The notes under the pieces are model-generated. The model saw nothing but the letters and a program-made list of their open reading frames with translations. It was not told the origin of the DNA and made no database searches. Positions 1 to 64,000 of a stretch of DNA of 64,000 nucleotides are shown piece after piece. Location: positions 21,142 through 85,141 of the forward strand of contig CAKQGY010000003.1 of assembly GCA_934234055.1 (NCBI GenBank), written 5' to 3'. The stretch comes from an uncultured Alphaproteobacteria bacterium. GTDB taxonomy: Bacteria > Pseudomonadota > Alphaproteobacteria > CAAHEQ01 > UBA3637. How positions within the stretch are numbered: the first letter of the stretch is position 1; each line of letters opens with the position of its first letter. The translations under genes and the position numbers were made by a program.

Positions 1-458
1 TAGCCACGAATAAAAGCTTGCACTTCCTTGTCCGCTTCCGCATAGCAGACCACACTTAAAACCGCCTCGTGATTTTCGCCCCAATTCCGCAGCCCCGAAC
101 TTTTCGTCAAATTCCCCGCGCTGATCAGCAGAAAGCTATCCGTTTTGATTTGCTCGACATAGTCCACCACTGCCTCCAAAATCGTATTATCTGCTTCTTT
201 CAACCAGATCAGTTTCCGCCCGCCCAACAAGGATACCGCATTTCCTTCATCTGTCAGAATACTTGGTATTTCCTTTATTTTTGAAGGAGTTAGTTTCACA
301 ACACAGAAGTCATCTTTCATATTTTCCACGATAATTCCGGCGATTTTTTCCGACACTTCCTGAACCATACCCTGCTCGGGTCCAAACACCAAAGCGGCCT
401 TAAAACCGGATTTGATTTGCGGGATCAGAGCGCTTACCTGATGTTCTTTAGCCTTCAC
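1..458 (-). CDS. holA: DNA polymerase III delta subunit (HolA), N-terminal part; gene runs off the window start
   Basis: Minus-strand translation from GTG overlapping the lptE stop gives VKAKEHQVSALIPQIKSGFKAALVFGPEQGMV..., which is HolA-like. The lptE-holA order is typical. Not in the ORF track because the gene is truncated by the window edge. Confidence 0.5.
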   Translation of the reverse strand, partial: MKAKEHQVSALIPQIKSGFKAALVFGPEQGMVQEVSEKIAGIIVENMKDDFCVVKLTPSKIKEIPSILTDEGNAVSLLGGRKLIWLKEADNTILEAVVDYVEQIKTDSFLLISAGNLTKSSGLRNWGENHEAVLSVVCYAEADKEVQAFIRG

Positions 459-958
459 GATTCCAGCCCCTTAAAATACGACAGAATATGCAACGCAATT
501 TCATCAGACATCACCTTGATCAGGTTTTGATACAACTGATCTTTTGACACAACCGTCGCATACGGTTCGCGGATCAGGTTAAACAAGCCGCTGCTGTTCA
601 GTGATGCCGATACCACCTTTTCACCGCTATCTGATTGAATCAGTGTATAAAAGGCCACCACATTCATTTCTTCAATCGTTGCAAAGTTATCATCTTTCAA
701 GCTTTTATCAGAATAACTCGGCGCGCCCAGTCGCACTTCCAAGCGGTATTTTTTCGGGCGGTTCAGTTGTTTTGGGTTTAGTTTTTCCGCCAGGATCAGT
801 TCCATCTGATATCCGCCTTCACCCGAGATCGGTTCTACCGCCACGGCGGCCGTTTGTTCAATGATATTTTGTTTATTATTTTCAGTCAGATACAGCGGCC
901 GAAACCCGCACCCGACCAAGCCCAAAACCGCCACCAACATCAAACCGTATTTTTTCAT
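455..958 (-). CDS. lptE: LPS-assembly lipoprotein LptE-like (lipoprotein signal LVGC)
   Basis: 167 aa ORF with a lipobox (LGLVGCGF). Size and position upstream of holA are typical of lptE. Confidence 0.5.
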   Translation of the reverse strand: MKKYGLMLVAVLGLVGCGFRPLYLTENNKQNIIEQTAAVAVEPISGEGGYQMELILAEKLNPKQLNRPKKYRLEVRLGAPSYSDKSLKDDNFATIEEMNVVAFYTLIQSDSGEKVVSASLNSSGLFNLIREPYATVVSKDQLYQNLIKVMSDEIALHILSYFKGLES

Positions 959-1045
959 TTTTTTGCCTTTCTGTTGCCATTATACCCAGATTCCAGTTGA
1001 AATACAAGCAAAAATAATATATCCTACACAAAAAGGAATAAAACA

Positions 1046-1897
1046 ATGAAACCCAAAATCACAGTTATAGTCGGCCCCACGGCCAGCGGTAAATCAGCCC
1101 TTGCACTTCGTCTGGCTTTGGCCACATCCGGCACGATTATCAATGCCGATGCCATTCAAACTTATCACGATTTATCAATTATTTCCGCGCGTCCGACGCC
1201 GGCCGAAACCGGGGCTGTTCCGCATTTGCTTTACGGCTACTTAGGCCCAAACGAGCAAAGCTCTGTCCAAGATTGGCTCACGCGCGTTGTCCCGGTTTTA
1301 AAGGACACCCCCAATCCGATTTTGGTTGGTGGCACAGGGCTTTACATTTCTGCGCTGATCAACGGCCTCAACGATATGCCCGACATTCCGCCCGAGGTTC
1401 GCGCCTTTGTGCGTCAGATGGACATTGACGAAGTCCGCCGTCGTATGCCGGATTTCCCATTCCCGGATCCCCAGCGTCAGCGTCGCGCGCTGGAAGTGCT
1501 CCTTGCATCCGGCCGGCCGCTATCGTATTTCCAAAGCCAACCCAAAAAGAAGGTTCTGGACGCGGATTTTCGGGTGCTTTTTATCAATCCGAATCGCGCG
1601 GATTTATATGAAAATTGCGCCAACCGCTTTCATCAAATGATCGGGCAGGGGGGTATAGAGGAGGTTCAACACCTGCTTACATTAAACCCCACCGGCGGCG
1701 TTCTGGGAGCAATCGGTGTATCCGAAATTACATCGTATTTACAAGGGGTTATTACACGCGAACAGATGATTAAATCTGCGATTTTGGCCACCCGCCATTA
1801 CGCCAAACGTCAAGTCACCTGGTTCCGGCATCAAATTCCGGCCGACATTGTCATTCGCGATTCGGCGTCTTTTGACCTTACAACTCTGCCGACGTAA
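1046..1897 (+). CDS. miaA: tRNA dimethylallyltransferase
   Basis: P-loop GPTASGKS and MiaA-like sequence throughout. Confidence 0.9.
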   Translation: MKPKITVIVGPTASGKSALALRLALATSGTIINADAIQTYHDLSIISARPTPAETGAVPHLLYGYLGPNEQSSVQDWLTRVVPVLKDTPNPILVGGTGLYISALINGLNDMPDIPPEVRAFVRQMDIDEVRRRMPDFPFPDPQRQRRALEVLLASGRPLSYFQSQPKKKVLDADFRVLFINPNRADLYENCANRFHQMIGQGGIEEVQHLLTLNPTGGVLGAIGVSEITSYLQGVITREQMIKSAILATRHYAKRQVTWFRHQIPADIVIRDSASFDLTTLPT

Positions 1898-2801
1898 TAG
1901 ACTTATCCGCCATCAGGCGTTGCAAGATTTCATTCATCATTTCCGGCGTGTCATAGGCTACTTCAATTGTGCCACCCGCACCGTTCCAGTTGATTTTGAC
2001 CACTGTTTTCAGCAGGGCACTTGCCTGCCGTTCCAGGGCGATCAGTTCTGCATCTTTTTGTTCTGATTTTTCAAAGGGTTTCGGCGGTTTTGGCACCTTG
2101 ATTTTTTGGCTGTTGGCCAGTTTTTCGGTTTCCCGCACGCTCAAACCTTTCACTACGATTTCCCGGGCCAAAGCGGTTGCATTTTTAGCCGTCAACAAAG
2201 CGCGTGCATGACCGATACTTATTTCTTTATTTTCAACCAGTTGCTTGATTTCTTCCGGCAAACTCAACAGGCGCAGCATATTCGCCACATGGCTCCGACT
2301 TTTGCCCACGATTCGCGACACTTCGTCCTGAGTATAAAAGAATTCGCTCATCAGGCGATTATACGCCGCCGCTTCTTCCAAGGGATTCAAATCCTCGCGT
2401 TGCAGGTTATCAATCAAGGCCACTTCCATGGCTTCTTCATTACTTAAATCCTTGATAATAACGGGTAATTCTTTCAGGCCAACGATTTTTGCCGCGCGGA
2501 ATCGCCGCTCCCCGGCGATAATTTCATAGACCGCCGACCCCTCACTATGCCGCACCAACAGGGGCTGCAACACACCTTTTTCCCGAATCGATTGGACCAA
2601 GTCTTCCAAAGCGGAATCCGAGAACACCCGCCGCGGCTGATACAAACTCGGTAATAAATCATCAATTGGGATTTGATGGATCATATTTCTTTGTTTTTCA
2701 ACAGGTTGATCAAACTCTTCCGGCAGGAAATCATCCCCCATCAAAGCACTTAAACCTTTACCCAGTCCTAAATTTTTATCCATTATTTTCTCCTTTTTCA
2801 C
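1878..2801 (-). CDS. parB: Chromosome partitioning protein ParB
   Basis: ParB box motifs (GERRFRAA, IENLQRED) and HTH. Tail-to-tail overlap with miaA. Confidence 0.9.
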   Translation of the reverse strand: MKKEKIMDKNLGLGKGLSALMGDDFLPEEFDQPVEKQRNMIHQIPIDDLLPSLYQPRRVFSDSALEDLVQSIREKGVLQPLLVRHSEGSAVYEIIAGERRFRAAKIVGLKELPVIIKDLSNEEAMEVALIDNLQREDLNPLEEAAAYNRLMSEFFYTQDEVSRIVGKSRSHVANMLRLLSLPEEIKQLVENKEISIGHARALLTAKNATALAREIVVKGLSVRETEKLANSQKIKVPKPPKPFEKSEQKDAELIALERQASALLKTVVKINWNGAGGTIEVAYDTPEMMNEILQRLMADKSITSAEL

Positions 2802-3552
2802 GTCTTAATACTTCGCCGGCCAAGCGGATATAGCTTTGCGCACCGACACTTCTGAAATCATATAACATCACAGGCTTCCCGTGCGAGGGTGCTTCGGGAA
2901 TGCGCACATTACGCGGAATGACGGTATCGAAAACCAAATCCCCAAAGAATGATTGCACATCATTCACCACCGAGCGCGACAACCGCGACCGCCCGTCATA
3001 CATCGTCATCACAATTCCCTCCACTTTCAGGGTCGGATTAAAGTTTTTCTTAATTCTTTCAATGGTTTTCATCAGGTCAGCCACCCCTTCCAAAGCCAAA
3101 TATTCGCACTGCACCGGTATGATCACCGAGGTTGACGCCACCAACGCATTCATTGTCAGCAGCCCCACGGCCGGCGGACAATCCACAAAGATATAGTCAA
3201 AATCCGCCAACCCCGCCATCGCTTTTTTCAGGTAAAATTGCGGGCGCTCCACATCGGCCAATTCAATATCAACGCCCAGCAATTCCTGACTGGCCGGCAG
3301 GACATATAAATACGGAATCGCTGTCGGCAGCACGCATTCCGCCGCCGCATAGCGCCCCGTTAAAACCGTATAAGAACTTTTACCCCCCTGGCACCGTTTC
3401 AGACCCAAACTGACCGTCGCGTTTCCCTGCGGATCCAAATCAATAATCAACACTTTTTTCTTTAACGCTGACAGGGCCGTGGCTAAATTCACCGTCGTTG
3501 TTGTTTTACCGACACCGCCTTTTTGGTTGGATATGGAAAAGATTTTAGTCAT
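2776..3552 (-). CDS. parA: Chromosome partitioning ATPase ParA
   Basis: Deviant Walker A KGGVGKTTT. Overlaps parB start. Confidence 0.9.
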   Translation of the reverse strand: MTKIFSISNQKGGVGKTTTTVNLATALSALKKKVLIIDLDPQGNATVSLGLKRCQGGKSSYTVLTGRYAAAECVLPTAIPYLYVLPASQELLGVDIELADVERPQFYLKKAMAGLADFDYIFVDCPPAVGLLTMNALVASTSVIIPVQCEYLALEGVADLMKTIERIKKNFNPTLKVEGIVMTMYDGRSRLSRSVVNDVQSFFGDLVFDTVIPRNVRIPEAPSHGKPVMLYDFRSVGAQSYIRLAGEVLRREKGENNG

Positions 3553-4147
3553 TTGAAACCTCCGTTATTTTTAACACATAACTATTTGATTTTGTTATAC
3601 TTTTTATTTTTTCTATTTGGAATTTACAGGGGCAGTTTTGAATCTCGCTGTCGCAATTTTCCCCTTTCAAAAACAGGCATACAGCCTCTTTTTTCATCAG
3701 GGGTTTTCCCCATTTTAGTAATTGTTCCAATGGCGCCAAGGCCCGCGCCGTGATTACATCGGCCGCCACACCGGACACCGTCTCAATCCGCTGATTTAAA
3801 ACAACGGCATTCAGATTTAAATTTCTAATTATCTCTTTCAAAAACAAGGATTTTTTCATATCACTTTCAATTAAAATCACTTGCCGATTTGGGCGGTTAT
3901 CAGCTTTATTTAAGATTGCCAACACCAACCCCGGAAAGCCCGCGCCGCTGCCCATATCCGCCACAATTTCAGCCCGTTCCGGCAGGCATGTATACAGTTG
4001 TGCCGAATCCACAATATGCCGATTCCATATATCCGAAATTGTGGTTGGGGAAATTAAATTGACTGCCTGTTGCCACTTTTTCAGCAAAGCTATATACCTG
4101 TCCAAATCGGGGCGTGCCGTTGTCAATAATGTGTCAAGTGAGTCCAT
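3545..4147 (-). CDS. rsmG: 16S rRNA m7G527 methyltransferase RsmG (GidB)
   Basis: SAM motif DMGSGAGFPG. The likely true start is MDSLDTLL at 4147. The track's longer ORF reads through a parS site. Confidence 0.85.
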   Translation of the reverse strand: MDSLDTLLTTARPDLDRYIALLKKWQQAVNLISPTTISDIWNRHIVDSAQLYTCLPERAEIVADMGSGAGFPGLVLAILNKADNRPNRQVILIESDMKKSLFLKEIIRNLNLNAVVLNQRIETVSGVAADVITARALAPLEQLLKWGKPLMKKEAVCLFLKGENCDSEIQNCPCKFQIEKIKSITKSNSYVLKITEVSND

Positions 4148-4163
4148 TTTTATCCTTTTTTTA

Positions 4164-4179
4164 TGTTTCACGTGAAACA
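4164..4179. promoter_or_regulatory. parS: parS centromere site (perfect TGTTTCACGTGAAACA)
   Basis: Exact 16-bp palindromic parS consensus, read directly in the sequence. Confidence 0.85.
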
Positions 4180-4227
4180 TTTCTAACATATACTTTTTCA
4201 TTTTTCAAGCATTTTTGCCGGAAAAAG

Positions 4228-4243
4228 TGTTTCACGTGAAACA
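4228..4243. promoter_or_regulatory. parS: parS centromere site (perfect TGTTTCACGTGAAACA)
   Basis: Second exact copy, 64 bp from the first, upstream of rsmG-parAB. Confidence 0.85.
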
Positions 4244-4245
4244 TT

Positions 4246-4686
4246 TTAACGGAAAATAAGTTTAAGGTTATTTTGATCCCGGCAAGACCCGGGTTGTCCG
4301 TTAACCAGCATGCGTTCGGCCCCCAAGGACCGACCCGTTAAATAAGAACAAGTTGATTTATCCAATTGATTTAATTGAATAAAAAATGTATTTTGTGTTT
4401 CGCTGCCCAGGTTCCAATTCAATCCCGAAAACGGGGAAGTCATCAGGCTATTTTTAGAAATCCCGGTATAATAATCATTCGGCCGCGCCATTTTAACTTC
4501 CATCACGGTTTGGCTGATATCGTTCAAAATTTGGGTTTGTTTAGCCCGGGACAGGCCGCTGTTCACCGCACCGACAGACTGTTGGGTGAGGGTGCCTTGA
4601 ATGGCTAAATTTGACATAATATCAACCATTTGCGCAGAAACAGAACCCGATAAAAGCAACAGTATACAGCATACCCATTTATGCAT
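4246..4686 (-). CDS. Hypothetical Sec-secreted protein with a C-terminal Cys pair
   Basis: Signal peptide (LLLLSGSVSA|Q). Two Cys about 25 aa apart near the C-terminus. No family recognised. Confidence 0.45.
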   Translation of the reverse strand: MHKWVCCILLLLSGSVSAQMVDIMSNLAIQGTLTQQSVGAVNSGLSRAKQTQILNDISQTVMEVKMARPNDYYTGISKNSLMTSPFSGLNWNLGSETQNTFFIQLNQLDKSTCSYLTGRSLGAERMLVNGQPGSCRDQNNLKLIFR

Positions 4687-4689
4687 AAT

Positions 4690-5379
4690 CTATTCTCCCC
4701 AAAAATTATCTTTAATTTTGGTCATAAATTGCCGGTGGTCCTCCAATTCCGCCTCGCTGACCGGAAAAGACCGCGGTTCATGATAGGGACGCGCGGGTTG
4801 ACCACTTGAATTAAATTGTTGATTTTGTTGTAATTTTGACGCCATATTAAGCACCAAACCCGGTTCACGCCCACCGATTAATTCCAAATAAACCTCGGCC
4901 AATAACTCACTGTCCAATAACGCGCCGTGCACCGTTCGGGCGGACGCATCCACCTTGAAACGCTTGCACAATTCGTCCAAATTGACACGGCTGCCGGGAA
5001 ATTTTTGCCGCGCCATTATTAAAGTATCTATCACACGATCGTATGACAGAACCGGCCGGCCGCAGGCCATCAGTTCTGCATTCAAAAACTTCATATCAAA
5101 CGCGGCATTGTGAATAACCAGTTTAGAATCCTCACCGATAAAATTGATAAATTTTTCAGCAACTTGACGAAATGTCGGCTTGTCCTTGACAAATTCATTC
5201 GTGATGCCGTGAATGGCAATCACGTCTTGGTCCATTTCACGTTCGGGGTTTAAGTATTCTTGGAAAGTGCGCCCCGTCGGGATATGATCCACCAGCTCAA
5301 CACACCCGATTTCAACAATCTTGTGCCCTTGTTCCGGGTCTAAACCCGTGGTTTCGGTATCTAAAACAATTTCTCTCAT
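4690..5379 (-). CDS. dnaQ: DNA polymerase III epsilon subunit (3'-5' exonuclease)
   Basis: Exo I motif VLDTETTGLDP and an exo III region. Start likely MREIVLD. The track ORF extends to a GTG at 5484. Confidence 0.85.
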   Translation of the reverse strand: MREIVLDTETTGLDPEQGHKIVEIGCVELVDHIPTGRTFQEYLNPEREMDQDVIAIHGITNEFVKDKPTFRQVAEKFINFIGEDSKLVIHNAAFDMKFLNAELMACGRPVLSYDRVIDTLIMARQKFPGSRVNLDELCKRFKVDASARTVHGALLDSELLAEVYLELIGGREPGLVLNMASKLQQNQQFNSSGQPARPYHEPRSFPVSEAELEDHRQFMTKIKDNFWGE

Positions 5380-5422
5380 AAGAGGAAGTATATCTAAAAT
5401 CTGCCCATTTTGCAAGCGAATT

Positions 5423-5687
5423 TGTGGATAATGTGGATAAATAGGTCTGTTTTTAAAAAGAGGTCTAAAACAATTAAATTGCACTCAGTCTAAATGCACA
5501 CCGGAAAAATCCCGAAAAATAGACCTGATTCAAAAAATGAACCCAGTTATCCACACGATTCGGGTAAATTTCAAAAACCTGTCAAGCAAAAAATAAAAAA
5601 GATATGCACATTATGCACACCCCCTTCTAATACTAATATATATTTATTATATAAGATAGGCAGGTTGAAAGTGGATAAAATCCACAG
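5423..5687. promoter_or_regulatory. AT-rich intergenic region with a cluster of DnaA boxes (candidate oriC or DnaA-regulated region)
   Basis: TGTGGATAA at 5423-5431 and 5432-5440. TTATCCACA at 5547-5555. AGTGGATAA/ATCCACA pair at 5670-5687. ATGCACA appears three times. Lies next to parS and parAB. Confidence 0.45.
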
Positions 5688-5759
5688 GTTTGTGAAATCT
5701 TGATTGCAAAGATGTAAATTATATGGTATCATAATCATTAAATGTAAAGGAGCATCGTC

Positions 5760-7157
5760 ATGTTGACTATTTATAATACGGAAAATCATCGCAAAGAAAT
5801 CTTTAAACCGATCCGCGAAGGGGAAGTTTCGTTCTATGCCTGCGGACCGACAATCTATAACTATGCCCACATCGGAAATATGCGGGCTTTTGTATTTTAT
5901 GACTTATTAAACAGATACTTACGCTATAAAGGATACAAAGTTAAATTCTGTATGAACCTGACGGATGTGGATGATAAAACCATTCGCGATTCACAGGCAC
6001 AGGGCAAAAAATTGCGCGAATTTACGGATTTTTATAAAGAAGCGTTCTTAAAAGATTGCGCAACGCTGAATATCTTGAAGCCGGACTTTAATCCGCGGGC
6101 AACCGAAGAAATACCCGCCATGATTGAGCTGATCCAAAAATTGTTAGAAAAGGGATACGCTTATCAGGCTAAAAACGGAGATATTTACTTTAAAATCAGT
6201 GCGTTCAGAAACTATGGACAAATGGCCGGAATTAATGCCGACGACTTGCGCGTGAATGCGGACGGGCGCTTGACGGAAGATGAATACGAAAAAGAAAATG
6301 CGCAGGATTTCGCGCTGTGGAAAGCCTGGACCGAAAAAGACGGCGAAAATTACTGGGATACGCCATGGGGAAAGGGGCGGCCGGGGTGGCATATTGAATG
6401 CTCGGCTATGGCACGGAAATACCTGGGGCAGCCGCTGGATATCCATGCGGGCGGAATTGATTTGGTCTTCCCCCACCATACCAACGAAATCGCGCAGTCG
6501 GAATGTGCTTACGGGTGTAAGTTTGTGAACTATTGGATGCATAACGAACACATCACCGTCAATGGCAAAAAAATGTCAAAATCGCTTGGAAATTGCTATA
6601 AAGTCAATGAGTTATTGGAAAAAGGCTATTCGCGTGAGGCGATCCGATACGAGTTTATTAAAGCCCACTATCGCCAAAATATGGACTTTCAAGAAAAAAG
6701 CCTGGCAGGGAATCAGTCGGTGATTGATAAATTCGGGAACTTTATAAACCGCCTGAGAACGGAAGTCAAGGGTGCCGGCTGGGAGAACTGCGGGACGGCG
6801 ATTGAACGCGCTCTGGCGGGCTTTGAAAAGGGCATGGACGATGATTTAAATACGCCACTGGCCTTGGTTGCCGTGTTTGACCTGATGACCGAGGTCAATA
6901 AACACTTTGATGCCCTGAGCCCTGAAAATGCACAGGCGATTTTGGCCGCGATGACGCGAATCAATTCGGTGCTAGCTGTGTTTCCGGAAGAAAAGCAACA
7001 AACTTTGACTGCCGCGCAGCAGGATCTGATTGAACGGCGGCAACAGGCGCGCTTGGCTAAAGATTGGGCGACGGCGGACGCTTTGAAAAAAGAGTTGATA
7101 AATCAAGGGGTTGAAGTGAAAGATACACCCAAAGGGCCGGTGTGGCGGTTGATCTAA
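5760..7157 (+). CDS. cysS: Cysteinyl-tRNA synthetase
   Basis: HIGN and KMSKS class I motifs. Full length. Confidence 0.95.
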   Translation: MLTIYNTENHRKEIFKPIREGEVSFYACGPTIYNYAHIGNMRAFVFYDLLNRYLRYKGYKVKFCMNLTDVDDKTIRDSQAQGKKLREFTDFYKEAFLKDCATLNILKPDFNPRATEEIPAMIELIQKLLEKGYAYQAKNGDIYFKISAFRNYGQMAGINADDLRVNADGRLTEDEYEKENAQDFALWKAWTEKDGENYWDTPWGKGRPGWHIECSAMARKYLGQPLDIHAGGIDLVFPHHTNEIAQSECAYGCKFVNYWMHNEHITVNGKKMSKSLGNCYKVNELLEKGYSREAIRYEFIKAHYRQNMDFQEKSLAGNQSVIDKFGNFINRLRTEVKGAGWENCGTAIERALAGFEKGMDDDLNTPLALVAVFDLMTEVNKHFDALSPENAQAILAAMTRINSVLAVFPEEKQQTLTAAQQDLIERRQQARLAKDWATADALKKELINQGVEVKDTPKGPVWRLI

Positions 7158-8041
7158 AATAAAGTTTCGGGATCTATGCGGACACCATACCAGCTGAGCA
7201 CAAAATGCAGGTGTGGACCGGTGGAACGGCCGGTCGTGCCAATTCGGCCGATTGGGTCTCCTTGTTTAACCTGTTGATCTAACTTAACATTTATGTGACT
7301 GAGGTGCGAATAGGATGAAAAAACACCGGCACCGTGATCCAGCAAAATCGTCTGGCCAGTGTAAAATAAATCAGGATGCACAAAGGCAACGCGGCCGGCC
7401 GCCGGTGCCAGCACAAGAGTGCCCGTGGGGGCGGCATAGTCAGTTCCGCTATGTCCTTGTTTTTTAACATTATTCAGAATGCGGCGCGACCCGAAATGAC
7501 TGGAAATACGCTTGAAATCCGGGACGGGACGTTGAAATTTTGTCGGAAAAGCAGGGTAGTCAGAACGGGCGCGGGCGGCACGAATCTGTGCGGATTCGGT
7601 GGCGACTCGTTTCCGGTTTTCGGACGACAGGGACACGGTGGCCGACGGCAGGCCGGAGACATACTCTTCGTCCCAGGCGCGCGATTGAACCGGAAAATCC
7701 CGGGTTTTGGCACCGGTTGAGGTCTTAATCGTCAAGGATAATTTTGGAGCGTCCTGAGGGATGCCGATGACAAAACGACGGTCCTTTGTCGAGGGGATTT
7801 GAAATAAATTTTTACTTGTTTTTCCGTTGTTTAAATAAGAACTTTCAACAAAGACTTCTTCCCCGGGATCCAAGCGACCATAGGCCAGAGAACCCTCGGT
7901 CAACGGGGAGTCAAATGTTAAAGCAATACTTGAAGTGGAAAAAAACAAGAAAGATGTAATTACAATGTAATTATTTAGTGATTTTGTAATTATTTTGTAA
8001 TTACATTTTAATGAAGTATATACATTGTAATTACTTTTCAT
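7154..8041 (-). CDS. M23 family (LytM-type) peptidase
   Basis: HSGTDYAAP...GPHLHF M23 motifs. The N-terminal 30 codons are made of an AT-rich repeat array, so the true start is uncertain. Confidence 0.75.
   Translation of the reverse strand: MKSNYNVYTSLKCNYKIITKSLNNYIVITSFLFFSTSSIALTFDSPLTEGSLAYGRLDPGEEVFVESSYLNNGKTSKNLFQIPSTKDRRFVIGIPQDAPKLSLTIKTSTGAKTRDFPVQSRAWDEEYVSGLPSATVSLSSENRKRVATESAQIRAARARSDYPAFPTKFQRPVPDFKRISSHFGSRRILNNVKKQGHSGTDYAAPTGTLVLAPAAGRVAFVHPDLFYTGQTILLDHGAGVFSSYSHLSHINVKLDQQVKQGDPIGRIGTTGRSTGPHLHFVLSWYGVRIDPETLF
7943..8022. repeat. Array of five copies of the palindromic motif TGTAATTA(CA) in a pure-AT island
   Basis: Copies at 7943, 7954, 7973, 7984 and 8014. TGTAATTACA is self-complementary. 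Lies at the xseA stop / M23 start junction. Confidence 0.6.
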
Positions 8042-9650
8042 TGAATAAATCTCCTTGAAAATAGGGGGCCGGAGTGGGGTTGGGGTGAGAAACGGGGGCT
8101 GATTGGGGGAATTCCCGGGGTTGCGCGGGGTCGGAAATGGTGGCGGGATCGGGTTTTACGGGGGTGTCAGGGGTCCGGTCGGTGGCTGCCGGGGTGGATT
8201 CCCTAGGTTGTGCGGGGGTGAAGATGACGCCCGGGGTGGATTTTCGGGCTGGTATGGGGGCTGGAATGGCATTGGATATGGGCTTTTTGAGGGGGTCAGG
8301 GGCCTGTGCGGGTGTGTCGGCGTTGGTGGCTTTTCCGGTGGGGACAGAGGTTTGGGGGCTAGCCGTTGGGGCGGGGGAGGATACCTGAAAAGTTGGGGAC
8401 TGAGTGAAGGATAAATCAGGGGATTCGTGTTGTGTGTGGGGAGTGGTGGGAATCGCCTCTATTTGGCCGTCGGCAAAAGATAAAATCAGGCTTTTTTGGG
8501 CGGCCGCAACGGTAGATTGGCTGATGACTTGATGTGAGGGCGATGAAATCAGGGCAAATCCACGCTCTAAAATGGAATGATATGATAATGATTTCAATAA
8601 CTTAGCGCTTGTTTCAAAACGCACGTTGATTGAACGCCAATAAACGGAAAAGGCTTGATCCAGGCGTTCGGAACGGTCGTCCAGACGTTGTAAAAAGTTG
8701 TTGATGACTTCACCCAGATTCGGCAGGTTGAGCGAATCCAGTTTAAGTTTCTTGTCCGAGAGGGTGCGATAAAGGCTTTCGGTCAGGCGGAGAGTTTGAG
8801 TCTGTAAATGTGTGAGCAGGTCGCTGCGAACCGGAACGGCTTTTTCGGCGGCACCCGTCGGTGTGGGAGTCCGCAAGTCCGAGACATAATCTATCAGGGT
8901 GGTGTCGGTTTCGTGTCCGACAGCGGAAATAATCGGAATATCAGAGTGATAGACGGCGCGGACGACGGTTTCTTCGTTAAAACACCAAAGGTCCTCTAAA
9001 CTGCCACCGCCACGGGCAACAATCAGGACATCTGGACGCGGAATCAAGCCGTCGGGAGTGGATAAACCCGCAGGAGGAATGGCGTTAAAACCTTGAATAG
9101 CTTGAACAACCTGATCAGCGGCGCCGTCGCCTTGAACCAAAACGGGCCAGAGAAATACCGGGCGCGGAAAGCGGTCGCGCAACCGGTGCATAATATCGCG
9201 AATGACGGCGCCGGTGGGACTGGTAATCACGCCGATGGTCGCCGGTAAAAAGGGAATTTTTTTCTTGTGCGCGGGGTCAAAGAGCCCCTCTTTGGCCAGC
9301 TTTTCACGACGCTCGTTTAAGAGCTTTAAAAGGGCACCGATGCCGGCGGGCTCGGCCGATTCTATAATCATTTGGTAGTTGGAACGGCCGGGGTAGGTGG
9401 AGAGTTTGCCGGTGCAGACGACTTCCAGGCCCTCTTGCAGGACGGATGCCGCAGAACGGCCGCGCCAACAGATCGCCGAGAGAACGGAATCTTTGTCTTT
9501 GAGAGAAAAATAAGTGTGCCCCGATGCCACGGTTTTCAGGCCCGAGACTTCCCCACGTACGCGGACATGCGCAAAGACTTGCTCGACGCAGGATTTGAGA
9601 GAAAGCGATAACTCGGAGACCGATAAAATGGGTTGTTCTTGTGTTTCCAT
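8031..9650 (-). CDS. xseA: Exodeoxyribonuclease VII large subunit with a Pro-rich C-terminal tail of about 180 aa
   Basis: OB-fold plus catalytic region resembles XseA. Likely start METQEQPILSVSEL at 9650. The last ~180 aa are a low-complexity P/T/A/S-rich extension. Confidence 0.85.
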   Translation of the reverse strand: METQEQPILSVSELSLSLKSCVEQVFAHVRVRGEVSGLKTVASGHTYFSLKDKDSVLSAICWRGRSAASVLQEGLEVVCTGKLSTYPGRSNYQMIIESAEPAGIGALLKLLNERREKLAKEGLFDPAHKKKIPFLPATIGVITSPTGAVIRDIMHRLRDRFPRPVFLWPVLVQGDGAADQVVQAIQGFNAIPPAGLSTPDGLIPRPDVLIVARGGGSLEDLWCFNEETVVRAVYHSDIPIISAVGHETDTTLIDYVSDLRTPTPTGAAEKAVPVRSDLLTHLQTQTLRLTESLYRTLSDKKLKLDSLNLPNLGEVINNFLQRLDDRSERLDQAFSVYWRSINVRFETSAKLLKSLSYHSILERGFALISSPSHQVISQSTVAAAQKSLILSFADGQIEAIPTTPHTQHESPDLSFTQSPTFQVSSPAPTASPQTSVPTGKATNADTPAQAPDPLKKPISNAIPAPIPARKSTPGVIFTPAQPRESTPAATDRTPDTPVKPDPATISDPAQPREFPQSAPVSHPNPTPAPYFQGDLFNEK

Positions 9651-9879
9651 GGGGGTATTATAGCAGAAATACGGGGAAAAGAAAAGGGAAAAATGGAGCC
9701 TTGATGAGAGAGTGGCATATTGATTTGTGTGTTCAATGGATTCTTCGGGGGCAGGGAAGACCGCCCCCATCAGAATGGCAAGTTGATTTAGGTGTTTCAT
9801 GGATTGCCGCGAGGCCGAAGGGCCGGCCACTCGCAATGGCGGGGGCGGGAGCAATAGTAGGAAAGAAAAATAAAAAAAG

Positions 9880-10839
9880 TCAGAGGGTGGAAAGGAAGGT
9901 GCGGATTTGGGTGAGGTCGCGGGAGGTGATTGCTTGGCGGTAGGCTTTGGCGTTCGGGCAACCGTGAAATAAGCCGGCCAGGTGCGGGCCGATCACGGAC
10001 AGCGATTCGGCATGTTGTTCCAAATACGGGAAGAATTCTTGGAGGACTTGGGCTCGGGTTAAAACCGGATGCGAATCATTGAAAAAACGCTTGTCAACCG
10101 GGGCCAGTGCATACGAATCGCCATAAGCCAGGCGCCCGATCATAACGCCGTCGGTGTGCTGTAAATGCGCGGCGGCTTGGTCCAGGGTGAGCACATTGCC
10201 GTTGATCGTGATAAACAGATCCGGAAAACTTTTTTTGAGACGATAAACCGTATCATAATCCAGCGGTAGTTTTTGTCGGTTGTCCTTTGGGGACAGGTTG
10301 AGTTTGGCTTGACGAGCGTGCACAATCAAGTGGGAACAGCCGGCCCTGTGCACCAGATCCGCAAAATGAAAGAGTGCCGCAAATCCGTCGCCGGATCCGA
10401 CCAATGAAATGCGCGTTTTAACCGAAACAGGCAGGGGAGATTTAGCGCGCATTTCAGCAACACAATCGGCAACAATATCGGGGGTCTGCATTAAAACGGC
10501 ACCAAACCGGCCGGATTGAACACGAGAAGACGGACAGCCGGCGTTGATGTTGATTCCCAGATAGCCGTAATCGGCCGCTATTTGAGCACACTGTGCCATC
10601 AGGTGCGGGTCGCTGCCGCCGACTTGAAGGGTGAGAGGGTGCTCGGCCGCGTCATAGGAAAGTAGTTTTCGGCGGTCCCCCAGCAGCAGCGCCGGGCAGG
10701 CGATCATCTCGGTATAAAACATCGCATTGTGGCAGATCAGGCGCAAAAATCGCCGAAAATGTCGGTCCGTCCAATCCAGCATGGGGGCCACGGATATTTT
10801 GTCGGGTGATGTGTTTTTTTCTTGTTTTTTTGAATTCAT
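9880..10839 (-). CDS. dusA: tRNA-dihydrouridine synthase A
   Basis: SVAPMLDWTDRHFRRFLRL... matches DusA over the full length. Confidence 0.9.
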   Translation of the reverse strand: MNSKKQEKNTSPDKISVAPMLDWTDRHFRRFLRLICHNAMFYTEMIACPALLLGDRRKLLSYDAAEHPLTLQVGGSDPHLMAQCAQIAADYGYLGININAGCPSSRVQSGRFGAVLMQTPDIVADCVAEMRAKSPLPVSVKTRISLVGSGDGFAALFHFADLVHRAGCSHLIVHARQAKLNLSPKDNRQKLPLDYDTVYRLKKSFPDLFITINGNVLTLDQAAAHLQHTDGVMIGRLAYGDSYALAPVDKRFFNDSHPVLTRAQVLQEFFPYLEQHAESLSVIGPHLAGLFHGCPNAKAYRQAITSRDLTQIRTFLSTL

Positions 10840-10889
10840 AACGCTATAATATCAGAAAATCACTGAAAAGAAAAGGAGAAAATAAGCCG

Positions 10890-11111
10890 ATGATTTTAAC
10901 AACAAAAGAAATTGAAAAAGTGCAAACTTATTTGCAACAGCTGTTCTGGAACCCGGATATCACGGTGCGGCCCGGAGAAGGACAGGACGCGCCATCGGAA
11001 GTCTATATCGGAAAAGAATTTATCGGCGTTATCTATAAAAATGACGACGACGGCGAAATATCCTATGACTGGAATATGTCTATCCTGTCGGAAGATATTG
11101 ATAAGTTTTAA
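10890..11111 (+). CDS. DUF3126 family small protein (alphaproteobacterial)
   Basis: The motif GKEFIGVIYKNDDDGEISYDWNMSILSEDI matches the DUF3126 pattern. Confidence 0.65.
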   Translation: MILTTKEIEKVQTYLQQLFWNPDITVRPGEGQDAPSEVYIGKEFIGVIYKNDDDGEISYDWNMSILSEDIDKF

Positions 11112-11206
11112 GAAAAAACGGTTGACATGGGGCAAAAAAGCCCTATATGACATAAGCAACGGGTTTTAATCGGGGGAATGTAAAACCCGCTGTTATGAGG
11201 GGAACG

Positions 11207-11241
11207 CAGAGCGATGGCAGACGATCGCTCTGCACTTTTTT
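11207..11241 (+). terminator. Rho-independent terminator (CAGAGCGAT-loop-ATCGCTCTG then T-run)
   Basis: 9-bp perfect stem, 8-nt loop, TTTTTT. Sits between convergent genes. Confidence 0.6.
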
Positions 11242-11251
11242 ATGGGAAAAG

Positions 11252-12412
11252 CTATTCACTGATCGTATCAAAATACGCGTTGACGGCTCGAACCAGAGCT
11301 TCGGCCAGGTCGCGTCGATAAGAGGCTTTTTGCAGATTTTTATCCTCGGTGCGGTTGGATAAATACCCAAGTTCCACCAAAACAGAAGGAATGTTGGGCG
11401 ACTTTAACACCACAAAACCGGCCATACGATGAGCGTTCGGAACCAGAGGGACTTTGCGCTTCATCTCGCGCACGACCAAATCGGCGTATTGGGCGGACTT
11501 GTTCATCGTGTCGGTCTTGGCCAAATCCAGCAAAATGTTGCCGGCGTCGGCGTCAACCTCGGATAAATCCATACCGAGAATGATGTCAGCTTTGTTTTCG
11601 CGCTCGGCCAAAGCGGCGGCCTCGGCATCGGAGGCGCGCTCGGAAATCGTGTAGACCGACAGACCCCGAGCCGAGGGATTTTTGGCACTGTCGGCATGAA
11701 TGGATATGAATAAATCCGCATGGGCGGCGTGCGCTTTTTTAATCCGACTGCGCAGAGGAATAAATACATCAGAATCACGCGTCAGGACAACTTTGTAGCC
11801 GGCTTTTTTAAGCAGGTCGCGAGTCTCGCGCGCCATGTTGAGCGTGATGTTTTTCTCGTAATGGCCGGAACGCGAAATCGCACCGGGATCCTGACCGCCG
11901 TGGCCGGCATCCAACACAATGACACGCTGGGTCTTTTTAGGAGTTGTAAAGGGACGCAAACCGCCAGATCCTGTTTTGGTTTCAGAAGAAGAAACAGGTA
12001 AAACGGTCGGAGCATTTCTGGATAAATCTAATACAAAACGCCAACTTTTGCCACTTTGCGGTTTGAGCAGAAAATGCTTTTCGGTCAGAGCCTCGTTTGG
12101 CAGATCCAAAACGATCCGCGCGGTGCCGGCAAACGGTGTGCCCGTGCGCAAACCTCCGACAAAATTGACGGGACTGAACTTTTGAGCCTTGGCCAAGGGG
12201 GAAAAAGTAGTGTTCTTGAAATCCAGAACCAGGCGCGGCGGGTTAGATAAGCGCGAAACAAGCACCTGAGCTTCGGCCGATAAATCTGCTACAAAGCGCA
12301 CCGCGTCGGCCGTGGAAGACGCCAGACGCATACCCTTGATTTCCTGAGCCAGAGCCGTCGTGCCGATTAAAAAACACAGCAAAAAAGCAACCAAAAAAGA
12401 AATATACTTCAT
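11252..12412 (-). CDS. amiC: N-acetylmuramoyl-L-alanine amidase (AmiC-like, with N-terminal AMIN domain)
   Basis: Signal peptide and Amidase_3 motifs (VIVLDAGHGGQDPGA, HADS). Confidence 0.85.
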   Translation of the reverse strand: MKYISFLVAFLLCFLIGTTALAQEIKGMRLASSTADAVRFVADLSAEAQVLVSRLSNPPRLVLDFKNTTFSPLAKAQKFSPVNFVGGLRTGTPFAGTARIVLDLPNEALTEKHFLLKPQSGKSWRFVLDLSRNAPTVLPVSSSETKTGSGGLRPFTTPKKTQRVIVLDAGHGGQDPGAISRSGHYEKNITLNMARETRDLLKKAGYKVVLTRDSDVFIPLRSRIKKAHAAHADLFISIHADSAKNPSARGLSVYTISERASDAEAAALAERENKADIILGMDLSEVDADAGNILLDLAKTDTMNKSAQYADLVVREMKRKVPLVPNAHRMAGFVVLKSPNIPSVLVELGYLSNRTEDKNLQKASYRRDLAEALVRAVNAYFDTISE

Positions 12413-12439
12413 TTATTTTGTCCGATTCGTAAAAAAAAC

Positions 12440-12468
12440 TTGCTTATTTATTCATATAACGATATAAT
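12440..12468 (+). promoter_or_regulatory. Predicted sigma70 promoter of rne (TTGCTT-N17-TATAAT) followed by a ~170-nt leader
   Basis: Hexamers with 17-bp spacing. A long 5' UTR is expected for autoregulated rne. Confidence 0.45.
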
Positions 12469-12645
12469 ACAAAATGCAATCAAAAAACGATTGCCCAGAA
12501 AAATTTTTAAAACCGGAGACAAGAAAATGAACTTGATGACATGTTTGACAGACCTGAAGGGGCGCTTGATTCCGGCTTTATATGACGGCGATTTGAGGGA
12601 AAATTCGGCCGAACCTGATAACTTGAAATTAAAGGATTTTTATAT

Positions 12646-14817
12646 ATGTCAAAACAAATGCTTATTGATGCGACGCACGCCGAAGAAACGCGCGTGGTCG
12701 TGCTGGACGAGGGGAGATTAGACGAGTTTGATGTTGATACCTCTACCAAAAAACAAATCAAAGGAAATATCTATTTAGCCAAAGTGGTGCGCGTGGAACC
12801 GTCGCTGCAAGCCGCGTTCGTGGAATACGGCGGCAATCGGCACGGATTCTTGGCCTTTGGGGAAATTCACCCGGACTATTACCAAATCCCGGTGGCCGAT
12901 CGCGAAGCCATTAAAGAACAAATGAAAGCCGAAGCCGCAGCCGAAAAAGCGGCGCGTGATTCGGAAGAAGAAACCGAAACCGAAGATCAGGAAGTGGAAA
13001 CTGTCAGTGATGCCGAAGCCGATGATATGATTCGGCACCGCTCGTCATTCTATCGGAAATACAAAATCCAGGAGGTTATTCGCCAGGGGCAGGTGATGCT
13101 GGTCCAAGTGGTCAAAGAAGAACGCGGCAATAAAGGCGCGGCACTGACGACCTATTTATCCTTGGCCGGCAGATACAGCGTTTTAATGCCGAACAACGGA
13201 AAAGGCGGCGGTGTTTCGCGTAAAATCAATAATGTGAAAGAACGCAAAAGCCTGCGTGAAATTGTGGAAAAACTGCCGATCCCGGAGGGTATGAGCGTGA
13301 TTATCCGCACCGCCGGACAGGGTAAAACCAAAGCCGAAATTAAACGGGACTTTGATTACCTGATTAAAACCTGGATGCAGATTCGTAAGGAAACACTGGC
13401 CTCTATTGCGCCGAAACTGATCCACGAAGAAGGCGATATTATTAAACGCTCGCTGCGGGATGTCTTTACGCCCGATATTGACGAAATTATCGTGGAAGGT
13501 GAAGATGTCTTTAAGACGACAAAGGCATTTATGAAAATCCTGATGCCGGCGCAGGTCAAGAAAATTAAACAATACAAAGGGGAACTGCCCTTGTTCCAAC
13601 AATATATGGTGGAAGCACAGCTGGAAGCTATTCACAGTAATATCGTGCAATTGCGTTCGGGCGGGTATCTGGTGATTGATCAGACAGAAGCCTTGGTTGC
13701 GGTGGATGTGAACTCGGGCCGGGCAACGCGCGAACATAATATTGAAGAAACCGCGCTGCGGACGAACCTGGAAACCTGTGATGAATTGGCGCGGCAGTTG
13801 CGACTGCGGGATATGGCGGGCCTGATTGTGATCGACTTTATTGATATGGACGAACAACGCAATAACGCCGCGGTGGAACGACGCTTGAAAGAGGCTTTGA
13901 AACGCGATCGGGCGCGGATCCAGGTTGGGAAAATCTCGGGCTTTGGGCTGATGGAAATGTCGCGGCAACGGTTGCATTCCAGCTTTTTGGAAAGCAGTTA
14001 TCATATTTGTCCGCATTGCGGCGGAAAGGGCTTGGTGCGCTCAACGGAATCGTGTGCGATGCATGCGCTGCACATCTTGGAAGAAGTGGCCGCCAAAAAT
14101 AAAGGCGCTACCTTGGTGATGAGCTTGCCCTTGGAAGTTGCGGGATATGTGCTGAATATGAAACGCGAAACGCTGGGCGACTTGGAAAAACGATTCGGAA
14201 TTAAAGTTCAAATCTTGGCTGACACAACATTGGTGAAAGCGTCGGACTTTAAGATGGAACGAATCCGCGAAAACGGCGACCGCTGTGCGGTGTCGGTGCA
14301 ACCGAACATGCCGCGCAGATCCGATCGGAACAACTCGAAAATGCAATCTATTGACGCAATTGTGCAGGCCTCTATCGCCGAAGAAGAAGCGGAAGAAGAA
14401 GCCGGCGGGCGACGCGGGCGGCGGCGTAAACATCGGCGGCGCGATTGGAACCGTAAACAAAAACAGCTGGCAGAGGGACAGGCAGAGATGAATGATGCCC
14501 GAGAGGCTGAGACGGGGGTGGCCGACGTCCGAGAGACGGCTGAAAAAAGTGAAGAAAATTTTACGGTGGTGGAGCAAACATCGCTGCAAAATGAAGACAA
14601 ACCCGCCGGGAAAAAAGGAAAATATCGCGATCGCGGGCGGCGGCGTCGGGGACAAAAATCGACGGATAAGGCTTTGGTCCCGGCGCAGGTGTCGGCTCCG
14701 GCAGTGCGGGAAGAAAATGTGCCCGTCAAGGCCGAAATGCACCCGGTTCCGGTGGCGACAGATGAAGCCCCTAAATCAGCCAAAAAAGGCGGTTGGTGGA
14801 ATCGCTTGATGGGGTAA
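12646..14817 (+). CDS. rne: Ribonuclease E
   Basis: S1 domain, DNase I-like catalytic domain, Zn-link CPHCGG, then an Arg/Glu-rich C-terminal scaffold. Confidence 0.9.
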   Translation: MSKQMLIDATHAEETRVVVLDEGRLDEFDVDTSTKKQIKGNIYLAKVVRVEPSLQAAFVEYGGNRHGFLAFGEIHPDYYQIPVADREAIKEQMKAEAAAEKAARDSEEETETEDQEVETVSDAEADDMIRHRSSFYRKYKIQEVIRQGQVMLVQVVKEERGNKGAALTTYLSLAGRYSVLMPNNGKGGGVSRKINNVKERKSLREIVEKLPIPEGMSVIIRTAGQGKTKAEIKRDFDYLIKTWMQIRKETLASIAPKLIHEEGDIIKRSLRDVFTPDIDEIIVEGEDVFKTTKAFMKILMPAQVKKIKQYKGELPLFQQYMVEAQLEAIHSNIVQLRSGGYLVIDQTEALVAVDVNSGRATREHNIEETALRTNLETCDELARQLRLRDMAGLIVIDFIDMDEQRNNAAVERRLKEALKRDRARIQVGKISGFGLMEMSRQRLHSSFLESSYHICPHCGGKGLVRSTESCAMHALHILEEVAAKNKGATLVMSLPLEVAGYVLNMKRETLGDLEKRFGIKVQILADTTLVKASDFKMERIRENGDRCAVSVQPNMPRRSDRNNSKMQSIDAIVQASIAEEEAEEEAGGRRGRRRKHRRRDWNRKQKQLAEGQAEMNDAREAETGVADVRETAEKSEENFTVVEQTSLQNEDKPAGKKGKYRDRGRRRRGQKSTDKALVPAQVSAPAVREENVPVKAEMHPVPVATDEAPKSAKKGGWWNRLMG

Positions 14818-14833
14818 GACCCGGAAAAAATGG

Positions 14834-14868
14834 AAGCACCCCTTGGGAAACCGGGGGTGCTTTTTTGT
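14834..14868 (+). terminator. Rho-independent terminator of rne
   Basis: AGCACCCC...GGGGTGCT stem followed by TTTTTTGTG. Confidence 0.7.
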
Positions 14869-14869
14869 G

Positions 14870-14898
14870 TTGACAGGGGGATTCTTTTGGGCTAAAAT
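14870..14898 (+). promoter_or_regulatory. Near-consensus sigma70 promoter (TTGACA-N17-TAAAAT) driving the pilin-like gene leader
   Basis: Exact -35, 17-bp spacer, TAAAAT -10. Would give a ~190-nt 5' UTR that contains the conserved block and the CA tract. Confidence 0.5.
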
Positions 14899-14962
14899 GA
14901 GGGCTATGATAAAGCAAAAATGTAGTCAGATTGGGGTCAATTTTAAGGGGTGCGAATCGCGT

Positions 14963-15012
<50 letters not shown>

Positions 15013-15096
15013 GTTCTGGTGAGAAGAAAAATTTAAGCAGTCGGTTGCCGGGTGGCGACCGGCTGTATCTGTCTATAACCGAAAAGGAGAAATAAG

Positions 15097-17010
15097 ATGA
15101 ATACAAAGAAATCATATTTAGTGGATTGCCACGCCCCACAAGGGGGGCCCGCAATGACGGCGGGGAGCGAATCTGGTCGCACTTTGACCGAGATGCTGGG
15201 TGTGTTGGCGATTATGGGTGTGTTGACCATTGGCGGGATAGCCGGGTTTAACTGGGCGATGGACCGGTGGCGAGCGAATCGGATTATTGACGGGGTGGAA
15301 GAGCGAGCCTTGGTCGGGAGCCGGTTGCGCCTGTCCGGTATGAATAGGACAATGGAAATAGCAGATGCAGTGGTGGCTCAAACCGGGGGAACGATAGAGG
15401 ACTATGCCACGACGGTGAGTAATACGGGCTATAACGATGAGAAGACTTATTTTTCGGTGCAGGTAGCCGGAGTATCGCCGCAGGTGTGTGAGAATGTGAT
15501 GAACCTGAACTGGCAGTTGCCGGTGGAAGTGTATGCGGGGAATACCCAATATACGGGTGATACGGCGATTTGTGCCGGAGAGGGGACAGTGGATTTGACT
15601 TTTGTGTTTGCGGCGGATTTGATTACGAAGAAAGATGTGAAGGTGGTGGATCGGAACAATCCGACCTGTCAGCCGACACAGGTTTGGACCTGTAAGACGA
15701 ATGACGCCAACGGCTATAAATGCTGCACGGCGGGTATGTTGTGCAAGGCGGAGGAGGATACACTGCCGACAGGAGTGTTTTCAGAGAACAAGGGGAACTG
15801 TCCGCGCGGGACGCATCAGTGCCGGAATAATCAGTGCGTATGTCGCAAAAGTTGCCCGGCCGGCTATGAACAAGATCCAAAAACATGCGCATGCAGTTCT
15901 CAAACATGTGAAACCGGTGTTTGGAACGAAGCCAAAGGCGAATGCGTAGAATGTAATGAAGATACGGACTGTGCCACTCGCACCGACGGCAAGACAACCT
16001 GCGATACAGCGAGTAATGTGTGCAAGTGTCCGGCAGGTAAGGTTCCGAATGCCGACGGGACGGCTTGTGTGGAATGTAAAACAAACGCGGATTGTAAAAA
16101 TGCCTACAAGCCCGTCTGTAATACGGCGAATAACACTTGTGTGGGATGTACCGAAGATGCGGATTGCGCGGGAAATAGAATATGCAACACGGCAAATAAT
16201 ACTTGTAAATGCCCGGCTATGGGCACGAAGCCAACGGCCACTTGCTATACGGCCACGGAGCATGCGGCGACAGAGCAATGCCTGGCCTACACGACATATG
16301 AGCCTCTGATTTGCCCAGAACCTAAAACGGAATGCGATGTTGCCAACAACACTTGCAAGTGCCCGGATTGTCCGGCCGAGAAAATGACGCAAAATGAGGA
16401 TACCTGTGAGTGTATTTGTAATAATAACAAAGTGCTGAATGCAACTGGAACAAGATGTGTGGGGTGTAATACAGATGCTGATTGTGCCTGGCGCACAGAT
16501 GGAAGGACGAGGTGTGGTGTAAATTCCCACACTTGTGCATATGTAACATGTAGAAGCAATTCAGATTGTGCAGCGGGTCAATATTGTTCTATAGGGCCAA
16601 ATGATTGCAAAGATGGCACTTCTGGGGCGTGTAAAGAATTGGGAGAACGGATAGAGTTTGAAAATTATAATTTGCTATATTCTTCTGGTAATAGTGATAT
16701 GAACTGGATGTCGGCTGGGAACTGGTGTCAGGCCAATGGTAAAAAACTCGTTAGTGTAGATACATTGGTCAAAATTGCAGGGAGACCAACTTCTGAGTGG
16801 CACATAGCCGAGTATCAAGATGAACTTCACAGTGCATTTTACAAAGTCTTTGGAAATACAGATTTAGGCTTTTGGACTGACCAAGACTGTATGGGTTGCC
16901 TTGGCAGTCCTACCTGCCGTGCTGCGCTCTTAGGTTCTATTAATGCTACTGATGTTAGTTGGGTGACCTTTAATGATTGGCGTAATAAAATTAGAGCATT
17001 ATGTGAGTAG
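15097..17010 (+). CDS. Modular type IV pilin-like protein: class III signal + pilin head + Cys-rich repeats + C-type-lectin-like C-terminal module
   Basis: AAGGAG SD 8 nt upstream. N-terminus ...SESG|RTLTEMLGVLAIMGVLTIGGIAGFNWAM closely follows the G|FTLIELMIVVAIIGILAAIA pilin motif (Glu at +5). About 60 Cys in CxxC..DxDC..C.C repeats. C-terminus NWMSAGNWCQANGKKLVS...FWTDQDC resembles a CTLD. Confidence 0.6.
   Translation: MNTKKSYLVDCHAPQGGPAMTAGSESGRTLTEMLGVLAIMGVLTIGGIAGFNWAMDRWRANRIIDGVEERALVGSRLRLSGMNRTMEIADAVVAQTGGTIEDYATTVSNTGYNDEKTYFSVQVAGVSPQVCENVMNLNWQLPVEVYAGNTQYTGDTAICAGEGTVDLTFVFAADLITKKDVKVVDRNNPTCQPTQVWTCKTNDANGYKCCTAGMLCKAEEDTLPTGVFSENKGNCPRGTHQCRNNQCVCRKSCPAGYEQDPKTCACSSQTCETGVWNEAKGECVECNEDTDCATRTDGKTTCDTASNVCKCPAGKVPNADGTACVECKTNADCKNAYKPVCNTANNTCVGCTEDADCAGNRICNTANNTCKCPAMGTKPTATCYTATEHAATEQCLAYTTYEPLICPEPKTECDVANNTCKCPDCPAEKMTQNEDTCECICNNNKVLNATGTRCVGCNTDADCAWRTDGRTRCGVNSHTCAYVTCRSNSDCAAGQYCSIGPNDCKDGTSGACKELGERIEFENYNLLYSSGNSDMNWMSAGNWCQANGKKLVSVDTLVKIAGRPTSEWHIAEYQDELHSAFYKVFGNTDLGFWTDQDCMGCLGSPTCRAALLGSINATDVSWVTFNDWRNKIRALCE
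15124..15159 (+). repeat. Stem-loop element GATTGCCACG-(CCCCACAAGGGGGG)-CCCGCAATGACG inside the leader-peptide coding region
   Basis: One of at least four copies with conserved flanks and compensatory stem changes. Contains an in-frame ATG. Confidence 0.7.
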
Positions 17011-17031
17011 CAAAAGGATTATTTGTTTCTA

Positions 17032-17069
17032 GATTGCCACGCGCCCCGTGTGGGGCGCTCGCAATGACG
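17032..17069 (+). repeat. Copy of the GATTGCCACG...CGCAATGAC stem-loop plus a truncated pilin-gene 5' fragment
   Basis: GATTGCCACGCGCCCCGTGTGGGGCGCTCGCAATGACG with a 7-bp GCGCCCC/GGGGCGC stem. Upstream context TATTTGTTTCTAGATTGCC mirrors gene 1's TATTTAGTGGATTGCC. The reading frame stops after MTMRN. Confidence 0.7.
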
Positions 17070-17226
17070 ATGAGGAATTAGGTGATTCTGGATTCTTCGG
17101 GGGACAAGGGCCCAATTCCACCTAAGCCTTGAACGGCGTGCGCGGGGCGGACTTGTTCAAGGCAAAGGTTCATTGCTTTGCGCACTCGGACCGGCCACCG
17201 GCAGGTCCTCGCTTACGCAGTCCTTC

Positions 17227-17237
17227 GCAATGACGGG
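17227..17237 (+). repeat. Partial copy (3' half only, CGCAATGACGG) of the stem-loop element
   Basis: Exact match to the 3' flank. The 5' half is not recognisable. Confidence 0.35.
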
Positions 17238-17315
17238 GAGGAGGGATGGTTAGAGGTAGGTCCGAGGGTGCGCAGTGTAATGACAGGAGAGTGCGACGGT
17301 GGAGCGGAGGGAAGG

Positions 17316-17771
17316 CTATTTGAGGCGTTTGGATTGGAAAAAGGTGGTGAGCAGGGCGCCGCAGAGGTCGGCGTGAATGCCGCCTTGGACCGGAATCTTG
17401 TGGTGCGTTTGCGGGTGGGTGAAAACAGCGGGACCTTGACAGACGGCGCCGGTCTTGGGATCATAGGCTCCGAAATACAGGGCATCCAATCTGGCCCACG
17501 CAATCGCGCCCGCGCACATTGTGCAGGGCTCGGCCGTGACGAATAACGAATAACCCGTCAGCCTTTTCTGTCCCGTCAATTCACAAGCCCGGTGAATCGC
17601 CAGAATCTCGGCATGCGCCAAAGGATCGTGGCGGGCTTCGGTCTCGTTATGCGCCCGGGCAATGATAGCACCGGTGGTGCTGTCAAAAATGATGGCCCCG
17701 ATCGGGACTTCGTCGGCAGCAGCTGCGGATTGTGCCAGTTCGTAAGCGCGATTAAAAATGGTTTCATTCAT
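17316..17771 (-). CDS. tadA: tRNA-specific adenosine deaminase
   Basis: HAEILAI...PCTMCAGAI zinc-binding deaminase motifs. Confidence 0.85.
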   Translation of the reverse strand: MNETIFNRAYELAQSAAAADEVPIGAIIFDSTTGAIIARAHNETEARHDPLAHAEILAIHRACELTGQKRLTGYSLFVTAEPCTMCAGAIAWARLDALYFGAYDPKTGAVCQGPAVFTHPQTHHKIPVQGGIHADLCGALLTTFFQSKRLK

Positions 17772-17815
17772 CTTTTTGCTTTCCTTTTGGTTTGTTTTGT
17801 TATAATATACTATTT

Positions 17816-18529
17816 ATGACAGAAAAGAAAGAGCGAATTGCAAAAATAATGGCAGCGGCGGGGCTGTGCTCACGGCGGGAGGCCGAAAAACGGATTGAAC
17901 AAGGGCGCGTGGTCGTGAACGGCGAGACCCTGAAAACACCGGCGTGCGTGGTGGGCCCGGGGGATACGGTGCTGGTGGACGGAAAACCCCTGGGGCAAAA
18001 GCAGGCGCGGCGGCTGTGGTGCTATCATAAACCCGCGGGCTGTATTACGACAAATCGCGATCCTCAAGGGCGCAAAACAATCTTTGAACAACTGCCGCCC
18101 ACGCTGCCGCGTGTGGTGACGGTGGGACGGTTGGACTTTAACTCGGAGGGGTTGCTGCTGTTGACGACGGACGGGGGATTGGCACGGGAACTGGAACTGC
18201 CGGCGCGGGGGTGGAAACGCAAATACCGCGTGCGCGTGCATGGCAAAATCACAGCGGAAATCGTGGGGCGCCTGAACAAAGGAGTCAAAATTGACGGCGT
18301 GGCCTATGCGCCCTGTCAGATTGAAGTGGAGCGTGAACAGGGGACGAATACTTGGGTGCTGATGACCCTGACGGAAGGGAAAAATCGCGAAATTCGCAAA
18401 ATGATGGCGTTTTTCGGACTGCCGGTGACGCGCTTGATCCGCGTGTCATATGGGCCGTTCCAGCTGGGGAATCTGCCGCCCGGGGAAGTGCGCGAAATAC
18501 CGCCCAAGACTTTGCAGGGGCTGATATGA
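17816..18529 (+). CDS. rRNA pseudouridine synthase (RsuA/RluB family) with N-terminal S4 domain
   Basis: S4 motif RIAKIMAAAGLCSRREAEKRIEQGRVVVNG and catalytic GRLDFNSEGLLLLT. Confidence 0.8.
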   Translation: MTEKKERIAKIMAAAGLCSRREAEKRIEQGRVVVNGETLKTPACVVGPGDTVLVDGKPLGQKQARRLWCYHKPAGCITTNRDPQGRKTIFEQLPPTLPRVVTVGRLDFNSEGLLLLTTDGGLARELELPARGWKRKYRVRVHGKITAEIVGRLNKGVKIDGVAYAPCQIEVEREQGTNTWVLMTLTEGKNREIRKMMAFFGLPVTRLIRVSYGPFQLGNLPPGEVREIPPKTLQGLI

Positions 18530-19077
18530 GAATTATTGCGGGGCGGTGGCGCGGCAAAAAAATAGAAGCTCCGGCGGGGGCGGGCACACGACCCACCAGC
18601 GACCGGGCACGGGAAATGATCTTTAATGTGCTGATGTCCCTGTTCCTGAAAGCCGGCAAACGGTGGGAGAATATGACTTTCGCCGATGTGTTCGCGGGAT
18701 CGGGTGCCGTGGGGATAGAAGCCCTGTCGCGCGGGGCAAAGGAAGTGATATGCCTGGAAAACGGACGGGAAGCGCGGGCGTGCCTGGCGCGTAATATCGA
18801 AGGCTTGGCCGGAATCCGAAATATCGGGGACGCGATGACTGTGCCGGCGCATGATCCGGTTGATGTGCTGTTTATGGATGCGCCGTATGGGCAGGGTCTG
18901 TGGCAACGGGCGGCAGGGGCTTTGACCGCGCAGGGGTGGATCGGTGATGAAACCCTGATAATCGTGGAAATGGATCGGGAGAAACCCGAAAAACTGCCTG
19001 AAAATTGGGAAGAAATACGCGCGTGTGCGGCGGGACGCAACTTGTTCAAACTGGCAAAACGGAAAAGGAGATCCTAA
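18527..19077 (+). CDS. rsmD: 16S rRNA (guanine966-N2)-methyltransferase RsmD
   Basis: MRIIAGRWRGKKI...RPTSDRAREMIFN...DVFAGSGAVGIEALSRGA is typical of RsmD. Confidence 0.8.
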
Positions 19078-19080
19078 ATC

Positions 19081-21069
19081 ATGGCTATGACAGAACAAAC
19101 TTTATTCCAAAAAATGGCAACGGCGGCCAGAATCTTGTCGGTGGATATGATTGAAAAAGCGGGCTCGGGCCACCCGGGGGCGGCGCTGGGACTGGCCGAT
19201 GTTCTGACGGTGCTGTGGAGCAAGTTTTTGCGCTTTGACGCAACGGCACCGCATTGGTGTGATCGGGATCGGTTTGTCCTGTCGGGCGGGCATGCGTCGG
19301 CACTGCTGTATAGTTTGCTTTACCTGACGGGCTATCCCGATGTGACGCGTGCGGATTTGGAATCATTTCGGCAACTGGGCAGTCGAACGGCCGGACACCC
19401 GGAAAAAACACTGCTGCAAGGGGTGGATTTTACGACGGGGCCGTTGGGGCAGGGCTTGATCGGCGCGGTGGGATTCGCGCTGGCCGAGCGGATGTTGAAT
19501 GCCCGATACGGGGACGATTTGGTCAACCATAAAACCTATGTCAGCTGCGGCGACGGGGACCTGATGGAAGGGGTATCACAGGAGGCAATCGCTTTGGCGG
19601 GACATTGGCGACTGAATCGCTTGATCGTTCTGTGGGACGATAACAAAATCACAATTGACGGGCAAACCGATATTGCCGATGATACGAATATGAAAATGCG
19701 CTTTGAGGCGTGCGGGTGGCAAGTGCTGACCTGCGACGGACATGATGAGGTGTCCATTACCAAAGCCTTGATGAAAGCGCAAAAGGCCGATCGGCCGGTG
19801 CTGATAGATTGTCGCACGATTATCGGCTATGGGGCGCCGACGAAAGCAAATACCCCCAAATGCCACGGGTCGCCCCTGGGCGCGGCGGAGGTTGTGGGGT
19901 TGCGGGAAAAACTGAACTGGCCGTATGCGCCGTTTGAGGTGCCCGAAGAAGTGCTGACGGCTTGGCGGGCGGTCGGGACAAAAGGCAATCCGGACAGAGA
20001 GGCTTGGGAAGCGCGCGTGGCCGAAAGCGACCGGGGCGTGGCGTTCCTGCACGATATAACGGGTGCGGTGCCGCCGGCGGTCGGGGAAGCATTGCGAGCC
20101 TTGAAACAAAAACTGATTCTGGAAAAACAGGCAGTGGCGACGCGTAAAGCCTCGCAAACCGTGCTGAATGCGGTGGCGGAAGTGATGCCGAACCTGATTG
20201 GCGGCTCGGCGGATTTGACGGCGGCGTGCTATACGAATACGGCCGAATCCGTGCCGGTGACGCGGCTGGATTACAGCGGGAACTATATCAATTACGGCAT
20301 TCGGGAAATGGGCATGGCCGGTGTGATGAACGGCTTGGCCGCGCATGGCGGATTTGTGCCCTATGGCGGGACATTTTTGTCTTTTGTGGACTATATGAAA
20401 CCGGCGGTGCGGTTGGCAGCGTTGATGAACCTGCGCGAAATTTTTGTGCTGACGCATGACTCGCTGGGGGTCGGGGAAGACGGTCCGACGCATCAGCCGA
20501 TCTCACAACTGACGAACCTGAGGGCGACACCGAACCTGTATGTGTTTCGCCCTGCCGACAGCGTGGAAACGGCCGAATGCTATGAGCTGGCCCTGAACCG
20601 CGCGGACGGGCCGTCGGTGATGGCTTTGTCGCGGCAGGCTCTGCCGGTGGTGCGCGAATCGGCCGACGAAAACCGATCGGCGCAGGGGGCCTATGTGCTG
20701 TATGAGCCGGCCGAAGAACGGCAAGCCACGATTATCGCAACGGGATCGGAGGTGGCTTTGGCGTTGGCGGCCAAAGACTTACTGGCGGCGCAAGGGGTGG
20801 CTGTGGCGGTGGTGTCGATGCCGTGTATGAAATTATTTGAACAGACGGAAAAATCTTATCAGGAAGCCGTGCTGGGGAATGTGCCGCGTGTGATCGTTGA
20901 GGCCGGAGCCACCTGGGGTTGGGATCGCTATGTGGGGGCCGCCGGTGGCACGGTGATCGGTATGGAAACCTTTGGCGCGTCAGGGAAAGGCAGTGAGGTG
21001 TTGGCGCACTTCGGCTTTACACCCGAGCATGTGGCCGAGGTGGTGACGACCTATGTGCGAGGCAGGTAA
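19081..21069 (+). CDS. tkt: Transketolase
   Basis: TPP-binding GHPG and GDGDLMEG motifs. Full length, 662 aa. Confidence 0.95.
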   Translation: MAMTEQTLFQKMATAARILSVDMIEKAGSGHPGAALGLADVLTVLWSKFLRFDATAPHWCDRDRFVLSGGHASALLYSLLYLTGYPDVTRADLESFRQLGSRTAGHPEKTLLQGVDFTTGPLGQGLIGAVGFALAERMLNARYGDDLVNHKTYVSCGDGDLMEGVSQEAIALAGHWRLNRLIVLWDDNKITIDGQTDIADDTNMKMRFEACGWQVLTCDGHDEVSITKALMKAQKADRPVLIDCRTIIGYGAPTKANTPKCHGSPLGAAEVVGLREKLNWPYAPFEVPEEVLTAWRAVGTKGNPDREAWEARVAESDRGVAFLHDITGAVPPAVGEALRALKQKLILEKQAVATRKASQTVLNAVAEVMPNLIGGSADLTAACYTNTAESVPVTRLDYSGNYINYGIREMGMAGVMNGLAAHGGFVPYGGTFLSFVDYMKPAVRLAALMNLREIFVLTHDSLGVGEDGPTHQPISQLTNLRATPNLYVFRPADSVETAECYELALNRADGPSVMALSRQALPVVRESADENRSAQGAYVLYEPAEERQATIIATGSEVALALAAKDLLAAQGVAVAVVSMPCMKLFEQTEKSYQEAVLGNVPRVIVEAGATWGWDRYVGAAGGTVIGMETFGASGKGSEVLAHFGFTPEHVAEVVTTYVRGR

Positions 21070-22436
21070 ATACAGAAAATCGTTCCGTCGCGGCGGGTGC
21101 TGGTGACATCAATAATCCCGCCGTGGTTGTGCACGATTTGTTGAACAATTCCCAGACCCAGGCCGGTGCCTTCTATGTGGCGATTTTCAATCGAATTGAC
21201 ACGATAAAAACGATTAAACAGCTTGTCTAAATGACGAGGCGCGATGGGGTGTCCTTGATTTTGAACCGACAGCGCAATGGCGGGTTTGTGTGCGTCGCGC
21301 GGGGTTGGGAAAGTGGTCGGATACAGGCGCACCGTAATCGTTGACTTGGGTGAGCTGTATTTGATGGCGTTGTCTATCAGGTTTTGCAGCATATGTGCCA
21401 TTTCTTCGCGGTTGCCGATAAAGGGCGGAACGGGTGGTGTGGCGCGAAAGACAATGCGTTTGTGATTCTGAATTGCTTTATTTTGAAAATCGTGTAAAAC
21501 CGATTGCACCAAAGCCCCCAGATCAAAGGTATCCTGCATCACGGATTCGTCCATCATTTGGCGACGCGACAGTTGTAAAAGTTTTTGCACCAGTTGGGAC
21601 ATACGGGCCACCTGTTCGCCCATCATACCCAGGAACTGATCGCGGGCGGATTCGTCGTTGCGGGCGGGGCCTTGCAGTGTTTCAACAAATCCGGAAATAA
21701 TGGATAGCGGGGTTTTGAGTTCGTGGCTGGCGTTGGCAAAAAATTCTATTTGCTGTTCGCGAAAGCGCTTGAACGGCGTAATGTCATGCAAAGTGAGAAC
21801 CGCGATTGCGCCGTTGCGGGTCTGGGCAGGCAGGTGATCCAGGCGGACTTGGAACGAATAAGTCTGATGCGCGCGGGTAAAGTCCCACTCAAACCATTCG
21901 GTTGCGCTTTTCTCGGATAGGACGGATTGCAGAGAACGCCGAAATTTGGAACCGCGGAACAGGTGCGTGATGGGTTTGCCCAAATGAGTTTTTCCGAATG
22001 AGATGCGGGCCTGATGATTCATAAAAACCAGCGTGCCGGCCTGATCTATCATGAGTAGCGGATCGGGCAGAGTCTCTAAAATGCGAGCCTCGGACAGGGT
22101 TTGACTGAGCCACCGGTTTTTGACGGATTGAAAAGTATCGGCCAGGCGTGAGGAACTGAAAATCCCCTTTTGAAAATGCGGCGGCTCTATATCCAAACCC
22201 TGAGCCAGGTTTTTCAGGTAAGTGATAAAATTTTCCAACTCGTGAAACACAGACGAGGTGATGAGAGTCGCCACTACGACCACAATCAACAGCAATAACC
22301 CCGCAGAAAGAAATGAGATCTTGCCGAATAAAAGAAGTGCCGCCAAGATAATCGCAGCCGGCATACTGATAATCCAGCCGCGGGCTATGGCACGAAAAAA
22401 ACGAAAAATGTGTTTTGGCTCTTTCTTTTTTGACAT
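21051..22436 (-). CDS. Sensor histidine kinase (TM + PAS + HisKA + HATPase), orphan
   Basis: H-box SHELKTPL and G-boxes GTGLGL. No adjacent response regulator. The 3' end overlaps tkt by 19 bp, convergently. Confidence 0.8.
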   Translation of the reverse strand: MSKKKEPKHIFRFFRAIARGWIISMPAAIILAALLLFGKISFLSAGLLLLIVVVVATLITSSVFHELENFITYLKNLAQGLDIEPPHFQKGIFSSSRLADTFQSVKNRWLSQTLSEARILETLPDPLLMIDQAGTLVFMNHQARISFGKTHLGKPITHLFRGSKFRRSLQSVLSEKSATEWFEWDFTRAHQTYSFQVRLDHLPAQTRNGAIAVLTLHDITPFKRFREQQIEFFANASHELKTPLSIISGFVETLQGPARNDESARDQFLGMMGEQVARMSQLVQKLLQLSRRQMMDESVMQDTFDLGALVQSVLHDFQNKAIQNHKRIVFRATPPVPPFIGNREEMAHMLQNLIDNAIKYSSPKSTITVRLYPTTFPTPRDAHKPAIALSVQNQGHPIAPRHLDKLFNRFYRVNSIENRHIEGTGLGLGIVQQIVHNHGGIIDVTSTRRDGTIFCIYLPRT

Positions 22437-22477
22437 AAATCTAGTATAATACGAAAAAATAAAAAAAGGAAGAAAAA

Positions 22478-25102
22478 ATGTCAGAAAATAAATTGACTCC
22501 GATGTTGAAGCAATACTATGATGTGAAAAATCAATATCCGGATTGCTTGTTGTTCTATCGGATGGGGGATTTTTACGAGTTGTTCTTTGACGATGCCAAA
22601 GTGGCCTCCAAAGTGCTGGATATTGTTTTGACCGATAAGAATCATAACAAACCAGGCGATCCGTTGCCGATGTGCGGCGTGCCCTATCACGCGTATGAAA
22701 GTTATCTGGTGAAGTTGGTGCGAGCCGGATTCAGAGTGGCAATTTGTGAGCAAATGGAAAATCCGGCCGAGGCTAAAAAACGCGGATCCGGTGCCGTGGT
22801 GCGGCGCGAAGTAATTCGGGTGGTGACGCCGGGAACTTTGACGGAAGATGCTTTGTTGCAGGCGAATGCACATAACTATTTGGCCAGCCTGGTGCAAGGG
22901 GCAACGGGGTTGGCTCTGGCGTGGGTGGATATGTCCACGGGCGATTTTTGTGTGCAAACCTTGGATAAAAGTGCGTTGGCGTCGGTGCTGGCGCGATTGG
23001 AACCGTCGGAAATCCTGGTGGCACGAGGAACGGCCGAGAGGAATCCGGATCTGCTGTATCATCAAGACGGAATAACGACTTTGGATGACGACATATTCCT
23101 GTATGCCGCGCAACAGGAAAAAATGACCGCTTTTTTGGATAAGCACGGGTTGCTGTCGACCCTTTACGATAAGGTGGAATTGACCGCGGCAGGGGTGCTG
23201 TTGTCCTATATTCTGGAAACGCAAAAGGGCACGATGCCTCAATTACAAGGGCTGCTGAAAATCCACCCGGAGCACTATATGGAAATTGATCCGTCGACCC
23301 GGCGGAGTCTGGAATTGACACACGCGCTGTCATACGAGCGGGGCGGAAAAAGCCTGTTGTCGGTGATGGCACGCACGATCACGGGCGCGGGCGGGCGTAT
23401 GCTGGCGGGACGGTTGGCGGCGCCGCTGGTGGATTTGAAAATGATAGAAGATCGGTTGGAACAAGTGGCGTTCTTTGTCCAAAATCCCGATGTGCGCGAA
23501 ATGGTGCGCGGGCACCTGAAAGAAGTGCCGGATATTGAACGGGCTTTGTCGCGCCTGTCGGTCGGACGCGGCGGGCCGAAAGATGTATTGGGGATTGCGT
23601 GGGGTCTACAAAAAATACCGGCGATTCGTATGGCGGTGCAAGGAACCGGCGTGCCCGATCCGTTGACGCGATGCTTGCTGTGCATGGGGGAACATACGGG
23701 GTTGGTGTCCAAAATCACGGACTGTATTAAGCCTGATGCACCGGTGATGGCTCGCGACGGCAATGTGATCCGAGAGGGCTTTTCGGCCGAGTTGGATGAT
23801 CTGAGAAATATCAAAGAAAATGCCAAGCAGTTGTTGGCGCAAATGCAGGCTAAATACTGCGAAAAAACAAAAATACCGAACTTGAAAATTGCGTTTAATA
23901 ACCTGATCGGCTATTATGTGGAAGTGCCGGCCAAGTTCGCAAATCCCTTGTTCAAACATCCGGAATGGGGCTTTGTGCACCGGCAAAGTATGCTGAACTG
24001 CGTGCGCTTTACAACAACGGAATTAAGCACATTGGCCGGGAAAATCGTCAACGCGGATACCGAGGCTTTGAACCTGGAACTGCGGCTGTTTGAAGAACTG
24101 CGCGGGTTTGTTTTGACGCAAGCGGACGCTTTGTTTGAAGCAGCAGCGGGGTTGGCTGAAATTGATGTGGCGACGGCGCTGGCGAAACTGGCAGAGGAAA
24201 ATCATTGGGTGCGCCCCGAAATGACCAGCGGACTGGACTTTGACATTCGCGGCGGACGCCATCCGGTGGTGGAAGAAGCCTTGAAAGCCGAGCATACACC
24301 GTTCGTGCCGAATGATTGCGAACTGGGCAGTGAAGAAAATCGACTGTGGTTGCTGACGGGGCCGAATATGGCCGGGAAAAGCACCTTTTTACGCCAAAAT
24401 GCGTTGATCGTCGTGATGGCACAAATGGGATCGTTTGTGCCGGCGGAATATGCCAAAATCGGGTTGGTGGATAAACTGTTCTCACGCGTCGGAGCCAGCG
24501 ATGATTTGGCCCGCGGGCGCTCGACTTTTATGGTAGAAATGGTGGAAGTGGCGACAATCTTGTCCGGTGCGACCGAGCGATCGTTGGTGATCTTGGACGA
24601 AGTGGGGCGCGGCACGGCGACCTTTGACGGGCTGTCGCTGGCGTGGGCGGTGGTGGAATACCTGAGGCAGGAAAACAAATGCCGGGGGCTGTTTGCCACG
24701 CACTATCATGAATTGACGGCTTTGGCAAACCGGTTGGAAGGAGTGACACTGCACACCATGCGCGTGAAAGAATGGCAGGGCGACATTGTTTTCCTGCACG
24801 AAATCGGCGACGGCGCAACGGATCGATCCTATGGGATTCATGTGGCAAAATTGGCGGGATTGCCGGCGACGGTGCTGGATCGTGCCTCGGCGGTGTTGGC
24901 GCAACTGGAAGAAAAAAAACAAGAGCAAAAACCTTTGTTTGACGATTTGCCCTTGTTTTCGGCAGCGGCGCGTCCTACATATCAAAGTAGGCAGAGCGAA
25001 GTTGAAAAAATCTTGGATGAAACCGAAGCGGATCTGCTGTCTCCGCGGGAGGCGTTGGATTTGGTCTATAAGTTAAAAGCAATGGTTAAGGAGAAAAAAT
25101 AA
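22478..25102 (+). CDS. mutS: DNA mismatch repair protein MutS
   Basis: Walker [10 protein letters not shown] and full MutS domains. 874 aa. Confidence 0.95.
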
Positions 25103-25360
25103 ATGCCGATTGTGCAACTGATAATCTCGGCCGCGGTGGCGGTGCTGTTTTTAATGGCGTTCTTTGTCGTGGCGTGGTATGTGGTGGTGCCTCTGATCAT
25201 TATATGGGCGATTTGGACGGGGGTGCAGGTGTTGCTGTATCACTGGCGGGTTCGGTCCGGCACACCCTCTGACGGGGGCGAAACGGTGCGCCTGTGGTAT
25301 CGGCGACGGCGCAAAAAACAGGCAACCGTGATTGATGCGGAATACTCGGAAATCAAATAA
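25103..25360 (+). CDS. Small hypothetical membrane protein
   Basis: Two predicted TM helices. The start overlaps the mutS stop (ATAAATG). Confidence 0.4.
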   Translation: MPIVQLIISAAVAVLFLMAFFVVAWYVVVPLIIIWAIWTGVQVLLYHWRVRSGTPSDGGETVRLWYRRRRKKQATVIDAEYSEIK

Positions 25361-25430
25361 AAAGACTTGTAATTTGAAAAAAAGTCCGCTATAACACAAA
25401 TAAATAACCATATAACAAAAGGAGTTTAAA

Positions 25431-26165
25431 ATGGGATTTGATATGGAAAATCGGCGCTTTGACGCCATTGAAAAAGCCGATTCGGGGCTGGAAGCCTACT
25501 TTCGGAAAATATACGCGTATGTGGCGGGCGGATTGGGCCTGTCGGCGTTGGCGGCCTGGGCCGTGATTCAACCGGCGTTTTTGCGCCTGATGTATCGGAT
25601 GGGAAATGATGGGGTTTTGGAACCGTCGCTGTTGAGCTGGATTGTGCTGTTTGCGCCGTTCGGTTTAATCTTTGCCATGCGGTCGGCCGCACGCAAGCAA
25701 AATGTCGGTATGATGCAGGGGCTGTTCTGGTTGTTCTCGGCCCTGATGGGGTTGTCGTTGGGGAGTGTGGCTTTGACCTATACAAGTGAATCGATGTTGC
25801 AGGCGTTTTTGATGACGGCGGCGATCTTTGCGGGTATGAGCCTGTATGGCTATACGACGGGGCGGTCGCTGGCCAGTTGGGGCAGCTTTTTGATGGTGGG
25901 GCTGATCGGCCTGATTATCGCGGGACTGGTGAATATCTTTTTGAAATCGTCGGCGTTGGCATTCGGGCTGGATGTAATCTGCTTGTTCGTGTTTTTGGGG
26001 CTGACGGCCTATGACACGCAAAAGCTGAAACTGATGTATCAAAACGCCGAAGAGACAGGCGAGTCGCTGCATACCGTGGTGATTTCGGGTGCGTTGGAGT
26101 TGTATTTGGACTTTTTGAATATGTTCCTGGCCTTGTTGTCGTTGATTGGCGGGAGAAAAAAATAA
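25431..26165 (+). CDS. Bax inhibitor-1/YccA family membrane protein
   Basis: Seven hydrophobic segments and the typical BI-1 C-terminal region. Confidence 0.7.
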   Translation: MGFDMENRRFDAIEKADSGLEAYFRKIYAYVAGGLGLSALAAWAVIQPAFLRLMYRMGNDGVLEPSLLSWIVLFAPFGLIFAMRSAARKQNVGMMQGLFWLFSALMGLSLGSVALTYTSESMLQAFLMTAAIFAGMSLYGYTTGRSLASWGSFLMVGLIGLIIAGLVNIFLKSSALAFGLDVICLFVFLGLTAYDTQKLKLMYQNAEETGESLHTVVISGALELYLDFLNMFLALLSLIGGRKK

Positions 26166-26167
26166 AT

Positions 26168-26761
26168 ATGAAAAAATATATTGCGATTGTGGCGCTGGGA
26201 TTAGGGTTGTGCCAAGGGGCGGCCGCCGCCGATGTGAGTGCCGTGCGGACGCTGGGGACGGCCGGGAAAAATACCGTGTATGTCTTTACCTCGCCGGCGT
26301 GCCCGCACTGTGCAACCTATCACGCCGAGATTCTGCCGGTGCTGAAAAAAGAACTGGCCGATACGGGGCTGGCGCAAATCAAACTGGTTGATGTGCCGGG
26401 GGATAAACGATCCCTGGCGGCGTCGGCTTTGGGGCGGTGCTTGGACGATGCACAGTATGAAACCTATATGCGGGCGGTCTATGACAACCAGGCGGATTGG
26501 GCCTATGGTGAGGCGGATTATCAAGCACTGCTGAAAGGCTATGCGACGGCGGCGGGGTTGGATTCGGCCACGGCGGACAAATGCTTGAACGATGAAAAAC
26601 TGCGCGAAACGGTGTGGGAACAACGCACGCAAATGGCCGGAAAATATAAAATCTCGGGACTACCCTCTACGGTGGTGGTGCAAGGAATAAAACGCAAAAT
26701 GTTTGTCGGTGCAGATGATCGGCAAATACCTGAAATTAAAAAACTTTTCAAATTACAATGA
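26168..26761 (+). CDS. DsbA-like thiol:disulfide oxidoreductase
   Basis: Signal peptide and thioredoxin CPHC active site. Confidence 0.65.
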   Translation: MKKYIAIVALGLGLCQGAAAADVSAVRTLGTAGKNTVYVFTSPACPHCATYHAEILPVLKKELADTGLAQIKLVDVPGDKRSLAASALGRCLDDAQYETYMRAVYDNQADWAYGEADYQALLKGYATAAGLDSATADKCLNDEKLRETVWEQRTQMAGKYKISGLPSTVVVQGIKRKMFVGADDRQIPEIKKLFKLQ

Positions 26762-27045
26762 GCGAAAAAACAGACCGGTTGCATCAAGATATTCAAGCAA
26801 TGAAACAAAAAACGCGGCAGCCCGCCGGGCTGGGACGTGGGGCGAATGACTATAATGTAGCCTTGACAATTATGACGGATTTGTTGGGGAATATCTTTAT
26901 CGGGTGCGCGATCGGGCTGTGTCTGCAATGGCTGTTTCAGACCAGCGTGCTGTTGACGGCGGGGTTGACCCTGTTGGGCGGTGTGAGCGGGCTGTATACT
27001 ACGGTGCGCTATGGTTTGCGGCAAGAAAGGAAACGGCAGCCATGA
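26758..27045 (+). CDS. atpI: ATP synthase protein I-like (AtpI/AtpZ)
   Basis: Small two-TM protein immediately upstream of atpB. Confidence 0.55.
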   Translation: MSEKTDRLHQDIQAMKQKTRQPAGLGRGANDYNVALTIMTDLLGNIFIGCAIGLCLQWLFQTSVLLTAGLTLLGGVSGLYTTVRYGLRQERKRQP

Positions 27046-27764
27046 ACCCGATGCATCAATTTACGGTTAAAAATTGGGTGCCGCTGACATGGTGGGGGCT
27101 GGATTTTTCGTTCACGAACGCGGCGCTGTTTATGGTGCTGGCGTCGGTGCTGGGGGCACTGATTCTGTGGTGTCTGATGAAACCGCAGCGTCTGATTCCC
27201 ACGACGGGGCAAGCACTGGTGGAAGCCCTGTATCGCTTTATCGTGGCGACGGCGCGCGATACGATCGGCGAGAAGTATAAATCATATATTCCCTTTATTT
27301 TCAGCGTGTTCGTGCTGATTTTTATGGGGAATTTGTTGGGTCTGTTTCCGTATGGATTTACTTTTACCAGCCAACTGGCACCGGTGGGGGCATTTGCCCT
27401 GTTGGGGTTGGTCGTGTCGGCGGGTGTCGGGATTTATCATCAGAAAATCAAATGGTTCCGCACATTTTTGCCCAGTGGGATTCCACTGGTCCTGGCGCCG
27501 ATCGTCGTGCCGATTGAGCTGATTTCGTTTATCGCCAAGCCGTTCAGCCTGACCGTGCGATTGGTGATGAATATGGTGGTGGGGCATATCTTGCTGAAAA
27601 TTTTGGCGGGGTTTGTGTTCACATCGGGATTGGCGGGTGTGTTCCCGCTGGTCTTTGTGGCGTTGATGATCGTGTTTGAGGTGGGAATCTCGTTCCTGCA
27701 AGCCTATATCTATACCATCTTAACCAGTATCTATTTGGGGGAAGCCCTGAACGGACATGAATAA
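27042..27764 (+). CDS. atpB: F0F1 ATP synthase subunit a
   Basis: Conserved Arg in LTVRLVMNMVVGHIL. Start chosen at MNPMHQF. The track ORF begins earlier. Confidence 0.9.
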   Translation: MNPMHQFTVKNWVPLTWWGLDFSFTNAALFMVLASVLGALILWCLMKPQRLIPTTGQALVEALYRFIVATARDTIGEKYKSYIPFIFSVFVLIFMGNLLGLFPYGFTFTSQLAPVGAFALLGLVVSAGVGIYHQKIKWFRTFLPSGIPLVLAPIVVPIELISFIAKPFSLTVRLVMNMVVGHILLKILAGFVFTSGLAGVFPLVFVALMIVFEVGISFLQAYIYTILTSIYLGEALNGHE

Positions 27765-27778
27765 AAAGGAGAAAAATT

Positions 27779-28024
27779 ATGGAAAATGAAACAATGCAAT
27801 ATATCGCCGAAGCAGCTAAATATTTGTCGGTGGGGTTGATCAGCCTGGTGATGCTGGGCGTGGCAAAGGGCGTGTCGCAAATCTGGGTGACGATTATCTC
27901 GTCGGTCAGTCGCAACCCCGGCGTTAAAAATGATGTGAGCCTGTTTGCCTGGGGCGGGGCGGCCATTACCGAAGCGATTGCTCTGTATGCCTTGGGGTTG
28001 GCGATTATTATGCTGTATATGTAG
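27779..28024 (+). CDS. atpE: F0F1 ATP synthase subunit c
   Basis: Hairpin proteolipid with the conserved carboxylate (AITEAIALYALG). Confidence 0.9.
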   Translation: MENETMQYIAEAAKYLSVGLISLVMLGVAKGVSQIWVTIISSVSRNPGVKNDVSLFAWGGAAITEAIALYALGLAIIMLYM

Positions 28025-28031
28025 GCGTGTG

Positions 28032-28475
28032 ATGCCGCAGTTTGAAACCGCTTTTTATATCGGGCAAATCTTTTGGATGCTGATCAGTTTCGGCTTCTTG
28101 TATGTAATGATGACTTTTTTAATCTGCCCGATGATTGAGGAAGTGTTGGACGCCCGCCGGGCACAGGTGGCAGAAAATCTGAACGCGGCGGAAAAGGCGA
28201 ACAGTGCGGCGGAAAGCTTGCACAAACGGTATGAAGCCTTTATGCAAAATGCCGAAACCGAAAAAAATGAGAAAATCCAAACGGCCTATGCCGAAATCGG
28301 CCGGGTGGCACAGCAGGCAGAAAATGCGGAAGATCGGCTTTTGCGGCGAAAAGTGCGCCAAACCGAACATAAAATTGACGGCATTAAAAATAAATTGAAC
28401 GAGCAAACGGATACGCTGTCAGCGGGAATCGCTGCAGAGTTGTGCGCGCGCTTGACGGGAGGCAGTCCGAAATGA
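28032..28475 (+). CDS. atpF: F0F1 ATP synthase subunit b'
   Basis: N-terminal TM then a long coiled coil. Start MPQFETAF. Confidence 0.7.
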   Translation: MPQFETAFYIGQIFWMLISFGFLYVMMTFLICPMIEEVLDARRAQVAENLNAAEKANSAAESLHKRYEAFMQNAETEKNEKIQTAYAEIGRVAQQAENAEDRLLRRKVRQTEHKIDGIKNKLNEQTDTLSAGIAAELCARLTGGSPK

Positions 28476-28981
28476 TCTATCATAGTGCCGAGTTTTGGAG
28501 TAGTGTGGCCTTTGTGATCGTGGTGGCGGTGGCCCTGCGGCCGGTGGGGCGATACCTGAATCGCTGGACCAAACGACAAGATGCGCAAATCACGGCCGAG
28601 TTGGAGCAGGCAAAAAACCTGCGGGCTCAGGCAGAAGAGCTGAAAGACGAGTATCAAAAGGCTTTTCAAAATCGCTGGAAAGAACGTGCCAAATTGATGC
28701 GAGAGGCCGACCGTGAAATTGAAGACCTGCGCGCCGAGACGGAAAGCAAAACGCACGACCGAATTTTGCATAAACGGCAGGAAGTGGCGCTGCGGTTAAA
28801 AGTCATTGAGGAAAATGGTCGGCAAGAGGTTAAAAACCAGATGCTGAGCAAGGTGGTGCGCTGTGCCGGCGAGAGGCTGCGGGCGCAAAGTGAGGCCCCG
28901 GCGTCGGCCGTGGAAACGGATCAGATGGTGGCACAGGCCTTGGCGGCCGTGGACGCGATGGCTCCGATTTTGAAAAAATAA
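28472..28981 (+). CDS. atpF: F0F1 ATP synthase subunit b
   Basis: TM plus coiled coil. ATGA overlap with the preceding gene. Confidence 0.7.
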   Translation: MIYHSAEFWSSVAFVIVVAVALRPVGRYLNRWTKRQDAQITAELEQAKNLRAQAEELKDEYQKAFQNRWKERAKLMREADREIEDLRAETESKTHDRILHKRQEVALRLKVIEENGRQEVKNQMLSKVVRCAGERLRAQSEAPASAVETDQMVAQALAAVDAMAPILKK

Positions 28982-29074
28982 ACGAAAATACGCTTTTTTT
29001 GACGAAAAAAGATTGAAAACAGACGGAAAATTGAGTATACTGCCATCAGAGTTTGAATCAACGAAAAGAAGGTT

Positions 29075-29995
29075 TTGATGGAACAGCTTCCCCATATTCC
29101 CGTCCTGCTGGATGAGGTGATTGAATACCTGAATTGCCGAAAGGCCGGCACCTATATTGACGGCACCTTTGGCGCGGGGGGGTATACGCGCGCGATTTTG
29201 GAAGCTAATTCTCGCAATCGCGTGATCGGATTTGACCGTGACCCGGACGCCATGAAAACAGGCCTGATGTTTGAGGGACTGTATCCGAACCGCTTTTCCT
29301 TTATTCACGATTGTTTCAGCAATATGGCGGCCTATGTGGATGATCCGGTGGACGGGATTGTGTTGGACCTGGGGGTGTCGTCTATGCAGATTGATCAGCC
29401 CGAACGCGGGTTCTCGCTGCGCTTTGACGGGCCGCTGGATATGCGCATGGGACAGCAGGGTAAATCGGCCAAAGACTATGTCAACGGCCTGTCGGAACGG
29501 GACTTGGCGGAAATTATTTTCAAGTTCGGTGAAGAAAAAGCGTCGCGTCGAATTGCGGCTGCGATTGTCCAAGAACGCACACAATCTCCGATTATTACGA
29601 CGGCGCAGCTGGCCGATGTAATCCACAGGGTCATGCCGCGTCCCAAAGACGGATCGGATAGTGCAACACGAACCTTTCAAGCCCTGAGGATTCGAGTCAA
29701 TGACGAGTTGGGCGAATTGCAACGCACCTTGGACGCATCGTCGCGGTTGTTAAAGCCGGCCGGGCGATTGGTGGTGGTGTCATTCCATTCTTTGGAAGAT
29801 CGGTTGGTCAAGAACTTTTTAATTCGTCATTCGGACGCAAAAACACATCAAAATCGCTATGCGCCGGCGGAGGCAGTCAGTGCGGGGCCCTTTACCGTTT
29901 TAACGCGCAAACCCGTGTGTGCGGGCGAGGCGGAGCTGAAACGCAATCCGCGGGCGCACTCGGCCAAACTGCGGGCGGCGCAAAGGACGGCATAG
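29075..29995 (+). CDS. rsmH: 16S rRNA m4C1402 methyltransferase RsmH (MraW)
   Basis: HIPVLLDEV...GTFGAGGYT motifs. Confidence 0.9.
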   Translation: MMEQLPHIPVLLDEVIEYLNCRKAGTYIDGTFGAGGYTRAILEANSRNRVIGFDRDPDAMKTGLMFEGLYPNRFSFIHDCFSNMAAYVDDPVDGIVLDLGVSSMQIDQPERGFSLRFDGPLDMRMGQQGKSAKDYVNGLSERDLAEIIFKFGEEKASRRIAAAIVQERTQSPIITTAQLADVIHRVMPRPKDGSDSATRTFQALRIRVNDELGELQRTLDASSRLLKPAGRLVVVSFHSLEDRLVKNFLIRHSDAKTHQNRYAPAEAVSAGPFTVLTRKPVCAGEAELKRNPRAHSAKLRAAQRTA

Positions 29996-30331
29996 ATGAA
30001 AACTTGGGTTGTTCGAGTGGGCTGTGTGTTGTTGGCACTGGGGGCGGCTTTGCAGTTGTTTTATGTCAAGTATCAGGTGATTGACCAAGAGCATGAGCTG
30101 AAACGCATACACCGGCAAATCGCCGATGATATGCGGGAAATCCATATTTGGGAAGCGGAATGGGCGTTACTGAACAACCCGGATCGCCTGCGCAAATTGG
30201 TGGCAAATTATACGACCTTTCAACCGATCGGGGCCAAGCAAATCGTGCGAATATCCGATCTGCCGATGCGGGCGGCACCGGTGCCGGAATCGCGCCCCGT
30301 GTTTGTTGAAGACGCAGAGGGACAGCCATGA
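29996..30331 (+). CDS. ftsL: Cell division protein FtsL-like
   Basis: Small, single TM plus coiled coil, positioned between rsmH and ftsI. Confidence 0.55.
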   Translation: MKTWVVRVGCVLLALGAALQLFYVKYQVIDQEHELKRIHRQIADDMREIHIWEAEWALLNNPDRLRKLVANYTTFQPIGAKQIVRISDLPMRAAPVPESRPVFVEDAEGQP

Positions 30332-32067
30332 AACGATCCCCGAAAGAGACTTTTTACTATGTGGGGCAGGAAATCCCCTATCACCGGTTGGATCGCTATC
30401 GGTGCTTGGACGCGACAACGCAGGTGGTGCTGCAAAAAGCGCGCGGGCGTATTACCTTGATTATCGGGGCGTTGGCGTTGTGCTTTGCGGTGATTGTAGG
30501 GCGGCTGTTTTACCTGACGATTGTGAACTATCAGGCGCGGAACTTTACGCCGTCGGTCCTGAAAACCGAATATATGACGGGGCGACAAAACATTGTGGAT
30601 CGGCACGGGATTGTGTTGGCGACCAGTATCCCGACGGCGGACTTGTCTGTCAATCCCTCTAAAATTAAAAACCCCCAAGAAGTGGCCGAAAAATTGGCTA
30701 AGGCGATTCCGTCGCTGTCGTATGAGGCGGCCTATCAAAAACTGACGGCGGGGAATAACTTTCAATATATCAAACGCGGCTTAACGCCGGTGGAACGCAA
30801 TGCGGTGAACTGGATCGGGAACCCCTATTTGGAAGAGCGGCAGGGAGAAAAGCGCGTCTATCCGCAGCAAAACCTGTTCTCGCATTTAATCGGCAGTGTG
30901 GATATTGATAATGTCGGAACGGCGGGGCTGGAAAAAGCCTATAACGAAGAACTGAAAACGGATCCGGTGATGCTGTCGCTGGATACATCGGTTCAGGAAA
31001 TGACGCGGCAGGCCCTGATGCAGGGGATTCAAAAATACAAAGCCCGCGCGGGTTTAAGTGTCGTAATGAATGTCAAAAACGGTGAAATTCTGGCGTCGGT
31101 GTCGCTGCCGGATTATAATCCGAATCGGTCAGCGGGGAAAAAAGATGATCGCTTTAATAAAGTCAGCCTGGGCAGTTATGAATTCGGATCGGTGTTCAAG
31201 TTATTCAATACGGCGATGGCGTTGGAAGCCGGCGATATTCGGCCGACGGACTCGTTTGATGCGAAAAACACCCTGAAAATCGGGCGCAAAGTGATTGAGG
31301 ATTTTCGCGGGCAAAATCGAGTGCTGACGGTGCCGGAAATCCTGATACACTCGTCCAACATCGGGTCGGCACGAATCGCCCTGCAATCGGGGTGGCAAAA
31401 ACAACGCGACTTTTTGGGAAAATTGGGCTTTTATCAAAAGCTGCCGATTGTGCTGTCGGAACGGGGATCAACACTGTATCCGACGGGGGCAAAATGGGCG
31501 GATATGACCTCGGCCAGCGTGGCATACGGCTATGGCGTGTCGGTGACGCCCCTGCACCTGATTGCGGCGGTGGCAGCCATTGCAAACGACGGAATCTATC
31601 ATGTGCCGACCTTTATCAAAGACGGCAATAAAGGCAGGCCCGAATATCAGGTTATTTCACGTAAGACCTCGGAACAAATGCGCCATATGATGTGGGCGGT
31701 GATCAATTGGGAAATGAAAGAAAGCAACCCGGTGTATGGCTATGCCGTGGGGGGGAAAACAGGATCGGCGAACCTGCTGTCCGAGGACGGACGGTATATC
31801 CAAGGGTCGCTGCGCACCAGTTTTGTGGGAGTTTTTCCGATGGATGATCCGCAATATGCGGTGCTGGTGACATTGGAGGATCCGAAAAAAATTAAAGAAA
31901 CATGGATGTTTAATAATGCGGGGTGGAATGCCAGGCCGATCGGCCTGAACATCATTGCGGAGATTGCACCGTATTTGGGTGTGATGCCGCGGCCGCGGTG
32001 GGAGCAACCCTCCTATATTGAGCAAGCTATTGAAAAGAGTATTGAATACAAGAAGAGGAAAAAATGA
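30328..32067 (+). CDS. ftsI: Peptidoglycan D,D-transpeptidase FtsI (PBP3)
   Basis: SxxK (SVFK), SSN and KTG motifs. Confidence 0.9.
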   Translation: MKRSPKETFYYVGQEIPYHRLDRYRCLDATTQVVLQKARGRITLIIGALALCFAVIVGRLFYLTIVNYQARNFTPSVLKTEYMTGRQNIVDRHGIVLATSIPTADLSVNPSKIKNPQEVAEKLAKAIPSLSYEAAYQKLTAGNNFQYIKRGLTPVERNAVNWIGNPYLEERQGEKRVYPQQNLFSHLIGSVDIDNVGTAGLEKAYNEELKTDPVMLSLDTSVQEMTRQALMQGIQKYKARAGLSVVMNVKNGEILASVSLPDYNPNRSAGKKDDRFNKVSLGSYEFGSVFKLFNTAMALEAGDIRPTDSFDAKNTLKIGRKVIEDFRGQNRVLTVPEILIHSSNIGSARIALQSGWQKQRDFLGKLGFYQKLPIVLSERGSTLYPTGAKWADMTSASVAYGYGVSVTPLHLIAAVAAIANDGIYHVPTFIKDGNKGRPEYQVISRKTSEQMRHMMWAVINWEMKESNPVYGYAVGGKTGSANLLSEDGRYIQGSLRTSFVGVFPMDDPQYAVLVTLEDPKKIKETWMFNNAGWNARPIGLNIIAEIAPYLGVMPRPRWEQPSYIEQAIEKSIEYKKRKK

Positions 32068-34880
32068 ACAGTTGTGAACTATTGGCCGAAATCGGCGTGA
32101 AAGTGAACGGAGAATTGCCGGAGATAACGGGCTTGGCAATTCATGCGGGGGCTGTGCGATCCGGTGATGCCTTTGCCGCGATGAAGGGAGCCGCACGCGA
32201 CGGGGCGGACTATGTGGCCGAGGCTGTTCAAAACGGTGCGGTGCTGATCCTGGCCGAGCGCGAAATAGTGGCCGATGTGCCCGTGGTGGTGGTGCCGAAC
32301 CTGCGGCGGCAGGTGTCGCGTCTGGCGGCTCGGTTGTATCCGTCGGATCAGGTGATGAAACTGGCCGTGACGGGGACGAACGGAAAAACCTCAACCGTCT
32401 ATTATGTGCAGCAACTGTTAAATCGGCTGGGGATTTCGGCAGCCAGTCTGGGGACAATCGGCGTGGATTCGGCCCGGGGACATATCGAGGGGTATATGAC
32501 AACGCCGGATGCAATTACTTTGAATAAAACGCTGCACGACCTGCAAACACAGGGAATCCGCGTGGTGGCGTTGGAGGCATCCAGCCACGGTTTGGATCAA
32601 GGGCGGTTGGACGGCTTGATGTTCCGGGCGGGGGCTTTTACGAATCTGACGCAAGATCATTTGGATTATCATAAAACCATGGCGGCCTATTTGGATGCGA
32701 AAAGTAAGTTGTTTTCGGACTATGTGGCCGCGGACGGTTTGGCGGTGTTGAACGCCGATGATTCCGCCTTTGCACACTTGGCCGATATGGCGAAAGAGCG
32801 AGGCTTGCGCGTTATATCCTATGGTCGGCAGGGGGCGGATTTTCGCCTGATTTCCCAAACGCCGACAGAGTATGGGCAGTCCGTTGTGTTTGAGGCCGGT
32901 GGCCGGCGGTATGAGACGAACCTGGCGATTGTGGGGGACTTTCAGGTGATGAACCTGTTTGCCGCCATGGGGCTGTGCCTGGGAGCGGGGGTTGCCATAG
33001 AGCAGATCATCCCCCTGTTGCCCGAGTTGCAAGCCCCCAGCGGCCGGATTGAACAAATGGGAACTTTGCCGAACGGGGCGCGGGTCTTTGTGGACTATGC
33101 GCACACGCCGGACGCGGTGGAGCGGGTGTTGATCTCGCTGCGGGCGCATACGAAAGGCAAGTTGGTGTGTGTGATCGGCTGTGGCGGAAATCGCGATACC
33201 GGCAAGCGGCCTTTGATGGGGGCTGCGGCGGATCGGTTGGCGGATCGGGTCTATATCACCGATGATAACCCGCGGTTTGAGAATCCGGCGGCGATTCGGA
33301 CGGCGATCCGAGAGGCCTGTCCGAATGCCGAAGAATACGACAATCGCGAAGAAGCGATCTATCGCGCGGTTAAAAGCTTGGAGCCGCAGGATGTGCTGGT
33401 CATTGCAGGTAAGGGGCACGAAGCCGGGCAAACCATCAACGGGATAACCTATGCCATGGATGATCGGGTGGAAGCACGTTTGGCTATTATGAGCCGAACA
33501 ACCCCTGCGCTGTGGACGGCCGAGGAATTAAAATTGGCTCTGTCGGTCAAAGTGCCCGAACGCATACAAGCGTATGGCGTTTCTATTGACACACGAACAT
33601 TGAAGTTGGGGGATCTGTTCCTGGCGATGAGCGGGGAAAACAGCGACGGACATGCCTTTGTCAAGCGCGCCGTAGAATTGGGCGCGGCGGCGTGCGTGGT
33701 GACTCATTTGGTGGCCGAAGTGCCGGCGGAAAAGCAAATTGTGGTGGCCGATGTGATGAATGCGCTGGAATCCTTGGCGCGGTTTTCGCGTATGCGCAGT
33801 TCCGCTACCTTTATCGGGATTACGGGCTCGTCCGGCAAGACAACTACCAAAGAAATGTTAAAGGCGATTCTGTCTGCCCAAGGGCAAACGCAGGCGACAC
33901 AAGGCAACCTGAACAACCAGATCGGAGTGCCGCTGACCCTGGCGCGGGTGGGAGCCGGGACACGCTATGCCGTGATTGAAATGGGTATGAACCACAGTGG
34001 TGAGCTGTATCACCTGTCGGATATGGTGCGACCGGATATAACGATTATCACCTCTATCGGGTTGGCGCATCGCGCGTTTTTCAAGACCGAAGCCGATGTG
34101 GCCAAGGCCAAATCAGAAATCTTTGAGTTCCAAAATCGGCAAGGGGTGGCCGTCCTGAATAAAGCAGATGATTTTTACGACTTTTTAAAGCAGGCCGCCG
34201 CGGCGCAAGGTATCGCACGGCAGGTCTCGTTCGGGGCGGATAAAACCGCCGATGTGGCGTTGGTGTCGGCGGTATCGACCGGCGATAAAACAACGGTGGA
34301 TTTTATGACACAAGGCCGGACGTATCAAATGACCTTGGGCTTTGTCGGAACACACTATGTATCGGACGCCCTGGGGGCGTTGGCCGTGGTGTTGGCCGCA
34401 GGGGGCGATTTGGAGCAGGCGATCAAAACGCTGGAAACCCAAAGCCCGGCGGCAGGACGTGGGGCGGTGTCAAGCGTGATTTTCGCGGGGCATCATATCA
34501 CCCTGATAGATGATGCCTATAATGCTAATCCGTCGTCTATGGCGGCGTCGGTGCGGGCCCTGGGTCTGAGGCGCGGGGGGCGGAAAATCGCGGTGCTGGG
34601 CGATATGTTGGAGTTGGGCGATTTGGGCCCGAAACTGCACGCCGATATGGCACCGGTGTTGAACAAAGCCGGCGTGGATCGGGTTTATTTGGCGGGCGAG
34701 CTGATGACGCATTTGTGGGCCGATGTGCCGGCGGATAAACAAGGTGCGCATACCCGAACCCCCGAAGAATTGTTGCCGATTTTGGCGCGCGACCTGCAAG
34801 ACGGGGATTTTGTGTTGGTCAAGGCTTCGCACGGGGCGGGGCTGTATCGGTTGATTCAAATGATGAAAGGAAATAAATAA
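32064..34880 (+). CDS. murE-murF: Fused MurE (UDP-MurNAc-tripeptide synthetase) and MurF (D-Ala-D-Ala adding enzyme), 938 aa
   Basis: Two Mur ligase ATP sites ([22 protein letters not shown]). MurE ends ...AGKGHEAGQ and MurF begins at about aa 480 with no stop between them. Confidence 0.85.
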
Positions 34881-35962
34881 TGCTGTATTGGTTGCATATG
34901 CTGAAAAATGTGGTCAGTCCTTTGAATGTGTTTCAATATCTGACTTTTCGGACGGGCGGGGCGCTGATCACGGCGTTTTTGATTGTCCTGATAGCCGGGC
35001 CGCGGTTTATCCGGTGGCTGAAATCCAAGCAGGGTGAGGGGCAACCGATTCGCACCGACGGGCCGCAAACGCACCTGTCCAAAAAAGGCACGCCGACAAT
35101 GGGCGGGTTGCTGATCGTGATAGCGGGCGTGATTGCGACGTTGCTGTGGGCGAATCCGGCCAATCCCTATGTGTGGGTGGTGCTGACGGTGTTTGTCGGT
35201 TTTGGCGCGATCGGGTTTGGGGATGACTATCTGAAACTGACGCGGCACAATACAGCCGGCATTTCGGGACGCAAACGCCTGATGATGGAGTTCGGGCTGG
35301 CTTTTGTGGCGTGTGTGGCGGTGATTTGTTTGGAGGACGGTATGATGGCGACAACCCTGACAATTCCGTTTTTCAAGAATATTTTGATGGATATCGGGTG
35401 GTTCTATATCCCGTTTGTGCTGGTGGTGATTGTCGGGACGGCCAATGCCGTGAACCTGACGGACGGGCTGGACGGCCTGGTCAGCGTGCCGGTGATTATG
35501 GCGCTGTTGGTGTTTGCGGTAATTGCCTATTTATCGGGGAATGTGCAGTTTGCCGAATACCTTAAAATCTATTATGTCGGGCAGGCCGCAGAATTGACGG
35601 TGCTGGGCGGGGCGCTGATCGGAGCGACATTGGGCTTTTTGTGGTATAATGCTCACCCGGCTCAGGTGTTTATGGGGGATACCGGATCACTGGCGCTGGG
35701 GGGCGCGCTGGGGGTGTTGGCCGTCGCAACCAAGCACGAGATTGTCTTGGCAATTGCGGGTGGCATTTTTGTGGCCGAGGCTCTGTCGGATATTATTCAG
35801 GTGGGCTCGTATAAACTGCGGGGTAAACGCGTGTTTTTAATGGCGCCGATTCATCACCACTTTGAGAAAAAAGGTTGGTCCGAAACGACGGTCGTCGTTC
35901 GGTTCTGGATTGTGTCTATTTTATTGGCGCTGGCGGCGTTGGCCACATTGAAGTTGAGGTAA
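34880..35962 (+). CDS. mraY: Phospho-N-acetylmuramoyl-pentapeptide transferase
   Basis: 10-TM MraY with the [12 protein letters not shown] motif. Confidence 0.9.
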
Positions 35963-35964
35963 AA

Positions 35965-37089
35965 ATGAAGCACTATATCGGACAGAAACTCTATCAAATC
36001 AAGACGCAATTTCGCGGGCTGGACAAGGGAATTTTGAACAGTATTTTTATCTTGATTTTGTTCGGAATCTGTCTGACATTGGCGGCCAGTCCCGCCGTGG
36101 CCGAGCGCAACCGCTATGGCACATTTCATTTTATCTACCGGCAATTTTTGTTCCTGGGGCCGGCGGTGGGCACGATGCTGGGCGTTGCGCTGCTGTCGGT
36201 TAAACAAATCCGACGGGTGGCGTTGGTGTTGCTGGTGGTCAGCTTGATTCTGATGGTGTATGTGCTGTTGTTCGGTTATGAAATTAAAGGGGCCAAACGG
36301 TGGATGAATTTCGGGCCAATCGGCCTGCAACCGTCCGAGTTCGTTAAACCGGCTTTTGCCGTGGTGTGCGCGTGGTTGTTGGCGTCGGGCAAGTTGATTA
36401 AAAAATTCCCGGGCTATTGGTTGGCGATCGGCCTGTATGGGATTGTGGCGTTGTTGTTGTTCCGGCAGCCCGATATCGGTATGTTGCTGACGGTGTCGGC
36501 AATCTTTGCGGTGCAGTTGTTCCTGTCCGGGATTCCGTGGGCGTTGGTGCTGGGGGCCGGGGGATTTTTTGCCGCACTGGTGCCGCTGGCGTATTTTAAT
36601 TTAGAGCATGTGCGCCTGCGGATTGATCGGTTTTTAAGCCCCGAGGTGGAAAAAGGCTATCAGGTGGAAAAGTCGCTGGAAACCTTGCATAACGCAGGGT
36701 GGTTCGGCAAAGGCCCGGGCGAAGGCGTGGTCAAATTTCAATTGCCCGATGCGCATACAGACTTTATTTTGGCGGTTTCGGCCGAGGAGTTCGGGTTTGT
36801 CCTGACGGCGTTGTTGGTAGGCGTATTTGCCTTTTTGGTTTTGCGCGGGTTTTGGATGATTCGCAAAGAAAATAATTATTTTTGCCAAATTGCCGTTGCG
36901 GGCTTATTGACTCAGATTGCTTTTCAGGTTATTGTAAATATGGGTTCAACTTTGAATCTCTTGCCGACCAAAGGTATGACACTGCCGTTCATCTCGTATG
37001 GCGGGTCGTCATTGGTGTCGGTGGGGATTGCTTTCGGGTTTATCCTGGGGCTGATTCACAGTCGGACATTGAGCAGAGGATTGGAATAA
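35965..37089 (+). CDS. ftsW: Lipid II flippase / peptidoglycan glycosyltransferase FtsW
   Basis: SEDS family. Start MKHYIGQ is 2 nt after the mraY stop, so there is no room for murD. Confidence 0.85.
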   Translation: MKHYIGQKLYQIKTQFRGLDKGILNSIFILILFGICLTLAASPAVAERNRYGTFHFIYRQFLFLGPAVGTMLGVALLSVKQIRRVALVLLVVSLILMVYVLLFGYEIKGAKRWMNFGPIGLQPSEFVKPAFAVVCAWLLASGKLIKKFPGYWLAIGLYGIVALLLFRQPDIGMLLTVSAIFAVQLFLSGIPWALVLGAGGFFAALVPLAYFNLEHVRLRIDRFLSPEVEKGYQVEKSLETLHNAGWFGKGPGEGVVKFQLPDAHTDFILAVSAEEFGFVLTALLVGVFAFLVLRGFWMIRKENNYFCQIAVAGLLTQIAFQVIVNMGSTLNLLPTKGMTLPFISYGGSSLVSVGIAFGFILGLIHSRTLSRGLE

Positions 37090-37090
37090 A

Positions 37091-38197
37091 ATGACAAAAA
37101 CAAAACAACAAGCACCTTTAATCGTGGTTAGTACCGGCGGTAGCGGCGGGCATATCTTTCCGGCCGAAGCAATCGCCGGCGCTTTGATTAAACAAGGCGC
37201 ACGGGTGGCGTTCCTGACCGATAAGCGCGGGCAGGCTTTTCAAGGATTAAAAGGCGTGGCGGTTTATCGCTTGGCGGCCGAGTCTGTGACGGGGCGGTCG
37301 GTGCTTGGGAAAATTCGGGCGTTGTTCAAACTGTGGCTTGGCACGGTGCAGGCGCTTTTCCTGATGTATCGCCTGAAACCCGCGGCGGTGGTGGGTGTGG
37401 GCGGTTATGCCTCGATCCCGGCGGTGATGGCGGGGCATGTGGCGCATATCCCTGTGATTTTGCACGAGCAAAATGCCGTTCTGGGGCGTGCGAATCGCTT
37501 GCTGGCGCGGGGGGCACGGTTTATCGGCACCTCGTTTCAACCGACACTGCTGATTCCGGCCGATATTCTACAGATTCAAGTGGGCCTGCCGGCACGACCG
37601 GCGGTGCTGGCGTTGCAGGACAGCCCTTTCCCAAAGATGAAAGATACCTTTCATTTACTGATATTCGGGGGCAGTCAGGGAGCACGATTCTTTACGAACA
37701 AATTGCCCGAGGCGTTGTTGGCGTTGCCGGCGGAACTGCGTGCCAAAATTGACCTGGTGCAACAGGTGCGACCCGAAGATATGGACCATGCGCGGGAAGT
37801 CTATGCCGGGGCGGGGTTCAAAAAAATCACCCTGAAATCCTTTTTTAATGATATGCCCGAGCAATTGAAAAAAGCACATTTGGTGATCGGGCGTGGCGGG
37901 GCCGGGACATTGACCGAGCTGATGATTATCGGGCGACCGGCAATCATTATCCCCTTGCCGACAGCGGCGGATAACCACCAAGCGGAAAATGCGCGCCTGT
38001 TCTGTGATAAAGGGGCCGGTTGGTTGATGCTGGAAAGCGACTATCAGACCAATAGAATGCGCGATCGACTGATGAAACTGATGACAAAACCGGAGCTGCT
38101 GGCTGATGCGGCACGGCGTTCGGCACAGGGGGGCGATCCGGCGGCTGCGGATAAAATGGCCGGCGCGATTTTGGATATTGTGAAGGGAGCCAAATAA
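37091..38197 (+). CDS. murG: UDP-GlcNAc:lipid I GlcNAc transferase MurG
   Basis: GGSGGHIFPA and GT28 motifs. Confidence 0.9.
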   Translation: MTKTKQQAPLIVVSTGGSGGHIFPAEAIAGALIKQGARVAFLTDKRGQAFQGLKGVAVYRLAAESVTGRSVLGKIRALFKLWLGTVQALFLMYRLKPAAVVGVGGYASIPAVMAGHVAHIPVILHEQNAVLGRANRLLARGARFIGTSFQPTLLIPADILQIQVGLPARPAVLALQDSPFPKMKDTFHLLIFGGSQGARFFTNKLPEALLALPAELRAKIDLVQQVRPEDMDHAREVYAGAGFKKITLKSFFNDMPEQLKKAHLVIGRGGAGTLTELMIIGRPAIIIPLPTAADNHQAENARLFCDKGAGWLMLESDYQTNRMRDRLMKLMTKPELLADAARRSAQGGDPAAADKMAGAILDIVKGAK

Positions 38198-39600
38198 TGC
38201 GAAAAATACTTCCCCTTAAAAAAATTCACTTTATCGGCATTGGCGGAATCGGTATGAGCGCGATTGCCGAAATGCTGCATGATATGGGCTTTGCAGTGCA
38301 AGGATCTAATGATGTGGAAAACGGCAATACCGAGCGTGTGCGCGGGCAGGGAATCCCCGTCTTTATCGGGCACGATTCCAATAATTTAAGCGGCGTGGAC
38401 GCGGTGGTGATCTCGTCTGCCATACATTCCGACAATCCCGAGTTGGCCGAAGCTCGCCGGCGGGGAATCCCGGTGGGGCATCGCTCGGAAATGCTGGCCG
38501 AGATATTAAAATTTAAGCAAAGTGTGTGTGTGTCGGGCACGCATGGTAAAACGACGACGTCCTCTTTGATTGCCAGCCTGCTGGTGACGGCGGGGAAAAA
38601 ACCCAGCTTTGTGATCGGCGGAATCTTGAACAACCAAAAGTCTAATGCTCAGCTGGGGTCTGGCAACTGGGTCGTGGTGGAGGCCGACGAGTCGGACGGG
38701 TCGTTCCTGCGCCTGCCAACGACGATTTCGGTCATCACGAACATAGATCCCGAGCATTTGGATTTTTATAAAACCTTTGACCATATGAAGCGGGCGTATG
38801 CGGCCTTTATCCGGCAGACGGCGTTTTACGGCTGCACGGTGGCCTGCACGGATCATCCGGTAGTGCGCGAAGTGCTGGCCGATGTGTCGGGTCGTAAGAT
38901 CATCACCTATGGCCTGAACAAGCAAGCCGATATTCATCCCGATCATATTCGGCCGACCGAGACCGGCTTTGTGATGGATATCTTTATTCGTCGCGGATGC
39001 AAGTTCAAAAAACTGAAAGATGTGGCACTGTCGCTGATGGGCCTGCATAATGTGGCCAATGCTATGGCGATGGTGGGTGTGGCCGAACAAATGGGTATTA
39101 CGGAGAAAGCTATTCGCAAGACTCTGGCGGGGTTCAAGGGGATTCAACGCCGCCTGACCAAGCGCGGTATCATTGATGCGAATGTGCCGGTCTATGACGA
39201 TTATGCCCACCATCCGGTTGAAATTAAAGCGACTTTAAGTGCGTTGCGACCAGCTACAAAAAAACGCGTGATTGCCATTTTTCAACCGCATAGATATACC
39301 AGATTGCGCGATTTATGGGATGACTTTTTGACGGCGTTTGACGATGCGGATCAAGTTCTGGTGTGCGATGTTTATCCGGCGGGCGAACCGGCGTTAGAGG
39401 GCATCACGGCTCAGCGATTTGCAGCGGCTTTGTCCGAAAAGCACGCGAATGTCGGCTATATCCCCTCGTTTGAGGCGTTAACCGAACGCATTCAAAAAGA
39501 AGCACGGCCGGGTGATACGATTGTATGCCTGGGGGCGGGCAGTATTTCAGCGCAGGCCAAAGAATTGATTAAAAAACTAAAAGGAAAAACAATATGTTAG
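38197..39600 (+). CDS. murC: UDP-N-acetylmuramate-L-alanine ligase
   Basis: GTHGKTTTSS ATP site. Confidence 0.9.
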   Translation: MRKILPLKKIHFIGIGGIGMSAIAEMLHDMGFAVQGSNDVENGNTERVRGQGIPVFIGHDSNNLSGVDAVVISSAIHSDNPELAEARRRGIPVGHRSEMLAEILKFKQSVCVSGTHGKTTTSSLIASLLVTAGKKPSFVIGGILNNQKSNAQLGSGNWVVVEADESDGSFLRLPTTISVITNIDPEHLDFYKTFDHMKRAYAAFIRQTAFYGCTVACTDHPVVREVLADVSGRKIITYGLNKQADIHPDHIRPTETGFVMDIFIRRGCKFKKLKDVALSLMGLHNVANAMAMVGVAEQMGITEKAIRKTLAGFKGIQRRLTKRGIIDANVPVYDDYAHHPVEIKATLSALRPATKKRVIAIFQPHRYTRLRDLWDDFLTAFDDADQVLVCDVYPAGEPALEGITAQRFAAALSEKHANVGYIPSFEALTERIQKEARPGDTIVCLGAGSISAQAKELIKKLKGKTIC

Positions 39601-39653
39601 GTTGGTTTCGGAAATTATTTTATCACAGCCCTCTGCTGGACAAAATACCGCCG

Positions 39654-40526
39654 ATGCGGGGGTTGGTGGAAGAGGGTAGAATGCTGGCCAAGAAAACTTG
39701 GCTCGGTGTGGGAGGACCGGCCGAGGTCTATATAGAACCGACCGATGTGGCAGACCTGATGCACCTGATGAAAACATTGCCGGACGAGCCGTTTACGGTG
39801 TTAGGGGCGGGCAGCAATGTTTTAATTCGCGACGGTGGGATTCCGGGCATAACTCTGCACCTGGGGCGCAGTTTTTCCGAAATTAAAGTAGAGGGAAATT
39901 GCCTGCGGTGCGGGGCGGGAGCCTCGGTGATGGAAGTGGCGCGTGTGGCTGAGAAAAACGGCTTGACGGGGTTTGAGTTCCTGTCGGGGATACCGGGATC
40001 GGTGGGCGGCGCGGTGCGTATGAATGCGGGGGCTTTCAGACAATCACTCAGCGATAGAATGACCCTGCTGGTTGCGATGACGGGCAACGGTGATATTTCC
40101 GAAATCAACCCGCGTGAGATGAATATCTTTGAATATCGGCAGTGCTATTTGCCGCTGGATTGGATTTTCCTGGAAGTGGTATTGGAAGGCGAAAAGGCCC
40201 GGGATCCGCAAACAATCCGCGACAAGATGCTGGAATACAAGAAAAAACGCGAAGCGGCACAACCGCAAGGGGTGCGCACGGCAGGGTCTACTTTCAAAAA
40301 TCCGGATGGCCTGATGGCGTGGCGATTGATTGATAAGGCCGGTCTGCGCGGGGCTCGGGTCGGGCATGCTGTCGTATCGGATAAGCATGCGAACTTTTTG
40401 ATCAACGAGGGGGGCGCGTCGGCCGAGGATATAGAAGAACTGGGCGAAAAAATCCGGGCTCGGGTGAAAAAAGAACACGGTGTGGCTTTGGAATGGGAAG
40501 TTAAACGATTGGGAGTGCGCAAATGA
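39654..40526 (+). CDS. murB: UDP-N-acetylenolpyruvoylglucosamine reductase
   Basis: FAD-binding WLGVGGPAEV. Start inferred at MRGLVEE. The track ORF begins earlier, overlapping murC. Confidence 0.85.
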   Translation: MRGLVEEGRMLAKKTWLGVGGPAEVYIEPTDVADLMHLMKTLPDEPFTVLGAGSNVLIRDGGIPGITLHLGRSFSEIKVEGNCLRCGAGASVMEVARVAEKNGLTGFEFLSGIPGSVGGAVRMNAGAFRQSLSDRMTLLVAMTGNGDISEINPREMNIFEYRQCYLPLDWIFLEVVLEGEKARDPQTIRDKMLEYKKKREAAQPQGVRTAGSTFKNPDGLMAWRLIDKAGLRGARVGHAVVSDKHANFLINEGGASAEDIEELGEKIRARVKKEHGVALEWEVKRLGVRK

Positions 40527-41446
40527 AGAAAGTAGCGGTTTTAATGGGCGGGTGTTCGTCTGAACGTGATATTTCACTGCAAAGCGGAGAGGGAGTGGCC
40601 GAGGCTTTGGTCGGGTTGGGATACAGCGTCAGCCGACTGGATTGGTCGGGCGACGGAGCCGAGTTGGTGGAAATGTTGACGGCCGAGCGGCCCGATGTGG
40701 TGTTTAATGCACTGCACGGTCGGTTTGGCGAAGACGGCTGTGTGCAGGGGCTTTTGAATATGATGCGGATACCCTATACGCACTCGGGCGTGGCGGCGTC
40801 GGCTATCGGTATGGATAAAGACCTGACCCGACAACTGGCTGAGAATGCCGACATTGATGTGGCGGCGGGGCGGTTGATGATGCGAGAAGACTTTTTGTCG
40901 GGCGGTGAACCGATTATGCCCTATGTAATTAAGCCAAATGCAGACGGATCGTCTGTGGGGGTGTTTATTGTGCGGGACGAGGCCGATCGGGAGCGGGCTT
41001 TGGCGGCCTGGCCCGCGGGTGAAGTTCGCCTGTTGGAAGACTATATCGCAGGACGAGAATTGTCGGTGGCGGTGCTGGACGGCTGTGCGATCGGTGTGGT
41101 GGAGATTATCCCGAAATCGGGTTATTATGACTTTACGAACAAATATCAGGAAGGTGGTGCGCGCCATGTGATACCGGCTGAAATCGGGTCTGAAATGACG
41201 GCTTTGGCCAAGGACTGGGCCGAGCAAATGCATACGATGATAGGCTGTCGCGGTGTGTCGCGGTGTGATTTCCGGCTGAACGATCGGACGAACCCCGAAA
41301 ATCCACGCTTGGTGCTGCTGGAAATCAACACAAATCCCGGTATGACGCGCCTGTCTCTGGTGCCGGAATTGGCCCGCATTTGTCGGCAGATGAGCTATGC
41401 CGAATTGGTGAGGCACTTGGTGGAGGAGGCAACATGCGACAACTGA
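40523..41446 (+). CDS. ddl: D-alanine-D-alanine ligase
   Basis: ATP-grasp. MKKVAVLMGG start. Confidence 0.9.
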   Translation: MKKVAVLMGGCSSERDISLQSGEGVAEALVGLGYSVSRLDWSGDGAELVEMLTAERPDVVFNALHGRFGEDGCVQGLLNMMRIPYTHSGVAASAIGMDKDLTRQLAENADIDVAAGRLMMREDFLSGGEPIMPYVIKPNADGSSVGVFIVRDEADRERALAAWPAGEVRLLEDYIAGRELSVAVLDGCAIGVVEIIPKSGYYDFTNKYQEGGARHVIPAEIGSEMTALAKDWAEQMHTMIGCRGVSRCDFRLNDRTNPENPRLVLLEINTNPGMTRLSLVPELARICRQMSYAELVRHLVEEATCDN

Positions 41447-42207
41447 AAAAAGCCAAATGGCGTCGAGCAAAATGGGGACTGACGGCAACTCTAATCGTTC
41501 TGGTCGGATGCGTCGGAGTCAGTCTGACCCCGACAGGTCGATCTTTTTGGAAGTCTTTGTCGGAAATGGCCGATACAATGACGGACAAAGCCGCTCTGAG
41601 ACTGGGGCAAGCAACAGTGTCGGGATATGCGCGCACAAATAAACAGGATATTGTCAAGAAAATCAACCTTTCGCAAGGAATGCCGATTTTTGATATTGAC
41701 TTGGATCGGGTGCGGGAACAGGTGCTGGAACTGCCGTGGGTGAAAACCGCAGTGGTAAAACGGCAGCTGCCGGCAACACTGTTGATAGAAATCACCGAAA
41801 AAGAGCCGATTGCTCTGTGGCAGAATAACAAAAAATACTGGCCCTTGGATACCGACGGACAACCGATTCGCGATGATAAAACGGTGCTGACAAACCTGAT
41901 TTTGGTGGTGGGACAGGACGCGCCAAAACATACGCCGGCATTGATGAAAACACTGGAATCCTATCCGGAACTGCGCGAAAAAGTGCGCTCGGCTGTGCGG
42001 GTAGGTAATCGGCGCTGGAATCTGATTCTGAACGATGCCGAGGAGGGGCTGGTGATTAAACTGCCCGAAGAGGAACCGGACACGGCATTGAGGCGCTTGA
42101 TGCGGGCAGACGATACGGATAAACTCTTGAAACGTGATCTGAAAAGCATTGATTTGCGCTTGGATGATCGGATTATTGTGCGCGAGAAAGGAAAATCCAA
42201 AAAATGA
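41434..42207 (+). CDS. ftsQ: Cell division protein FtsQ
   Basis: Single TM plus POTRA. Start MRQLKKAKW preceded by GGAGGAGG. Confidence 0.75.
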   Translation: MRQLKKAKWRRAKWGLTATLIVLVGCVGVSLTPTGRSFWKSLSEMADTMTDKAALRLGQATVSGYARTNKQDIVKKINLSQGMPIFDIDLDRVREQVLELPWVKTAVVKRQLPATLLIEITEKEPIALWQNNKKYWPLDTDGQPIRDDKTVLTNLILVVGQDAPKHTPALMKTLESYPELREKVRSAVRVGNRRWNLILNDAEEGLVIKLPEEEPDTALRRLMRADDTDKLLKRDLKSIDLRLDDRIIVREKGKSKK

Positions 42208-43460
42208 GTTGGTGGGCTTATCGGCAAAACAGAAAATCATACATAACAGTGCTGGATATCGGATCGTCCAAAGTGTGTGGCCTGATGGCGCATATTCCCT
42301 CAAACGGTCGACCCGAGGTAATCGGTGTCGGGTTTGCGGCAGCCAAAGGGATTAAATCCGGCATGGTGGTGGATCTGAACGAAGCGACCGAATGTATCGG
42401 GCATGTGCTGGGACAAATTGAAAAGCAGGCCGAGCGACCCGTTAAATCTGTGACAGTAAATATCTCGTCCAATCAACTTAAATCCCGTCACTTGGCCAAG
42501 GAAATCACGTTGGACGACAGCCATCCGATCACGGCCGGCGATGTCAAGCAGTTGGTGGACGATATGATTCAAACCATTGTTCCGCCCGAGGAAGAAGTCT
42601 TGCACCCCTTTGCGATGGGTTATTCGGTGGACGGTGAGGCCGGCATTGCCGACCCGCGGGGCCTGTATGCGCGGACATTAAAGGCGTATGTGCATGTGGT
42701 TACAATTCCCGAAACGCAGCTGCGGAACCTGTTGATGGTTCTGGATCGGTGCCATGTAGAGCTGGATCGCAAAGTTGCAACGCCCTATGCGGCGGCACTG
42801 GCGACTCTGACGGATGAGGAAAAAGAGGTCGGAGCCACGGTGCTGGACCTGGGGGCGGGCACAACGGGTTATGCATTGTTTGCGCGGGGGTATTTGGTGC
42901 ACTTGGGTGTTGTGCCGATCGGAGGAGCCTTGATGACACGCGACATTGCGCAGGTGTTGAGCACCTCGTTGGCCACGGCCGAGCGGTTGAAAACCCTGAA
43001 CGGTGCGGCGTTTTTATCGCCCAAAGACGAGCTGGATCGCCTGATCGTGCCGATGATCGGTGAGGAATCCGAAACAAATTCGCAAATCCCCAAAGCCGAG
43101 CTGATTAAAATCATCGTGCCGCGGTTGGAGTCTATTTTGGAACAAATCGGACAAAAGTTGGCCGCAAACGAATTGTTCTTGGCCTCGGCTCGGCGGTTGG
43201 TGTTGTGCGGCGGCGGCAGTGCTTTGCAGGGAATCAAGGAAAAAGCCGAGGCTCTGTTGGAGGCAAATGTGCGTTTAAGTAAGGCACCATACATAAAAAA
43301 CTTGCCAAATCAATTTGATTCGTATACATTTGTGGTATGTGCCGGATTGTTAAAATATGTTCTGTCGCAACAGGCTGCCGCGCGGCCGGTGGAACAGTTT
43401 GACGAACAGGCGCTTGGGAAAAGTCGTTTTAGAAAGGTCTTGACATGGTTAGTGAAATAG
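42204..43460 (+). CDS. ftsA: Cell division protein FtsA
   Basis: Actin-like ATPase motifs ([15 protein letters not shown]). Confidence 0.9.
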
Positions 43461-44953
43461 CAAATAATGAACTGGATATCGGGCTGGCAACGCCGGCACC
43501 GGAGGTGCTGTTGACCCCGAACATCGGCGTGTTTGGCGTCGGGGGTGCTGGGGGCAACGCGATCAATAATATGATTCGGTCCAAGTTGGGTGGTGTGTCG
43601 TTCTTTGCCGCCAATACCGATGCCCAGGCTTTGTCGCGATCCTTGGTGGCGGACAAGATTCAGCTGGGTGTGGCATTGACCAAAGGATTGGGGGCGGGGG
43701 CTAATCCCGAAATCGGCAAGGCCGCCGCCGAAGAATCGGCTGACAAGATTAAAGAAGCCCTGACGGGGTTGCACTTGCTGTTTTTAACGGCGGGTATGGG
43801 GGGCGGCACCGGCACGGGGGCGGCGCCTGTGGTGGCACGCCTTGCAAAGGAAATGAATATCCTGACCGTCGGGGTGGTGTCCAAACCGTTTAATTTTGAG
43901 GGGTCGCGCCGGATGAAAACGGCCGAGCAGGGGATTATTGAACTGCAAAAATATGTGGATACGCTGGTTGTGATACCGAACCAAAATCTGTATCGGATTG
44001 CGGGTGAGGGTATGACCTTTTTAGAGGGCTTCAAAATCGCGGATAATGTGTTGTGCCAAGGCGTGCGCAGTATTACGGATTTAATCTTGAAGCCCGGAAT
44101 TATCAATTTGGACTTTGCCGATGTGCGCACGGTGCTGTCCACAATGGGACGCTCTATGATGGGCACCGGTGAGGCCAATGGTGAAAACCGTGCGTTGGCG
44201 GCTGCCGAGCAGGCCATTACCAATCCGCTGTTGGATAACACCAGTATCAAGGGGGCCAAGAGCCTGCTTTTGAACATTTCCAGCGGTTCGGATATGACGA
44301 TGAATGAGTTTGATATTGCCGCTGAGCGCATTCGGGCCGAAGTGGATCCGGACGCGAACATTATTGTCGGCGCCAGTGTTGATGAAGATTTAAGCGGCAA
44401 AATCCGGGTGTCTTTGGTGGCGACGGGAATTGACGATATGGTCAACAATATCCCCGAGGCTGTGAACAAGCCCGTCGTGCCTGAGCCCGCTCCTGTCAAT
44501 GTGACCCCGCCCGAGATCGCACCGATTGTCACACCGACTCCTGCGCCCGAACCGGCGGCGGCCGAGCCTGACCTGATGCCGATTCAGCCCACGGTTGCGC
44601 AAACACCCGAACTGATTTTAACCGAGACGGTAGAGCCTCTTGCGGCCACTTTGGTGGTGGATTTACCGACGCCGCCACCCGCGCCCGAACCGGCCCTGTT
44701 TACCGAGCAGCAGCCGATTATGGCCGACATTACGCCGATTACCGATATGCCCGAGGAACGCGCCGAAATCAAAGTGGATACGCCGCAAAATACCGCGAAT
44801 GTCAAGCCGCAAAACAGTGGGCTGTTTGGTCGCTTTTGGGGCAAGAAACGGCCGGTGGTGCGCCCCGCGCAACCCAAAGAAGATGAGCCTTTGTTGGATG
44901 TGTTCGGCAATGATATGTCGCTTCCTTCCTTTTTTAAGGAACCGCGCAAGTAA
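43445..44953 (+). CDS. ftsZ: Cell division GTPase FtsZ with a long Pro-rich C-terminal linker
   Basis: GGGTGTG tubulin signature. C-terminal conserved peptide [14 protein letters not shown]. Confidence 0.9.
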
Positions 44954-46207
44954 ATGACGAAACCGCAAACTTCCCGTGCGTGTGCCGTGCGCCTGTTGAC
45001 GCAGGTGTTGAATCACGGCCGGACAATAGAGCGCGCCGAAACGGCTGATCCCGGGACGCAAAAGTTGTCTGAATCGGATCGTCAATTTGTGCATTTAATC
45101 TTGCTGACAACGGTGCGTCGGTTGGGACAGATTGACGCGGTTTTGGGGCGGTTGTTGCGCAAGCCGTTGCGGGGTAAACTGGCTCCGGTGAATCAGATTT
45201 TGCGGATCAGTGTGGCGCAATACCTGTTTTTGAAAACGCCGGCCTATGCGGTGGTCAATACGGCGGTGGAACTGACGCGCGCGCTGGGCTTTGCAGGTAT
45301 GACGCGCCTGGTCAACGGGGTGTTGCGCACCTTGGAACGACAGGCAGATTCCCTGGCGGGGACAGAGGTTATTCAAAATATCCCGCTCTGGTTGCGACAG
45401 GTGTGGGAGGCTTATTACGGGCCGGATATGGTGCGTCAAACGGCCGAGGCGGTGCTGATCCCGCCGCCATTGGATATTACGGTGGCCGAAAACGCTGCGG
45501 ATCTGGCCCGGCGGTGGCAGGGAGTTGTATTACCAACCGGCGGGGTGCGGGTAGCGGCGGCCTCCCCCACCGAATTAGAGGGCTTTCAAACGGGTAAATG
45601 CTGGGTGCAAAACGGTGCTGCGTCGGTGCCGGCACAGCTGCTGGGTGATGTGGCGGGCTTGCGGGTAGCGGATTTATGCGCTGCCCCCGGAGGTAAGACG
45701 GCGCAACTGGCCGCCCGCGGTGCGCATGTGGCGGCCTATGACATCTCGGACAAGCGGCTGGAAAGACTGCGTGAAAATATGCGGCGCCTGGGCCTGGAAA
45801 ATCAAGTCTCGGTGCATTGTGGGGATATTTTGACCCTGACGGATCGGGACATTTATGATGCCGTGCTGCTGGACGCACCGTGTTCGGCGACCGGCACGAT
45901 TACCCGCCACCCCGAGGTGATGTATCACCAAACGCCCGCCGATGTGGCGCGCTTGGCCGAATTACAACGGCAAATGCTGCGTCAGGCGATTGCCCTGACA
46001 AAACCGGGGGGTAAAATTGTGTTTTCCACTTGCTCACTGCAACCCGAAGAGGGCGATGCCGTCGTGCAGGCGATGGGTGATCAAATCACGGTTATGCGTC
46101 CGACGGACGATCGCTGGAAACCGTTTTTAACGCCTTTCAGCAGCCTGCGATTCCTGCCGGCCATGGGGTATGACGGCTTTTACGCCTGCCTGATGCGCAG
46201 GCACTAG
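44954..46207 (+). CDS. rsmB: 16S rRNA m5C methyltransferase (RsmB/Sun family)
   Basis: NusB-like N-terminus, SAM motif DLCAAPGGKT, catalytic Cys in STCS. Confidence 0.8.
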   Translation: MTKPQTSRACAVRLLTQVLNHGRTIERAETADPGTQKLSESDRQFVHLILLTTVRRLGQIDAVLGRLLRKPLRGKLAPVNQILRISVAQYLFLKTPAYAVVNTAVELTRALGFAGMTRLVNGVLRTLERQADSLAGTEVIQNIPLWLRQVWEAYYGPDMVRQTAEAVLIPPPLDITVAENAADLARRWQGVVLPTGGVRVAAASPTELEGFQTGKCWVQNGAASVPAQLLGDVAGLRVADLCAAPGGKTAQLAARGAHVAAYDISDKRLERLRENMRRLGLENQVSVHCGDILTLTDRDIYDAVLLDAPCSATGTITRHPEVMYHQTPADVARLAELQRQMLRQAIALTKPGGKIVFSTCSLQPEEGDAVVQAMGDQITVMRPTDDRWKPFLTPFSSLRFLPAMGYDGFYACLMRRH

Positions 46208-46668
46208 GGCGCGGTGGGGGTGGCCTGTGCCTGTAAATGGCGTGTGATATATTGTAAAAACTCAACAAATGTTTGAAAAACAAACAAAGATTGATAGGTA
46301 AAGCGATCTAGTAAGCGGTATTCTTTGGTCGCAAAGTCATAGGTGATCAGTGTCTCCCACCCATAACCCAACAATAATTTTTTCTTCATCACGGCGTTGT
46401 TCTGGCAAAAAGCATAGTGCTGCAAAATGCCGGGGTGCGTAAAGGCGCCTTTGTTGCGTTCAATGTTGTTCAGGGCAAACAGGGTTATCCCGTTCCAAAA
46501 CAGGCCGTTCGTTGCCCCCAAAAACGACACATAATCCAGCGGAATGGGGGGCACCCCCGCTTTGACCAGCGTGACCGAGGCTTGCTGAACGGTTTTGGGA
46601 TCCACGGGCGGGAAAACCACCGCATAGTGCTCGTATAAGCATTTCAGGCATTTATTGAGTTCTGACAT
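46204..46668 (-). CDS. SUKH (Smi1/Knr4)-like putative immunity protein
   Basis: PIPLDYVSFLGATNGLFWNG matches the SUKH-1 LPxDYxxFLxxxNGG core. Last gene of the T4CP operon. Confidence 0.4.
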   Translation of the reverse strand: MSELNKCLKCLYEHYAVVFPPVDPKTVQQASVTLVKAGVPPIPLDYVSFLGATNGLFWNGITLFALNNIERNKGAFTHPGILQHYAFCQNNAVMKKKLLLGYGWETLITYDFATKEYRLLDRFTYQSLFVFQTFVEFLQYITRHLQAQATPTAP

Positions 46669-46671
46669 TTT

Positions 46672-47352
46672 TTACCTCCCCGGCATACTGCGCAGCGCCA
46701 AATCGCGCAAAGCATTTTCCGAAAAACCGGCCACAACACTGCGGTCTTGCTTGTTCTTACCACCCGATCCCGTCAGCAGCCCCAACGGAATATACACTTT
46801 ACCCGTCGGGACGGGGACATACAATTGCGCCGGGGTCAGAGCGCCCTCGGGGCCCAAAATCTGTTTGTTCAGATACAGATGTATCAGCTCGTGAAACGGG
46901 CGAGCCTGAATAAACACCAGGTTTTCAAAATCAACCTTACCGCCGTAATCCAGCGGATACTTCAAATGCACGGTAAAGTTCTCGGGGATTTGGCCGTGCT
47001 TCATATAGAACAGACCCTCTTCCGTAACGCCGGCCGCGCGCAGGTCATTCGCGTGGTGATAGGATAAAAAGCGCGTAAAATCGCGAATCGTGCGGTTCAG
47101 GAACTTTTGCCGGGCGACAAAATCGGCGGCTTCGTCCGGATAATAGGGCACAACCATCAGGTCCATACCCGGAAAGTTCATCTCGTTAAACAGGGACTCC
47201 CAATGGGATTGATCTTGTTCGGCCAACTCCAAACCGTCCATAAAGTGGTCGTCCATCACCGGGGCTTGCAGCAACCTGTCCCAATCGGCAAAAATATCCG
47301 TTGCGTTCAACGACGCGGACAGAGACATTTGTTGGGTGTCATTTTCAGCCAT
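46672..47352 (-). CDS. Hypothetical protein with an HExxH motif (candidate metallopeptidase-type toxin or effector)
   Basis: ARPFHELIHLY. No other recognisable family. Lies between the T4CP and the SUKH-like gene with 3- and 12-bp gaps. Confidence 0.35.
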   Translation of the reverse strand: MAENDTQQMSLSASLNATDIFADWDRLLQAPVMDDHFMDGLELAEQDQSHWESLFNEMNFPGMDLMVVPYYPDEAADFVARQKFLNRTIRDFTRFLSYHHANDLRAAGVTEEGLFYMKHGQIPENFTVHLKYPLDYGGKVDFENLVFIQARPFHELIHLYLNKQILGPEGALTPAQLYVPVPTGKVYIPLGLLTGSGGKNKQDRSVVAGFSENALRDLALRSMPGR

Positions 47353-47364
47353 GGAATCCTCCTA

Positions 47365-49548
47365 TCAGGTTTTGTTTTCTTCGTCCAACTCCACAATATC
47401 GCCTTGCACCATTGCTTTCAGGGCGGACATATCCGCTTCTTCACGCTGGGCCACAATCCAATACGGCACAAACGGCGCGGTTTTAAGAGCACACTTTTTG
47501 CGCATCTTCTTGTCCAAATACCACCGGGGCGCATCGGCCAAAATCGGGCGGTTTAAAAAGCCCTGGAACAAGACATATTGCTTTAACATATCCAAGCTCA
47601 TCATATCCGAGGCACCCACCACACTGGAACTTTGCAGCGACCGCGACACATTCGCCGCGAACGGGTTGGTCTGCATAGAGACCCCCTCGGTGCGCGAAGA
47701 ACTGGCCACTTCAATCGTGCGCGACCCGATCATCTTGGAGAATCGCTCGGCGGTTTGTTCGTTGTTCTGAGCCAGAATGACTTTGGCAGCCGTTGTCGTA
47801 ATAATCGTTTCCAAGTCGTCCTTACCATACTGCCCCGAGATCTGCCCCAAATCCTGTCCGATCAGCAGGTAAGACACCTTTTGTCCCCGCCCGACAGCCG
47901 GCCCGTCCTTGACCGCCGCCAGTTTCGGCATTTGCGGGAATTCATCCAGCACGAATAACACCGGGTAGGGGCCGACTTTGACCCCGTCGGCGGCAATATC
48001 ATTCGGCTTGTTGGAAATCAGGTAAGAACTCATCAATTCCACAAACACGCCGGTAATCACATTCAAGGTTTTGGCATCCACCTGATTGACCGACAGGTAA
48101 ACGGTGATCGGCTTCATTTCGCCTGTCACGGGATCCACCATACCGCGCAAGTCCTTAAATGTAATATCGCTGAACTTGGTGCGGGCGCGCACGGCCGAGT
48201 TTTTGAAAATGTTGATTCCGGTAAAGGCAGTGGATAAAATAGATCCCCGCTCTTTATCGGGCGTGCCGGCCAACTGACTCAGTTCAACCACCGCCCGGCG
48301 GGAATAGCCGAAACGCTCGGCCTCGGCAATCGCGATTTTCAAGGCATCACCCTGCGCATCGGCAAATGCGGCGGCCTGATCGCCCTCGTCCTGCCGGCGT
48401 TTGAGGTCGGCATTGACACGCATTTGTATGTCGGTCCACCAGTCAAAAATCATCGCGATGCAGGGTTCGTTGCCTTGCCAACTTTCGGGCAGACTTTCCC
48501 AAGTTCCCACCGGCGCATAATTTTCGGTCGTCAGCGTCCCGCCCTTTAAGGCCTCCAACGCAATCCGTGCGCTGGGGTCCGTCATATCCATATAATAGGT
48601 TTCCAGCACCTCGGCATCGTCCTTGTCAAACGATCCTTCACTCAGCTTTGCCAGAAAATAGTCGTTTGCCCGGGCGCGCTCACACTTGCTGCAAATAAAG
48701 TGTAAAAAGCCCGACATGGCGTTTCGGCCGGTTTTGGACCAGTGCGGATCTGCGCCGCCTTTTGGCTCCTCTACCAATACAGCAACCATTGAGTCAATAT
48801 ACATATCCCGCGACGGACCCAGTGGCGGCAAACAACTGGCCGACAGAGGGTTCCAGCTGGGGTAGTAGGTTCCCTTGGCCGGGTCATCTTCCGCCCCCCA
48901 GTTGATTACGAACACGGGCCCCTGCGTCGCCCGATAGCCCGAGGTATTATAGCACAATTCCGGCTTGGGGTCGTTGACAATCAGGCTCAGCCCCGGTGAC
49001 TCTAAAATCGTCGGAATCACGACGCCCGCGGTTTTACCGGTTCCCGGAGGCGCCACCACCAACGCCGATAAAGTTTCCGGCATTTTCAACAGCTTGCCCT
49101 TAAACCGCCCCAGCACAATCACAAACCCGTCAAACAGCTTCATTTTTTTGACATCTTCATAGGTTGCCTTGCGCCCGCCGCCAAACACATTCGGCGTGTA
49201 TTTATAGGGGTTTGTGACAATCCGATAGATAAAGAAAGTGAACGCAATCACAAACGATAAATAGGGCAAATACAACACGGGTGATCCCGACCGATCCATA
49301 CGGGCCAACTGCCGATAACTTTGGAACTTGTCCCACAGAACCGTCGGCTTCCAGCCTCGAATCCAGAAATGCCACGCTTTGGACAGCTCGTCAATGCTTA
49401 AACCGTTAAAGAACCACTGCGTCATCGGTATGAACAGCAGCAGCAACAGCCACGCAATCACCAGCGTAAAAAAGATGCTCCATAAAATGCGGGCAACAAA
49501 TTTTACCTGTTCGTCATAAGCCTCATCTCGTTTGAATGCCATAATCAA
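47365..49548 (-). CDS. virD4: Type IV secretion coupling protein (VirD4/TraG family ATPase)
   Basis: Two N-terminal TM helices. Walker A VVAPPGTGKTAGVVIPT (compare VirD4 LVVAPTRSGKGVGVVIP). Walker B LFVLDEFPQMPKL. Confidence 0.8.
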   Translation of the reverse strand: MIMAFKRDEAYDEQVKFVARILWSIFFTLVIAWLLLLLFIPMTQWFFNGLSIDELSKAWHFWIRGWKPTVLWDKFQSYRQLARMDRSGSPVLYLPYLSFVIAFTFFIYRIVTNPYKYTPNVFGGGRKATYEDVKKMKLFDGFVIVLGRFKGKLLKMPETLSALVVAPPGTGKTAGVVIPTILESPGLSLIVNDPKPELCYNTSGYRATQGPVFVINWGAEDDPAKGTYYPSWNPLSASCLPPLGPSRDMYIDSMVAVLVEEPKGGADPHWSKTGRNAMSGFLHFICSKCERARANDYFLAKLSEGSFDKDDAEVLETYYMDMTDPSARIALEALKGGTLTTENYAPVGTWESLPESWQGNEPCIAMIFDWWTDIQMRVNADLKRRQDEGDQAAAFADAQGDALKIAIAEAERFGYSRRAVVELSQLAGTPDKERGSILSTAFTGINIFKNSAVRARTKFSDITFKDLRGMVDPVTGEMKPITVYLSVNQVDAKTLNVITGVFVELMSSYLISNKPNDIAADGVKVGPYPVLFVLDEFPQMPKLAAVKDGPAVGRGQKVSYLLIGQDLGQISGQYGKDDLETIITTTAAKVILAQNNEQTAERFSKMIGSRTIEVASSSRTEGVSMQTNPFAANVSRSLQSSSVVGASDMMSLDMLKQYVLFQGFLNRPILADAPRWYLDKKMRKKCALKTAPFVPYWIVAQREEADMSALKAMVQGDIVELDEENKT

Positions 49549-49557
49549 CCCCTCACA

Positions 49558-50667
49558 CTAAAATAAATCGCGCACGGCTTCCAGCACCGTCGCATCGCCT
49601 TTGTCCGCCGCTTTGGGCAGCGCTTGTTCAAAGGACGGCAATTCTTCCGGTCCGCCCAGGTCTGTCCGACAGACCACAACTCCCTGCCGTTTCCAGGTCT
49701 CGCCCATGTCGGCCGCATTGATAATCGTGCCGTTCTTTTCTATCAGCAGAGGGAACACCTCTTGCGCCAAGCCCGCGCTTTTCAGTTTTTGAGCCAACGC
49801 CCCTGCCTCGGTCCGCAGTTGATATACCGGTGAAATCCGATGCGAGCTTTCCGAAAACCATAGCGGTTCTTCATCGTTAAAGAACTCCTCATCGGCCAGC
49901 CAATCGCCTTTTTCCGTATCCGTCAGGCACAGGACAACCTTGTCCGTGGCAATGCCGATGTAGTTGATGAACAGTTTATTCAACTGCACATCTTTGACAA
50001 CCTGATAATTCCCCGCGAACAAAATCGCCACCAAATCCTCTTCCAAACGCACCGGTTCAGGCAATTGAATCTGATCCAGCGGCATATTGCTGATATCCTC
50101 GTCCATAAAGGCCGGCCGAGTGGTCTCTTCCGCTTCGGGCGCGGCTACGGGAATGGGCTCGGCCATCGGTGTTGGCGCAGGGGCCGCGGGCACGGTGGCC
50201 GGCTCGGCAAACGCAGCGTCCATTGTGCGTCCCGCCACTTTGGCCGAGGGTCTTCCCACAGACGCAATCGGCCGCGGGCGCACTTTTTTGTGCGAGGCTT
50301 TGGCTTTAATTTTAACTTGATTTTTAATAATCTTGTTCGGGTTCGGCCGAAAGAAAAACGATTTGACCTTGCGAAACACGATCATAAAGGATTTGCGCCA
50401 TTGAATCTGATAGGATCCCCACCAAATCAGCATAAACGCCGGAATCATCAGCAGCACGGTAATTACGAAAATCCAATCACCGGTGGTATTGATAACCCAG
50501 CCCGAGCGAAACTCGTTCCACACATAGCGCCAATTATCCCAGGAGAAAATGTTAAAGCACCAATTTTGCCCGTAAAAACTACGCAGATACCACCCGAAAT
50601 AAAATATTCCGATGACCGCTCCGACCACAAGTGCACGTCTCAATTTTTTCATAACAGACCTTTCCAA
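49558..50667 (-). CDS. Hypothetical membrane-anchored protein (first gene of the T4CP operon)
   Basis: N-terminal TMs, a central Ala/Pro-rich linker and an acidic C-terminal domain. No family recognised. Confidence 0.4.
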   Translation of the reverse strand: MERSVMKKLRRALVVGAVIGIFYFGWYLRSFYGQNWCFNIFSWDNWRYVWNEFRSGWVINTTGDWIFVITVLLMIPAFMLIWWGSYQIQWRKSFMIVFRKVKSFFFRPNPNKIIKNQVKIKAKASHKKVRPRPIASVGRPSAKVAGRTMDAAFAEPATVPAAPAPTPMAEPIPVAAPEAEETTRPAFMDEDISNMPLDQIQLPEPVRLEEDLVAILFAGNYQVVKDVQLNKLFINYIGIATDKVVLCLTDTEKGDWLADEEFFNDEEPLWFSESSHRISPVYQLRTEAGALAQKLKSAGLAQEVFPLLIEKNGTIINAADMGETWKRQGVVVCRTDLGGPEELPSFEQALPKAADKGDATVLEAVRDLF

Positions 50668-50759
50668 TGTTCGTTTGAATCCAGTATAGCCGAAAATCTG
50701 CCGAAAAACCAGAAAAAAATGACAATTTATTCATTTTTATGGCGTGTGCAGGATTATAC

Positions 50760-50788
50760 TTGACAAAATAAGCGGTTTCGGATACAAT
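50760..50788 (+). promoter_or_regulatory. Predicted sigma70 promoter TTGACA-N17-TACAAT
   Basis: Consensus -35 with 17-bp spacing, upstream of the OM protein gene. Confidence 0.45.
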
Positions 50789-50823
50789 GTCGCACATCAA
50801 AAACCAAAACAAAGGACTGCAAA

Positions 50824-51699
50824 ATGTTAAAGAAAATCATTGTGTTGGCCGGTTTAATATTGGCGGTTCCCGCTTTTGCACAGGACGCCGGCGCGGTGGA
50901 TTCCGTGCCGCCAAAAACCGGTACCTTAAAGTTTAACCTGCGCCGGATGGGGCTGGAAATGTCGTCTACGCGGGTGAAAAATGCACGGGAATACACCGCT
51001 TCCCCCGTGTCGCAATTCAATGCCGACAGTCAAACGATCATCAAGGGCGTGTTTGACAGCGCTTTGGAATATGATCGCTATAACCTGAACTGGACGAACA
51101 GCCTGTTTATGGAATACGGTAAGACGAAATTAAAACCCGTTGACGGCGAAAATACGACCAGCGAAAACGCCGATCAAATTTTGCTGACCTCGGAATACAC
51201 GCATAAACTCTGGTCGCATAAGGACATTGACTTCGGCCCGTTTTTAAGCATCGGCTATCAGACCGAATTCACCGATAACCAAGATGCTCCGCGCACGAAA
51301 ATCAACCGGGATAAAGGCGGTATCAAAGTCTTTAACGGTAAAATTATCAAGGATCTGTATATCGCGGGAGTCTATGAATACGATATGACCTATGCCGATC
51401 ATGTCAGCAAATCTGCCGGTGAAGTCGGTTGGCGGGTGGAATACACCCTGCGCGACGGTGTGAATTTTGCATCAGACGGTTATTTTCGGAAATACTTTTC
51501 ATACAGTGAGTTCGTAGCCGAGGATTTGAAATATGACCTGAAAGCCACCGGGCGTATGGACGTGAACCTGACGGGGAATATCACTTTCGGGCCGTATGTG
51601 TCGTATCGCCAGGGGAAATCCCGGATCGCTCCCAGCAGCGCCAGCAACACCGTCATTGGCGTATCACTGACTTACAAAGACTTGTTTAACCTCTTTTAA
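50824..51699 (+). CDS. Putative outer-membrane beta-barrel protein (DUF3078-like)
   Basis: Signal peptide (AVPAFA|QD), alternating amphipathic strands, C-terminal Phe. Confidence 0.5.
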   Translation: MLKKIIVLAGLILAVPAFAQDAGAVDSVPPKTGTLKFNLRRMGLEMSSTRVKNAREYTASPVSQFNADSQTIIKGVFDSALEYDRYNLNWTNSLFMEYGKTKLKPVDGENTTSENADQILLTSEYTHKLWSHKDIDFGPFLSIGYQTEFTDNQDAPRTKINRDKGGIKVFNGKIIKDLYIAGVYEYDMTYADHVSKSAGEVGWRVEYTLRDGVNFASDGYFRKYFSYSEFVAEDLKYDLKATGRMDVNLTGNITFGPYVSYRQGKSRIAPSSASNTVIGVSLTYKDLFNLF

Positions 51700-51712
51700 T
51701 GAAAGGACAATC

Positions 51713-52189
51713 ATGATTAAAAATATTTTAACCGAGTTCAAAAAGTTCGCTATGCGCGGCAATGTGATGGACATGGCCGTCGGTATCATTATCGGGGCCG
51801 CGTTCGGCAAGATTGTTGATTCGTTGGTCAAAGATATTATTATGCCGCCGTTGGGCTACCTGATGGGGCAGGTGGACTTTACGAACAAATACATCACGCT
51901 GGTTGACGGTAAAACCGTGCCCGGTCCCTATGTCAGCTTGGACGCTGCGCAAAAGGCCGGCGCCGTTACAATCAATTACGGTATGTTTTTGAACACGATT
52001 ATCAGCTTTATCATCGTGGCTTTTGCCGTGTTTATGTTGATTAAAGCAATGAATACTTTGCAAACCAAGTTGGATAAGGAAGAAAAAAAGCCTGCGGCTC
52101 CGACAACCAAATCCTGCCCGTATTGCTGTTCCGAAATTCCGTTGCATGCTAAAAAGTGCCCGTGCTGCACGGCTGATTTACCGCAATGA
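51713..52189 (+). CDS. mscL: Large-conductance mechanosensitive channel MscL with a C-terminal Cys4 zinc-ribbon-like tail
   Basis: MIKNILTEFKKFAMRGNVMDMAVGIIIGAAFG is canonical MscL. Extra tail CPYCCSEIPLHAKKCPCC. Confidence 0.85.
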   Translation: MIKNILTEFKKFAMRGNVMDMAVGIIIGAAFGKIVDSLVKDIIMPPLGYLMGQVDFTNKYITLVDGKTVPGPYVSLDAAQKAGAVTINYGMFLNTIISFIIVAFAVFMLIKAMNTLQTKLDKEEKKPAAPTTKSCPYCCSEIPLHAKKCPCCTADLPQ

Positions 52190-52497
52190 ACACACCTTAT
52201 TTAACGCAAGACGGCCGGTGTTTGACACTGGCCGTTCGGGTTTGTCCCAATGCGCACCGCGCCGGCGTTGAAGGCTTGTGGAACGGCACGCACCTGAAAA
52301 TCGCTCTGACAGCGCCTCCCGTGGACGGCAAGGCGAATGAAGCTTTGATTACCTGCCTGGCCGATCTGCTGTCTGTGCGGAAAAGTGCGATCACACTTGT
52401 CAGCGGGCAAACCGGCCGTGTCAAGCGCCTGGTGATTCAATTTTCCGACTCGTCCGCCGCTACCGCCGCTGTGCAACACCTGACGGATTTAATCTAA
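52186..52497 (+). CDS. DUF167/YggU family protein
   Basis: APPVDGKANEAL signature. Confidence 0.75.
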   Translation: MNTPYLTQDGRCLTLAVRVCPNAHRAGVEGLWNGTHLKIALTAPPVDGKANEALITCLADLLSVRKSAITLVSGQTGRVKRLVIQFSDSSAATAAVQHLTDLI

Positions 52498-53271
52498 AAG
52501 CAAGCCGATCGGTGCATGGTCCGATGTTCCCGGCCATCCGCGAACATCGCGATAGATCGGTGCCCCCGCGACCCGATGTCTCAAAGGTTGATTTACCAAC
52601 ATCAGATCCAGCAAAATCCCCCGATCGCGCGGCCAGGCACCTCCTTGAAAGTCCCAAAAGGTATAGGTATTCGGCATGGGATTGAATGCGCGCGTCATAT
52701 TAAAAAGCTCTTGATTTTCAATGTGTTGCAACGCATTTTGCACCCCCGAATTCATCAATGCTCCGCCCCGGAATACCGCGGGATCATAGACATCGCTGTC
52801 GCGCGCAATCACATTAAAGTCCCCGCCCAAAATCACGGATTTTCCTTGTCGGTTCAGGGCATTGATATGGCTCGACAAAGCGTCCAGCCACGCCAGTTTA
52901 TAAGTCAACCGAGAGGTATCGGCGGGATCCTTGGCCGGTGGCGTGCCGTTGGGCACATACACCGAGATCAGGGTCAGCCCGTTAGTTGTTTCCGTCTGGA
53001 TAAATCGCGCTTGATCTTCAAATCCGGGAAGGGCCGTCGCCGTTGGTATCAGGGGTGTTTTGGCTAAAATCGCGACCCCGTTATAGCTTTTTTGCCCGCT
53101 GATTACGGCCTCGTATCCCGCCAGGCGCAGGTCAAAAAACGGGAAGTTCTCGTCGGTTGCTTTGATTTCTTGCAGCAGGACAAAATCCGGCGTTTCTTGC
53201 GCCAACAGATTCAACAAGGCTGACAACCTTGCCCGAATGGAGGCCACATTCCACGAAATAATCTTTTGCAT
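52489..53271 (-). CDS. xthA: Exodeoxyribonuclease III
   Basis: ISWNVASIRAR...LLQEIK EEP nuclease motifs. Confidence 0.9.
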   Translation of the reverse strand: MQKIISWNVASIRARLSALLNLLAQETPDFVLLQEIKATDENFPFFDLRLAGYEAVISGQKSYNGVAILAKTPLIPTATALPGFEDQARFIQTETTNGLTLISVYVPNGTPPAKDPADTSRLTYKLAWLDALSSHINALNRQGKSVILGGDFNVIARDSDVYDPAVFRGGALMNSGVQNALQHIENQELFNMTRAFNPMPNTYTFWDFQGGAWPRDRGILLDLMLVNQPLRHRVAGAPIYRDVRGWPGTSDHAPIGLLLD

Positions 53272-53301
53272 TTTGTTTTTCCTTGTGCTATGATAGGCGT
53301 T

Positions 53302-53943
53302 ATGAGAAAATATTTTGTGATTCTATTATGCCTGTTTTGGGCGCAAAATGCAACAGCTTTTTGCCGGACGGTGTCGCCCAAAGTCAATATTGTGACCAAG
53401 CCCGGATCGGTGCGTTATATCACAACGATGTCGCGACAGGAGTTCTTGAAAAAGGCGCCCCGCACGATGTCGCCCAACACGCTGGGGATGACGGTGTCAA
53501 ATCTGAATGTGACGGGAAAATCTGTCCCCGACCTGCAACAGCAAAGCCGTGCGGTGGCGTGCGTTCAACTGCGCGAGATCAATCTGACGATGGGCTATGA
53601 TATCATAGATGTGTATATTGATAAAAAGTATAAGCCCGGCTCGTGCGAATACGAGGTGGTTAAAGAGCATGAAAACTATCATGTGCGTGTGTCGCAAGAG
53701 GCTATGCAGTTCTTTAAGCCCGACCTGGAAAAAGCCGTGCGTGCGGCGGTCAAGCGGGTCAGTATGCAGTATGCGTATTCGCCGAGCGATGTTCAGCGCC
53801 TGGTTCAAGCGCAGTTTCAGCAGGTTATGGCCGATATTCAGCCGACGATTCGGCATATCAACGATAAGATTGCCGAAAAGAATTATCAGATAGATACGCC
53901 ACAATCCTATCGCGCAACCAGCAAACTGTGCAAGCATTGGTAG
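53302..53943 (+). CDS. Secreted DUF922-like putative Zn-peptidase
   Basis: Signal peptide and HENYH (HExxH) motif. Start inferred at MRKYFVILL. Confidence 0.45.
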   Translation: MRKYFVILLCLFWAQNATAFCRTVSPKVNIVTKPGSVRYITTMSRQEFLKKAPRTMSPNTLGMTVSNLNVTGKSVPDLQQQSRAVACVQLREINLTMGYDIIDVYIDKKYKPGSCEYEVVKEHENYHVRVSQEAMQFFKPDLEKAVRAAVKRVSMQYAYSPSDVQRLVQAQFQQVMADIQPTIRHINDKIAEKNYQIDTPQSYRATSKLCKHW

Positions 53944-53986
53944 ACCCTCTTTCGGTTTTGTCTCCCAAAAATTACCCACCCCCGTT

Positions 53987-54023
53987 GTTATTGCGAGCGC
54001 CCCATCCGGGACGCGTGGCAATC
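53987..54023 (-). repeat. Copy of the GATTGCCACG...CGCAATxAC stem-loop element (minus orientation)
   Basis: Reverse complement reads GATTGCCACGCGTCCCGGATGGGGCGCTCGCAATAAC. Confidence 0.6.
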
Positions 54024-54054
54024 CACGAATCACATAATGCCTTATATTTTCCGC

Positions 54055-54083
54055 TTGACACATGCTTTGAATTAGGATAGAGT
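54055..54083 (+). promoter_or_regulatory. Predicted sigma70 promoter TTGACA-N17-TAGAGT upstream of the second pilin-like gene
   Basis: Consensus -35 with 17-bp spacing. Followed by the conserved block and (CA)4. Confidence 0.4.
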
Positions 54084-54147
54084 AGGGGACATGACGATAC
54101 AAAAGTGTAGACATTTTCCGGTTCAAAAAGAGGGGCTTGACATGCCT

Positions 54148-54173
54148 AAAACCCTTATAGTACTACACACACA
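54148..54173 (+). repeat. Conserved leader block AAAACCCTTATAGTACTA followed by (CA)4
   Basis: Identical block to 14963-14980. The CA tract is 20 bp shorter than in the paralog. Confidence 0.9.
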
Positions 54174-54316
54174 TCTAATTGCTGATGAGCAGAAAATTTC
54201 AGTCAGTCGGTCGGTCGCCTGCGGGCAGGGACGACCGGTTGCTGGCGTATACGAACGGTGGACGACCGAAAGGTGGTCTGCCGTTTGAAATTATTCAAAA
54301 CGAAAAGGAGACAACT

Positions 54317-55687
54317 ATGAAAACAAAACACATCAATTCAATATGTCATTCTGAGCGGGCCTTGTGCACTGAAGAATCCATAATCAAGGATTCATTATTA
54401 AATGGATTGCCACGTCCCACAAGTGGGCTCGCAATGACGCCCGGGAACGAATCCGGCCGGTCTCTGGTGGAAATGCTGGGGGTCTTGGCCGTCATGGGTA
54501 TCCTGACGATCGGCGGAATAGCCGGGTTTAATTACGCCATGGATAGATCCAAAGCCAACGATATTTTGGACGGCGTGAACAAGCGCGCAATCGCCTTGTC
54601 GTCTTACCTGATGCTGGGAACGAACATTTCGGCCACGACCCTGGACGCCGAGTTTTCCAACCATATCGGTGATGCGACGGTGGCTTTAAGCCCTGCCGGC
54701 TCGGGGTTCAAAATGACGGTCTCGGGCCTGACGGACTCCGTGTGCGACCAAGTCCTGACCAACGGCCTGAAAATGGCGTCCGAGATTACATTGGGCGAGA
54801 CCAAAATCTGGGACCGGGGCGTCAAGTCCGATCACACCTGCGCCGACAGCGATAACACGATTTCTTTTTCATTTAACGCTGCACTAAACGGCGCTCAGTC
54901 CGCCACCAATGATACCCCCGCGGGGCCCAACGCAGGCACCTGCACCGGGAACGGCGGAACATGGAACGCGGATACAGGTTCGTGCACTTGCCCGGGTCGC
55001 TACACGGGCGTAAATTGTGAAGTCGCCCCGACCGCCTGCCCCGAGGGCGCCACCCCCACCGCCGACGGAAAGTGTCAGATGTGTAAACCAGGAAATGAGG
55101 ATTGTGCTACCTGTGAAGTGACGGAAGAATTTGCTTGTTTTAGTGAGTGTAAGTGTGTAAAACCAGGTAGCGAGTGTACTGATGTATGTTCTCTTGGTTG
55201 GGCAGACACCGTCGCCTGTGTAAATGGAAAATGTGTCTGCGATAATGCAAATGCTGTTTGGGTGACAGAATTTGGGGATGAAGGGCTGACTTTTGGGGAA
55301 TGTGTGATTCCCACCGAAGAACACCAATGCTTTACAAATAAGGATTGCGGGCAGAGTGAATACTGTGATGTTACAATGGAAAGACGCTCTTGCCAAGCAT
55401 TACCGGCTATGACCGAACAAGGCGGGGTTTTGGTCAGCCAAGAGCCCGTGAATTACTATGCGGCTCAAAATATATGCGAGGGTTATGGTAAAAGGCTTCC
55501 GAGTACTTCTACATATGACTTCGGCAAAGCACTTGAAAAATCAAATGGCGAGCCCTTTTGGGTGAAAGGTGGACGAATGGGGGTTTGCCCAGATGCAGAT
55601 GCAAATAATTGTAAGGATGTAGACGAAGAAATGGAAATCTATAATGGCCTTGGAGATGGCAAACATCATACATTGATTTGTATTTAA
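54317..55687 (+). CDS. Modular type IV pilin-like protein paralog: long leader + pilin head + EGF-like/Cys-rich region + lectin-like C-terminal module
   Basis: AAGGAG SD. ...NESG|RSLVEMLGVLAVMGILTIGGIAGFNYAM is near-identical to gene 1. EGF-like CTCPGRYTGVNCE. C-terminus NYYAAQNICEGYGKRLPS...FWVKGG is the shared lectin-like signature. Confidence 0.6.
   Translation: MKTKHINSICHSERALCTEESIIKDSLLNGLPRPTSGLAMTPGNESGRSLVEMLGVLAVMGILTIGGIAGFNYAMDRSKANDILDGVNKRAIALSSYLMLGTNISATTLDAEFSNHIGDATVALSPAGSGFKMTVSGLTDSVCDQVLTNGLKMASEITLGETKIWDRGVKSDHTCADSDNTISFSFNAALNGAQSATNDTPAGPNAGTCTGNGGTWNADTGSCTCPGRYTGVNCEVAPTACPEGATPTADGKCQMCKPGNEDCATCEVTEEFACFSECKCVKPGSECTDVCSLGWADTVACVNGKCVCDNANAVWVTEFGDEGLTFGECVIPTEEHQCFTNKDCGQSEYCDVTMERRSCQALPAMTEQGGVLVSQEPVNYYAAQNICEGYGKRLPSTSTYDFGKALEKSNGEPFWVKGGRMGVCPDADANNCKDVDEEMEIYNGLGDGKHHTLICI
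54405..54439 (+). repeat. Stem-loop element GATTGCCACG-(TCCCACAAGTGGGCT)-CGCAATGACG inside the leader coding region
   Basis: Same flanks as 15124-15159, read in a different codon frame. Inner stem CCCAC/GTGGG. Confidence 0.7.
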
Positions 55688-55689
55688 TT

Positions 55690-55698
55690 CCCCCCCCC
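55690..55698 (+). repeat. C9 homopolymer tract 2 nt after the stop codon of the pilin-like gene
   Basis: TAA-TT-CCCCCCCCC, read directly. Confidence 0.9.
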
Positions 55699-55701
55699 TA
55701 A

Positions 55702-55738
55702 TAAAAACCCCGCCCGGATATACCAGGCGGGGGTTTTC
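55702..55738. terminator. Bidirectional rho-independent terminator (AAAACCCCGCC-loop-GGCGGGGGTTTT)
   Basis: Perfect 11-bp stem with A/T runs on both sides. Between the convergent pilin-like gene and rpsA. Confidence 0.7.
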
Positions 55739-55756
55739 CAAGGTTTCCCTTGAGCC

Positions 55757-57535
55757 CTATTCGGCGTCGGCCGCCGCGTCAGCCGGTTCTTCGGCTTTCG
55801 CTTTCTTGGCGGTTTTCTTTTTCGCCGGTTTTTCTTCGTCGGTTTTGGCTGTCTTCTTGGCTTTCTTGGCCAATGCAACACCCAAAATATCGCCCAAAGA
55901 AGCACCCGCGGAAGTTGATCCGAATTCAGCCATCGCTTGCTTGTCTTCGTCAATTTCACGCGCTTTGATAGACAGGTTCAGCTTGCGAGTCTTGGCGTCA
56001 AACAGGGTCACTTTCGCGTCCACTTTTTCGCCGATGGCAAAGCGTTCGGTCTTTTGTTCGGCGCGATCTTTGGCCAGGTCACCGCGTTTGATGTAACCTT
56101 TAATGCCGTCCACATCAACTTCAATGCCGTTTTCTTCAATCGCGGACACCACACAGGTCACCACAGCACCTTTCTTCAAGGTCGCCGATACAGCACCCAT
56201 CGGGTCGTCGGACAGTTGTTTAATGCCCAAGGAAATGCGTTCTTTTTCAACATCAATGTCCAAGATTTTGGCCTTCACAACCATACCTTTTTTATAATCC
56301 TTGATGGCTTCTTCGCCCGGCTTGTCCCAAGACAAATCCGAGGTATGAATCATACCGTCCAAGTCTTCGTTCAATGCGACAAAGATACCGAATTCAATCA
56401 TATTCTTGATTTCGCCTTCAATCACATCGCCCGGTTTATGAGATGCCGCAAAAGCTTTCCACGGGTTTTCCATCAACTGCTTCATACCCAAGGAAATCCG
56501 GCGTTTGGATTCGTCCACTTCCAGGATTGTGGCTTCTACTTCCTGACCCAAAGTGACCAATTTGCTGGGATGGATGTTTTTCTTTGTCCAGCTCATTTCC
56601 GATACATGGACCAAGCCCTCAATCCCCGGTTCAATTTCAATAAAAGCACCATAGTCAGTGATGTTGCTGATCTTACCTTTTACGGTTTGACCGACAGCAT
56701 AGCGTTCATTGATTCCAATCCACGGATCGTTTTCCATTTGTTTGATACCCAGGGAAATACGCCCGCTTTCCGGATTAAATTTCGTGATTTGAACTTTGAC
56801 TTTTTGACCCACAGACAGGACTTCGGCCGGATTGTTGATCCGTTTCCACGAAATATCTGTCACGTGCAGCAAGCCGTCCACACCGCCCAAGTCAATAAAG
56901 GCGCCGTAATCTGTGATGTTTTTGACGGTTCCTTCAACGATTTGACCTTCGGAGAGGTTTTTAATGATTTCTGAGCGTTGTTCTGCCCGTGTTTCTTCCA
57001 ACACAGCGCGACGCGATACAACGATATTTCCGCGCAGCTTGTCCATTTTTAACAGCGCAAACGGTTGCGGAATACCCATCAGAGGACTCATATCCCGAAT
57101 CGGGCGTACATCAATTTGGCTTCCCGGCAAAAAGGCCGTTGCCCCGTTCAAATCCACGGTAAAGCCGCCTTTGACGCGACCATAGATCGTCCCCGTCACA
57201 TGTTCGCCTTTTTCCATGGCTTTTTCCAGATCGCCCCAAACTTCTTCGCGGCGCGCTTTTTCACGCGACAGCACGGCGTTCCCGTTGCGATCTTCATAGC
57301 GATCAATATACACTTCAATTGTATCGCCGACTTTTAATTCCTGAGCACCGCATTCGGCCACAGGAATCCGACCTTCGGATTTTAAGCCGACATCAACGAT
57401 CACAACATCATCGTCAAAACCGATTACAGTTCCGGTGACGACTTTGCCCTGCAGAGCGCCTTGACCCATAAATTCATCTAATAAAGCACCGAAGTCTTCT
57501 TTAACTTGCGGCATTTGTTCTTCTTTTTTTACCAT
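55757..57535 (-). CDS. rpsA: 30S ribosomal protein S1
   Basis: Six S1 repeats and a Lys-rich C-terminal tail. 592 aa. Confidence 0.95.
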   Translation of the reverse strand: MVKKEEQMPQVKEDFGALLDEFMGQGALQGKVVTGTVIGFDDDVVIVDVGLKSEGRIPVAECGAQELKVGDTIEVYIDRYEDRNGNAVLSREKARREEVWGDLEKAMEKGEHVTGTIYGRVKGGFTVDLNGATAFLPGSQIDVRPIRDMSPLMGIPQPFALLKMDKLRGNIVVSRRAVLEETRAEQRSEIIKNLSEGQIVEGTVKNITDYGAFIDLGGVDGLLHVTDISWKRINNPAEVLSVGQKVKVQITKFNPESGRISLGIKQMENDPWIGINERYAVGQTVKGKISNITDYGAFIEIEPGIEGLVHVSEMSWTKKNIHPSKLVTLGQEVEATILEVDESKRRISLGMKQLMENPWKAFAASHKPGDVIEGEIKNMIEFGIFVALNEDLDGMIHTSDLSWDKPGEEAIKDYKKGMVVKAKILDIDVEKERISLGIKQLSDDPMGAVSATLKKGAVVTCVVSAIEENGIEVDVDGIKGYIKRGDLAKDRAEQKTERFAIGEKVDAKVTLFDAKTRKLNLSIKAREIDEDKQAMAEFGSTSAGASLGDILGVALAKKAKKTAKTDEEKPAKKKTAKKAKAEEPADAAADAE

Positions 57536-57778
57536 AATAATTATTTTTTGTTTTGTTGGCCGACGGTCAGGGACCGCGGACTTATCTACCCGTCTTCAAT
57601 CCGACCGGCCGGCGGGTAGTTCCGTGCCAAATCGACCTTCCCGGTGTTTCCGAGAATGATTCCTTTTATCACATTTTGACAGAAAAATCAATCTTTTTTT
57701 GCCGAACCTGTATTTTTTTGTTGACAACCGGCTCACAATGTGCCATTTGCTAGGGAAACTTATTCTGTTATGGAGGTA

Positions 57779-58144
57779 ATGACGATGACAAAACCGGAAT
57801 GGGGATTGAAAAGAAAATGCTTAAAATGCGGTGCATTCTTTTATGATATGCGTAAAGCCAAGTTTGTCTGCCCGAAATGTGGGGCAACCTATGCGGCGGA
57901 TTCGTATGCAGATGCCAAAACCAAGCAACTGCTGAAACTGGCAAAAAAAGCAGCCCCCAAGATTGACGATGAAAATTTGGACGAAGAAGCTTTGCTACAA
58001 ATGACCGAAGACGTGCCTTTGTCGGATGAAGATATGGCCTCTGATGATGATATTTTGGAAAATGCCGATGATATTGAGAACGCTAATTCGGATTTAAGCG
58101 ATATTGTTGAAGACTATGACAGCGACGCCAAGAATGAGCAATAA
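57779..58144 (+). CDS. FYDLN_acid family zinc-ribbon protein (TIGR02300-like)
   Basis: CLKCGAFFYDMRKAKFVCPKCG plus an acidic C-terminus. Start at MTMTK after GGAGG. Confidence 0.7.
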   Translation: MTMTKPEWGLKRKCLKCGAFFYDMRKAKFVCPKCGATYAADSYADAKTKQLLKLAKKAAPKIDDENLDEEALLQMTEDVPLSDEDMASDDDILENADDIENANSDLSDIVEDYDSDAKNEQ

Positions 58145-58706
58145 TCCCGCATTTCAATCGTTAAAGGGGCAATTGTTGATTGCGGTTCCCGGGATAGATG
58201 ATGATCGGTTCAATCAGGCGGTTGTTTATATTTATGCCCATACGGAAGACATTGGTGCCCAGGGCCTGGTGATCAATAAACCGGCGCAAAAGTTGTATTT
58301 ACAAGATGTCATGAAACAATTGCGTCTGCCTTTGTCCGTGGCACGGAATACGCCGGTTTTATTAGGGGGTCCCGATCATTTGACCAGCGGTTTTATCCTT
58401 CATACCCCTGATTATCACTGTCCTGCAACACATCCGGTGAATGAAGATGTATCACTGACGGCGACTCAGGATATTTTACACGACATTTCTTTGGGGAAAG
58501 GCCCCGAAAGTTATTTAATGACGTTGGGCTGCTCTTCATGGGATAAAGGGCAATTGGAAGACGAGTTGATGGGAAATGTTTGGCTGACGATGCCGGCTAC
58601 ACACCAGATTTTATTTCATACGCCCTTTGCCGATCGATGGGCATGTGCGTTACGTACATTGGGTGTAGAGGCCTATCGCCTGTCGGGAACAGCCGGCAAA
58701 GCCTAG
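58134..58706 (+). CDS. YqgE/AlgH family protein (UPF0301)
   Basis: LKGQLLIAVPGIDDDRFNQAVVYIYAHTEDIGAQGLVINKP is typical of YqgE. Confidence 0.8.
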   Translation: MSNNPAFQSLKGQLLIAVPGIDDDRFNQAVVYIYAHTEDIGAQGLVINKPAQKLYLQDVMKQLRLPLSVARNTPVLLGGPDHLTSGFILHTPDYHCPATHPVNEDVSLTATQDILHDISLGKGPESYLMTLGCSSWDKGQLEDELMGNVWLTMPATHQILFHTPFADRWACALRTLGVEAYRLSGTAGKA

Positions 58707-58818
58707 ACCTTATTTGATAAGGCGCTTGTTTGCTCCGGCATAATATTGCGCAACAATCTCATATACATACGAGTTTTATCTATGGCTTCTTATTCAGGGG
58801 AATTGGCATTAAATGCCG

Positions 58819-59424
58819 TTATTTCTTCCTGAGCTCTTCTTTCTGTTTGGCGTCCAATCGCGTCTGTATTTTTTCCAAAGTCGGAAAAATATCGTCGGGC
58901 GTATCCACAAAGTCCACATAGTCCACTTTATCTTGGTTTAAAGTCCCGTTTTGCAGCATGTCCAGCATCAAGGCGCGCATAGGTTCCCAAAAACCGTTAT
59001 AGTTCAAAAAGATCATTGGCTTTTTCTTAACCTCCCCCGTTTGGATTAAGACTGCATATTCCGAGAATTCATCAATCGTTCCCCAGCCCCCGGGTCCTAC
59101 AAGAATCGCGTCACCCATTTGGAACATATCCATTTTTCGGTGCGACAGATTGGACACGATTTTCATTTCCCCCAACCGAAAAACGGTCGGGTCTTTACAT
59201 TGCAGCTCCAACAGTTTCAAAGTGGTAATCCCCATCACACGCCCGTTTTTATTGCGAACGCCCTGGAACACACTGCCCATCAGACCGTCGTCGCCGATTC
59301 CGAAAACCAGGGTTGCATTATGATCGGCCAAGACTTCACCTGTGCGCCGCATCGGCTCGTGGAGCGCTGAAGAAATAGAGGCAGCCGCCCCACAAAAAAC
59401 AGTAATGGCTTGGTATTTTGTCAT
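58819..59424 (-). CDS. LOG family protein (cytokinin riboside 5'-monophosphate phosphoribohydrolase-like)
   Basis: PGGWGTIDEF motif and Rossmann fold. Confidence 0.85.
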   Translation of the reverse strand: MTKYQAITVFCGAAASISSALHEPMRRTGEVLADHNATLVFGIGDDGLMGSVFQGVRNKNGRVMGITTLKLLELQCKDPTVFRLGEMKIVSNLSHRKMDMFQMGDAILVGPGGWGTIDEFSEYAVLIQTGEVKKKPMIFLNYNGFWEPMRALMLDMLQNGTLNQDKVDYVDFVDTPDDIFPTLEKIQTRLDAKQKEELRKK

Positions 59425-59535
59425 ATTATTATTCCTTTCTAAAATAGGGGTATTATACCTCTTTTTTTATCTTTTTCAATAAAAAAGTTGTTTTTTGGTT
59501 TTTTTTACTTTATCTTATAGATGAAAGGAGGGGGT

Positions 59536-60159
59536 ATGAGTCCCATAGATTTACAGGCCTTATTTACCATATCGCACGGCGTATATTTGACGGGTGCGCG
59601 TGATGAAACAGGACGTTCTATCGGTAGTTGCATTGATTCGGCTATGGTGGTTGAGACGGCGCCTGCACAGATTATTATCGCGTTAGGCAAACAATCGTAT
59701 ACGGCACAGCAGGTGCTTAAAAGCGGTCGCTTGTCATTATCTGTGTTGCCAACGGATACACCCGATCGGATTATCCGAATCTTCGGGATGCAATCGTCCC
59801 GAACCGAGAATAAATGGGATATGGTTCCCCACCATTTCAAAGAGGATTTGCCCGTTTTGGATGGTGCGGTATCCCAACTGATTTTATCGGTTGCGGATCG
59901 GCGCGAAACGGTGTCACATTATGTTTTGCTGTGCGATGTTACGCACATACTTGTCGGTACGATGGTTCGTCCGCTGTTATATGCCGATTATCAAAAAGGA
60001 AAGGTAGTTGCAATGAATATTCATACAAATACAGAGAAAAAATGGGTTTGCACGGTGTGTGGCTATGTTTATGACGGAGACACACCGTTTGAGGAATTAC
60101 CCGACGATTGGGTTTGTCCGTTGTGCGGCGAACCGAAATCAGTTTTTGTTCTGGAATAA
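59536..60159 (+). CDS. Flavin reductase-like domain fused to a C-terminal rubredoxin (Hrb-like)
   Basis: Rubredoxin motifs [10 protein letters not shown]...WVCPLCG at the C-terminus. FMN-binding split-barrel-like N-terminus. Confidence 0.65.
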
Positions 60160-60228
60160 AAATACTTGCATCGTCACGCGCAAGGTGCTATACTGTCTTT
60201 GAAACAATAAACCAAAGGGATTCTTGTA

Positions 60229-61284
60229 ATGAATAAAATGGCATTTTTGGGGGCACTGTTGCTGACTTTACCGGTTGTGGCGGCGGACTATACAACGGCT
60301 GTAACTTATTATGACCGCCAAATGTATGGTCAGGCTTTTGACGAATTTAAGCCTTTGGCCGACGCGGGCGATTCGCGATCGCAATATTATTTGGCTTATA
60401 TGTATTTGAACGGCTATGGTGTGCCGCAAAGCGATGCCCAGGGCCTGGCTTATTTGGAAAAGGCCGTTGCCGACGACTATGCCAAGGCCGAATCGTTATT
60501 GGCCTATCTGTATGCCAGCGGCACGATTGTGGAAGAGAACAAACCCCTGGCAGTCGAGTTATATGAAAAGGCCGCTGCCCAAGGCGATGATGATGCGCTG
60601 CTCAATTTGGGGATTATGTATTATCTGGGTAATGGTGTGGAAAATGATCGTGCCAAGTCCTTGGAACTGCTGCAAAAGGTAAATAAGACCCGTCGTCCTG
60701 TCGTTGGCCGGTATTTGGGTAACCTGTATCAATACAGCACTGATGAAAATATCCGCAAAAAGTCCAAGGATATGTATACTTATGCGGCCTATAACGGTGA
60801 TATGCCATCCATGCACGCGCTGGGTTTTGTGGAGCAATCAGGCCTTTTGGCCGACAAAAACCCGGCCGAGGCAGTCAAGTATTATACTTATGCGGCCTCG
60901 CAAGGGTATGCCCCGTCGCAGTATATCTTGGCAACGCTGTATGCAAATGGTGAGGGGGTTTCTCGTGATATGTATAAGGCGCACGCCTGGATGGTGATGT
61001 CCGAAAACCGAGGCTTTGAGAACGCTGCTGACGGTCGACGTCAGCTGGAAAAGAATATGACTTTGTCTGATTTGGACAAGGCTAAGCGCGCCCTGATTGA
61101 ACTGGAACGCGATGTGATGGGTAAAGTGGAGTCGCCAATCACGGTGGCTGATGCCAAGGGTGTTTTGCAAGAGGTGGTATCCGACGCTGTGGCGGCCTCA
61201 TCGGTTGCAGGGAGCGGAGTTGCTGTGGGGGCTCAAACCCCGGCAGATATAGAAATATCGCATCGTCGGTCTCGCCGGCGTTAA
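60229..61284 (+). CDS. Secreted Sel1-like repeat (SLR/TPR) protein
   Basis: Signal peptide and 7-8 Sel1 repeats (YYLAYMYLNGYGVPQSDAQGLAYLEKAA pattern). Confidence 0.75.
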   Translation: MNKMAFLGALLLTLPVVAADYTTAVTYYDRQMYGQAFDEFKPLADAGDSRSQYYLAYMYLNGYGVPQSDAQGLAYLEKAVADDYAKAESLLAYLYASGTIVEENKPLAVELYEKAAAQGDDDALLNLGIMYYLGNGVENDRAKSLELLQKVNKTRRPVVGRYLGNLYQYSTDENIRKKSKDMYTYAAYNGDMPSMHALGFVEQSGLLADKNPAEAVKYYTYAASQGYAPSQYILATLYANGEGVSRDMYKAHAWMVMSENRGFENAADGRRQLEKNMTLSDLDKAKRALIELERDVMGKVESPITVADAKGVLQEVVSDAVAASSVAGSGVAVGAQTPADIEISHRRSRRR

Positions 61285-61299
61285 CCTAAGGAGCATAAT

Positions 61300-61617
61300 A
61301 TGTCAATTAAAGAGTTTTTTCAGCCGTTTTTTTCATTTCGCATTTTGATTGTGGCCGGGATCGCGTTCGGATTGTGGCTGTTTTCCCGCGCGTCCGAGTC
61401 GTTGCCGCTGTCGGTGCTGTTGTCCGAAAAGCAGGTTTATCTGGTGCCGTTTTTGATTGTGGTCGGGTTTCATTTACTGCTGTGGATCTTGGTGGATAAG
61501 GTTTCTCTGTATAACATCCGGGCGATTTTATGGCACATTGTGCGCGATACGATTGTGATAACGGCGGTATTTCTATCCACGGTTGCGGCGCGTTATTTGG
61601 TGGCGACATTCCTGTAA
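61300..61617 (+). CDS. Hypothetical small membrane protein
   Basis: Three hydrophobic segments. No family recognised. Confidence 0.35.
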   Translation: MSIKEFFQPFFSFRILIVAGIAFGLWLFSRASESLPLSVLLSEKQVYLVPFLIVVGFHLLLWILVDKVSLYNIRAILWHIVRDTIVITAVFLSTVAARYLVATFL

Positions 61618-61639
61618 ATAAAAAAAATTAAAAAAAGAC

Positions 61640-61668
61640 TTGCAATTTTCAAAAAAATCTGGTATATA
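61640..61668 (+). promoter_or_regulatory. Predicted promoter TTGCAA-N17-TATATA for tRNA-Asp
   Basis: Near-consensus hexamers with 17-bp spacing, about 18 nt before the tRNA 5' end. Confidence 0.5.
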
Positions 61669-61685
61669 GAAAATAACCTGATTTT

Positions 61686-61763
61686 GGGGGTGTAGCTCAG
61701 CTGGTTTAGAGCGTCTGCCTGTCACGCAGAAGGTCGAGGGTTCGAGCCCCTTCACTCCCGCCA
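61686..61763 (+). tRNA. tRNA-Asp (anticodon GUC), CCA encoded
   Basis: Cloverleaf folded by hand. Acceptor GGGGGTG/CACTCCC with one G-U pair. Anticodon loop CUGUCAC. T-arm GAGGGTTCGAGCCCCTT. Confidence 0.9.
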
Positions 61764-61800
61764 CTAAAATCCCCTCTTCCTCCTTGGGGATTTTTTTTAT
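61764..61800 (+). terminator. Rho-independent terminator after tRNA-Asp
   Basis: AAATCCCC-loop-GGGGATTT followed by a T run. Confidence 0.7.
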
Positions 61801-61870
61801 GCCCGCTAATTATTTGATTGAACTTCCCCGGAATCCGTGCTAAACTGACGCCGAACGATAACGGAGTAAT

Positions 61871-62254
61871 TTGACAATGAATGAAACATCAGGCTTTCCT
61901 GCCCGCCCGCGGGCCCCGACCCCCGAAATTCCCGACGTGTACTCGGTTGGAACTTACCTCAAACTACCCGTGTTTGTGCTGGTTATAGCCCTGACCACGG
62001 CCGCCCGTCTGGAAACGACCGACCCGACCGGCAGTCTGTATTGCCTGATATCGGGGTGTGTTTTAAGCGCTGTTGTCGGCCCGGTGCTGTTCGTGTGGGA
62101 TCAAATTAAATTGCACCGTTATAAACGGGAACACCCGGATTACCCGCTCAACCTGTGGTCCCGGTATATTGTGTTTATCGGGTTATATGCCCTTGGGTTG
62201 TATGCGATTGTATGTATAGCGGCGGCCATGTATCACTTGGTCGGCCAACCATAA
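61871..62254 (+). CDS. Hypothetical membrane protein
   Basis: Four predicted TM helices. No family recognised. Confidence 0.35.
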   Translation: MTMNETSGFPARPRAPTPEIPDVYSVGTYLKLPVFVLVIALTTAARLETTDPTGSLYCLISGCVLSAVVGPVLFVWDQIKLHRYKREHPDYPLNLWSRYIVFIGLYALGLYAIVCIAAAMYHLVGQP

Positions 62255-62317
62255 AATATTCTCTCTTGACAAAATTCAAAAATGTGATAAACTGACATTC
62301 ATCAGGAGGTTTTTCTT

Positions 62318-62632
62318 ATGCGATATATCGTTTCAGAAAGTCAAGGTCAAATTCACACGGCCGTTTGGGGCAAGTCTCAATTTCGGGACGACAAAGGGCG
62401 TGAGTGCTCTCATCGTGATTATTTGCGCAACAACGGCATAGCGTTTGAAGATGTGCTGGCCGTGGGAGATGTGCATTTTGATCCGAAAACGGGTCGGGCG
62501 ACATTTGCCGAATTGCCGTGGGATGGTCCCAAGCCGATGACCGAGGTTGCAAAAGAGGCTTTATCCGCCGCGGCTACCGCGTATTTTGATGCGCATAAAA
62601 CAGATCCGGACGCTGAGATTGCGGCCGACTAG
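62318..62632 (+). CDS. Hypothetical protein
   Basis: 104 aa ORF with a plausible RBS (AGGAGG). No family recognised. Confidence 0.35.
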   Translation: MRYIVSESQGQIHTAVWGKSQFRDDKGRECSHRDYLRNNGIAFEDVLAVGDVHFDPKTGRATFAELPWDGPKPMTEVAKEALSAAATAYFDAHKTDPDAEIAAD

Positions 62633-62941
62633 ACCGCTTTTCAAGCCTATCAGGAACGTCAGCGCCAATTTCTGGCCTCCCAACGCTAAGGTTTTTCCCG
62701 CCGTTCTTCTTTACGCCATACAATCGTATTCTTAAAAATCCACCTCCGCTGCCATTTTTCGGTTGCTTCCCCCGGCCGTGTGATGTATAATGCTCTATGG
62801 GCGGATGGTACCGGAACGGGTGCGCTGTCCGTCGCATTTAACACAGAAGGAGGGCGATATGCCTGCTACATTTAGACTGTTTTCGATAATGTGCGCTGAT
62901 CGGCGTTTGCCGGCCTGCCTTGCCTGTGTATCGGAGGCCGT

Positions 62942-63787
62942 ATGCCAAAAGTTTCCGTCCTGATGCCGGTGTATCAAACAGATGAAGCCTATTTGCGACA
63001 GGCGATTCAAAGCATTTTGAATCAAACTTTTTCGGATTTTGAGCTGTTGATTTTGGATGATTGTCCCTCTAATTCTCGGGAGCAGATTGTGCGCTCGTTC
63101 ACCGATTTGCGTATCCGATATCAGAAAAACCCGAAGAATCTGGGTATTTCGGCAACGCGTAATCGCCTGCTGGATTTAGCCAAAGGCGATTATTTTGCCG
63201 TTATGGATCATGATGATATTGCCATGCCTACACGCCTGGCATGTCAAGTCCGCGTTCTGGATAACAACCCGGACATCGGTGTGGTCGGGTGCTGGATTGA
63301 GCAGTTTCCCAAATTCAAGATTGTTTGTTGGCCCGAAAGCCATATGGCCATAGAATCTTATTTAATGCAAGGGTGTGCTATTCCGCACACGGGTGCAATG
63401 ATTCGCAAATCAGCCTTACAGGGTGCGCGTTATGACGCGGCTTTTTCGCCGGCCGAGGACTATCATCTATGGTGTCAATTGTTGGGAAAGACACACTTCT
63501 ACAATATACCGCAGGTTTTGATGCGCTATCGCTGGTATGAAGGTAATACCAGTAAGAAACAAGCCCGTAAAATGTATCAAGCTTCCGTGTGCACACAACA
63601 CTGGGTGCATACCCGGCACCCCGATATTTGGGTCAGGACTCGCGATCAGGCAACCTATATTGTGCGATTCAAGCTGTTCGGCCTGATTCCGTTGGGCCGG
63701 ATGCGTCAAGTCGGCCAGCATCGCCCGCATTGGCTGCATTTTCTGCCCTTTATTACAACCAAAGCAAAATTGGAGGTCCTTGTATGA
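62942..63787 (+). CDS. Family 2 glycosyltransferase
   Basis: VSVLMPVYQ...LILDDCPSN...DHDD are GT-A/GT2 motifs. Confidence 0.8.
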
Positions 63788-64000
63788 AAGGTATTTTATT
63801 GGCCGGCGGCAGCGGTACGCGTCTGTATCCGATGACTAAAATTACATCAAAGCAGCTATTACCCGTTTATGACAAACCGATGATTTACTATCCGCTGTCT
63901 ACATTAATGCAGTTTGGTATTCGTGAAATTTTGATTATTTCCACACCGATCGATACGCCGAATATCCGGAACCTACTGGGCGATGGAGCGGACTTGGGGT
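63784..64000 (+). CDS. rfbA: Glucose-1-phosphate thymidylyltransferase (N-terminal part; gene runs off the window end)
   Basis: [18 protein letters not shown]...[17 protein letters not shown] is canonical RfbA/RmlA. Confidence 0.85.

Follow-up and report, generated by a model that had tools for sequence, protein, structure and literature searches.

A probable chromosomal replication origin between dnaQ and cysS in an uncultured gut alphaproteobacterium

Introduction

One group of described origins that resembles the locus examined here comprises Cori of Caulobacter crescentus together with the origins in Rickettsiales and Wolbachia that are linked to hemE (Brassinga 2001 cited in PMC1914354). 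These are intergenic origins of approximately 400 bp that contain DnaA boxes and an AT-rich stretch, reside near rsmG (gidB)-parA-parB, and are not adjacent to dnaA. Caulobacter-type Cori regions are bounded by the genes hemE and/or COG1806 (PMC1914354).

A second point of reference is the incC-type basal unwinding system of Bacillus subtilis (Richardson 2016/2019, Pelliciari 2021, PMC8287927). The published rule for this system calls for a DnaA box with no more than two mismatches that is oriented 5'-TTATCCACA-3' towards the DnaA-trios, and allows an optional second box in tandem with up to four mismatches (PMC8287927). These elements are followed by a spacer of up to 16 bp and then by at least three trios that carry a central adenine (3'-NAN-5').

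Here we describe the gap between dnaQ and cysS in a 64-kb stretch of DNA (hereafter the window), which is very probably the DnaA-dependent chromosomal oriC of an uncultured gut alphaproteobacterium. By the same reading, two parS sites located 1.2 kb to its left would serve as the ParB loading sites that segregate new origins. The first-pass annotation had proposed either an oriC neighbourhood or DnaA-regulated promoters. We favour the former because the box cluster itself is positioned at the local switch in replication polarity, and we sharpen the proposal to the gap itself.

Results and discussion

A cluster of DnaA boxes in an AT-rich intergenic region

The region between dnaQ and cysS (positions 5380-5759, 380 bp) has a GC content of 32%, compared to approximately 50% for the window (Table 1). 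The window contains three perfect DnaA boxes, which all lie in this gap within a span of 133 bp. Only 0.38 such boxes are expected per 64 kb, and a count of three was reached in one of 100 shuffled sequences. When one mismatch is permitted, the window contains 26 boxes, compared to 12.7 expected, and none of 100 shuffled sequences had as many. Five of the 26 reside within the 256 bp from 5423 to 5678. Four or five weaker boxes are also present, with the last reaching position 5687. A box cluster well above chance is a characteristic of oriC regions, and in this case the positions of the boxes are conserved in 13 genomes.

The tandem and inverted boxes that had been noted in this gap are indeed present, as is a near-palindrome, AGTGGATAAAATCCACAG (5669-5686), which contains the TTATCCACT box next to AAATCCACA. 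Three ATGCACA repeats had also been listed. These exist at positions 5494, 5604 and 5613, but they correspond to the cores of the degenerate boxes AAATGCACA, ATATGCACA and TTATGCACA. The heptamer is not enriched across the window (12 copies versus 9.6 expected), and we therefore do not consider it to be a separate repeat family. The pentamer GANTC, which forms part of an invariant palindrome in the gap, occurs 219 times versus 219.8 expected, and thus a genome-wide CcrM-type selection signal is absent.

Table 1. Coordinates of the features in and around the dnaQ-cysS gap (window numbering)
Feature	Position	Strand	Description
parB	1878-2801	-	Pfam ParB_N, HTH_ParB, ParB_C; gene call in locus L001
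parA	2776-3552	-	Walker-type partition ATPase; Pfam AAA_31, CbiA, ParA
rsmG (gidB)	3545-4147	-	Pfam GidB, 153 bits; first gene of the rsmG-parA-parB operon
parS site 1	4164-4179		perfect 16-bp palindrome, 17 bp upstream of the rsmG ATG
parS site 2	4228-4243		perfect 16-bp palindrome
146-aa protein gene	4246-4686	-	conserved, syntenic in all relatives; signal-peptide-like N-terminal segment; without Pfam family
dnaQ	4690-5379	-	DNA polymerase III epsilon-type 3'-5' exonuclease; Pfam RNase_T, 138 bits; left boundary gene of the origin
Predicted dnaQ promoter	5387-5415	-	-35 TTGCAA (5415-5410), 17-nt spacer, -10 TATACT ending at 5387
Two abutting perfect DnaA boxes	5423-5440 (5423-5431, 5432-5440)	-	TTATCCACA twice; GGATAA invariant in 13/13 genomes
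AGGTCT/AGACCT, three copies	5443-5448, 5461-5466, 5521-5526		AGACCT at the aligned column in 11/13 genomes
Weak box	5492-5500		AAATGCACA, degenerate DnaA box
Perfect DnaA box, opposite orientation	5547-5555	+	not conserved in relatives
CGATTCG palindrome	5556-5562		CGANTCG, contains GANTC; invariant in 13/13 genomes
TGTCAAG and A-tract	5580-5601		TGTCAAGCAAAAAATAAAAAAG; conserved block directly 5' of the tandem boxes
Tandem DnaA boxes	5602-5619	+	ATATGCACA (2 mismatches), TTATGCACA (1 mismatch); proposed unwinding platform
GC-rich spacer	5620-5626	+	CCCCCTT, between boxes and trios; position as in the published rule (PMC8287927)
Candidate DnaA-trios	5627-5638	+	top strand CTA ATA CTA ATA, bottom strand 3'-GAT TAT GAT TAT-5'
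Candidate DNA unwinding element	5628-5658		31 bp, 94% A+T; contains the cumulative GC-skew minimum (5633)
Right-hand boxes	5670-5678, 5679-5687	-, +	TTATCCACT abutting AAATCCACA
Predicted cysS promoter	5704-5732	+	-35 TTGCAA, 17-nt spacer, TG-extended -10 TATCAT
cysS	5760-7157	+	cysteinyl-tRNA synthetase; Pfam tRNA-synt_1e, 405 bits; right boundary gene of the origin

Conservation among relatives

Searches with DnaQ homologs, which carry the name DNA polymerase III subunit epsilon, yielded 12 related genomes from gut metagenomes whose DnaQ proteins are 59-80% identical to that of the window. A degenerate DNA pattern representing the conserved block produced no match in JGI metagenome contigs. 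The gene order, with cysS divergent from dnaQ and followed by the 146-aa protein gene, parS, rsmG, parA and parB, is retained in 11 of the 12 relatives, and the remaining genome (L090) exhibits the same order without the adjacent cysS. All 12 share the layout of boxes, spacer and AT-rich stretch.

In the 13-genome alignment, the intergenic region is only 50% identical overall, yet distinct islands are conserved. These comprise the left box, CGANTCG, GTCAA with its A-tract, the tandem boxes, the CTA repeats, the right box and both predicted promoters. The tandem boxes occupy the same alignment columns in all 13 genomes, and the GTGGA portion of TTATCCACT is conserved in relatives whereas the abutting AAATCCACA is not. 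A 69-aa ORF at 5494-5703, which appears as a gene call in locus L004, is probably spurious, given that the alignment here consists of motif islands with indels between them that disrupt the reading frame.

A candidate unwinding module

The arrangement to the right of the tandem boxes resembles the B. subtilis module in both order and strand. It includes tandem TTATCCACA-like boxes, a GC-rich spacer, CTA-type (3'-GAT-5') repeats and an A/T run, with the candidate trios in the orientation of the B. subtilis entry in PMC8287927 Table S1. The boxes ATATGCACA and TTATGCACA are within the mismatch limits of the published rule, and they are followed by a spacer of 4-7 bp and by four or five trios, (CTT) CTA ATA CTA ATA, although this rule is permissive in AT-rich DNA. 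At least three NAN trios are evident in only eight of the 12 relatives, and the CTA in the corresponding alignment columns hardly varies. Of all 30-bp stretches in the window, the candidate unwinding element has the lowest stability (-25.6 kcal/mol, followed by -29.7 kcal/mol for the next). Relatives carry pure A/T runs of 12-27 bp in the same place, beside the boxes, as is typical of an oriC.

As in B. subtilis-type oriC regions, further boxes are distributed over approximately 270 bp. There are also differences. The candidate module resides between dnaQ and cysS rather than between dnaA and dnaN, and the spacer adjoining the proximal box is 7 bp long, compared to 4 bp (CCGG) in B. subtilis. 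Moreover, the proposed platform consists of weaker boxes that have one or two mismatches and carry G as the fifth base, with the perfect boxes 50-180 bp away.

A local switch in GC skew within the gap

The cumulative GC skew of the window reaches its lowest value at position 5633, inside the candidate unwinding element. This minimum remains there when an additional 9.5 kb of left flank is included, and all 15 of the 1-kb bins on the left are negative. The first-pass annotation had considered a distant skew minimum to be evidence against an origin at this site. At the local scale of 73.5 kb of a 213-kb scaffold, the minimum at 5633 instead favours an origin, and at this scale 11 of the 12 relatives agree.

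The switch in skew tracks position and not the strand on which genes are encoded. To the right of the site, as far as 46.2 kb, the plus-strand skew is positive in 30 of 30 genes, including six on the minus strand (those for M23, xseA, dus, amiC, tadA and a histidine kinase). On the left, all seven genes are negative, and these include the plus-strand gene miaA. The local minimum in 11 of the relatives is inside the intergenic spacer or no more than about 130 bp away, whereas in L090 it is 4.5 kb away. When the coding strand is held constant, the skew in relatives differs by approximately 0.2 between genes on the two sides, and the contribution of the coding strand is approximately 0.08 versus 0.10 for position. 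A divergent gene pair alone would also yield a small local skew minimum.

Two parS sites beside rsmG-parA-parB

Pfam searches bear out the gene assignments proposed previously for parA, parB, rsmG, dnaQ and cysS, and the domains of ParA and ParB are complete. The parB ORF is longest when started at position 2801, and the public gene call begins at 2783 to give a protein of 301 aa. Two exact copies of TGTTTCACGTGAAACA, with starts 64 bp apart, had been reported upstream of this operon, and they are present there. They are also the only parS matches in the 64 kb when three mismatches are permitted, with 0.32 expected. As a sequence match, each palindrome agrees with TGTTNCACGTGAAACA, which is reportedly the consensus for chromosomal parS sites.

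The arrangement is an ordinary chromosomal ParABS locus, with two perfect 16-bp palindromes beside parA-parB and near the proposed origin. Both sites are upstream of rsmG and not within parB. Copy number varies among the relatives, which have one to four parS-like sites (no more than two mismatches) between the 146-aa protein gene and rsmG, and L090 carries extra parS-like sites around parAB. In Caulobacter, parS is approximately 8 kb from the origin boxes, which compares with 1.2 kb here. The unannotated gene situated between parS and dnaQ, which is absent from the first-pass annotation, encodes a 146-aa protein that probably has no role in the origin machinery.

The gene context differs from that of Caulobacter-type origins

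The first-pass annotation had recommended locating dnaA and hemE, neither of which resides in the 64 kb. The search for dnaA was conducted with tblastn using domains III-IV of E. coli DnaA, a query whose identity as DnaA was verified with Pfam. It found no dnaA in the window, in 84 loci (L001-L084), or within 10 kb of the locus in any relative. No match to hemE (URO-D) was detected among 51 ORFs scanned across the window. In addition, no full CtrA site (TTAA-N7-TTAA) is present in any of the 13 candidate origins, and no conserved site for the IHF consensus was found across them.

The locus therefore does not have a Caulobacter-type context, given the absence of dnaA and hemE from the window and of CtrA sites. 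It shares with Cori and the Rickettsiales and Wolbachia origins the bacterial class, size and proximity to rsmG-parA-parB. In comparison to those origins, it is bounded by dnaQ and cysS, without hemE or COG1806 in the 64 kb, it lacks CtrA sites and a conserved IHF consensus, and its boxes match the E. coli consensus. The missing dnaA and hemE are no argument against an origin, although the gene context is atypical for Alphaproteobacteria. The element itself is of an ordinary kind, and its gene neighbourhood is unusual for the class.

Alternative explanations

The absence of a nearby dnaA would fit a model wherein the boxes serve solely to control the divergently oriented promoters of dnaQ and cysS, tying the proofreading subunit to the level of DnaA, while the origin is elsewhere, for example beside dnaA. 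Such a role is also suggested by the perfect boxes that abut the predicted -35 element of dnaQ, ending 7 bp from it, and by the right box, which precedes the predicted -35 of cysS by approximately 25 bp. Both promoters are predicted from consensus matches only, and they are conserved along with the boxes: the two dnaQ hexamers fall in conserved alignment columns, as do the -35 TTG and -10 TA of cysS. We nevertheless regard this model as quite improbable. It leaves unexplained the position-dependent reversal of skew at the gap, the presence of the least stable 30-mer between the boxes, and the conserved order of boxes, spacer, trios and A/T run. Nor are DnaA boxes common to dnaQ promoters in general: among 76 dnaQ loci from other Alphaproteobacteria, 72 lack any box with up to one mismatch in the 500 bp preceding the gene, and four have a single box. 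The site may well combine regulation with a function as origin, and because the same boxes flank both promoters, DnaA may have an additional role in tuning the expression of dnaQ and cysS.

Even less probable is that a rearrangement breakpoint, or the strand bias of a divergent gene pair, mimics the skew switch, and that the boxes represent a locus that titrates or reactivates DnaA, as datA and DARS do. The coding strand does account for about half of the skew signal in relatives, the genome has undergone at least one inter-replichore translocation, and L090 has its minimum elsewhere. However, the six minus-strand genes on the right and the one plus-strand gene on the left obey position and not strand, and the switch is common to 11 of 12 relatives despite differing rearrangements in their flanks. 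Loci such as datA and DARS of E. coli would not be expected to contain a conserved unwinding module or to neighbour parS. The least credible possibility is that replication of a secondary replicon, a chromid or megaplasmid that carries a parABS system of its own, starts at this locus, and not that of the main chromosome. The proximity of parAB and parS to the replication region is a layout seen in many plasmid and chromid maintenance modules, yet the flanks hold single-copy core chromosomal genes (holA, dnaQ, cysS, mutS, ATP synthase F0, the whole mraW-ftsZ division and cell-wall cluster, and rpsA). Furthermore, there is no gene for a plasmid-type initiator (Rep), and the parS sequence is the chromosomal consensus.

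Proposed mechanism and implications

The motifs, their conservation, the switch in skew and the low duplex stability are direct observations, and the binding of DnaA and ParB, the unwinding and the firing of the origin are inferred from them. If the gap is the chromosomal oriC, as we favour, DnaA would occupy the strong left-hand and inverted boxes, the weaker tandem pair and the TTATCCACT box. A DnaA-ATP filament might then extend from the tandem boxes across the 7-bp GC-rich spacer onto the 3'-GAT TAT GAT TAT-5' strand, and engagement of these trios would open the adjacent A+T stretch. Forks would presumably depart in both directions from the fired origin, with dnaQ and cysS transcribed away from the opened region, and ParB would bind the neighbouring parS sites.

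A broader reading would join these features into a single account. The origin of this family might have left an ancestral hemE context, operating without CtrA sites and with a Bacillus-type module. The invariant CGANTCG and the TAGACCT element (11/13 genomes) might mark a lineage-specific control of initiation, either methylation-dependent or exerted by an unknown origin-binding protein, and DnaA might directly couple dnaQ expression to initiation. We consider this combined account conceivable, if rather doubtful.

The existing understanding of origin function is unchanged by these results. Rather, they provide a precise and testable origin call for a family of gut Alphaproteobacteria that is uncultured and has been seen only in metagenomes. 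They also add an alphaproteobacterial origin candidate in which the boxes, spacer, trios and A/T run form a clear module, although neither the hemE context nor CtrA sites are present. An anchored origin also allows growth rates to be estimated from metagenomic coverage by the peak-to-trough ratio.

Several minor features of the region were also noted. Rfam and tRNA scans gave no matches there, and a terminator-like hairpin at 5627-5595 appears to be a by-product of the tandem box repeat and the A-tract. With an origin call, the replichores of fragmented assemblies can also be oriented. In the window, this reveals a translocated block at 46-53 kb, which explains why the positive skew of the right arm ends at 46.2 kb. 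An assembly chimera was rejected as the cause of this break because four assemblies carry the same junction.

A candidate chromosome origin between dnaQ and cysS

The 380-bp spacer separating dnaQ from cysS is a candidate chromosome origin, an assignment that we consider highly probable on the available sequence evidence. The first-pass annotation had placed a candidate origin-proximal region here, and a reading of positions 3600-6400 together with pattern scans recovered every sequence item that it listed. Both perfect parS sites are present as copies of the 16-bp palindrome TGTTTCACGTGAAACA, and no further sites occur in the 64 kb with up to 3 mismatches permitted. Pfam matches agree with the proposed gene identities for parB, parA, rsmG, dnaQ (an epsilon-type exonuclease), and cysS.

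The spacer also contains the DnaA-box cluster described for it. There are three perfect copies of TTATCCACA in the window versus ~0.38 expected, and 26 boxes with at most one mismatch versus 12.7 expected, five of which fall inside 5423-5678. The three reported ATGCACA copies are real (5494, 5604, and 5613) and form the cores of the degenerate DnaA boxes AAATGCACA, ATATGCACA, and TTATGCACA; the heptamer is not enriched across the window.

Features of the candidate origin and associated loci. Conservation refers to the alignment of the window spacer with those of twelve relatives (13 sequences).
Feature	Position	Strand	Conservation or remark
parS TGTTTCACGTGAAACA	4164-4179		
parS TGTTTCACGTGAAACA	4228-4243		
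Predicted dnaQ promoter	5415-5387		Conserved island
Abutting perfect box pair (left box)	5423-5440		GGATAA invariant
Perfect box TTATCCACA	5423-5431	minus	
Perfect box TTATCCACA	5432-5440	minus	
Variable stretch, AGGTCT/AGACCT x3 and weak box	between 5440 and 5547		
(T)AGACCT, three copies	5443-5526		Island in 11/13
Perfect box TTATCCACA, abutting CGATTCG palindrome	5547-5555	plus	Window-specific
CGANTCG palindrome	5556-5562		Invariant in 13 genomes
TGTCAAG and A-tract	5580-5601		Island, GTCAA and A-tract
Tandem boxes ATATGCACA-TTATGCACA	5602-5619		Conserved island
CCCCCTT	5620-5626		
CTA ATA CTA ATA, leading into A+T stretch	5627-5638		Island, CTA repeats
94% A+T stretch	5628-5658		
Inverted box (right box)	5670-5678		Island, GTGGA
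Predicted cysS promoter	5704-5732		Conserved island
Block hyp154, hyp226, TraG/VirD4-type coupling protein, hyp369, DUF3078, mscL, xth	46204-53271		
parS-like sites in relative L090	4040; 11162-11410; 13710-13958		At most one mismatch

Structurally, the site resembles the basal unwinding system of B. subtilis, which Pelliciari et al. 2021 (PMC8287927, Table S1) give in the 3'->5' direction as AATAGGTGT TTAGGTGT CCGG GATGATAATGAAGATGAT. Written as the top strand, this entry reads 5'-TTATCCACA AATCCACA GGCC CTA CTA TTA CTT CTA CTA. The two are alike in order and strand, with a box, a second box, a GC-rich spacer, CTA-type DnaA-trios, and an AT-rich run. The A+T stretch of the window has the lowest duplex stability of any 30-bp stretch within it (-25.6 kcal/mol, the next being -29.7). 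The search rule of PMC8287927 (a box with at most 2 mismatches, a spacer of at most 16 bp, and at least 3 NAN trios) also detects the site, the trio component being permissive where DNA is AT-rich. We infer the trios of the window with good backing, short of demonstration.

Replication polarity

On the plus strand, GC skew averages about -0.17 before ~5.5 kb and then stays near +0.2 as far as 46 kb; the cumulative minimum of the window lies at 5633. When 9.5 kb of left extension from the window's own 213-kb human-metagenome scaffold is added, each 1-kb bin on the left-hand side is negative and the minimum is unchanged. Coding strand does not account for the switch, because opposite-strand genes on each side keep the sign of that side. 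Between 5.7 and 46.2 kb, skew is positive in 30/30 genes, including six on the minus strand (+0.06 to +0.39 at third codon positions), and left of the site it is negative in 7/7 genes, including the plus-strand miaA. If the leading strand has more G than C, the negative-to-positive switch corresponds to origin polarity; transcription of most genes on either side away from the site is consistent with this.

The positive skew of the right arm stops at the convergent junction of rsmB and a gene for a 154-aa protein, which is found in four independent assemblies. The 46.2-53.3 kb block that follows has the skew expected for the other replichore, and in relatives L085 and L088 its genes, in unchanged order, adjoin holA beyond dnaQ, across the origin from their place in the window. 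The block is likely an inter-replichore translocation whose skew has not yet re-equilibrated, which would support skew as a readout of replication direction. Its solitary coupling-protein gene may be a relic of a conjugative element.

Conservation among relatives

The closest genomes in the species collection come from gut metagenomes of humans and sheep and belong to uncultured Alphaproteobacteria (DnaQ 64-70% identical), which may be members of the gut order RF32 (GTDB). Four genomes from this collection (L005-L008) and eight contigs found through DnaQ homologs (L085-L092, 62-80% identity) make up the twelve relatives. The order cysS<->dnaQ-146aa-parS-rsmG-parA-parB is kept in 11 of them, and L090 retains all of it save the adjacent cysS. 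Overall spacer identity is only 50%, with sharp conserved islands. Two of these islands, CGANTCG and (T)AGACCT, are non-DnaA motifs; GANTC occurs in the window at chance frequency, neither depleted nor enriched.

The local cumulative-skew minimum lies inside the spacer or within ~130 bp of it in 11/12 relatives; in L090 it is 4.5 kb from the box cluster. Skew is weaker in the relatives, with a position effect of ~0.10 and a strand effect of ~0.08 (fit to four strand-by-side classes), and a side-to-side difference of ~0.2 with strand held constant. The window genome is ~50% GC and has unusually strong skew (~0.2; 0.3-0.4 at third codon positions). GC content is 32-39% in the majority of relatives sharing the origin, and their skew is weaker and more strand-dependent; three others (L086, L089, and L091) are at 45-48%.

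Alternative origin types and promoter regulation

The first-pass annotation had suggested locating dnaA and hemE, and neither gene is in the window; a validated DnaA query also found no dnaA in the 84 loci searched (L001-L084). No TTAA-N7-TTAA CtrA site and no conserved IHF consensus occurs among the origins compared. Because hemE and CtrA sites are absent, the site does not have the features that define hemE-type origins in Caulobacter and Rickettsiales (PMC1914354). Its sequence features fit a DnaA origin of generic type that includes a basal unwinding module. Boxes might instead belong to dnaQ regulation. However, 72 of the 76 dnaQ loci scanned in other Alphaproteobacteria lack a box and four have one (at most one mismatch, within 500 bp upstream), while the same scan yields three to six in each of L005-L008; the spacers of L085-L092, scored separately, hold one to five. 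This distribution ties the boxes to the skew switch and not to dnaQ itself. A dual role, in which boxes at the origin also regulate the dnaQ and cysS promoters, is plausible, since both predicted promoters are flanked by boxes. For the candidate origin, the proposed initiation mechanism is standard. Novelty is confined to lineage and gene context, namely the dnaQ-cysS boundaries, parS 1.2 kb away, the lack of CtrA sites, and a pair of conserved but unexplained motifs.

Additional observations

The predicted dnaQ -10 element TATACT (minus strand, 5387-5379 region) ends 7 nt ahead of the ATG, with no recognisable Shine-Dalgarno sequence before this codon, so this species may make a leaderless dnaQ mRNA. 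In some relatives, L005 for example, dnaQ has a leader with AAGGA. The gene at 4246-4686(-), between dnaQ and the parS/rsmG operon, encodes a 146-aa protein with a signal-peptide-like N-terminal segment and no Pfam family match, and is kept in 12/12 relatives. The low-GC relative L090 has nine parS-like sites versus two in the window; eight flank rsmG-parA-parB at its two ends and the ninth is at 4040. Within a division and cell-wall cluster, a single 938-aa ORF at 32064-34880(+) carries two sets of Mur-ligase domains and looks like a murE-murF fusion.

Follow-up and report, generated by a model that had tools for sequence, protein, structure and literature searches.

Repeat array at the xseA/M23 junction

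The window, which is the whole stretch of 64,000 nucleotides of uncultured alphaproteobacterial DNA that was analysed, contains an AT-rich island where xseA ends and an M23 peptidase gene begins, and this locus raises the question of whether the palindromic motifs crowded into it are low-complexity or coding sequence, or a DNA signal in their own right. The motif TGTAATTA was found on the plus strand at 7955, 7966, 7985, 7996 and 8026, with consecutive copies 11, 19, 11 and 30 bp apart, and these five copies within 7955–8033 bear out the five palindromic copies that the initial annotation had reported at the junction. The full palindrome TGTAATTACA makes up two of them (7955 and 7996), the copy at 8026 reads TGTAATTACT and the remaining two read TGTAATTATT, and the sole further TGTAATTA copy within the 64 kb lies at 40924. 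Shuffles of the whole window give an expectation of 1.3 copies, and 8 strand-hits were reached in 0 of 100 such shuffles. The motif is likewise in excess over the AT-rich composition of the island itself, since dinucleotide-preserving shuffles of 7933–8064 reached at least two TGTAATTA copies in only 6 of 20,000 cases. The island had been described as almost 100% A+T within a GC-rich genome, and both descriptions need correcting: the interval 7943–8041 is 83% A+T (17% GC), the window as a whole has a GC content of 51%, and the only GC-rich part there is the adjoining xseA tail (63–67%).

That the array is low-complexity AT-rich DNA arisen by chance, or the decaying remnant of an insertion or mobile element, would accord with the many AT-rich intergenic islands of the window; the local shuffles argue against it, as does a position conserved across many species-level lineages. 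The small-insertion remnant proposed earlier fails on the same ground, as the array keeps its position where the M23 proteins are only 50–62% identical. REP/BIME and MITE repeats are scattered through intergenic regions in tens to hundreds of copies, unlike the one array per 64 kb and two contexts across the clade seen here, and dispersed repeats of this kind were rejected. The chance or insertion-remnant reading is already refuted, and its probability is close to nil. An IHF/H-NS-type nucleation site is unlikely, as what is conserved is a specific 10-mer and not mere AT-richness.

The genes and signals of the junction are as follows.

7154..8041, minus strand: M23 peptidoglycan metallopeptidase gene (Pfam PF01551, E=3.7e-30)
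8031..9854, minus strand: xseA ORF, encoding the large subunit of exonuclease VII, whose C-terminus forms a proline-rich tail
8039..8041, minus strand: M23 start codon ATG, opening an M-K-x-N-Y/H start conserved in orthologues
8051..8056, minus strand: M23 Shine-Dalgarno sequence AAGGAG, within the last xseA codons (..QGDLFNEK, then the stop), with a 9-nt spacer to the ATG
8031..8033, minus strand: TAA stop codon of xseA, located inside the first motif copy (AAG TAA TTACA)
7922..8041, minus strand: predicted cleavable signal peptide of 40 aa, from inspection and the AxA/LTF motif of the orthologues

The closest NCBIfam resemblance of the M23 product is to a Pgp3-like model, under the cutoff of that model, and the xseA start is probably the internal METQEQ. 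The two genes overlap by 11 nt because the xseA stop lies within the first motif copy. Consistent with the initial annotation, the island encodes the N-terminus of the M23 protein, namely residues 1–30 of the ORF. By inspection, the predicted signal peptide comprises a 22-aa Lys/Asn/Tyr-rich n-region built of repeat units, an h-region YIVITSFLFFSTS and a c-region SIA with cleavage before LTF, and this succession of K-rich units, YIVITSFLFFSTS and SIA/LTF may represent a Sec-type (SPase I) signal.

The convergent cysS (plus strand) and M23 (minus strand) genes overlap by 4 nt at their 3' ends (7154–7157), so no intergenic terminator region lies between them. Next to the array, the proline-rich xseA tail carries an indel of ~96 bp (window 8069–8209 versus 7739–7785 in the strain L192) that separates two strains otherwise 98% identical, and more distant relatives, with xseA of 425–446 aa, lack this tail or have a much shorter one.

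Doublet organization of the array

The five copies belong to three doublets, each a 21-bp palindrome TGTAWWTACA-W-TGTAATTACA consisting of two 10-mers 11 bp apart, and the doublets of the window score 16–18 out of 20 against TGTAATTACA-N-TGTAATTACA. Written out from the ATG at 8041 with 30 nt to a row, the minus strand shows three units in register, each following the pattern 'xxx xxx xGT AAT TAC AWW GTA ATT ACA xxx'.

7955..8035, no strand: complete repeat array, made up of three doublets of 21 bp spaced on a lattice of 30 bp
8015..8035, minus strand: doublet 1 (unit 1), reading AGTAATTACA-A-TGTATATACT and encoding S-N-Y-N-V-Y-T
7985..8005, minus strand: doublet 2 (unit 2), reading TGTAATTACA-A-AATAATTACA and encoding C-N-Y-K-I-I-T
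7955..7975, minus strand: doublet 3 (unit 3), reading AATAATTACA-T-TGTAATTACA and encoding N-N-Y-I-V-I-T

The two copies of a doublet sit in different frames, one giving N-Y and the other V-I-T, hence the peptide 'NYKVIT', and the third frame of the motif holds the TAA that serves as the xseA stop codon (8033–8031) in the first copy of doublet 1. The degenerate central W positions encode Lys or Asn in the n-region units and Ile in the h-region unit, where the peptide of doublet 3 starts the hydrophobic core. Elsewhere, an isolated doublet-like site at 1723 lies inside a conserved coding motif of miaA and was judged a chance occurrence.

Conservation among relatives

The array constitutes a genuine DNA signal and is conserved throughout a clade of uncultured Alphaproteobacteria from gut and rumen. 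A protein search revealed ~48 metagenomic M23 orthologues of 50–62% identity with the same array at the junction of xseA stop and M23 start, whose N-termini consist of 1–7 'xKxNYKVITx' units followed by YYIVITF(S)LPAYA/LTF, that is, a hydrophobic core and an AxA motif. The repeat-encoded peptide varies in length from 10 to 70 aa among these orthologues, and the periodic array spans 90–210 bp of coding sequence. More distant M23 orthologues possess a plain lipoprotein signal peptide and are devoid of repeats; one of them is located after atpC and not after xseA. Contigs of seven relatives keep the synteny xseA > M23 > < cysS, rnt, gidB, parA, parB, < miaA, lptE-like, holA, and the 11-nt xseA/M23 overlap, the Shine-Dalgarno sequence and the start codon are kept in the same seven contigs. 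Moreover, CAAGGAGA is kept upstream of the M23 start in L001 and L003–L006.

No alternative start codon was found ahead of the hydrophobic core of the signal peptide. The array is therefore translated, since the orthologues keep the Shine-Dalgarno sequence, ATG and AxA cleavage site and no later start is available. The proposal that the true peptidase start may lie downstream of the island is not supported, given the ATG at 8041, the AAGGAG and the 11-nt overlap kept in relatives, the absent alternative start and the strict 30-bp (10-codon) lattice of the coding arrays described below.

The sequence examined amounts to ~170 kb from the clade together with a lattice-specific scan that detects arrays and to which isolated single operators are invisible, and the loci were reached via genes of this neighbourhood, except in two pattern scans. 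A metagenome scan unbiased by location gave 19 clade matches, 15 at M23 and 4 after holA, with no third array context in the clade. Among the matches listed in a loose scan of contigs for triple TGTAATTA, most were unrelated tandem repeats (periods of 14 bp and 12 bp, other phyla) and L077 and L087 were the useful loci. A protein-database search with a synthetic NYKVIT-repeat peptide gave no match. Similar words in other phyla belong to different tandem repeats; a viral scan gave one match, at the edge of a contig resembling a eukaryotic virus, and a marine cluster with four copies of GTGTAATTACAC (L157, L159) is eukaryotic-looking, both being irrelevant here. GC-rich (58–60%) MAG contigs labelled Clostridiales or Clostridia were observed to carry long GATGTAATTAxxxx arrays with a strict 14-bp period and up to 13 copies (L079 1849–2082, L119 2939–3144, L024 2453–2588), which represent another repeat architecture built on the shared TGTAATTA word in unrelated contigs.

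Constraint on DNA rather than on the peptide

Differential codon usage was observed between the array and the rest of the M23 gene. Tyr is encoded by TAC in 16 of 16 cases in the array versus 8 of 33 in the rest (p=2e-7), Val by GTA in 18 of 18 versus 13 of 82 (p=7e-12), and Thr by ACA in 22 of 23 versus 31 of 112 (p=7e-10). The Tyr codon is TAC at position 5 of the unit and TAT at position 8, where it is part of the palindromic variant GTATATAC. The information content at third codon positions within the motif is 1.4–2.0 bits, equal to that at the first and second positions. In addition, the strain L192, 98.4% identical to the window, differs by four substitutions in the array region, all of which lie in spacers and each of which changes an amino acid, and the motif copies are untouched.

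A purely coding repeat would be an extended signal-peptide region under amino-acid selection, in which the likeness of the DNA reflects recent duplication or concerted evolution. The peptide repeat is indeed common to all close orthologues, the frame is always open, and copy number varies as in tandem-repeat proteins; however, the synonymous codons are fixed against the codon usage of M23 itself, Tyr codons differ between unit positions 5 and 8, strain substitutions alter spacer amino acids and spare the motif, the same motif also builds non-coding arrays, and more distant orthologues do without the repeat and use a lipoprotein signal peptide. The reading is largely refuted and we regard it as very improbable; a protein tandem repeat selected at the amino-acid level was likewise rejected, as the synonymous drift expected of it is replaced by fixed codons. 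The initial annotation had reasoned that an N-terminal peptide shared by orthologous peptidases would mean that the island is simply coding. The peptide is shared, literally as envisaged, but the conclusion fails, because the fixed synonymous codons, the conserved third positions, the spacer-only strain differences and the non-coding twin array show that selection acts on the DNA and not on the peptide, which is a by-product of the DNA motif.

A second, non-coding array and helical phasing

The same doublets were found directly after the holA stop codon in L001, L003, L004 and L005, with the stop again inside the first copy (AAG TAA TTACA), and this stop-codon-in-motif geometry was observed at the holA stop and at the miaA stop of relatives. 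The post-holA arrays with coordinates are as follows.

L192, 16413–16495: post-holA array, corresponding to about window coordinate -560
L001, 14638–14750: post-holA array
L003, 18569–18651: post-holA array
L004, 16428–16528: post-holA array
L005, 19283–19364: post-holA array

The window's own lineage, as judged from L192, thus has its second array after holA, ~560 bp past the left end of the window. Further post-holA arrays were recovered through the pattern scans (L087, L137, L150, L176 and L188), and the array follows miaA in L077 and in L191, in the latter between convergent miaA and parB. The genes 3' of the post-holA array differ among L001, L003, L004 and L005 (rubrerythrin, a convergent ORF, a coiled-coil membrane protein of 508 aa and a tRNA). 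The second array is situated between convergent genes in L003 and L191 and abuts the -35 element of a downstream promoter at other loci, and with such different settings a single regulatory logic is not obvious. Several relatives carry, after the second array, a gene whose product is a membrane-anchored coiled-coil protein of ~510 aa (L004 16608–18642; L077 5243–7294) with weak similarity to ATG17-like, MamY_C and MCE proteins. This gene appears to form an operon with the genes of a MazE/VapB-like antitoxin and of a PemK/MazF-like toxin.

The spacing of doublets differs between the two kinds of array. After removal of duplicate arrays, 48 of 48 doublet steps in coding arrays measure 30 bp, with none of 29 or 31–33 bp, whereas the non-coding arrays have 3 steps of 30 bp and 14 of 31–33 bp (Fisher p=1e-11). 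The strict 30 bp against the relaxed non-coding spacing means that the coding arrays are constrained by the reading frame and therefore translated. The element prefers ~31 bp (three helical turns), and translation compresses this period to ten codons. The phasing is independent evidence that the M23 array is translated and that its function depends on the geometry of double-stranded DNA.

Possible action at the RNA level

As RNA, the repeats might fold in the xseA-M23 mRNA and hide the M23 Shine-Dalgarno sequence and AUG, as a translational coupling device or an AU-rich thermosensor, and after holA they might act as 3' stem-loops stabilising the transcript. The 141-nt M23 5' region is predicted to fold at -27.7 kcal/mol (z=-5.6) with both the Shine-Dalgarno sequence and the AUG paired, and the arrays start exactly at the xseA, holA and miaA stops, which places them in a 3' UTR or intercistronic location. 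Palindromic repeats, however, give a low folding energy automatically. The deviations of doublets from symmetry are one-sided in 130 cases and compensated in 6 in non-coding doublets, and one-sided in 227 and compensated in 3 in coding doublets; because they are almost never compensated, it is the sequence and not the pairing that is conserved, which argues against an RNA hairpin. The primary sequence is moreover kept across lineages at 50–60% amino-acid identity, and an RNA function offers no reason for phasing at 31 bp versus 30 bp. An RNA element, whether at the M23 start or after holA, is accordingly considered improbable.

An Rfam search returned no family match, with only a sub-threshold miRNA match. 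Within 7600–8500 no promoter-like site was found, and no terminator-like site lies inside the island. An intrinsic (Rho-independent) terminator was rejected, since the island has no GC-rich stem with a U tract and its stems would consist of A-U pairs only.

Position of the arrays relative to the replication origin

The window has three perfect DnaA boxes TTATCCACA, all of them at 5423–5555 (5423 and 5432 on the minus strand, 5547 on the plus strand), accompanied by near-perfect boxes with 1 mismatch at 5611 and 5670. The cluster coincides with the minimum of the cumulative GC skew, the skew there changing from about -0.2 to +0.2, and the cysS-rnt intergenic region with its DnaA-box-like sites is conserved in relatives. 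The origin oriC is probably located at ~5420–5700, in the rnt/cysS intergenic region. The arrays flank it, the M23 array at about +2.3 kb and the holA array at about -6 kb (placed from the 98%-identical strain L192). Two perfect canonical parS sites (TGTTTCACGTGAAACA) occur at 4164–4179 and 4228–4243, at the 5' end of the gidB-parA-parB cluster and a short distance upstream of it; the array is not a ParB-parS centromere, as the 16-bp parS palindrome is unrelated to the array motif. The GC skew changes a second time at ~46 kb (44000–48000), falling from about +0.2 to a value near 0 or negative at the point where the dcw/fts cluster ends and the genes change orientation.

With the arrays within 2–6 kb of oriC, they could indicate a role at the level of the chromosome. 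The arrays would then be centromere-like or origin-organising sites of a second, non-ParB DNA-binding system, acting in segregation, anchoring, condensin loading or initiation control, and their overlap with M23 would be incidental, as it is for parS sites in genes. The probable oriC does lie between the arrays, at ~2.3 kb from one and ~6 kb from the other; the second array stays in the gidB-parAB-miaA-holA cluster though its immediate neighbours change, and it occurs also in promoter-less intergenic regions between convergent genes; the metagenome scan disclosed no third context; and 3–7 phased repeats are typical of plasmid centromeres such as parC/ParR and omega-protein heptads. Nevertheless, canonical parS and parAB are already there, the arrays are in direct orientation and not mirror-symmetric about oriC, neither adjoins a cognate adaptor or motor gene, and the loci were sampled through the genes of this neighbourhood, bar the two pattern scans, one of which counts only the matches listed. 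An origin-flanking element with such roles is rather unlikely in our judgement, yet it is the main rival to a roadblock or insulator, because the arrays lie on both sides of oriC, are retained even between convergent genes and did not turn up at any other location.

Comparison with known systems

The feature is akin to phased operator or centromere-like arrays and to sites overprinted on ORFs, and its dual-code signature is unusual. In a literature search for the motif, only the relO operator was relevant as a precedent. The relO operator of Escherichia coli consists of TTGTAATGACAT and TTGTAATTACAA, two adjacent 10–12-bp palindromes made from [A/T]TGT[A/C]A hexads and bound cooperatively by adjacent RelB ribbon-helix-helix (RHH) dimers, and it is a single 24-bp operator with 12-bp half-site spacing that overlaps the relBE promoter (PMC2812701). 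The array doublet TGTAATTACA-A/T-TGTAATTACA compares with the identical core TTGTAATTACAA and the near-copy TTGTAATGACAT of relO, and adjacent TTGTAATTACAA-like palindromes of inverted [A/T]TGT[A/C]A hexads are present in the doublet consensus. It differs in that its copies stand 11 bp apart in all arrays, against the 12-bp register of relO, the one spacing that operator tolerates, and in that the doublets are iterated 3–7 times every 30–31 bp, with one array translated. The gene tables of the window and the relatives contain no relBE pair flanking either array; a MazE/MazF-like pair lies downstream of the gene p513 in L004 and L077 only.

Helix-phased short repeats bound by RHH adaptors are known from parC/ParR of plasmid R1, parC of pSK41 and the omega-protein heptads; these plasmid centromere arrays adjoin their own par operon, assemble many dimers into a higher-order complex and serve in cis for positioning, not solely as operators of the classical kind. 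The present arrays, with 3–7 doublets at 30–31 bp, are likewise helically phased and comprise short repeats iterated as in such centromeres, for which at least four would be expected, but they are chromosomal, flank oriC and coexist with canonical ParAB-parS. No cognate adaptor or NTPase gene adjoins them, the only par genes being the type Ia parAB 2–6 kb away. Lrp/AsnC-type operators and paired NrdR boxes are AT-rich palindromic sites ~31–32 bp centre to centre (~30–32 bp in Lrp/AsnC-type arrays), a phasing that permits proteins to bind cooperatively or to wrap the DNA on one face. The sites described here similarly come at intervals of some three helical turns, with 31–33 bp in 14 of the 17 near-unit spacings of non-coding arrays; the consensus sequences differ, however, and the target genes are not the usual ones.

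Cis sites within coding sequence are known as well, such as parS inside spo0J/parB genes and roadblock operators in ORFs. A putative DNA-binding site is overprinted on a translated region here too, but the known cases are single sites of 14–16 bp and the present one is a periodic array of 90–210 bp whose period is forced from 31 to 30. The extended signal peptide region (ESPR) of autotransporters is a long N-terminal extension before a normal signal peptide, conserved at the amino-acid level; the M23 protein also has an unusually long N-terminal extension ahead of its signal peptide, but unlike the ESPR this extension arises as a side effect of a DNA motif, with a length of anything between 10 and 70 aa. 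Several further sites were rejected for sequence mismatch with their consensus, namely CtrA (TTAA-N7-TTAA), DnaA boxes, the 7-1-7 boxes of Fur/Zur/PerR, HexR (TGTAAT-N3-ATTACA), TyrR, NrdR boxes and the direct repeats of OmpR/PhoB.

Proposed function

The suggestion that the island is an operator array for a dimeric regulator is supported in kind: the fixed synonymous codons, the non-coding twin, the helical phasing and the lack of pair covariation point to an operator-like element acting at the DNA level, with a putative binder. Pfam and NCBIfam searches of the neighbours revealed no RHH or HTH candidate next to either array, and the adjacent genes were rejected as regulators, the 146-aa product being secreted and the 167-aa product an LptE-like lipoprotein.

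Each doublet may dock a symmetric dimer-of-dimers protein, ribbon-helix-helix-like or HTH, and doublets phased on one face of the helix would allow cooperative binding or DNA wrapping and hence a large nucleoprotein complex. This complex would sit right after the xseA stop, on the M23 ribosome-binding region, and as a roadblock or insulator it could gate transcriptional read-through and M23 expression from the xseA operon; the sister array may play an equivalent part where the holA or miaA transcription unit ends. Since the n-region of the signal peptide is lost after export, the motif is tolerated there. Against the gating role stand the result that 7600–8500 yielded no promoter or terminator signal to frame it and the varied settings of the second array. 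The roadblock or insulator role is favoured because the arrays begin at stop codons and one of them covers the M23 translation-initiation region, and we put at about an even chance that this cis-acting, also-translated array is a cooperative platform for a putative symmetric DNA-binding protein that gates M23 in this manner. Less probably, the arrays belong to an origin-flanking cis system not described before, in which a putative protein assembles on three-turn-phased 21-bp palindromes on either side of oriC and organises, anchors or regulates the DNA around it; if so, a position beside the origin would be needed enough to overprint the array on a signal-peptide region and to bend its period from 31 to 30 bp.

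Implications

The array represents one DNA stretch under two codes, in which 31-bp helical phasing is bent to the 30-bp triplet code and the choice of codons is dictated by the DNA motif and not by the peptide. For annotation it is a caution that an odd N-terminal peptide common to orthologues need not itself be under selection. For a clade known only from metagenomes, it supplies a conserved and testable cis element that implies a putative DNA-binding protein and adjoins both the replication origin and a cell-wall hydrolase gene.

Follow-up and report, generated by a model that had tools for sequence, protein, structure and literature searches.

A hairpin in the leader-coding part of a pilin-like gene is very probably a REP-like DNA repeat, short and palindromic, that belongs to the CGTC-tagged superfamily. 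Within this known superfamily it appears to be a variant, with a bipartite stem and a variable apex. Its action would be that of a dispersed DNA sequence, probably mobile or recombining, and not that of the regulator of a single gene. The gene, ORF1, lies in a 64-kb window, by which we mean the whole stretch of 64,000 nucleotides that was analyzed. A preliminary description of this DNA proposed that selection acts on the nucleotides or the hairpin and not on the peptide, with which we agree, and that the hairpin is either an RNA structure gating translation or a recombination or targeting site. Overall, that interpretation is partly supported.

The window contains five copies of what we call the ATTGC type. 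Two are in the leader-coding parts of pilin-like genes, at 15122..15159 in ORF1 (plus strand; TGGATTGCCACG-CCCCacaaGGGG-GGCCCGCAATGACG; 39.8 bits, E 1.8e-9) and at 54403..54439 in its paralogue ORF2 (plus strand; 39.5 bits). A third copy is 21 nt 3′ of the ORF1 stop codon (17008-17010), at 17031..17069 (plus strand; 40.1 bits). The fourth, on the minus strand at 53986..54025 (26.2 bits), is upstream of a promoter-like site of ORF2 and has a degenerate tag (TGTT) and CGCAATAAC as its 3′ flank. The fifth is a variant between xseA and dus (9800..9841, plus strand; GATTGCCGCG...CGCAATGGC; 23.3 bits). There is also a lone 3′ flank at 17224..17236 (plus strand; TTCGCAATGACGG), which the closely related strain L122 also has.

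A sister type, GGATTCTTC...CTCAGAATGAC, has an outer stem that covaries, with ATTCT/AGAAT in place of ATTGC/GCAAT. It occurs at 9737..9779 (plus strand), where it forms a head-to-tail tandem with the 9800 copy in the same orientation, and in the ORF2 leader at 54344..54380 (minus strand; TGTC-ATTCTGAG...GAAGAAT-CCA on the plus strand). The latter forms a tail-to-tail doublet with the 54403 repeat, with a spacer of 22 nt. Only the 5′ half of the sister type is found at 17089..17113 (plus strand; TGGATTCTTCGGGGGACAAGGGCCC). Of the approximately nine window copies, six are no more than about 400 nt away from one or other of the two pilin-like genes.

The four copies and the half copy (the lone 3′ flank) given in the preliminary description are present and read as described, including those outside genes, but the copy at 9800-9841 and the sister type had been overlooked. 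The flanks that it regarded as invariant are not strictly so; the 53987 copy departs from the others in its 3′ flank and has a T.G in its inner stem, and the copy at 17032 begins with TAGATT rather than TGGATT.

The pattern GATTGCCRCG-N8-30-CGCAAT occurs five times in the window, compared with a mean of 0.02 in shuffled sequences, and none of 100 shuffles contained five or more. For a single flank with one mismatch, the count in the window is no higher than expected by chance, whichever flank is used. A covariance model, which had been suggested as a check, was built from 27 copies in organisms of other phyla, leaving out the window sequence. It matches exactly the five ATTGC-type copies, at 17028-17071 (E 1.5e-9), 15120-15161 (1.8e-9), 54401-54441 (2.3e-9) and, more weakly, 53984-54027 on the minus strand (1.9e-5) and 9798-9843 (1.3e-4). 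The compensatory changes first noticed in the inner stem of the window copies are general. In a set of 110 distinct copies taken from other genomes, each of positions 1-6 is paired in 66-89% and shows 4-6 pair types; moving the register by one lowers pairing to 21-43%.

The element is no described RNA family. Rfam gave no match at the gathering threshold in the whole window and nothing beyond chance level at E values up to 10 in 16980-17300. Literature searches with flank and core sequences as strings returned only primers and unrelated text.

The repeat is far from confined to this lineage. Contigs representing one genome per species, when scanned with GGATTGCCACG-N10-24-CGCAATGACG, yielded at least 120 loci, and a metagenome scan for exact flanks around a short apex of 5-7 nt likewise gave at least 120. 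The matches listed include Alpha-, Beta- and Gammaproteobacteria, Oscillospiraceae, Treponema, Helicobacter and Saccharibacteria, as well as Chloroflexi, Elusimicrobia, Fibrobacter, Bacteroidota and Actinomycetes. Among these listed matches, copies show no bias toward either strand of the surrounding genes, with 26 sense and 29 antisense copies within ORFs, and 24 sense and 30 antisense copies between co-directional genes. Copies in ORFs are mostly at ORF ends or within short ORFs. The replication-strand bias expected for single-strand HUH transposition was not seen by GC skew (49 versus 46 copies overall, 21 versus 20 at |skew| > 0.05). Recurrent neighboring gene families included no transposase cluster, and those with most members were of generic kinds such as SDR and ABC-type; a cluster of UvrA neighbors fell to two loci when checked.

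Several other classes were rejected. A cis-regulatory RNA of a gene family does not fit a sequence that is found in both orientations, mostly between genes, beside unrelated neighbors and in many phyla, is missing from many family members and has no Rfam match. Two further readings were dropped on sequence grounds. Integron attC sites have RYYYAAC/GTTRRRY boxes, and there are none here. Regular spacing at some loci is reminiscent of CRISPR repeats, but most copies are solitary. Insertion of the hairpin into a conserved empty site would leave flanks 0-2 nt apart somewhere, and no such flanks were found: the shortest common apex is 5 nt, with one copy at 3 nt. The preliminary description had set its reading against a generic REP or MITE scattered without regard to pilin-like genes, and a generic repeat is what the wider distribution reveals; yet the association with pilin-like genes in this lineage is real, but local.

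Read on the opposite strand, the repeat is CGTC-ATTGCGAG...CGTGGCAAT-CCA. An unpaired CGTC or TGTC tag precedes a 5-bp basal stem that starts with A-T (ATTGC/GCAAT; for the sister type, ATTCT/AGAAT), and a CCA tail comes last. Between the basal stem and the apex is a conserved asymmetric internal loop, with GAG opposite CGTG. The apical hairpin can have any sequence, with a stem of 2-10 bp and an interior of 5-24 nt. The text of Di Nocera, De Gregorio and Rocco (2013, BMC Genomics 14:522; PMC3733652) describes REPs with an unpaired CGTC, TGTC or CCTC tag, whose stem opens with A,T and whose 3-nt tail resembles CCA. The present repeat agrees in all three features, which is why we assign it to the CGTC superfamily.

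In the window, the tag is CGTC at 15122, 54403 and 17031 and TGTC at 54344, and it is degenerate at 53986 (TGTT), 9800 (CGCC) and 9737 (TGCC); in the genome scan, CGTC was a fixed part of the query. All window copies have ATTGC/GCAAT or ATTCT/AGAAT stems, and related types elsewhere likewise start with A/T. The tail, seen as TGGATT on the other strand (AATCCA), is present in six of the seven full window copies. In copies from other genomes, the base before GGATT, a position left free in the query, is T in 105 of 146 (72%), and 141 of the 146 have CT directly before CGCAAT.

The stem differs from those of the established families. According to the text of PMC3733652, families CGTC-1 to CGTC-4 have an uninterrupted 8-9 bp stem and a 4-5 nt loop, whereas here 5 bp are followed by an internal loop and then 2-10 bp, a comparison made with that paper's text only. 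Given the bipartite stem and variable apex, we therefore regard the repeat as a variant and not as one of the four families as that text describes them. In genomic context the resemblance is close. CGTC REPs are reported there to be mainly intergenic, between convergent or unidirectional genes and rarely divergent ones, and the intergenic copies among our listed matches lie between convergent (31), co-directional (54) and divergent (10) genes. Also in common are some units that lie within genes and keep the reading frame (in that account, frequently close to the N-terminus), several types per genome and no adjacent tyrosine transposase. Head-to-head dimers are said to predominate among CGTC REPs, but the window pairs are head-to-tail and tail-to-tail, and too few to generalize. 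The same text reports CGTC REPs in five phyla, while the present repeat occurs in far more.

Di Nocera et al. (PMC3733652), in the text cited above, file the Neisseria dRS3/NIME arrays and the Rickettsia elements RPE-4 and RPE-6 as CGTC-1 and CGTC-4. These repeats share the tag, AT-start stem and tail with ours (CGTC-ATTCCCGC-gcag-GCGGGAAT-CCA), but their basal stem is ATTCC rather than ATTGC or ATTCT. In addition, any one genome has uniform dRS3 or RPE stems, but in the present repeat the apex differs from copy to copy. The leader of the pilin-like homologue P0012 (L127) contains an ATTCC-type copy with exactly the dRS3/RPE form. The Rickettsia units, like the repeats described here, are tolerated in frame in protein-coding genes.

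ORF1 (15097..17010, plus strand) encodes a 637-aa pilin-like protein whose leader, MNTKKSYL-(repeat)-AGSESG, is followed by RTLTEMLGVLAIMGVL, and whose C-terminal part is Cys-rich. ORF2 (54317..55687, plus strand) encodes a 456-aa paralogue with two repeats in its leader. As in the class III signals of type IV pilins and pseudopilins, there is a hydrophobic helix (G|RTLTEMLGVLAIMGVL), with G at −1 and E at +5. The N_methyl model (PF07963) matches weakly, with 15.9-16.5 bits and E 0.006-0.009 (0.009 for ORF1), against a cut-off of 21.2 bits. Type IV pilins have F, M or L at +1, whereas arginine is found here, and the leaders here are 25-85 residues long because repeats have been inserted into them. 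The full-length ORF1 and ORF2 proteins match no family in Pfam, the N-terminal domain of ORF1 has no match in a PDB sequence search, and no contig encoding the exact ORF1 product or P0006 is on record.

The two proteins are 43% identical over their first approximately 150 residues, and the repeat is equally spaced from ESGR in both, as mere shared ancestry of two paralogues would predict with no separate element involved. This explanation is scarcely credible. The repeat flanks are identical at 19 of 19 positions, although identity falls to 71% in the coding DNA beside them, a disparity that requires selection, gene conversion or re-insertion. Moreover, the window has copies outside genes (9800, 17031 and 53986), and hundreds of unrelated loci hold others.

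Leaders with repeat-encoded peptides occur in about 13 of 34 homologues. The repeats are of ATTGC, ATTCT and ATTCC types, in either orientation, and were confirmed in the DNA of L126, L127, L128 and L129. Relative to the repeat-free homologue L121/P0019, the 54344 repeat is a 39-nt (13-codon) insert: MKSKHINSI|IKESIYSESGR in the homologue corresponds to MKTKHINSI-(13 aa)-IKDSLLN-(repeat)-ESGR in ORF2. Repeat-free homologues therefore mark empty sites. At the site of the ATTCT-type 54344 repeat of ORF2, L126/P0010 has an ATTGC-type repeat.

The repeat is probably translated from an upstream start and then removed with the leader. A strong ribosome-binding site (AAAGGAGA) and an ATG are present upstream of the repeat in ORF1, ORF2, L121, L126 and L129; they are at least 27 nt 5′ of the hairpin and are kept among paralogues. 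Copies, one tail-to-tail doublet among them, would have entered the 5′ ends of genes for pilin-like surface proteins that look phase-variable, or would have spread from one such gene to another. Their persistence is probably explained by the tolerance of the segment from the start codon to the prepilin-like cleavage site (ESG|R) for almost any in-frame insert, the long leader, repeat included, most likely being made and cut off. Cleaved leaders may thus be cost-free sinks for selfish repeats in genes, comparable to the in-frame palindromic elements of Rickettsia. As to the clustering of six of the approximately nine window copies at two pilin-like genes, passive tolerance accounts for it only in part.

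The preliminary description favored an RNA hairpin in the early coding region that gates translation of the pilin-like protein, for example by a choice between long- and short-leader starts. The internal in-frame ATGs on which this rests do exist (15154-15156 and 54434-54436). They mark the 3′ base of the hairpin and are eight codons away from the G|R motif that follows, a spacing that is constant in ORF1, ORF2, P0005, P0018 and P0020/21, and gene callers picked the internal ATG for P0020/21. The proposed folding check gave a divided answer: two intergenic copies fold significantly better than shuffles (z about -2.65; -2.63 for the 17031 copy and -2.68 for the 53986 copy), with z -2.04 for the sister repeat at 9737, but the two genic copies, with z -1.7 and +0.4, do not. 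No Shine-Dalgarno sequence is conserved in front of the internal ATG; the Shine-Dalgarno-like run of the window allele, AAGGGGGG, sits in the hypervariable apex and is replaced in L122, a strain with 97% identity. The conserved strong ribosome-binding site, by contrast, is outside the hairpin. Members with the repeat in reverse (P0010, P0012 and P0014) do not have such an ATG, many members are repeat-free, and the element is the same both ways round and mostly intergenic across many phyla. We therefore consider gating of this kind very improbable. If the internal ATG were nonetheless the start, the repeats could lie in the 5′ UTR.

Comparison of near-identical strains shows turnover of the repeat apex. 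Although the window shares 97-98% identity with L122, the apex (interior) of the ORF1 repeat is wholly different. Both apices of ORF2 are replaced in L128/P0018, although the spacer between the two repeats matches at 22 of 23 positions; a scan of metagenomes with this ORF2 leader spacer, ATCAAGGATTCATTATTAAATGG, found no alleles. L126 has two identical copies 5 kb apart in two paralogues. In L122, the region 17031-17069 is absent or replaced, and homology returns at 17112, in the ATTCT-type half copy. The repeats are probably mobile.

There is some support for the other role that had been proposed, that of a recombination or targeting site. The repeats might be kept to shuffle leaders, bodies and C-terminal cassettes of paralogues, or as landing pads for mobile DNA. 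A 934-bp indel between the window and L122 has its junction in TCGCAATGRCGG, the 3′ flank of the 9800 copy, and homology between ORF1 and a paralogue in L124 starts at 15168, right after the repeat. ORF1 is bracketed by same-orientation repeats at 15122 and 17031, and its C-terminal half has been swapped between strains. The Neisseria dRS3 repeats, of the same superfamily, are phage integration sites. However, the left breakpoint of the C-terminal swap (15955) is inside the gene, away from repeats, and paralogues in the repeat-poor L121, L123 and L124 vary without them. Exchange at any dispersed repeat is also an expected by-product that does not prove a selected function. It is thus unlikely that the repeats are maintained for this purpose, although this role is somewhat more plausible than gating.

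Under the preferred reading, that of a dispersed repeat acting at the DNA level, approximately 23 identical flank bases across phyla, together with apex turnover between 97%-identical strains, would point to a conserved recognizing factor. Such exact conservation is more than a selfish, drifting repeat predicts.

A new lead is that small genes of the GIY-YIG nuclease fold (PF01541) are bracketed by such repeats. In loci ascertained by the repeat, five of six GIY-YIG genes are 8-144 nt from a repeat. In loci ascertained by the protein, sampled from 12 taxa of Alpha-, Beta- and Gammaproteobacteria, Cyanobacteria and Bacteroidota, all 12 GIY-YIG genes are flanked by the local CGTC, TGTC or CCTC repeat type. 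For the first six taxa, 33 of 57 repeats are within the 6% of sequence nearest the GIY-YIG gene. The genes break operons: one separates sufB from sufC, and another separates MmeI from drmA. Our literature search found no paper joining GIY-YIG with REP, dRS3, RPE or NIME.

We tentatively propose that CGTC-type repeats, including the ATTGC type of the window, are gene-less partners of an autonomous GIY-YIG unit of about 400 bp, a possibility to which we give slightly less than even chances. The unit would consist of a gene for a GIY-YIG nuclease of 95-110 aa between two inverted repeats, and would relate to the repeats as RAYT does to REPIN, or an insertion sequence to a MITE, with a different nuclease fold. 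Alternatively, the GIY-YIG gene is another element that uses the repeats as safe landing sites. A search of the window and of L121-L129 found no GIY-YIG gene, and no transposase or nuclease partner is evident among the genes of the window.

The parallel with REP/REPIN-RAYT systems includes a short hairpin with an unpaired tag, inverted doublets and a small single-domain nuclease gene bracketed by repeats (here GIY-YIG, in 12 of 12 taxa). However, the REP tag is GTAG where ours is CGTC, and RAYT has the HUH Y1 fold. Despite the doublet at 54344-54439, there is no RAYT in the window, and jackhmmer started from E. coli RayT found no match in six-frame ORFs of approximately 250 repeat-centered loci (1.7 Mb). 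Bertels and Rainey (bioRxiv 10.1101/2021.07.10.451892) linked a Group 2 RAYT to the ATTCCCGC repeat of Neisseria, and the partner may therefore differ between lineages.

If the GIY-YIG proposal is correct, it would supply the dedicated enzyme that Di Nocera et al. (2013; PMC3733652) could not find. It would also explain why the flanks, as a recognition site, are constant across phyla, why the apex varies freely and why there is a doublet in the ORF2 leader. The bracketing makes the origin and movement of CGTC repeats, dRS3 arrays and RPE-4/6 a question that can be tested at the bench.

For annotation, such hairpins should not be taken as riboregulators. The peptides encoded by the repeat in ORF1 and ORF2, VDCHAPQGGPAMT and GLPRPTSGLAMT, are in different frames, as the preliminary description correctly noted. 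The long, odd N-terminal extensions of hypothetical proteins in many phyla (DCH...LAMT, CHCE...RGNP, HSE...EES and SFPR..ES) are encoded by the repeats.

The palindromic repeat at 15124-15159 belongs, as a variant, to the CGTC-tagged REP superfamily. On the opposite strand, it reads CGTC-ATTGCGAG...CGTGGCAAT-CCA. CGTC-tagged REPs were defined by Di Nocera, De Gregorio and Rocco (2013, PMC3733652), who give as their marks a CGTC (or TGTC/CCTC) tag that is left unpaired, a 3-nt tail near CCA and a stem that almost always opens with A and T in its first two positions. The paper places them mainly between convergent and unidirectional genes, with some in frame within genes, many near N-termini, and describes them as lacking an associated transposase. 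Our element shares the tag, the AT start, the tail and the location with this description, and it is likewise without a tyrosine transposase. Unlike the families described there, whose stated sizes are a stem of 8-9 bp and a loop of 4-5 nt, its basal stem measures 5 bp, its internal loop is conserved and its apex (the inner hairpin between the conserved flanks) varies in length. Since its dimensions depart from these stated sizes, we class it as a variant of the superfamily and not as one of its four families. The paper counts dRS3 of Neisseria and RPE-6 and RPE-4 of Rickettsia as members of the superfamily, and Micavibrio as one of the hosts. The dRS3 repeat is identical to an ATTCC form that we found in the same loci as our element.

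The copies that the preliminary description reported at 15124-15159, 54405-54439, 17032-17069 and 53987-54023 have the sequence claimed for them, and a half copy is present at 17227. A fifth copy (9800-9841) had been overlooked, as had a sister type, GGATTCTTC...CTCAGAATGRC, in which the outer stem covaries, with ATTCT/AGAAT replacing ATTGC/GCAAT. This ATTCT type occurs at 9737-9779, as a truncated 5′ half at 17089-17113, and at 54344-54380, inside the leader of the pilin-like gene ORF2 and opposite in orientation to the copy at 54405-54439. Because the 54344 copy also lies in the leader, reversed, the ORF2 leader carries a tail-to-tail doublet. The paired flanks GATTGCCRCG-N8-30-CGCAAT occur five times in the window against an expected 0.02, and none of 100 shuffles reaches five; either flank singly, at up to one mismatch, does not exceed its frequency in shuffled sequence. 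Invariant flanks around a compensated stem had been claimed, and this holds with minor exceptions: the 53987 copy carries CGCAATAAC and its stem contains a T.G, and the 17032 copy opens TAGATT. The element is indeed read in different frames inside the two pilin-like genes (VDCHAPQGGPAMT and GLPRPTSGLAMT), and supplies in-frame ATGs at 15154 and 54434. When folded as RNA, the intergenic copies beat shuffled sequences and the two genic copies do not. An Rfam search over the window returned one tRNA only, with no match at the element even at permissive thresholds. The neighboring genes are ordinary chromosomal ones (rne, xseA, dus, tkt, rpsA, a deaminase and a pseudouridine synthase).

The element is dispersed well beyond this genome. 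When one genome for each bacterial and archaeal species was scanned for GGATTGCCACG-N10-24-CGCAATGACG, at least 120 loci matched, against an estimated four or so expected by chance at this information content. The matches listed come from Alpha-, Beta- and Gammaproteobacteria, Oscillospiraceae and other Clostridia, Treponema, Helicobacter canis, Saccharibacteria and other Patescibacteria, Chloroflexi, Elusimicrobia, Fibrobacter, Bacteroidota, Myxococcota, Desulfobacterota, Vampirovibrionales and Actinomycetes. Copies in the 120 listed loci are mostly intergenic, between convergent (31), co-directional (54) or divergent (10) genes. Co-directional cases divide into 24 sense and 30 antisense, and overlaps with ORFs, mostly at ORF ends or with short, doubtful ORFs, into 26 and 29. 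Repeat orientation bears no relation to GC skew (49 to 46). A metagenome scan with the same flanks and an apex of 0-7 nt likewise gives a lower bound on the number of copies. Among the matches listed, a 28-nt minimal form predominates, GGATTGCCACG-CTTCG/CTGCG/CTACG-CTCGCAATGACG, and none is an empty site with flanks and no apex. This distribution is that of a generic dispersed REP or MITE, the alternative that the preliminary description had itself named, and the pilin-specific RNA switch that it proposed is unsupported.

Its claim of compensatory changes in the inner stem is borne out by copies from other genomes. Among 110 distinct copies, inner stem positions 1-6 pair in 66-89% of cases, with 4-6 pair types each, compared with 21-43% when the register is shifted by one. 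An ungapped alignment of 27 sequences foreign to the window pairs in 89.6% of cells versus 26-44% in slid controls, and both sides change in four of the five inner pairs. The inner stem is thus a real helix with free sequence. Conservation extends beyond the query, with a T before GGATT in 105 of 146 copies and CT before CGCAAT in 141 of 146. Other types in the same loci (ATTCC, ATTCT, ATTAC, ATTGT) have two stem sides that covary. A covariance model built from the 27 foreign copies recovered exactly the five ATTGC-type copies of the window (E 1.5e-9 to 1.3e-4) and nothing else convincing there. The next best match, at 13041-13072 on the minus strand, antisense inside rne (GGATTTTGTATTTCCGATAGAATGACG), is marginal (16.5 bits, E 0.013) and is either a decayed copy or chance. 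In some genomes the repeats form arrays at regular spacing, the period being about 67, 101-141, 150, 270, 550 or 1330 bp (loci L034 6-305, L036 2881-3299, L087 5513-5992, L095 6655-7505, L016 5141-6315 and L057 3810-6498). In the 67-bp array of Limnohabitans, the flanking bases are identical in every unit. Such arrays may be tandem duplications, NIME-like mosaics or cassettes.

Clustering of ORFs near repeats in 240 loci revealed no recurrent transposase, and a search seeded with E. coli RayT found no RAYT in 1.7 Mb of repeat loci. One small family did recur, the GIY-YIG nucleases, each about 100 aa long (PF01541, E 2e-14 to 6e-16). Five of the six GIY-YIG genes in repeat-ascertained loci lie 8-144 nt from a repeat (L059, L099, L155, L193 and L228), and such genes are often bracketed by repeats or repeat doublets of the window's own type, as in Micavibrio sp. 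(L059). We also assembled a protein-ascertained sample by querying PLSDB with the L059 protein (tblastn). The resulting 32 records are largely from taxa on the CGTC-positive list in PMC3733652. In 24-kb loci from 12 taxa (L250-L267), scanned for hairpins with no use of the tag, the GIY-YIG gene is flanked by the local CGTC, TGTC or CCTC repeat type in 12 of 12 taxa. The repeats adjoining the gene number 3 of 3 in the 24 kb of Azospirillum lipoferum, 8 of 9 in Sinorhizobium meliloti, 2 of 4 in Aeromonas caviae, 8 of 19 in Planktothrix agardhii and 12 of 22 in Neisseria gonorrhoeae, where the gene lies within a dRS3 array. Novosphingobium, Neorhizobium, Rhizobium CIAT894 and Sphingobium have one repeat per side, the two being inverted relative to each other, Spirosoma has TGTC palindromes on either side, and Photobacterium and R. 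tumorigenes have repeats only downstream. In the first six taxa taken together, the stretch within 600 nt of the gene makes up 6% of the sequence and holds 33 of the 57 repeats. A typical unit of about 400 bp consists of a repeat, about 50 nt, the ORF, about 30 nt and an inverted repeat. The genes sometimes interrupt operons, lying between sufB and sufC in A. lipoferum and between MmeI and drmA (DISARM system) in P. agardhii.

This adjacency is a lead on mechanism, with a putative catalytic role for the nuclease. Adjacency is no proof of catalysis, and the GIY-YIG gene could instead be a separate element that lands in repeats. Another partner has been proposed in Neisseria, where Bertels and Rainey (bioRxiv 10.1101/2021.07.10.451892) assigned the ATTCCCGC repeat to a Group 2 RAYT. 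Our search of one literature library found no paper joining GIY-YIG with REP, dRS3, RPE or NIME, and the 64-kb window encodes no GIY-YIG gene. The consistent bracketing remains unusual and makes the origin of CGTC-type repeats testable.

The genes with repeats in their leaders, ORF1 (15097-17010) and ORF2 (54317-55687), are paralogues with 43% identity across the first 150 or so residues. Neither matches a Pfam family, and their shared motif, ESG|R(T/S)L(T/V)EMLGVLA(I/V)MG(V/I)LTIGGIAGF, matches the N-terminal methylation motif only below threshold. Among 5.8 billion proteins searched, we found 34 relatives, for which the sole name is 'hypothetical protein [Alphaproteobacteria bacterium]'. All 34 have the motif, and their leaders diverge widely. 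Some leaders are repeat-free (MKLRGYSLESGR; MTGKQRVNEKKKTRENESGR; MKSKHINSIIKESIYSESGR), and about 13 of the 34 relatives have repeat-encoded peptides: DCH...LAMT (P0001, P0005), CHCERPFWTRGNP from the reverse orientation (P0010), CHC...CGNP (P0011), GFP..GMT and SFPRRQES (P0012), SFPRRRES (P0014), HSE...EES plus GLPR...LAMT (P0018), SLRGAKRRANR (P0026), ILKQVQNDK (P0027) and NCH...CNND (P0029, P0032). Leader repeats were verified in the DNA of L126, L127, L128 and L129, among them a dRS3-type GTCATTCCCGCGCAGGCAGGAATCC in L127. Compared with a repeat-free gene (L121), ORF2 has its first repeat as a clean 39-nt insert after ...AATTCAATA, and L126 has an ATTGC-type repeat at exactly this point and in the same orientation. 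In every case, a strong AAAGGAGA ribosome-binding site and its start codon are found upstream of the repeat, and the N-terminal MK(S/T)KHI(N/I)SI is kept whether or not a member has the insert. In ORF1, the Shine-Dalgarno-like AAGGGGGG that precedes the internal ATG lies within the variable apex and is missing in a 97%-identical strain. Our best reading is that the repeats would be translated within a sequence-tolerant leader and then discarded with it. It remains unusual that several repeat types accumulate in the cleavable leaders of a pilin-like gene family.

Related strains reveal how the repeats change. L125 is 99.85% identical to window positions 5097-27010, and L122 is syntenic with 97-98% identity. 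At the ORF1 site, the 130 nt upstream of the repeat and the repeat flanks are identical between the window and L122, whereas the apex is wholly different (CCCCACAAGGGGGGCC versus AGGCCGGAGCCCAGCCCCT). Both ORF2 leader-repeat apices are replaced relative to L128, with one base different in the 23-nt spacer between them. The 9737 and 9800 copies have just two base differences each from L122. An identical repeat occurs in two L126 paralogues 5 kb apart, and therefore whole units, apex included, are copied or carried. L122 also has 934 extra bases (L122 3789-4723 versus window 9831-9845) that contain a 208-aa ORF without a Pfam family and two further repeats; the window junction lies inside TCGCAATGRCGG, the 3′ flank of the 9800 copy. 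Homology of ORF1 to its L124 paralogue begins at 15168, directly after the repeat. These dynamics fit a mobile or recombining DNA element. They also lend limited support to a recombination site, a secondary idea of the preliminary description. The combination of cross-phylum flank identity and rapid apex turnover remains unusual.

A degenerate GTGTAATGAC motif occurs in the 934-bp segment and at window 17270-17285. The C-terminal half of ORF1 is swapped between these otherwise 97-98%-identical strains (window 15955-17112 versus L122 10859-11302), giving products of 637 and 419 aa with the N-terminal 285 residues conserved. This half is Cys-rich and matches the Myxo_Cys_RPT repeat, and its exchange suggests cassette-like diversification of a surface protein. 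The junction of xseA and an M23 peptidase gene (7936-8036) has an AT-rich run of TGTAATTA-like units that also forms a 37-nt inverted repeat. Three CCGGGGTGGATTCCC-like direct repeats of roughly 30 nt lie in the 3′ part of xseA (8102-8260), a region whose length differs between the window (8068-8207) and L122 (2107-2150).

The gene family of ORF1 and ORF2 looks phase-variable. An (AC)n tract in the conserved context cccttatagtact(AC)n at[gc]ta lies upstream of the pilin-like genes (window 14980-15007; L122 9892-9911; L125 9884-9911; L126 257-286; L121 9883-9916; L129 2430-2461). The tract counts 14 units in the window and 10 in the 97%-identical strain; paralogues have 15-17, and the tract ahead of ORF2 (about 54160) has only 4. 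This varying length suggests slipped-strand variation of phase or level. Ahead of the pilin-like gene P0003, a short ORF with a strong ribosome-binding site (L124 9886-10040) crosses a 13-C tract and stops. Adding one C or removing two would bring it in frame with P0003, and P0007, P0026 and P0029 are called as read-through proteins with PPP(P). The tract looks like a classic homopolymer on/off switch. A promoter-like site, TTGACA-17-TAAAAT, is located at 14870-14898. A GC-rich hairpin (15040-15068, gtcggttgccgggtggcgaccggc) separates the (AC)n tract from the ribosome-binding site, with a counterpart upstream of ORF2 (about 54195-54235, gtcggtcgcctgcgggcagggacgaccgg). It is also present in L121, L122 and L126, and may be conserved as part of the 5′ untranslated region. 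Finally, a C9 homopolymer (55690-55698) directly follows the ORF2 stop codon, in the gap to the convergent rpsA.

Follow-up and report, generated by a model that had tools for sequence, protein, structure and literature searches.

Two genes in a 64,000-nucleotide stretch of DNA from an uncultured Alphaproteobacteria bacterium (hereafter the window), gene A (15097-17010, + strand; 637 aa) and gene B (54317-55687, + strand; 456 aa), encode modular type IV pilin-like proteins and display what looks like an exchangeable adhesin-tip repertoire, in which a constant front half written in host codons is joined to a strain-variable, AT-rich, lectin-fold tip. The arrangement is a variant on known themes, comprising (i) the modular pilins and (ii) an Rhs-style constant core carrying an AT-rich tip. 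Our overall reading, held with moderate confidence, is that these are modular pilins whose tips are exchanged by recombination, the AT-richness of the tips reflecting import from lower-GC members of the clade.

Domain organization of the two pilin-like proteins

Gene A, delineated from the ORF list, homologues, and fold evidence, and with an ortholog product (P0001) 97% identical, comprises four consecutive regions, on the + strand as are all features below unless stated otherwise: (i) a leader peptide (15097-15177) with Gly27 as its last residue (ESG↓RTLTEM) and an in-frame hairpin repeat inside, as read from the sequence; (ii) a pilin module (15175-15621), in which a small alpha/beta domain comes after a long N-terminal helix; (iii) a Cys-rich stalk (15622-16518), in which the TIGR04201 Cys-rich repeat is recognised in five stretches at 27.3 bits; and (iv) a tip (16519-17007) formed by a Cys knot and a C-type lectin-like domain (CTLD). 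A section of the stalk (16183-16412) shares 71% nt identity with a third copy, L090, the encoded protein of which, P0008, has a pilin module only 38% identical in amino acids. The ORF of gene B is listed as 54179-55687 (+) with a mechanical start at 54179, translation probably beginning at an ATG downstream of AAGGAG, at 54317. The gene B protein, 100% identical to P0035, displays a leader peptide (54317-54457) ending in Gly (ESG↓RSLVEM) and containing two in-frame repeat elements (D8, D9, I5), a pilin module with constant region (54455-54907) sharing 43% aa identity with gene A, and an AT-rich block (55082-55687) encoding a Cys-rich region and a short CTLD-like tip (YYAAQNICEGYGKRLPS ... TLICI). 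A tadA-like deaminase gene lies downstream of gene A and rpsA downstream of gene B, both on the opposite strand.

The sequence-only reading that preceded this analysis had called both genes pilin-like, a designation upheld by the motif G↓R(S/T)(L/M)xE followed by a hydrophobic helix, and by an AlphaFold2 prediction covering the N-terminal 185 residues (pLDDT 78). The prepilin sites (...SESG↓RTLTEMLGVLAIMGVLTIGGIAG in A and ...NESG↓RSLVEMLGVLAVMGILTIGGIAG in B) present Gly at -1, Glu at +5, and ~20 hydrophobic residues, the hallmarks of a class III signal peptide, with Arg at residue +1. An alignment of 32 family sequences shows no variation at G1 and E6, and the leader-end motif GR[ST][ML][VT]EMLG is kept across the family; PF07963 (11.3 and 13.3 bits vs 21.2) and TIGR02532 (10.9 vs 16.3) score below their cut-offs. 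[quoted passage not shown] 2021, PMC8179133).

The name lectin module given earlier to the 3' ends also holds as regards fold, the model of the gene A tip reaching pLDDT 75 and pTM 0.77, and the tip profile matching the sequences of solved CTLDs (e.g., DEC-205 at E=1.8e-7). The gene B tip aligns to the CTLD tips, having the invariant Cys, Ala, and Trp columns in common with them. None of 17 tips matches Pfam Lectin_C (PF00059) at E<=1, and the strongest that Pfam returns for these 17 are weak matches to Xlink, Lcl_C, and FGE-sulfatase. The EPN, QPD, and WND motifs are absent from both translated tips, and therefore sugar binding is not implied.

The family is large, with several copies per genome, and is nearly confined to uncultured gut Alphaproteobacteria, hosts found repeatedly in gut metagenomes of humans, ruminants, and rabbits; neither Pfam nor NCBIfam holds a model for it. 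At least 593 matching stretches occur in species-representative genomes, and the tip module is present in 1409 representative protein clusters, with up to 20 copies per protein. Among 236 pairs of family proteins with N-termini at least 80% identical, 100 display unrelated tails. Type IV pilus machinery was seen neither in the 64-kb window nor in the inspected flanks of family loci; at five related loci with clustered family genes, the neighbours, judged by their sequences alone, are housekeeping genes, no pilus gene being recognised among them. In view of this, display on a pilus is something we infer; an adhesive role and a derivation of the tips from lower-GC DNA are likewise inferred.

Composition shift and strain-level exchange

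A change from GC-rich to AT-rich sequence inside both paralogs, first noted by reading the letters, is borne out quantitatively. When the best split point in third-position GC (GC3) is sought in each gene and compared with those of other window genes, gene A drops from a GC3 of 0.58 before codon 431 (~nt 16390, z=6.1) to 0.32 after it, and gene B from 0.73 to 0.34 across ~nt 55082 (z=8.0), against a maximum |z| of 3.6 across 31 other genes; the original estimates of 16370 and 55075 thus lay ~20 nt or less from the computed change points. In a sliding-window comparison, the terminal 600 nt of gene A (GC3 0.315) and gene B (0.345) both fall below the minimum, 0.445, of 803 control windows of 600 nt from 41 other genes (mean 0.612, sd 0.058). 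The shift is abrupt, being complete within ~60 nt, and synonymous: GC1 and GC2 are nearly unchanged across it, and when GC-ending and AT-ending codons are compared within each amino acid by a Cochran-Mantel-Haenszel test, the odds ratio amounts to 3.4 in gene A (p=9e-10) and to 4.5 in gene B (p=8e-12). Along gene A, GC3 is 0.60 at 15175-15954, 0.54 at 15955-16389, and 0.31-0.33 at 16390-17007, so that the AT-rich block (16390-17010, with the last Cys repeat, the knot, and the CTLD-fold tip) is the terminal tip alone and excludes the rest of the Cys-rich region. The stalks retain host-like codon usage (GC3 0.54 in A, 0.72 in B); in gene B, GC3 amounts to 0.74 in the pilin module and constant region and to 0.34 in the AT-rich block, its 5' part as a whole (0.725) standing at the top of the window range (maximum 0.730).

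Codon by codon, the 5' parts follow the relative synonymous codon usage of host genes (r=0.89), as had been claimed for them, vs r=-0.08 for the tips, where AGA/AGG account for 57% of Arg codons compared with 7% of those in the host, and the codons TCG, ACG, GCG, and CCG are under-represented. The reported replacement of TGC by TGT for Cys is evident (TGC:TGT from 21:18 to 3:15 in A, from 7:3 to 6:14 in B), as is the enrichment of AAT and AAA in the 3' parts (AAC:AAT for Asn being 3:16 in the tip of gene A and 0:11 in that of gene B); the proposed turn from GGC/GGG to GGT/GGA for Gly is weak.

It had also been suggested from the letters that the 3' modules were acquired or exchanged independently, by shuffling or HGT. 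The part concerning exchange stands at both loci. At locus A, the replaced segment (15956-17111) comprises the 3' 1055 nt of the gene and ~100 nt downstream: in the syntenic locus L003, identity is 96.5% as far as nt 15955 and 96.9% from 17112 onward, with an unrelated 442-nt segment in between. At locus B, where the replaced segment spans 54908-55698, L004 and L005 are 95.7% and 94.6% identical until 54907/54930 and 98.9% and 98.5% identical from 55699/55694. Unrelated 3' parts between flanks that are 95-99% identical directly show the independent exchange of the 3' modules; for HGT, no donor was found. The three alternative alleles of the two loci are all AT-rich (GC3 0.39, 0.34, and 0.33), the drop beginning at the breakpoint in two of the three, and the composition boundaries of genes A and B lie 435 and 175 nt downstream of the respective strain-level breakpoints.

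The 5' part has a different history. The constant region of gene A (15169-16078) retains 93-95% nt identity to L001 and L002, copies at other loci in related genomes, as determined by blastn and an alignment of variable sites, with 180 nt (15259-15438) being 100% identical. Fresh gene conversion is directly visible here: relative to a strain 99.85% identical over 21.9 kb, all 34 differences in 12000-19000 are confined to a patch at 15430-15801, within which the other strain resembles the L002/L003 alleles and the window resembles L001. The tip is 100% identical between these two strains, both of which have it, with no adenine-specific differences.

The same contrast between front and tail extends to the family, for which 61 genes from species-representative genomes were compared with 170 neighbouring ORFs as controls. 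The slope of GC3 against the host is 0.92 for the first 150 codons vs 0.47 for the last 150. Tail GC3 departs from the host by more than 0.10 downward in 22 of the 61 genes and upward in 7 (5 and 3 of the 170 controls), and the first-minus-last difference exceeds 0.2 in 10 family genes vs no control. Family-wide, 5' parts deviate from the host by +0.04 and tails by -0.06; in high-GC hosts the respective values are 0.61 and 0.39 on a background of 0.55, and in low-GC hosts there is hardly any shift. Tail composition is, across the family, uncoupled from the host.

Searched separately, the 3' modules revealed no close relative or donor for either tip: no relative exceeds ~45% aa identity outside the species itself, and the relatives found all belong to the same family and clade. 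When 66 family genes from the retrieved loci and the two window genes were all compared with one another by blastn, there was no tip shared alone, and no cross-genome 3' segment at >=85% nt identity apart from the full-length near-duplicate pair L018/L030 (two assemblies); L028/L033 (one genome) are likewise full-length near-duplicates, and partial shared segments are all located at 5' ends. No pair of family proteins combines tails >=60% identical with N-termini <50% identical. JGI metagenome contigs scanned for close relatives of the gene A tip yielded three weak Cys-repeat matches and nothing else, and a protein search with the gene A 3' module alone returned no match, under a word-index limit by which the 97% identical P0001 was also missed. 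Exact look-up of P0006 and P0009 gave no contig on record.

Origin of the AT-rich tips

In the mechanism that we propose, the protein comprises (i) a cleavable leader, (ii) a constant pilin module that would anchor it in a pilus or pseudopilus, (iii) a Cys-rich, disulfide-bonded stalk, and (iv) a variable tip, which in both alleles is a knot plus C-type lectin-like domain and is probably ligand-binding. Gene conversion would keep the constant 5' part nearly identical among copies, and the tip would behave as an allelic cassette, swapped whole by homologous recombination, with one anchor within the constant part and a second within the downstream flank. By its AT-rich codons, the tip would be marked as DNA with a history apart from that of the host genome; the putative donors would be lower-GC gut alphaproteobacteria of the same clade, which also carry this family, and the incoming DNA would not yet have taken on the composition of the host. 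Import from lower-GC relatives is the source of the AT-rich tips that we favour as most likely, and since the background GC3 of the family's hosts spans 0.24-0.59, lower-GC donors exist. That the codons of the tips fit low-GC genomes better was set aside as evidence for donors, because any AT-rich DNA is expected to do so and the fit is not independent. Several observations speak against import: the searches above found no donor, no tip shared between genomes on its own, and no similar tails on divergent N-termini; the composition boundaries are offset from the strain-level breakpoints by 435 nt (A) and 175 nt (B); and the GC3 of the 5' parts slightly exceeds that of the host, family-wide (+0.04), with gene B at the top of the window range. 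Import of tips leaves this excess unexplained, and a recombination-linked GC bias would explain it.

Such a bias is central to the strongest alternative, which we consider possible though rather unlikely, namely that the tips are old, highly divergent alleles that diversifying or balancing selection maintains and that decay in situ toward an AT-rich mutational equilibrium. Being too divergent to recombine, they would escape the GC-biased gene conversion (or selection) that keeps GC3 high, and the often-converted 5' part would be driven slightly above genome GC3. Recombination is linked to higher GC3 in bacteria (PMC4450053), conversion of the 5' part is seen directly, and both ends deviate in the predicted directions, family-wide, in high-GC hosts (0.61/0.39 vs 0.55), and in the 5' part of gene B; moreover, all alleles at both loci are AT-rich and the donor searches found none. 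However, in 7 of 61 tails (3 of 170 controls) GC3 exceeds that of the host by more than 0.10, which decay in one direction does not predict. Also against drift, the GC3 of the tips (0.32-0.34) is below the window intergenic GC of 0.45, their AGA/AGG share (57%) is above that of every sampled genome (maximum 29%), and the change is abrupt, within ~60 nt.

Selection on the DNA or mRNA of the tips, either for slower translation during disulfide-rich folding or for binding of an AT-preferring silencer, is improbable. It would account for the recurrence of the shift in unrelated tips (CTLD, beta-rich tail, and Cys-repeat tails) and for their use of host-rare codons; nevertheless, the stalk is as disulfide-rich as the tip and keeps host codon usage in both genes, and the shift is nearly nil in low-GC hosts. 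We consider very improbable an assembly artefact that falsely joined the conserved 5' part to the 3' part of a lower-GC organism, even though the 5' part, repeated over >=900 nt with 93-95% identity, is prone to false joins, and several family proteins lie on very short contigs. Such a join would need an exact entry to and exit from the foreign piece, back into the syntenic downstream flank; both flanks are collinear in five assemblies, and an independently assembled contig presents the identical tip and the same flanks with differences elsewhere in the gene. Least probable of all is a diversity-generating retroelement rewriting the lectin-fold end as a variable repeat from an adenine-rich template, for which the C-type-lectin fold in which the targets of these elements typically end (PMC11661182) and the abundance of AAT codons are outweighed by the fact that no 3' segment recurs in the window, by the identity of the tip in both strains that have it, by an AT-rich block (~600 nt) much longer than a variable repeat, and by alleles that differ through whole-segment replacement. 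On the absence of a second copy of the 3' parts from the window, the retroelement and shufflon models are rejected for this stretch and the silent-cassette model is disfavoured.

Relation to known systems and upstream repeats

In modular pilins, a ligand-binding C-terminal module is carried on a pilin module with a class III signal peptide, and a position at the pilus tip has been proposed (PMC8179133, PMC9934059). Streptococcus sanguinis PilB (vWA) and PilC (concanavalin-A-like lectin) and ETEC CofB display, as here, an N-terminal pilin with a grafted C-terminal module. The proteins encoded in the window differ in that (i) the grafted module is a Cys knot plus CTLD on a long Cys-rich stalk, its tip being recognised by neither Pfam nor NCBIfam; (ii) residue +1 is Arg and no assembly machinery is seen in the window or the inspected family flanks; and (iii) the genes are multi-copy, with a homogenised constant part and strain-replaced tips, neither of which the cited source describes for known modular pilins. 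Other CTLD-tipped adhesins, such as intimin, invasin, and the Bdellovibrio Bd2740 fibre tip, share just ~14% sequence identity and are carried on an outer-membrane beta-barrel or a trimeric fibre instead of a pilin module.

The resemblance to Rhs lies in a single ORF with a repeated, conserved 5' core and an AT-richer, strain-variable 3' extension, the repeated cores being substrates for recombination. In contrast to Rhs, there are no YD/RHS repeats, no toxin domain in Pfam and NCBIfam scans, and no downstream immunity gene; the compositional outlier is the tip on a host-like 5' part, whereas the E. coli Rhs core is a GC-rich outlier; and the predicted function is adhesion, not toxicity. With Neisseria pilE/pilS, the genes share membership of a pilin family, constant 5' and variable 3' parts, and gene conversion. 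Unlike promoterless silent cassettes, however, the copies seen here are full-length, each with its own upstream box and ribosome-binding site, partial copies being absent from the window and all related loci seen being full-length. Conversion homogenises the constant part and is not observed to shuffle the variable one, and the tips are entire extra domains, not a hypervariable pilin loop.

More tentatively, the genes may represent an undescribed system of adhesive variation in uncultured gut Alphaproteobacteria, comprising a multi-copy set of full-length modular pilins with homogenised constant parts, a pool of tips (CTLD and others) exchanged among species that differ in GC content, and expression switched by a strain-variable (CA)n tract at the conserved promoter box; such a system would parallel Neisseria pilE/pilS and Opa in function, with a different construction. 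That tips differ among strains otherwise 96-99.8% identical points to strong diversifying pressure on binding targets, the candidates being host glycans or proteins, other microbes, and phage. With an often-converted and a non-recombining part in one reading frame, the locus also offers a natural test of whether AT-rich variable ends of mosaic genes arise by import or by lack of recombination. In practical terms, the constant 5' repeat breaks assemblies, and domain annotation would miss the tips.

A strain-polymorphic simple repeat at the promoter or 5' UTR recalls the simple-repeat contingency loci. The upstream box of gene A (14960-15008) comprises the conserved CGTAAAACCCTTATAGTACTA followed by (CA)14, with (CA)10 in strain L003, and the same box upstream of gene B (54146-54173) is followed by (CA)4, with (CA)15 in strains L004 and L005. 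Rfam gives no match in the 5' UTRs or hairpins, its sole match in the window being one tRNA. The hairpin repeat (GATTGCCACG...CGCAATGAC) lies within the leader-coding parts of gene A (15124-15158) and gene B (54405-54438) and recurs at 17032-17068, 22 nt past the gene A stop codon and within the replaced segment of locus A, amounting to three matches vs a chance expectation of 0; an inverted copy (53980-54023, - strand; inverted repeat I2, 84% complementary) is located upstream of gene B.

Composition of the two pilin-like genes

Gene A (15097-17010, forward strand) is an ORF of 637 aa, and gene B is listed as the ORF 54179-55687 on the same strand, with a likely start at the ATG at 54317, which is preceded by AAGGAG, as is the start of gene A. 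Both proteins display the motif G|R(S/T)(L/M)xEMLGVLA(I/V)MG(V/I)LTIGGIAG, comprising a Gly at -1, a Glu at +5 and a hydrophobic helix, a prepilin-type motif that is nearly invariant across the family. Curated domain libraries recover almost nothing in the two proteins, with N_methyl and TIGR02532 matching below threshold and a TIGR04201 Cys-rich repeat match in gene A. A Cys-rich stalk separates the pilin module from the C-terminal module, or tip, a layout that matches the definition of a modular pilin given by Raynaud et al. (PMC8179133). What is new in this modular type IV pilin architecture is the combination of carrier and module.

The third-position GC content (GC3) runs at 0.6-0.8 in sliding windows along the 5' parts and at 0.22-0.46 over the last ~600 nt. 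The background, taken from 600-nt windows in the 41 other ORFs of the window, has a mean GC3 of 0.612 (sd 0.058, minimum 0.445); the terminal 600 nt have 0.315 in A and 0.345 in B. The best split falls (i) in gene A at codon 431, about nt 16390, where GC3 changes from 0.58 to 0.32 (z=6.1), and (ii) in gene B at about nt 55082, from 0.73 to 0.34 (z=8.0); among the 31 of the 41 background genes whose length allows this test, the highest absolute z is 3.6. The abrupt GC-rich to AT-rich switch that the sequence-only reading had placed at 16370-17010 and 55075-55687 is thus real and highly significant. Codon counts also bear out the proposed change from TGC to TGT for Cys and the enrichment in AAT and AAA; the accompanying claim for Gly codons proved weak.

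The GC3 change is synonymous, GC1 and GC2 remaining nearly constant across the change point. Within amino-acid strata, the 5' part favours GC-ending codons 3.4-fold in A (p=9e-10) and 4.5-fold in B (p=8e-12). Relative synonymous codon usage correlates with that of host genes at r=0.89 for the 5' parts and r=-0.08 for the tips. The tips are depleted in TCG, ACG, GCG and CCG, and 57% of their Arg codons are AGA/AGG, compared with 7% among host genes.

Exchange of 3' parts and conversion of the constant part

The related contig L003, with the same gene order as locus A, shares 96.5% identity with the window over nt 12000-15955 and 96.9% from 17112 on; in the interval, 1156 nt of the window face an unrelated 442 nt encoding a beta-rich tail. 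At locus B, the strains L004 and L005 match the window up to 54907 and 54930 and again from 55699 and 55694, respectively, the match resuming about 10 nt past the stop codon, and each carries a different 3' part. The 3' parts of these three alternative alleles show GC3 of 0.39, 0.34 and 0.33, compared with 0.61-0.66 in their own 5' parts. Among 131 family proteins, 236 pairs have N-termini at least 80% identical; their tails are at least 80% identical in 11 pairs and unrelated in 100. These comparisons demonstrate that tips are exchanged independently of the constant part, one half of the earlier suggestion that the C-terminal modules were exchanged or acquired; acquisition from outside is unproven, no donor having emerged from homologue and profile searches, metagenome contigs or an all-versus-all comparison of the family, a result that weighs against import.

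The compositional and strain boundaries are offset in the window. In gene A, GC3 is 0.60 at 15175-15954, 0.54 at 15955-16077 and again at 16078-16389, 0.33 at 16390-16518 and 0.31 at 16519-17007; in gene B it is 0.74 at 54455-54907, 0.72 at 54908-55081 and 0.34 at 55082-55684. Therefore, the strain-variable segment runs for 435 nt in A and 175 nt in B before the AT-rich block begins, the stalk repeats ahead of the block keeping host composition. A late drop also occurs in a third copy, on contig L090; in the L004 and L005 alleles the drop begins at the breakpoint.

The constant part evolves in concert. Related genomes have copies at other loci (L001 and L002) that are 93-95% identical to nt 15169-16033/16078 of A and fully identical over 15259-15438. 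Contig L086 shares 99.85% identity with the window across 21.9 kb; a base-by-base comparison across 12000-19000 finds 34 differing positions, all in 15430-15801, where L086 resembles the L002/L003 alleles and the window resembles L001. This stretch is a recent conversion tract. The stalk is mosaic as well: over residues 287-431, A shares 55-71% identity with the family proteins P0008-P0011, against only 38% in the pilin module. One of these copies comes from the sample that also yielded L003 and L004.

In their evolution, the loci resemble Rhs-type loci (PMC7259588), in which a repeated core is conserved and an AT-rich extension varies, but A and B contain neither YD repeats, toxin nor immunity gene. 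They also recall pilin antigenic variation, although the copies here are full-length.

Family-wide composition and the origin of AT-rich tips

The motif GR[ST][ML][VT]EMLG occurs in at least 593 stretches of one-genome-per-species contigs; nearly all of the matches listed come from MAGs of uncultured Alphaproteobacteria of the human, ruminant and rabbit gut, and a genome often has at least five copies. Family genes have housekeeping neighbours, no pilus machinery was seen near them in the window and the loci inspected, and a limited literature search found no description of the family.

In the 61 family genes whose flanks were usable, GC3 follows host background with a slope of 0.92 (r=0.73) in the first 150 codons and 0.47 (r=0.40) in the last 150. 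First and last segments average 0.61 and 0.39 in high-GC3 hosts (background 0.55), 0.45 and 0.37 in middle-GC3 hosts (0.42), and 0.34 and 0.27 in low-GC3 hosts (0.30). The first-minus-last difference exceeds 0.2 in 10 of the 61 genes; in 170 neighbouring ORFs used as controls it has a mean of -0.007, an sd of 0.061 and a maximum of 0.187. Tails scatter both ways, lying more than 0.10 below the host in 22/61 genes and more than 0.10 above it in 7/61, versus 5/170 and 3/170 controls.

The explanation cautiously favoured is that the tips would have been imported from lower-GC relatives within the clade. It draws on tails that are in part independent of host composition, deviating both upwards and downwards, on the many lower-GC genomes that host the family, and on a switch that is abrupt and extends to codon usage as a whole. 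The match of tip codon usage to low-GC genomes is expected of any AT-rich DNA and is therefore no independent evidence of import, a further point against it. The main rival, possible but doubtful, is decay in situ: alleles too divergent to recombine would miss out on GC-biased conversion, and the 5' part, which is often converted, would become GC-richer. This fits the +0.04 GC3 excess of the 5' parts and is consistent with PMC4450053. Selection on the codon usage of the tip is unlikely, the stalk being equally Cys-rich yet keeping host usage; so are a diversity-generating retroelement, given that the window has no template copy and that strains sharing a tip carry it identically, and an assembly chimera, the same tip occurring within collinear flanks in two independent assemblies.

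Tip fold, repeats and other features of the window

The A tip comprises the last 163 residues of the protein; its model (pLDDT 75, pTM 0.77) has a small Cys knot and, C-terminal to it, a C-type lectin-like domain (CTLD), and a profile built from 17 such tips matches CTLD sequences in the PDB, including DEC-205 (E=1.8e-7). Prediction thus establishes a CTLD at the level of fold only: of the "lectin module" first proposed, the fold holds and lectin activity is not established, Pfam Lectin_C giving no match to the tips and the sugar-binding motifs EPN/QPD and WND being absent from those of A and B. The B tip is shorter and joins the same alignment, with invariant Cys, Ala and Trp columns in common. 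The knot-plus-CTLD profile retrieves 1409 representative proteins at E<=0.001. P0150, P0158 and P0180 carry the module behind an ordinary signal peptide (e.g., MKKILLFVTAILVATSVLAFGGGG) and have no pilin module; the tip module is therefore common to two kinds of secreted carrier. The giants P0147 (6368 aa), P0148 (4335 aa; annotated as from an Alphaproteobacteria MAG) and P0149 (3034 aa) contain up to 20 tandem copies behind a still pilin-like N-terminus, GR(S/T)xxE(M/I)L.

Both genes are preceded by a conserved box, C(G/C)TAAAACCCTTATAGTACTA, directly followed by a (CA)n tract (14981-15008 and 54166-54173 in the window; 5893-5912 in L003, 5832-5861 in L004, 5827-5856 in L005). Its length differs between strains: at locus A, the window and L086 both have (CA)14 and L003 has (CA)10; at locus B, the window has (CA)4 and L004 and L005 have (CA)15. 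It looks like a putative simple-repeat contingency tract. A hairpin element, in which the flanks GATTGCCAC...TCGCAATGAC are conserved and the GC-rich stem varies, lies in the window only beside the two genes, with exact-pattern matches at 15124-15158, 17032-17068 and 54405-54438 on the plus strand (3 versus 0 expected) and a copy at 53980-54023 on the minus strand. Two copies are in frame within leader-peptide coding regions, translating to DCHAPQGGPAMT and GLPRPTSGLAMT; related loci hold 9 copies in 1.07 Mb with differing stems, and the long, dissimilar leaders of many family proteins resemble hairpin-type inserts. A second short repeat, TGATTCTGGATTCTTCGGGGGACAAGGGCC, lies 3' of gene A (17083-17112), with an inverted, 83% complementary copy within the gene B leader-coding region (54357-54386). 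The spacer after gene A (17011-17315; 305 nt, GC 0.58) is GC-rich and crowded with fragments of repeats, among them another GCAATGACG near 17228. No convincing ORF lies in it, and the first 100 nt of the spacer fall within the strain-variable segment.

Elsewhere, GC skew is unusually strong, about +0.2 across 40 kb of the window, changing sign near 5.5 kb between cysS and an RNase_T-family exonuclease gene, which we take to be dnaQ-like. This switch could be a candidate replication origin; ORFs a few kb away have translations that presumably resemble ParA and ParB. A second skew change near 46-47 kb coincides with a flip of gene orientation. An AT-rich tandem repeat with an 8- or 11-nt unit (TGTAATTAnnn) occupies 7936-8036 at the 5' end of a minus-strand M23-peptidase gene, the first 100 codons of which also show low GC3 (0.33). 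At its gathering threshold, Rfam matches the window only at a tRNA gene (61686-61760).
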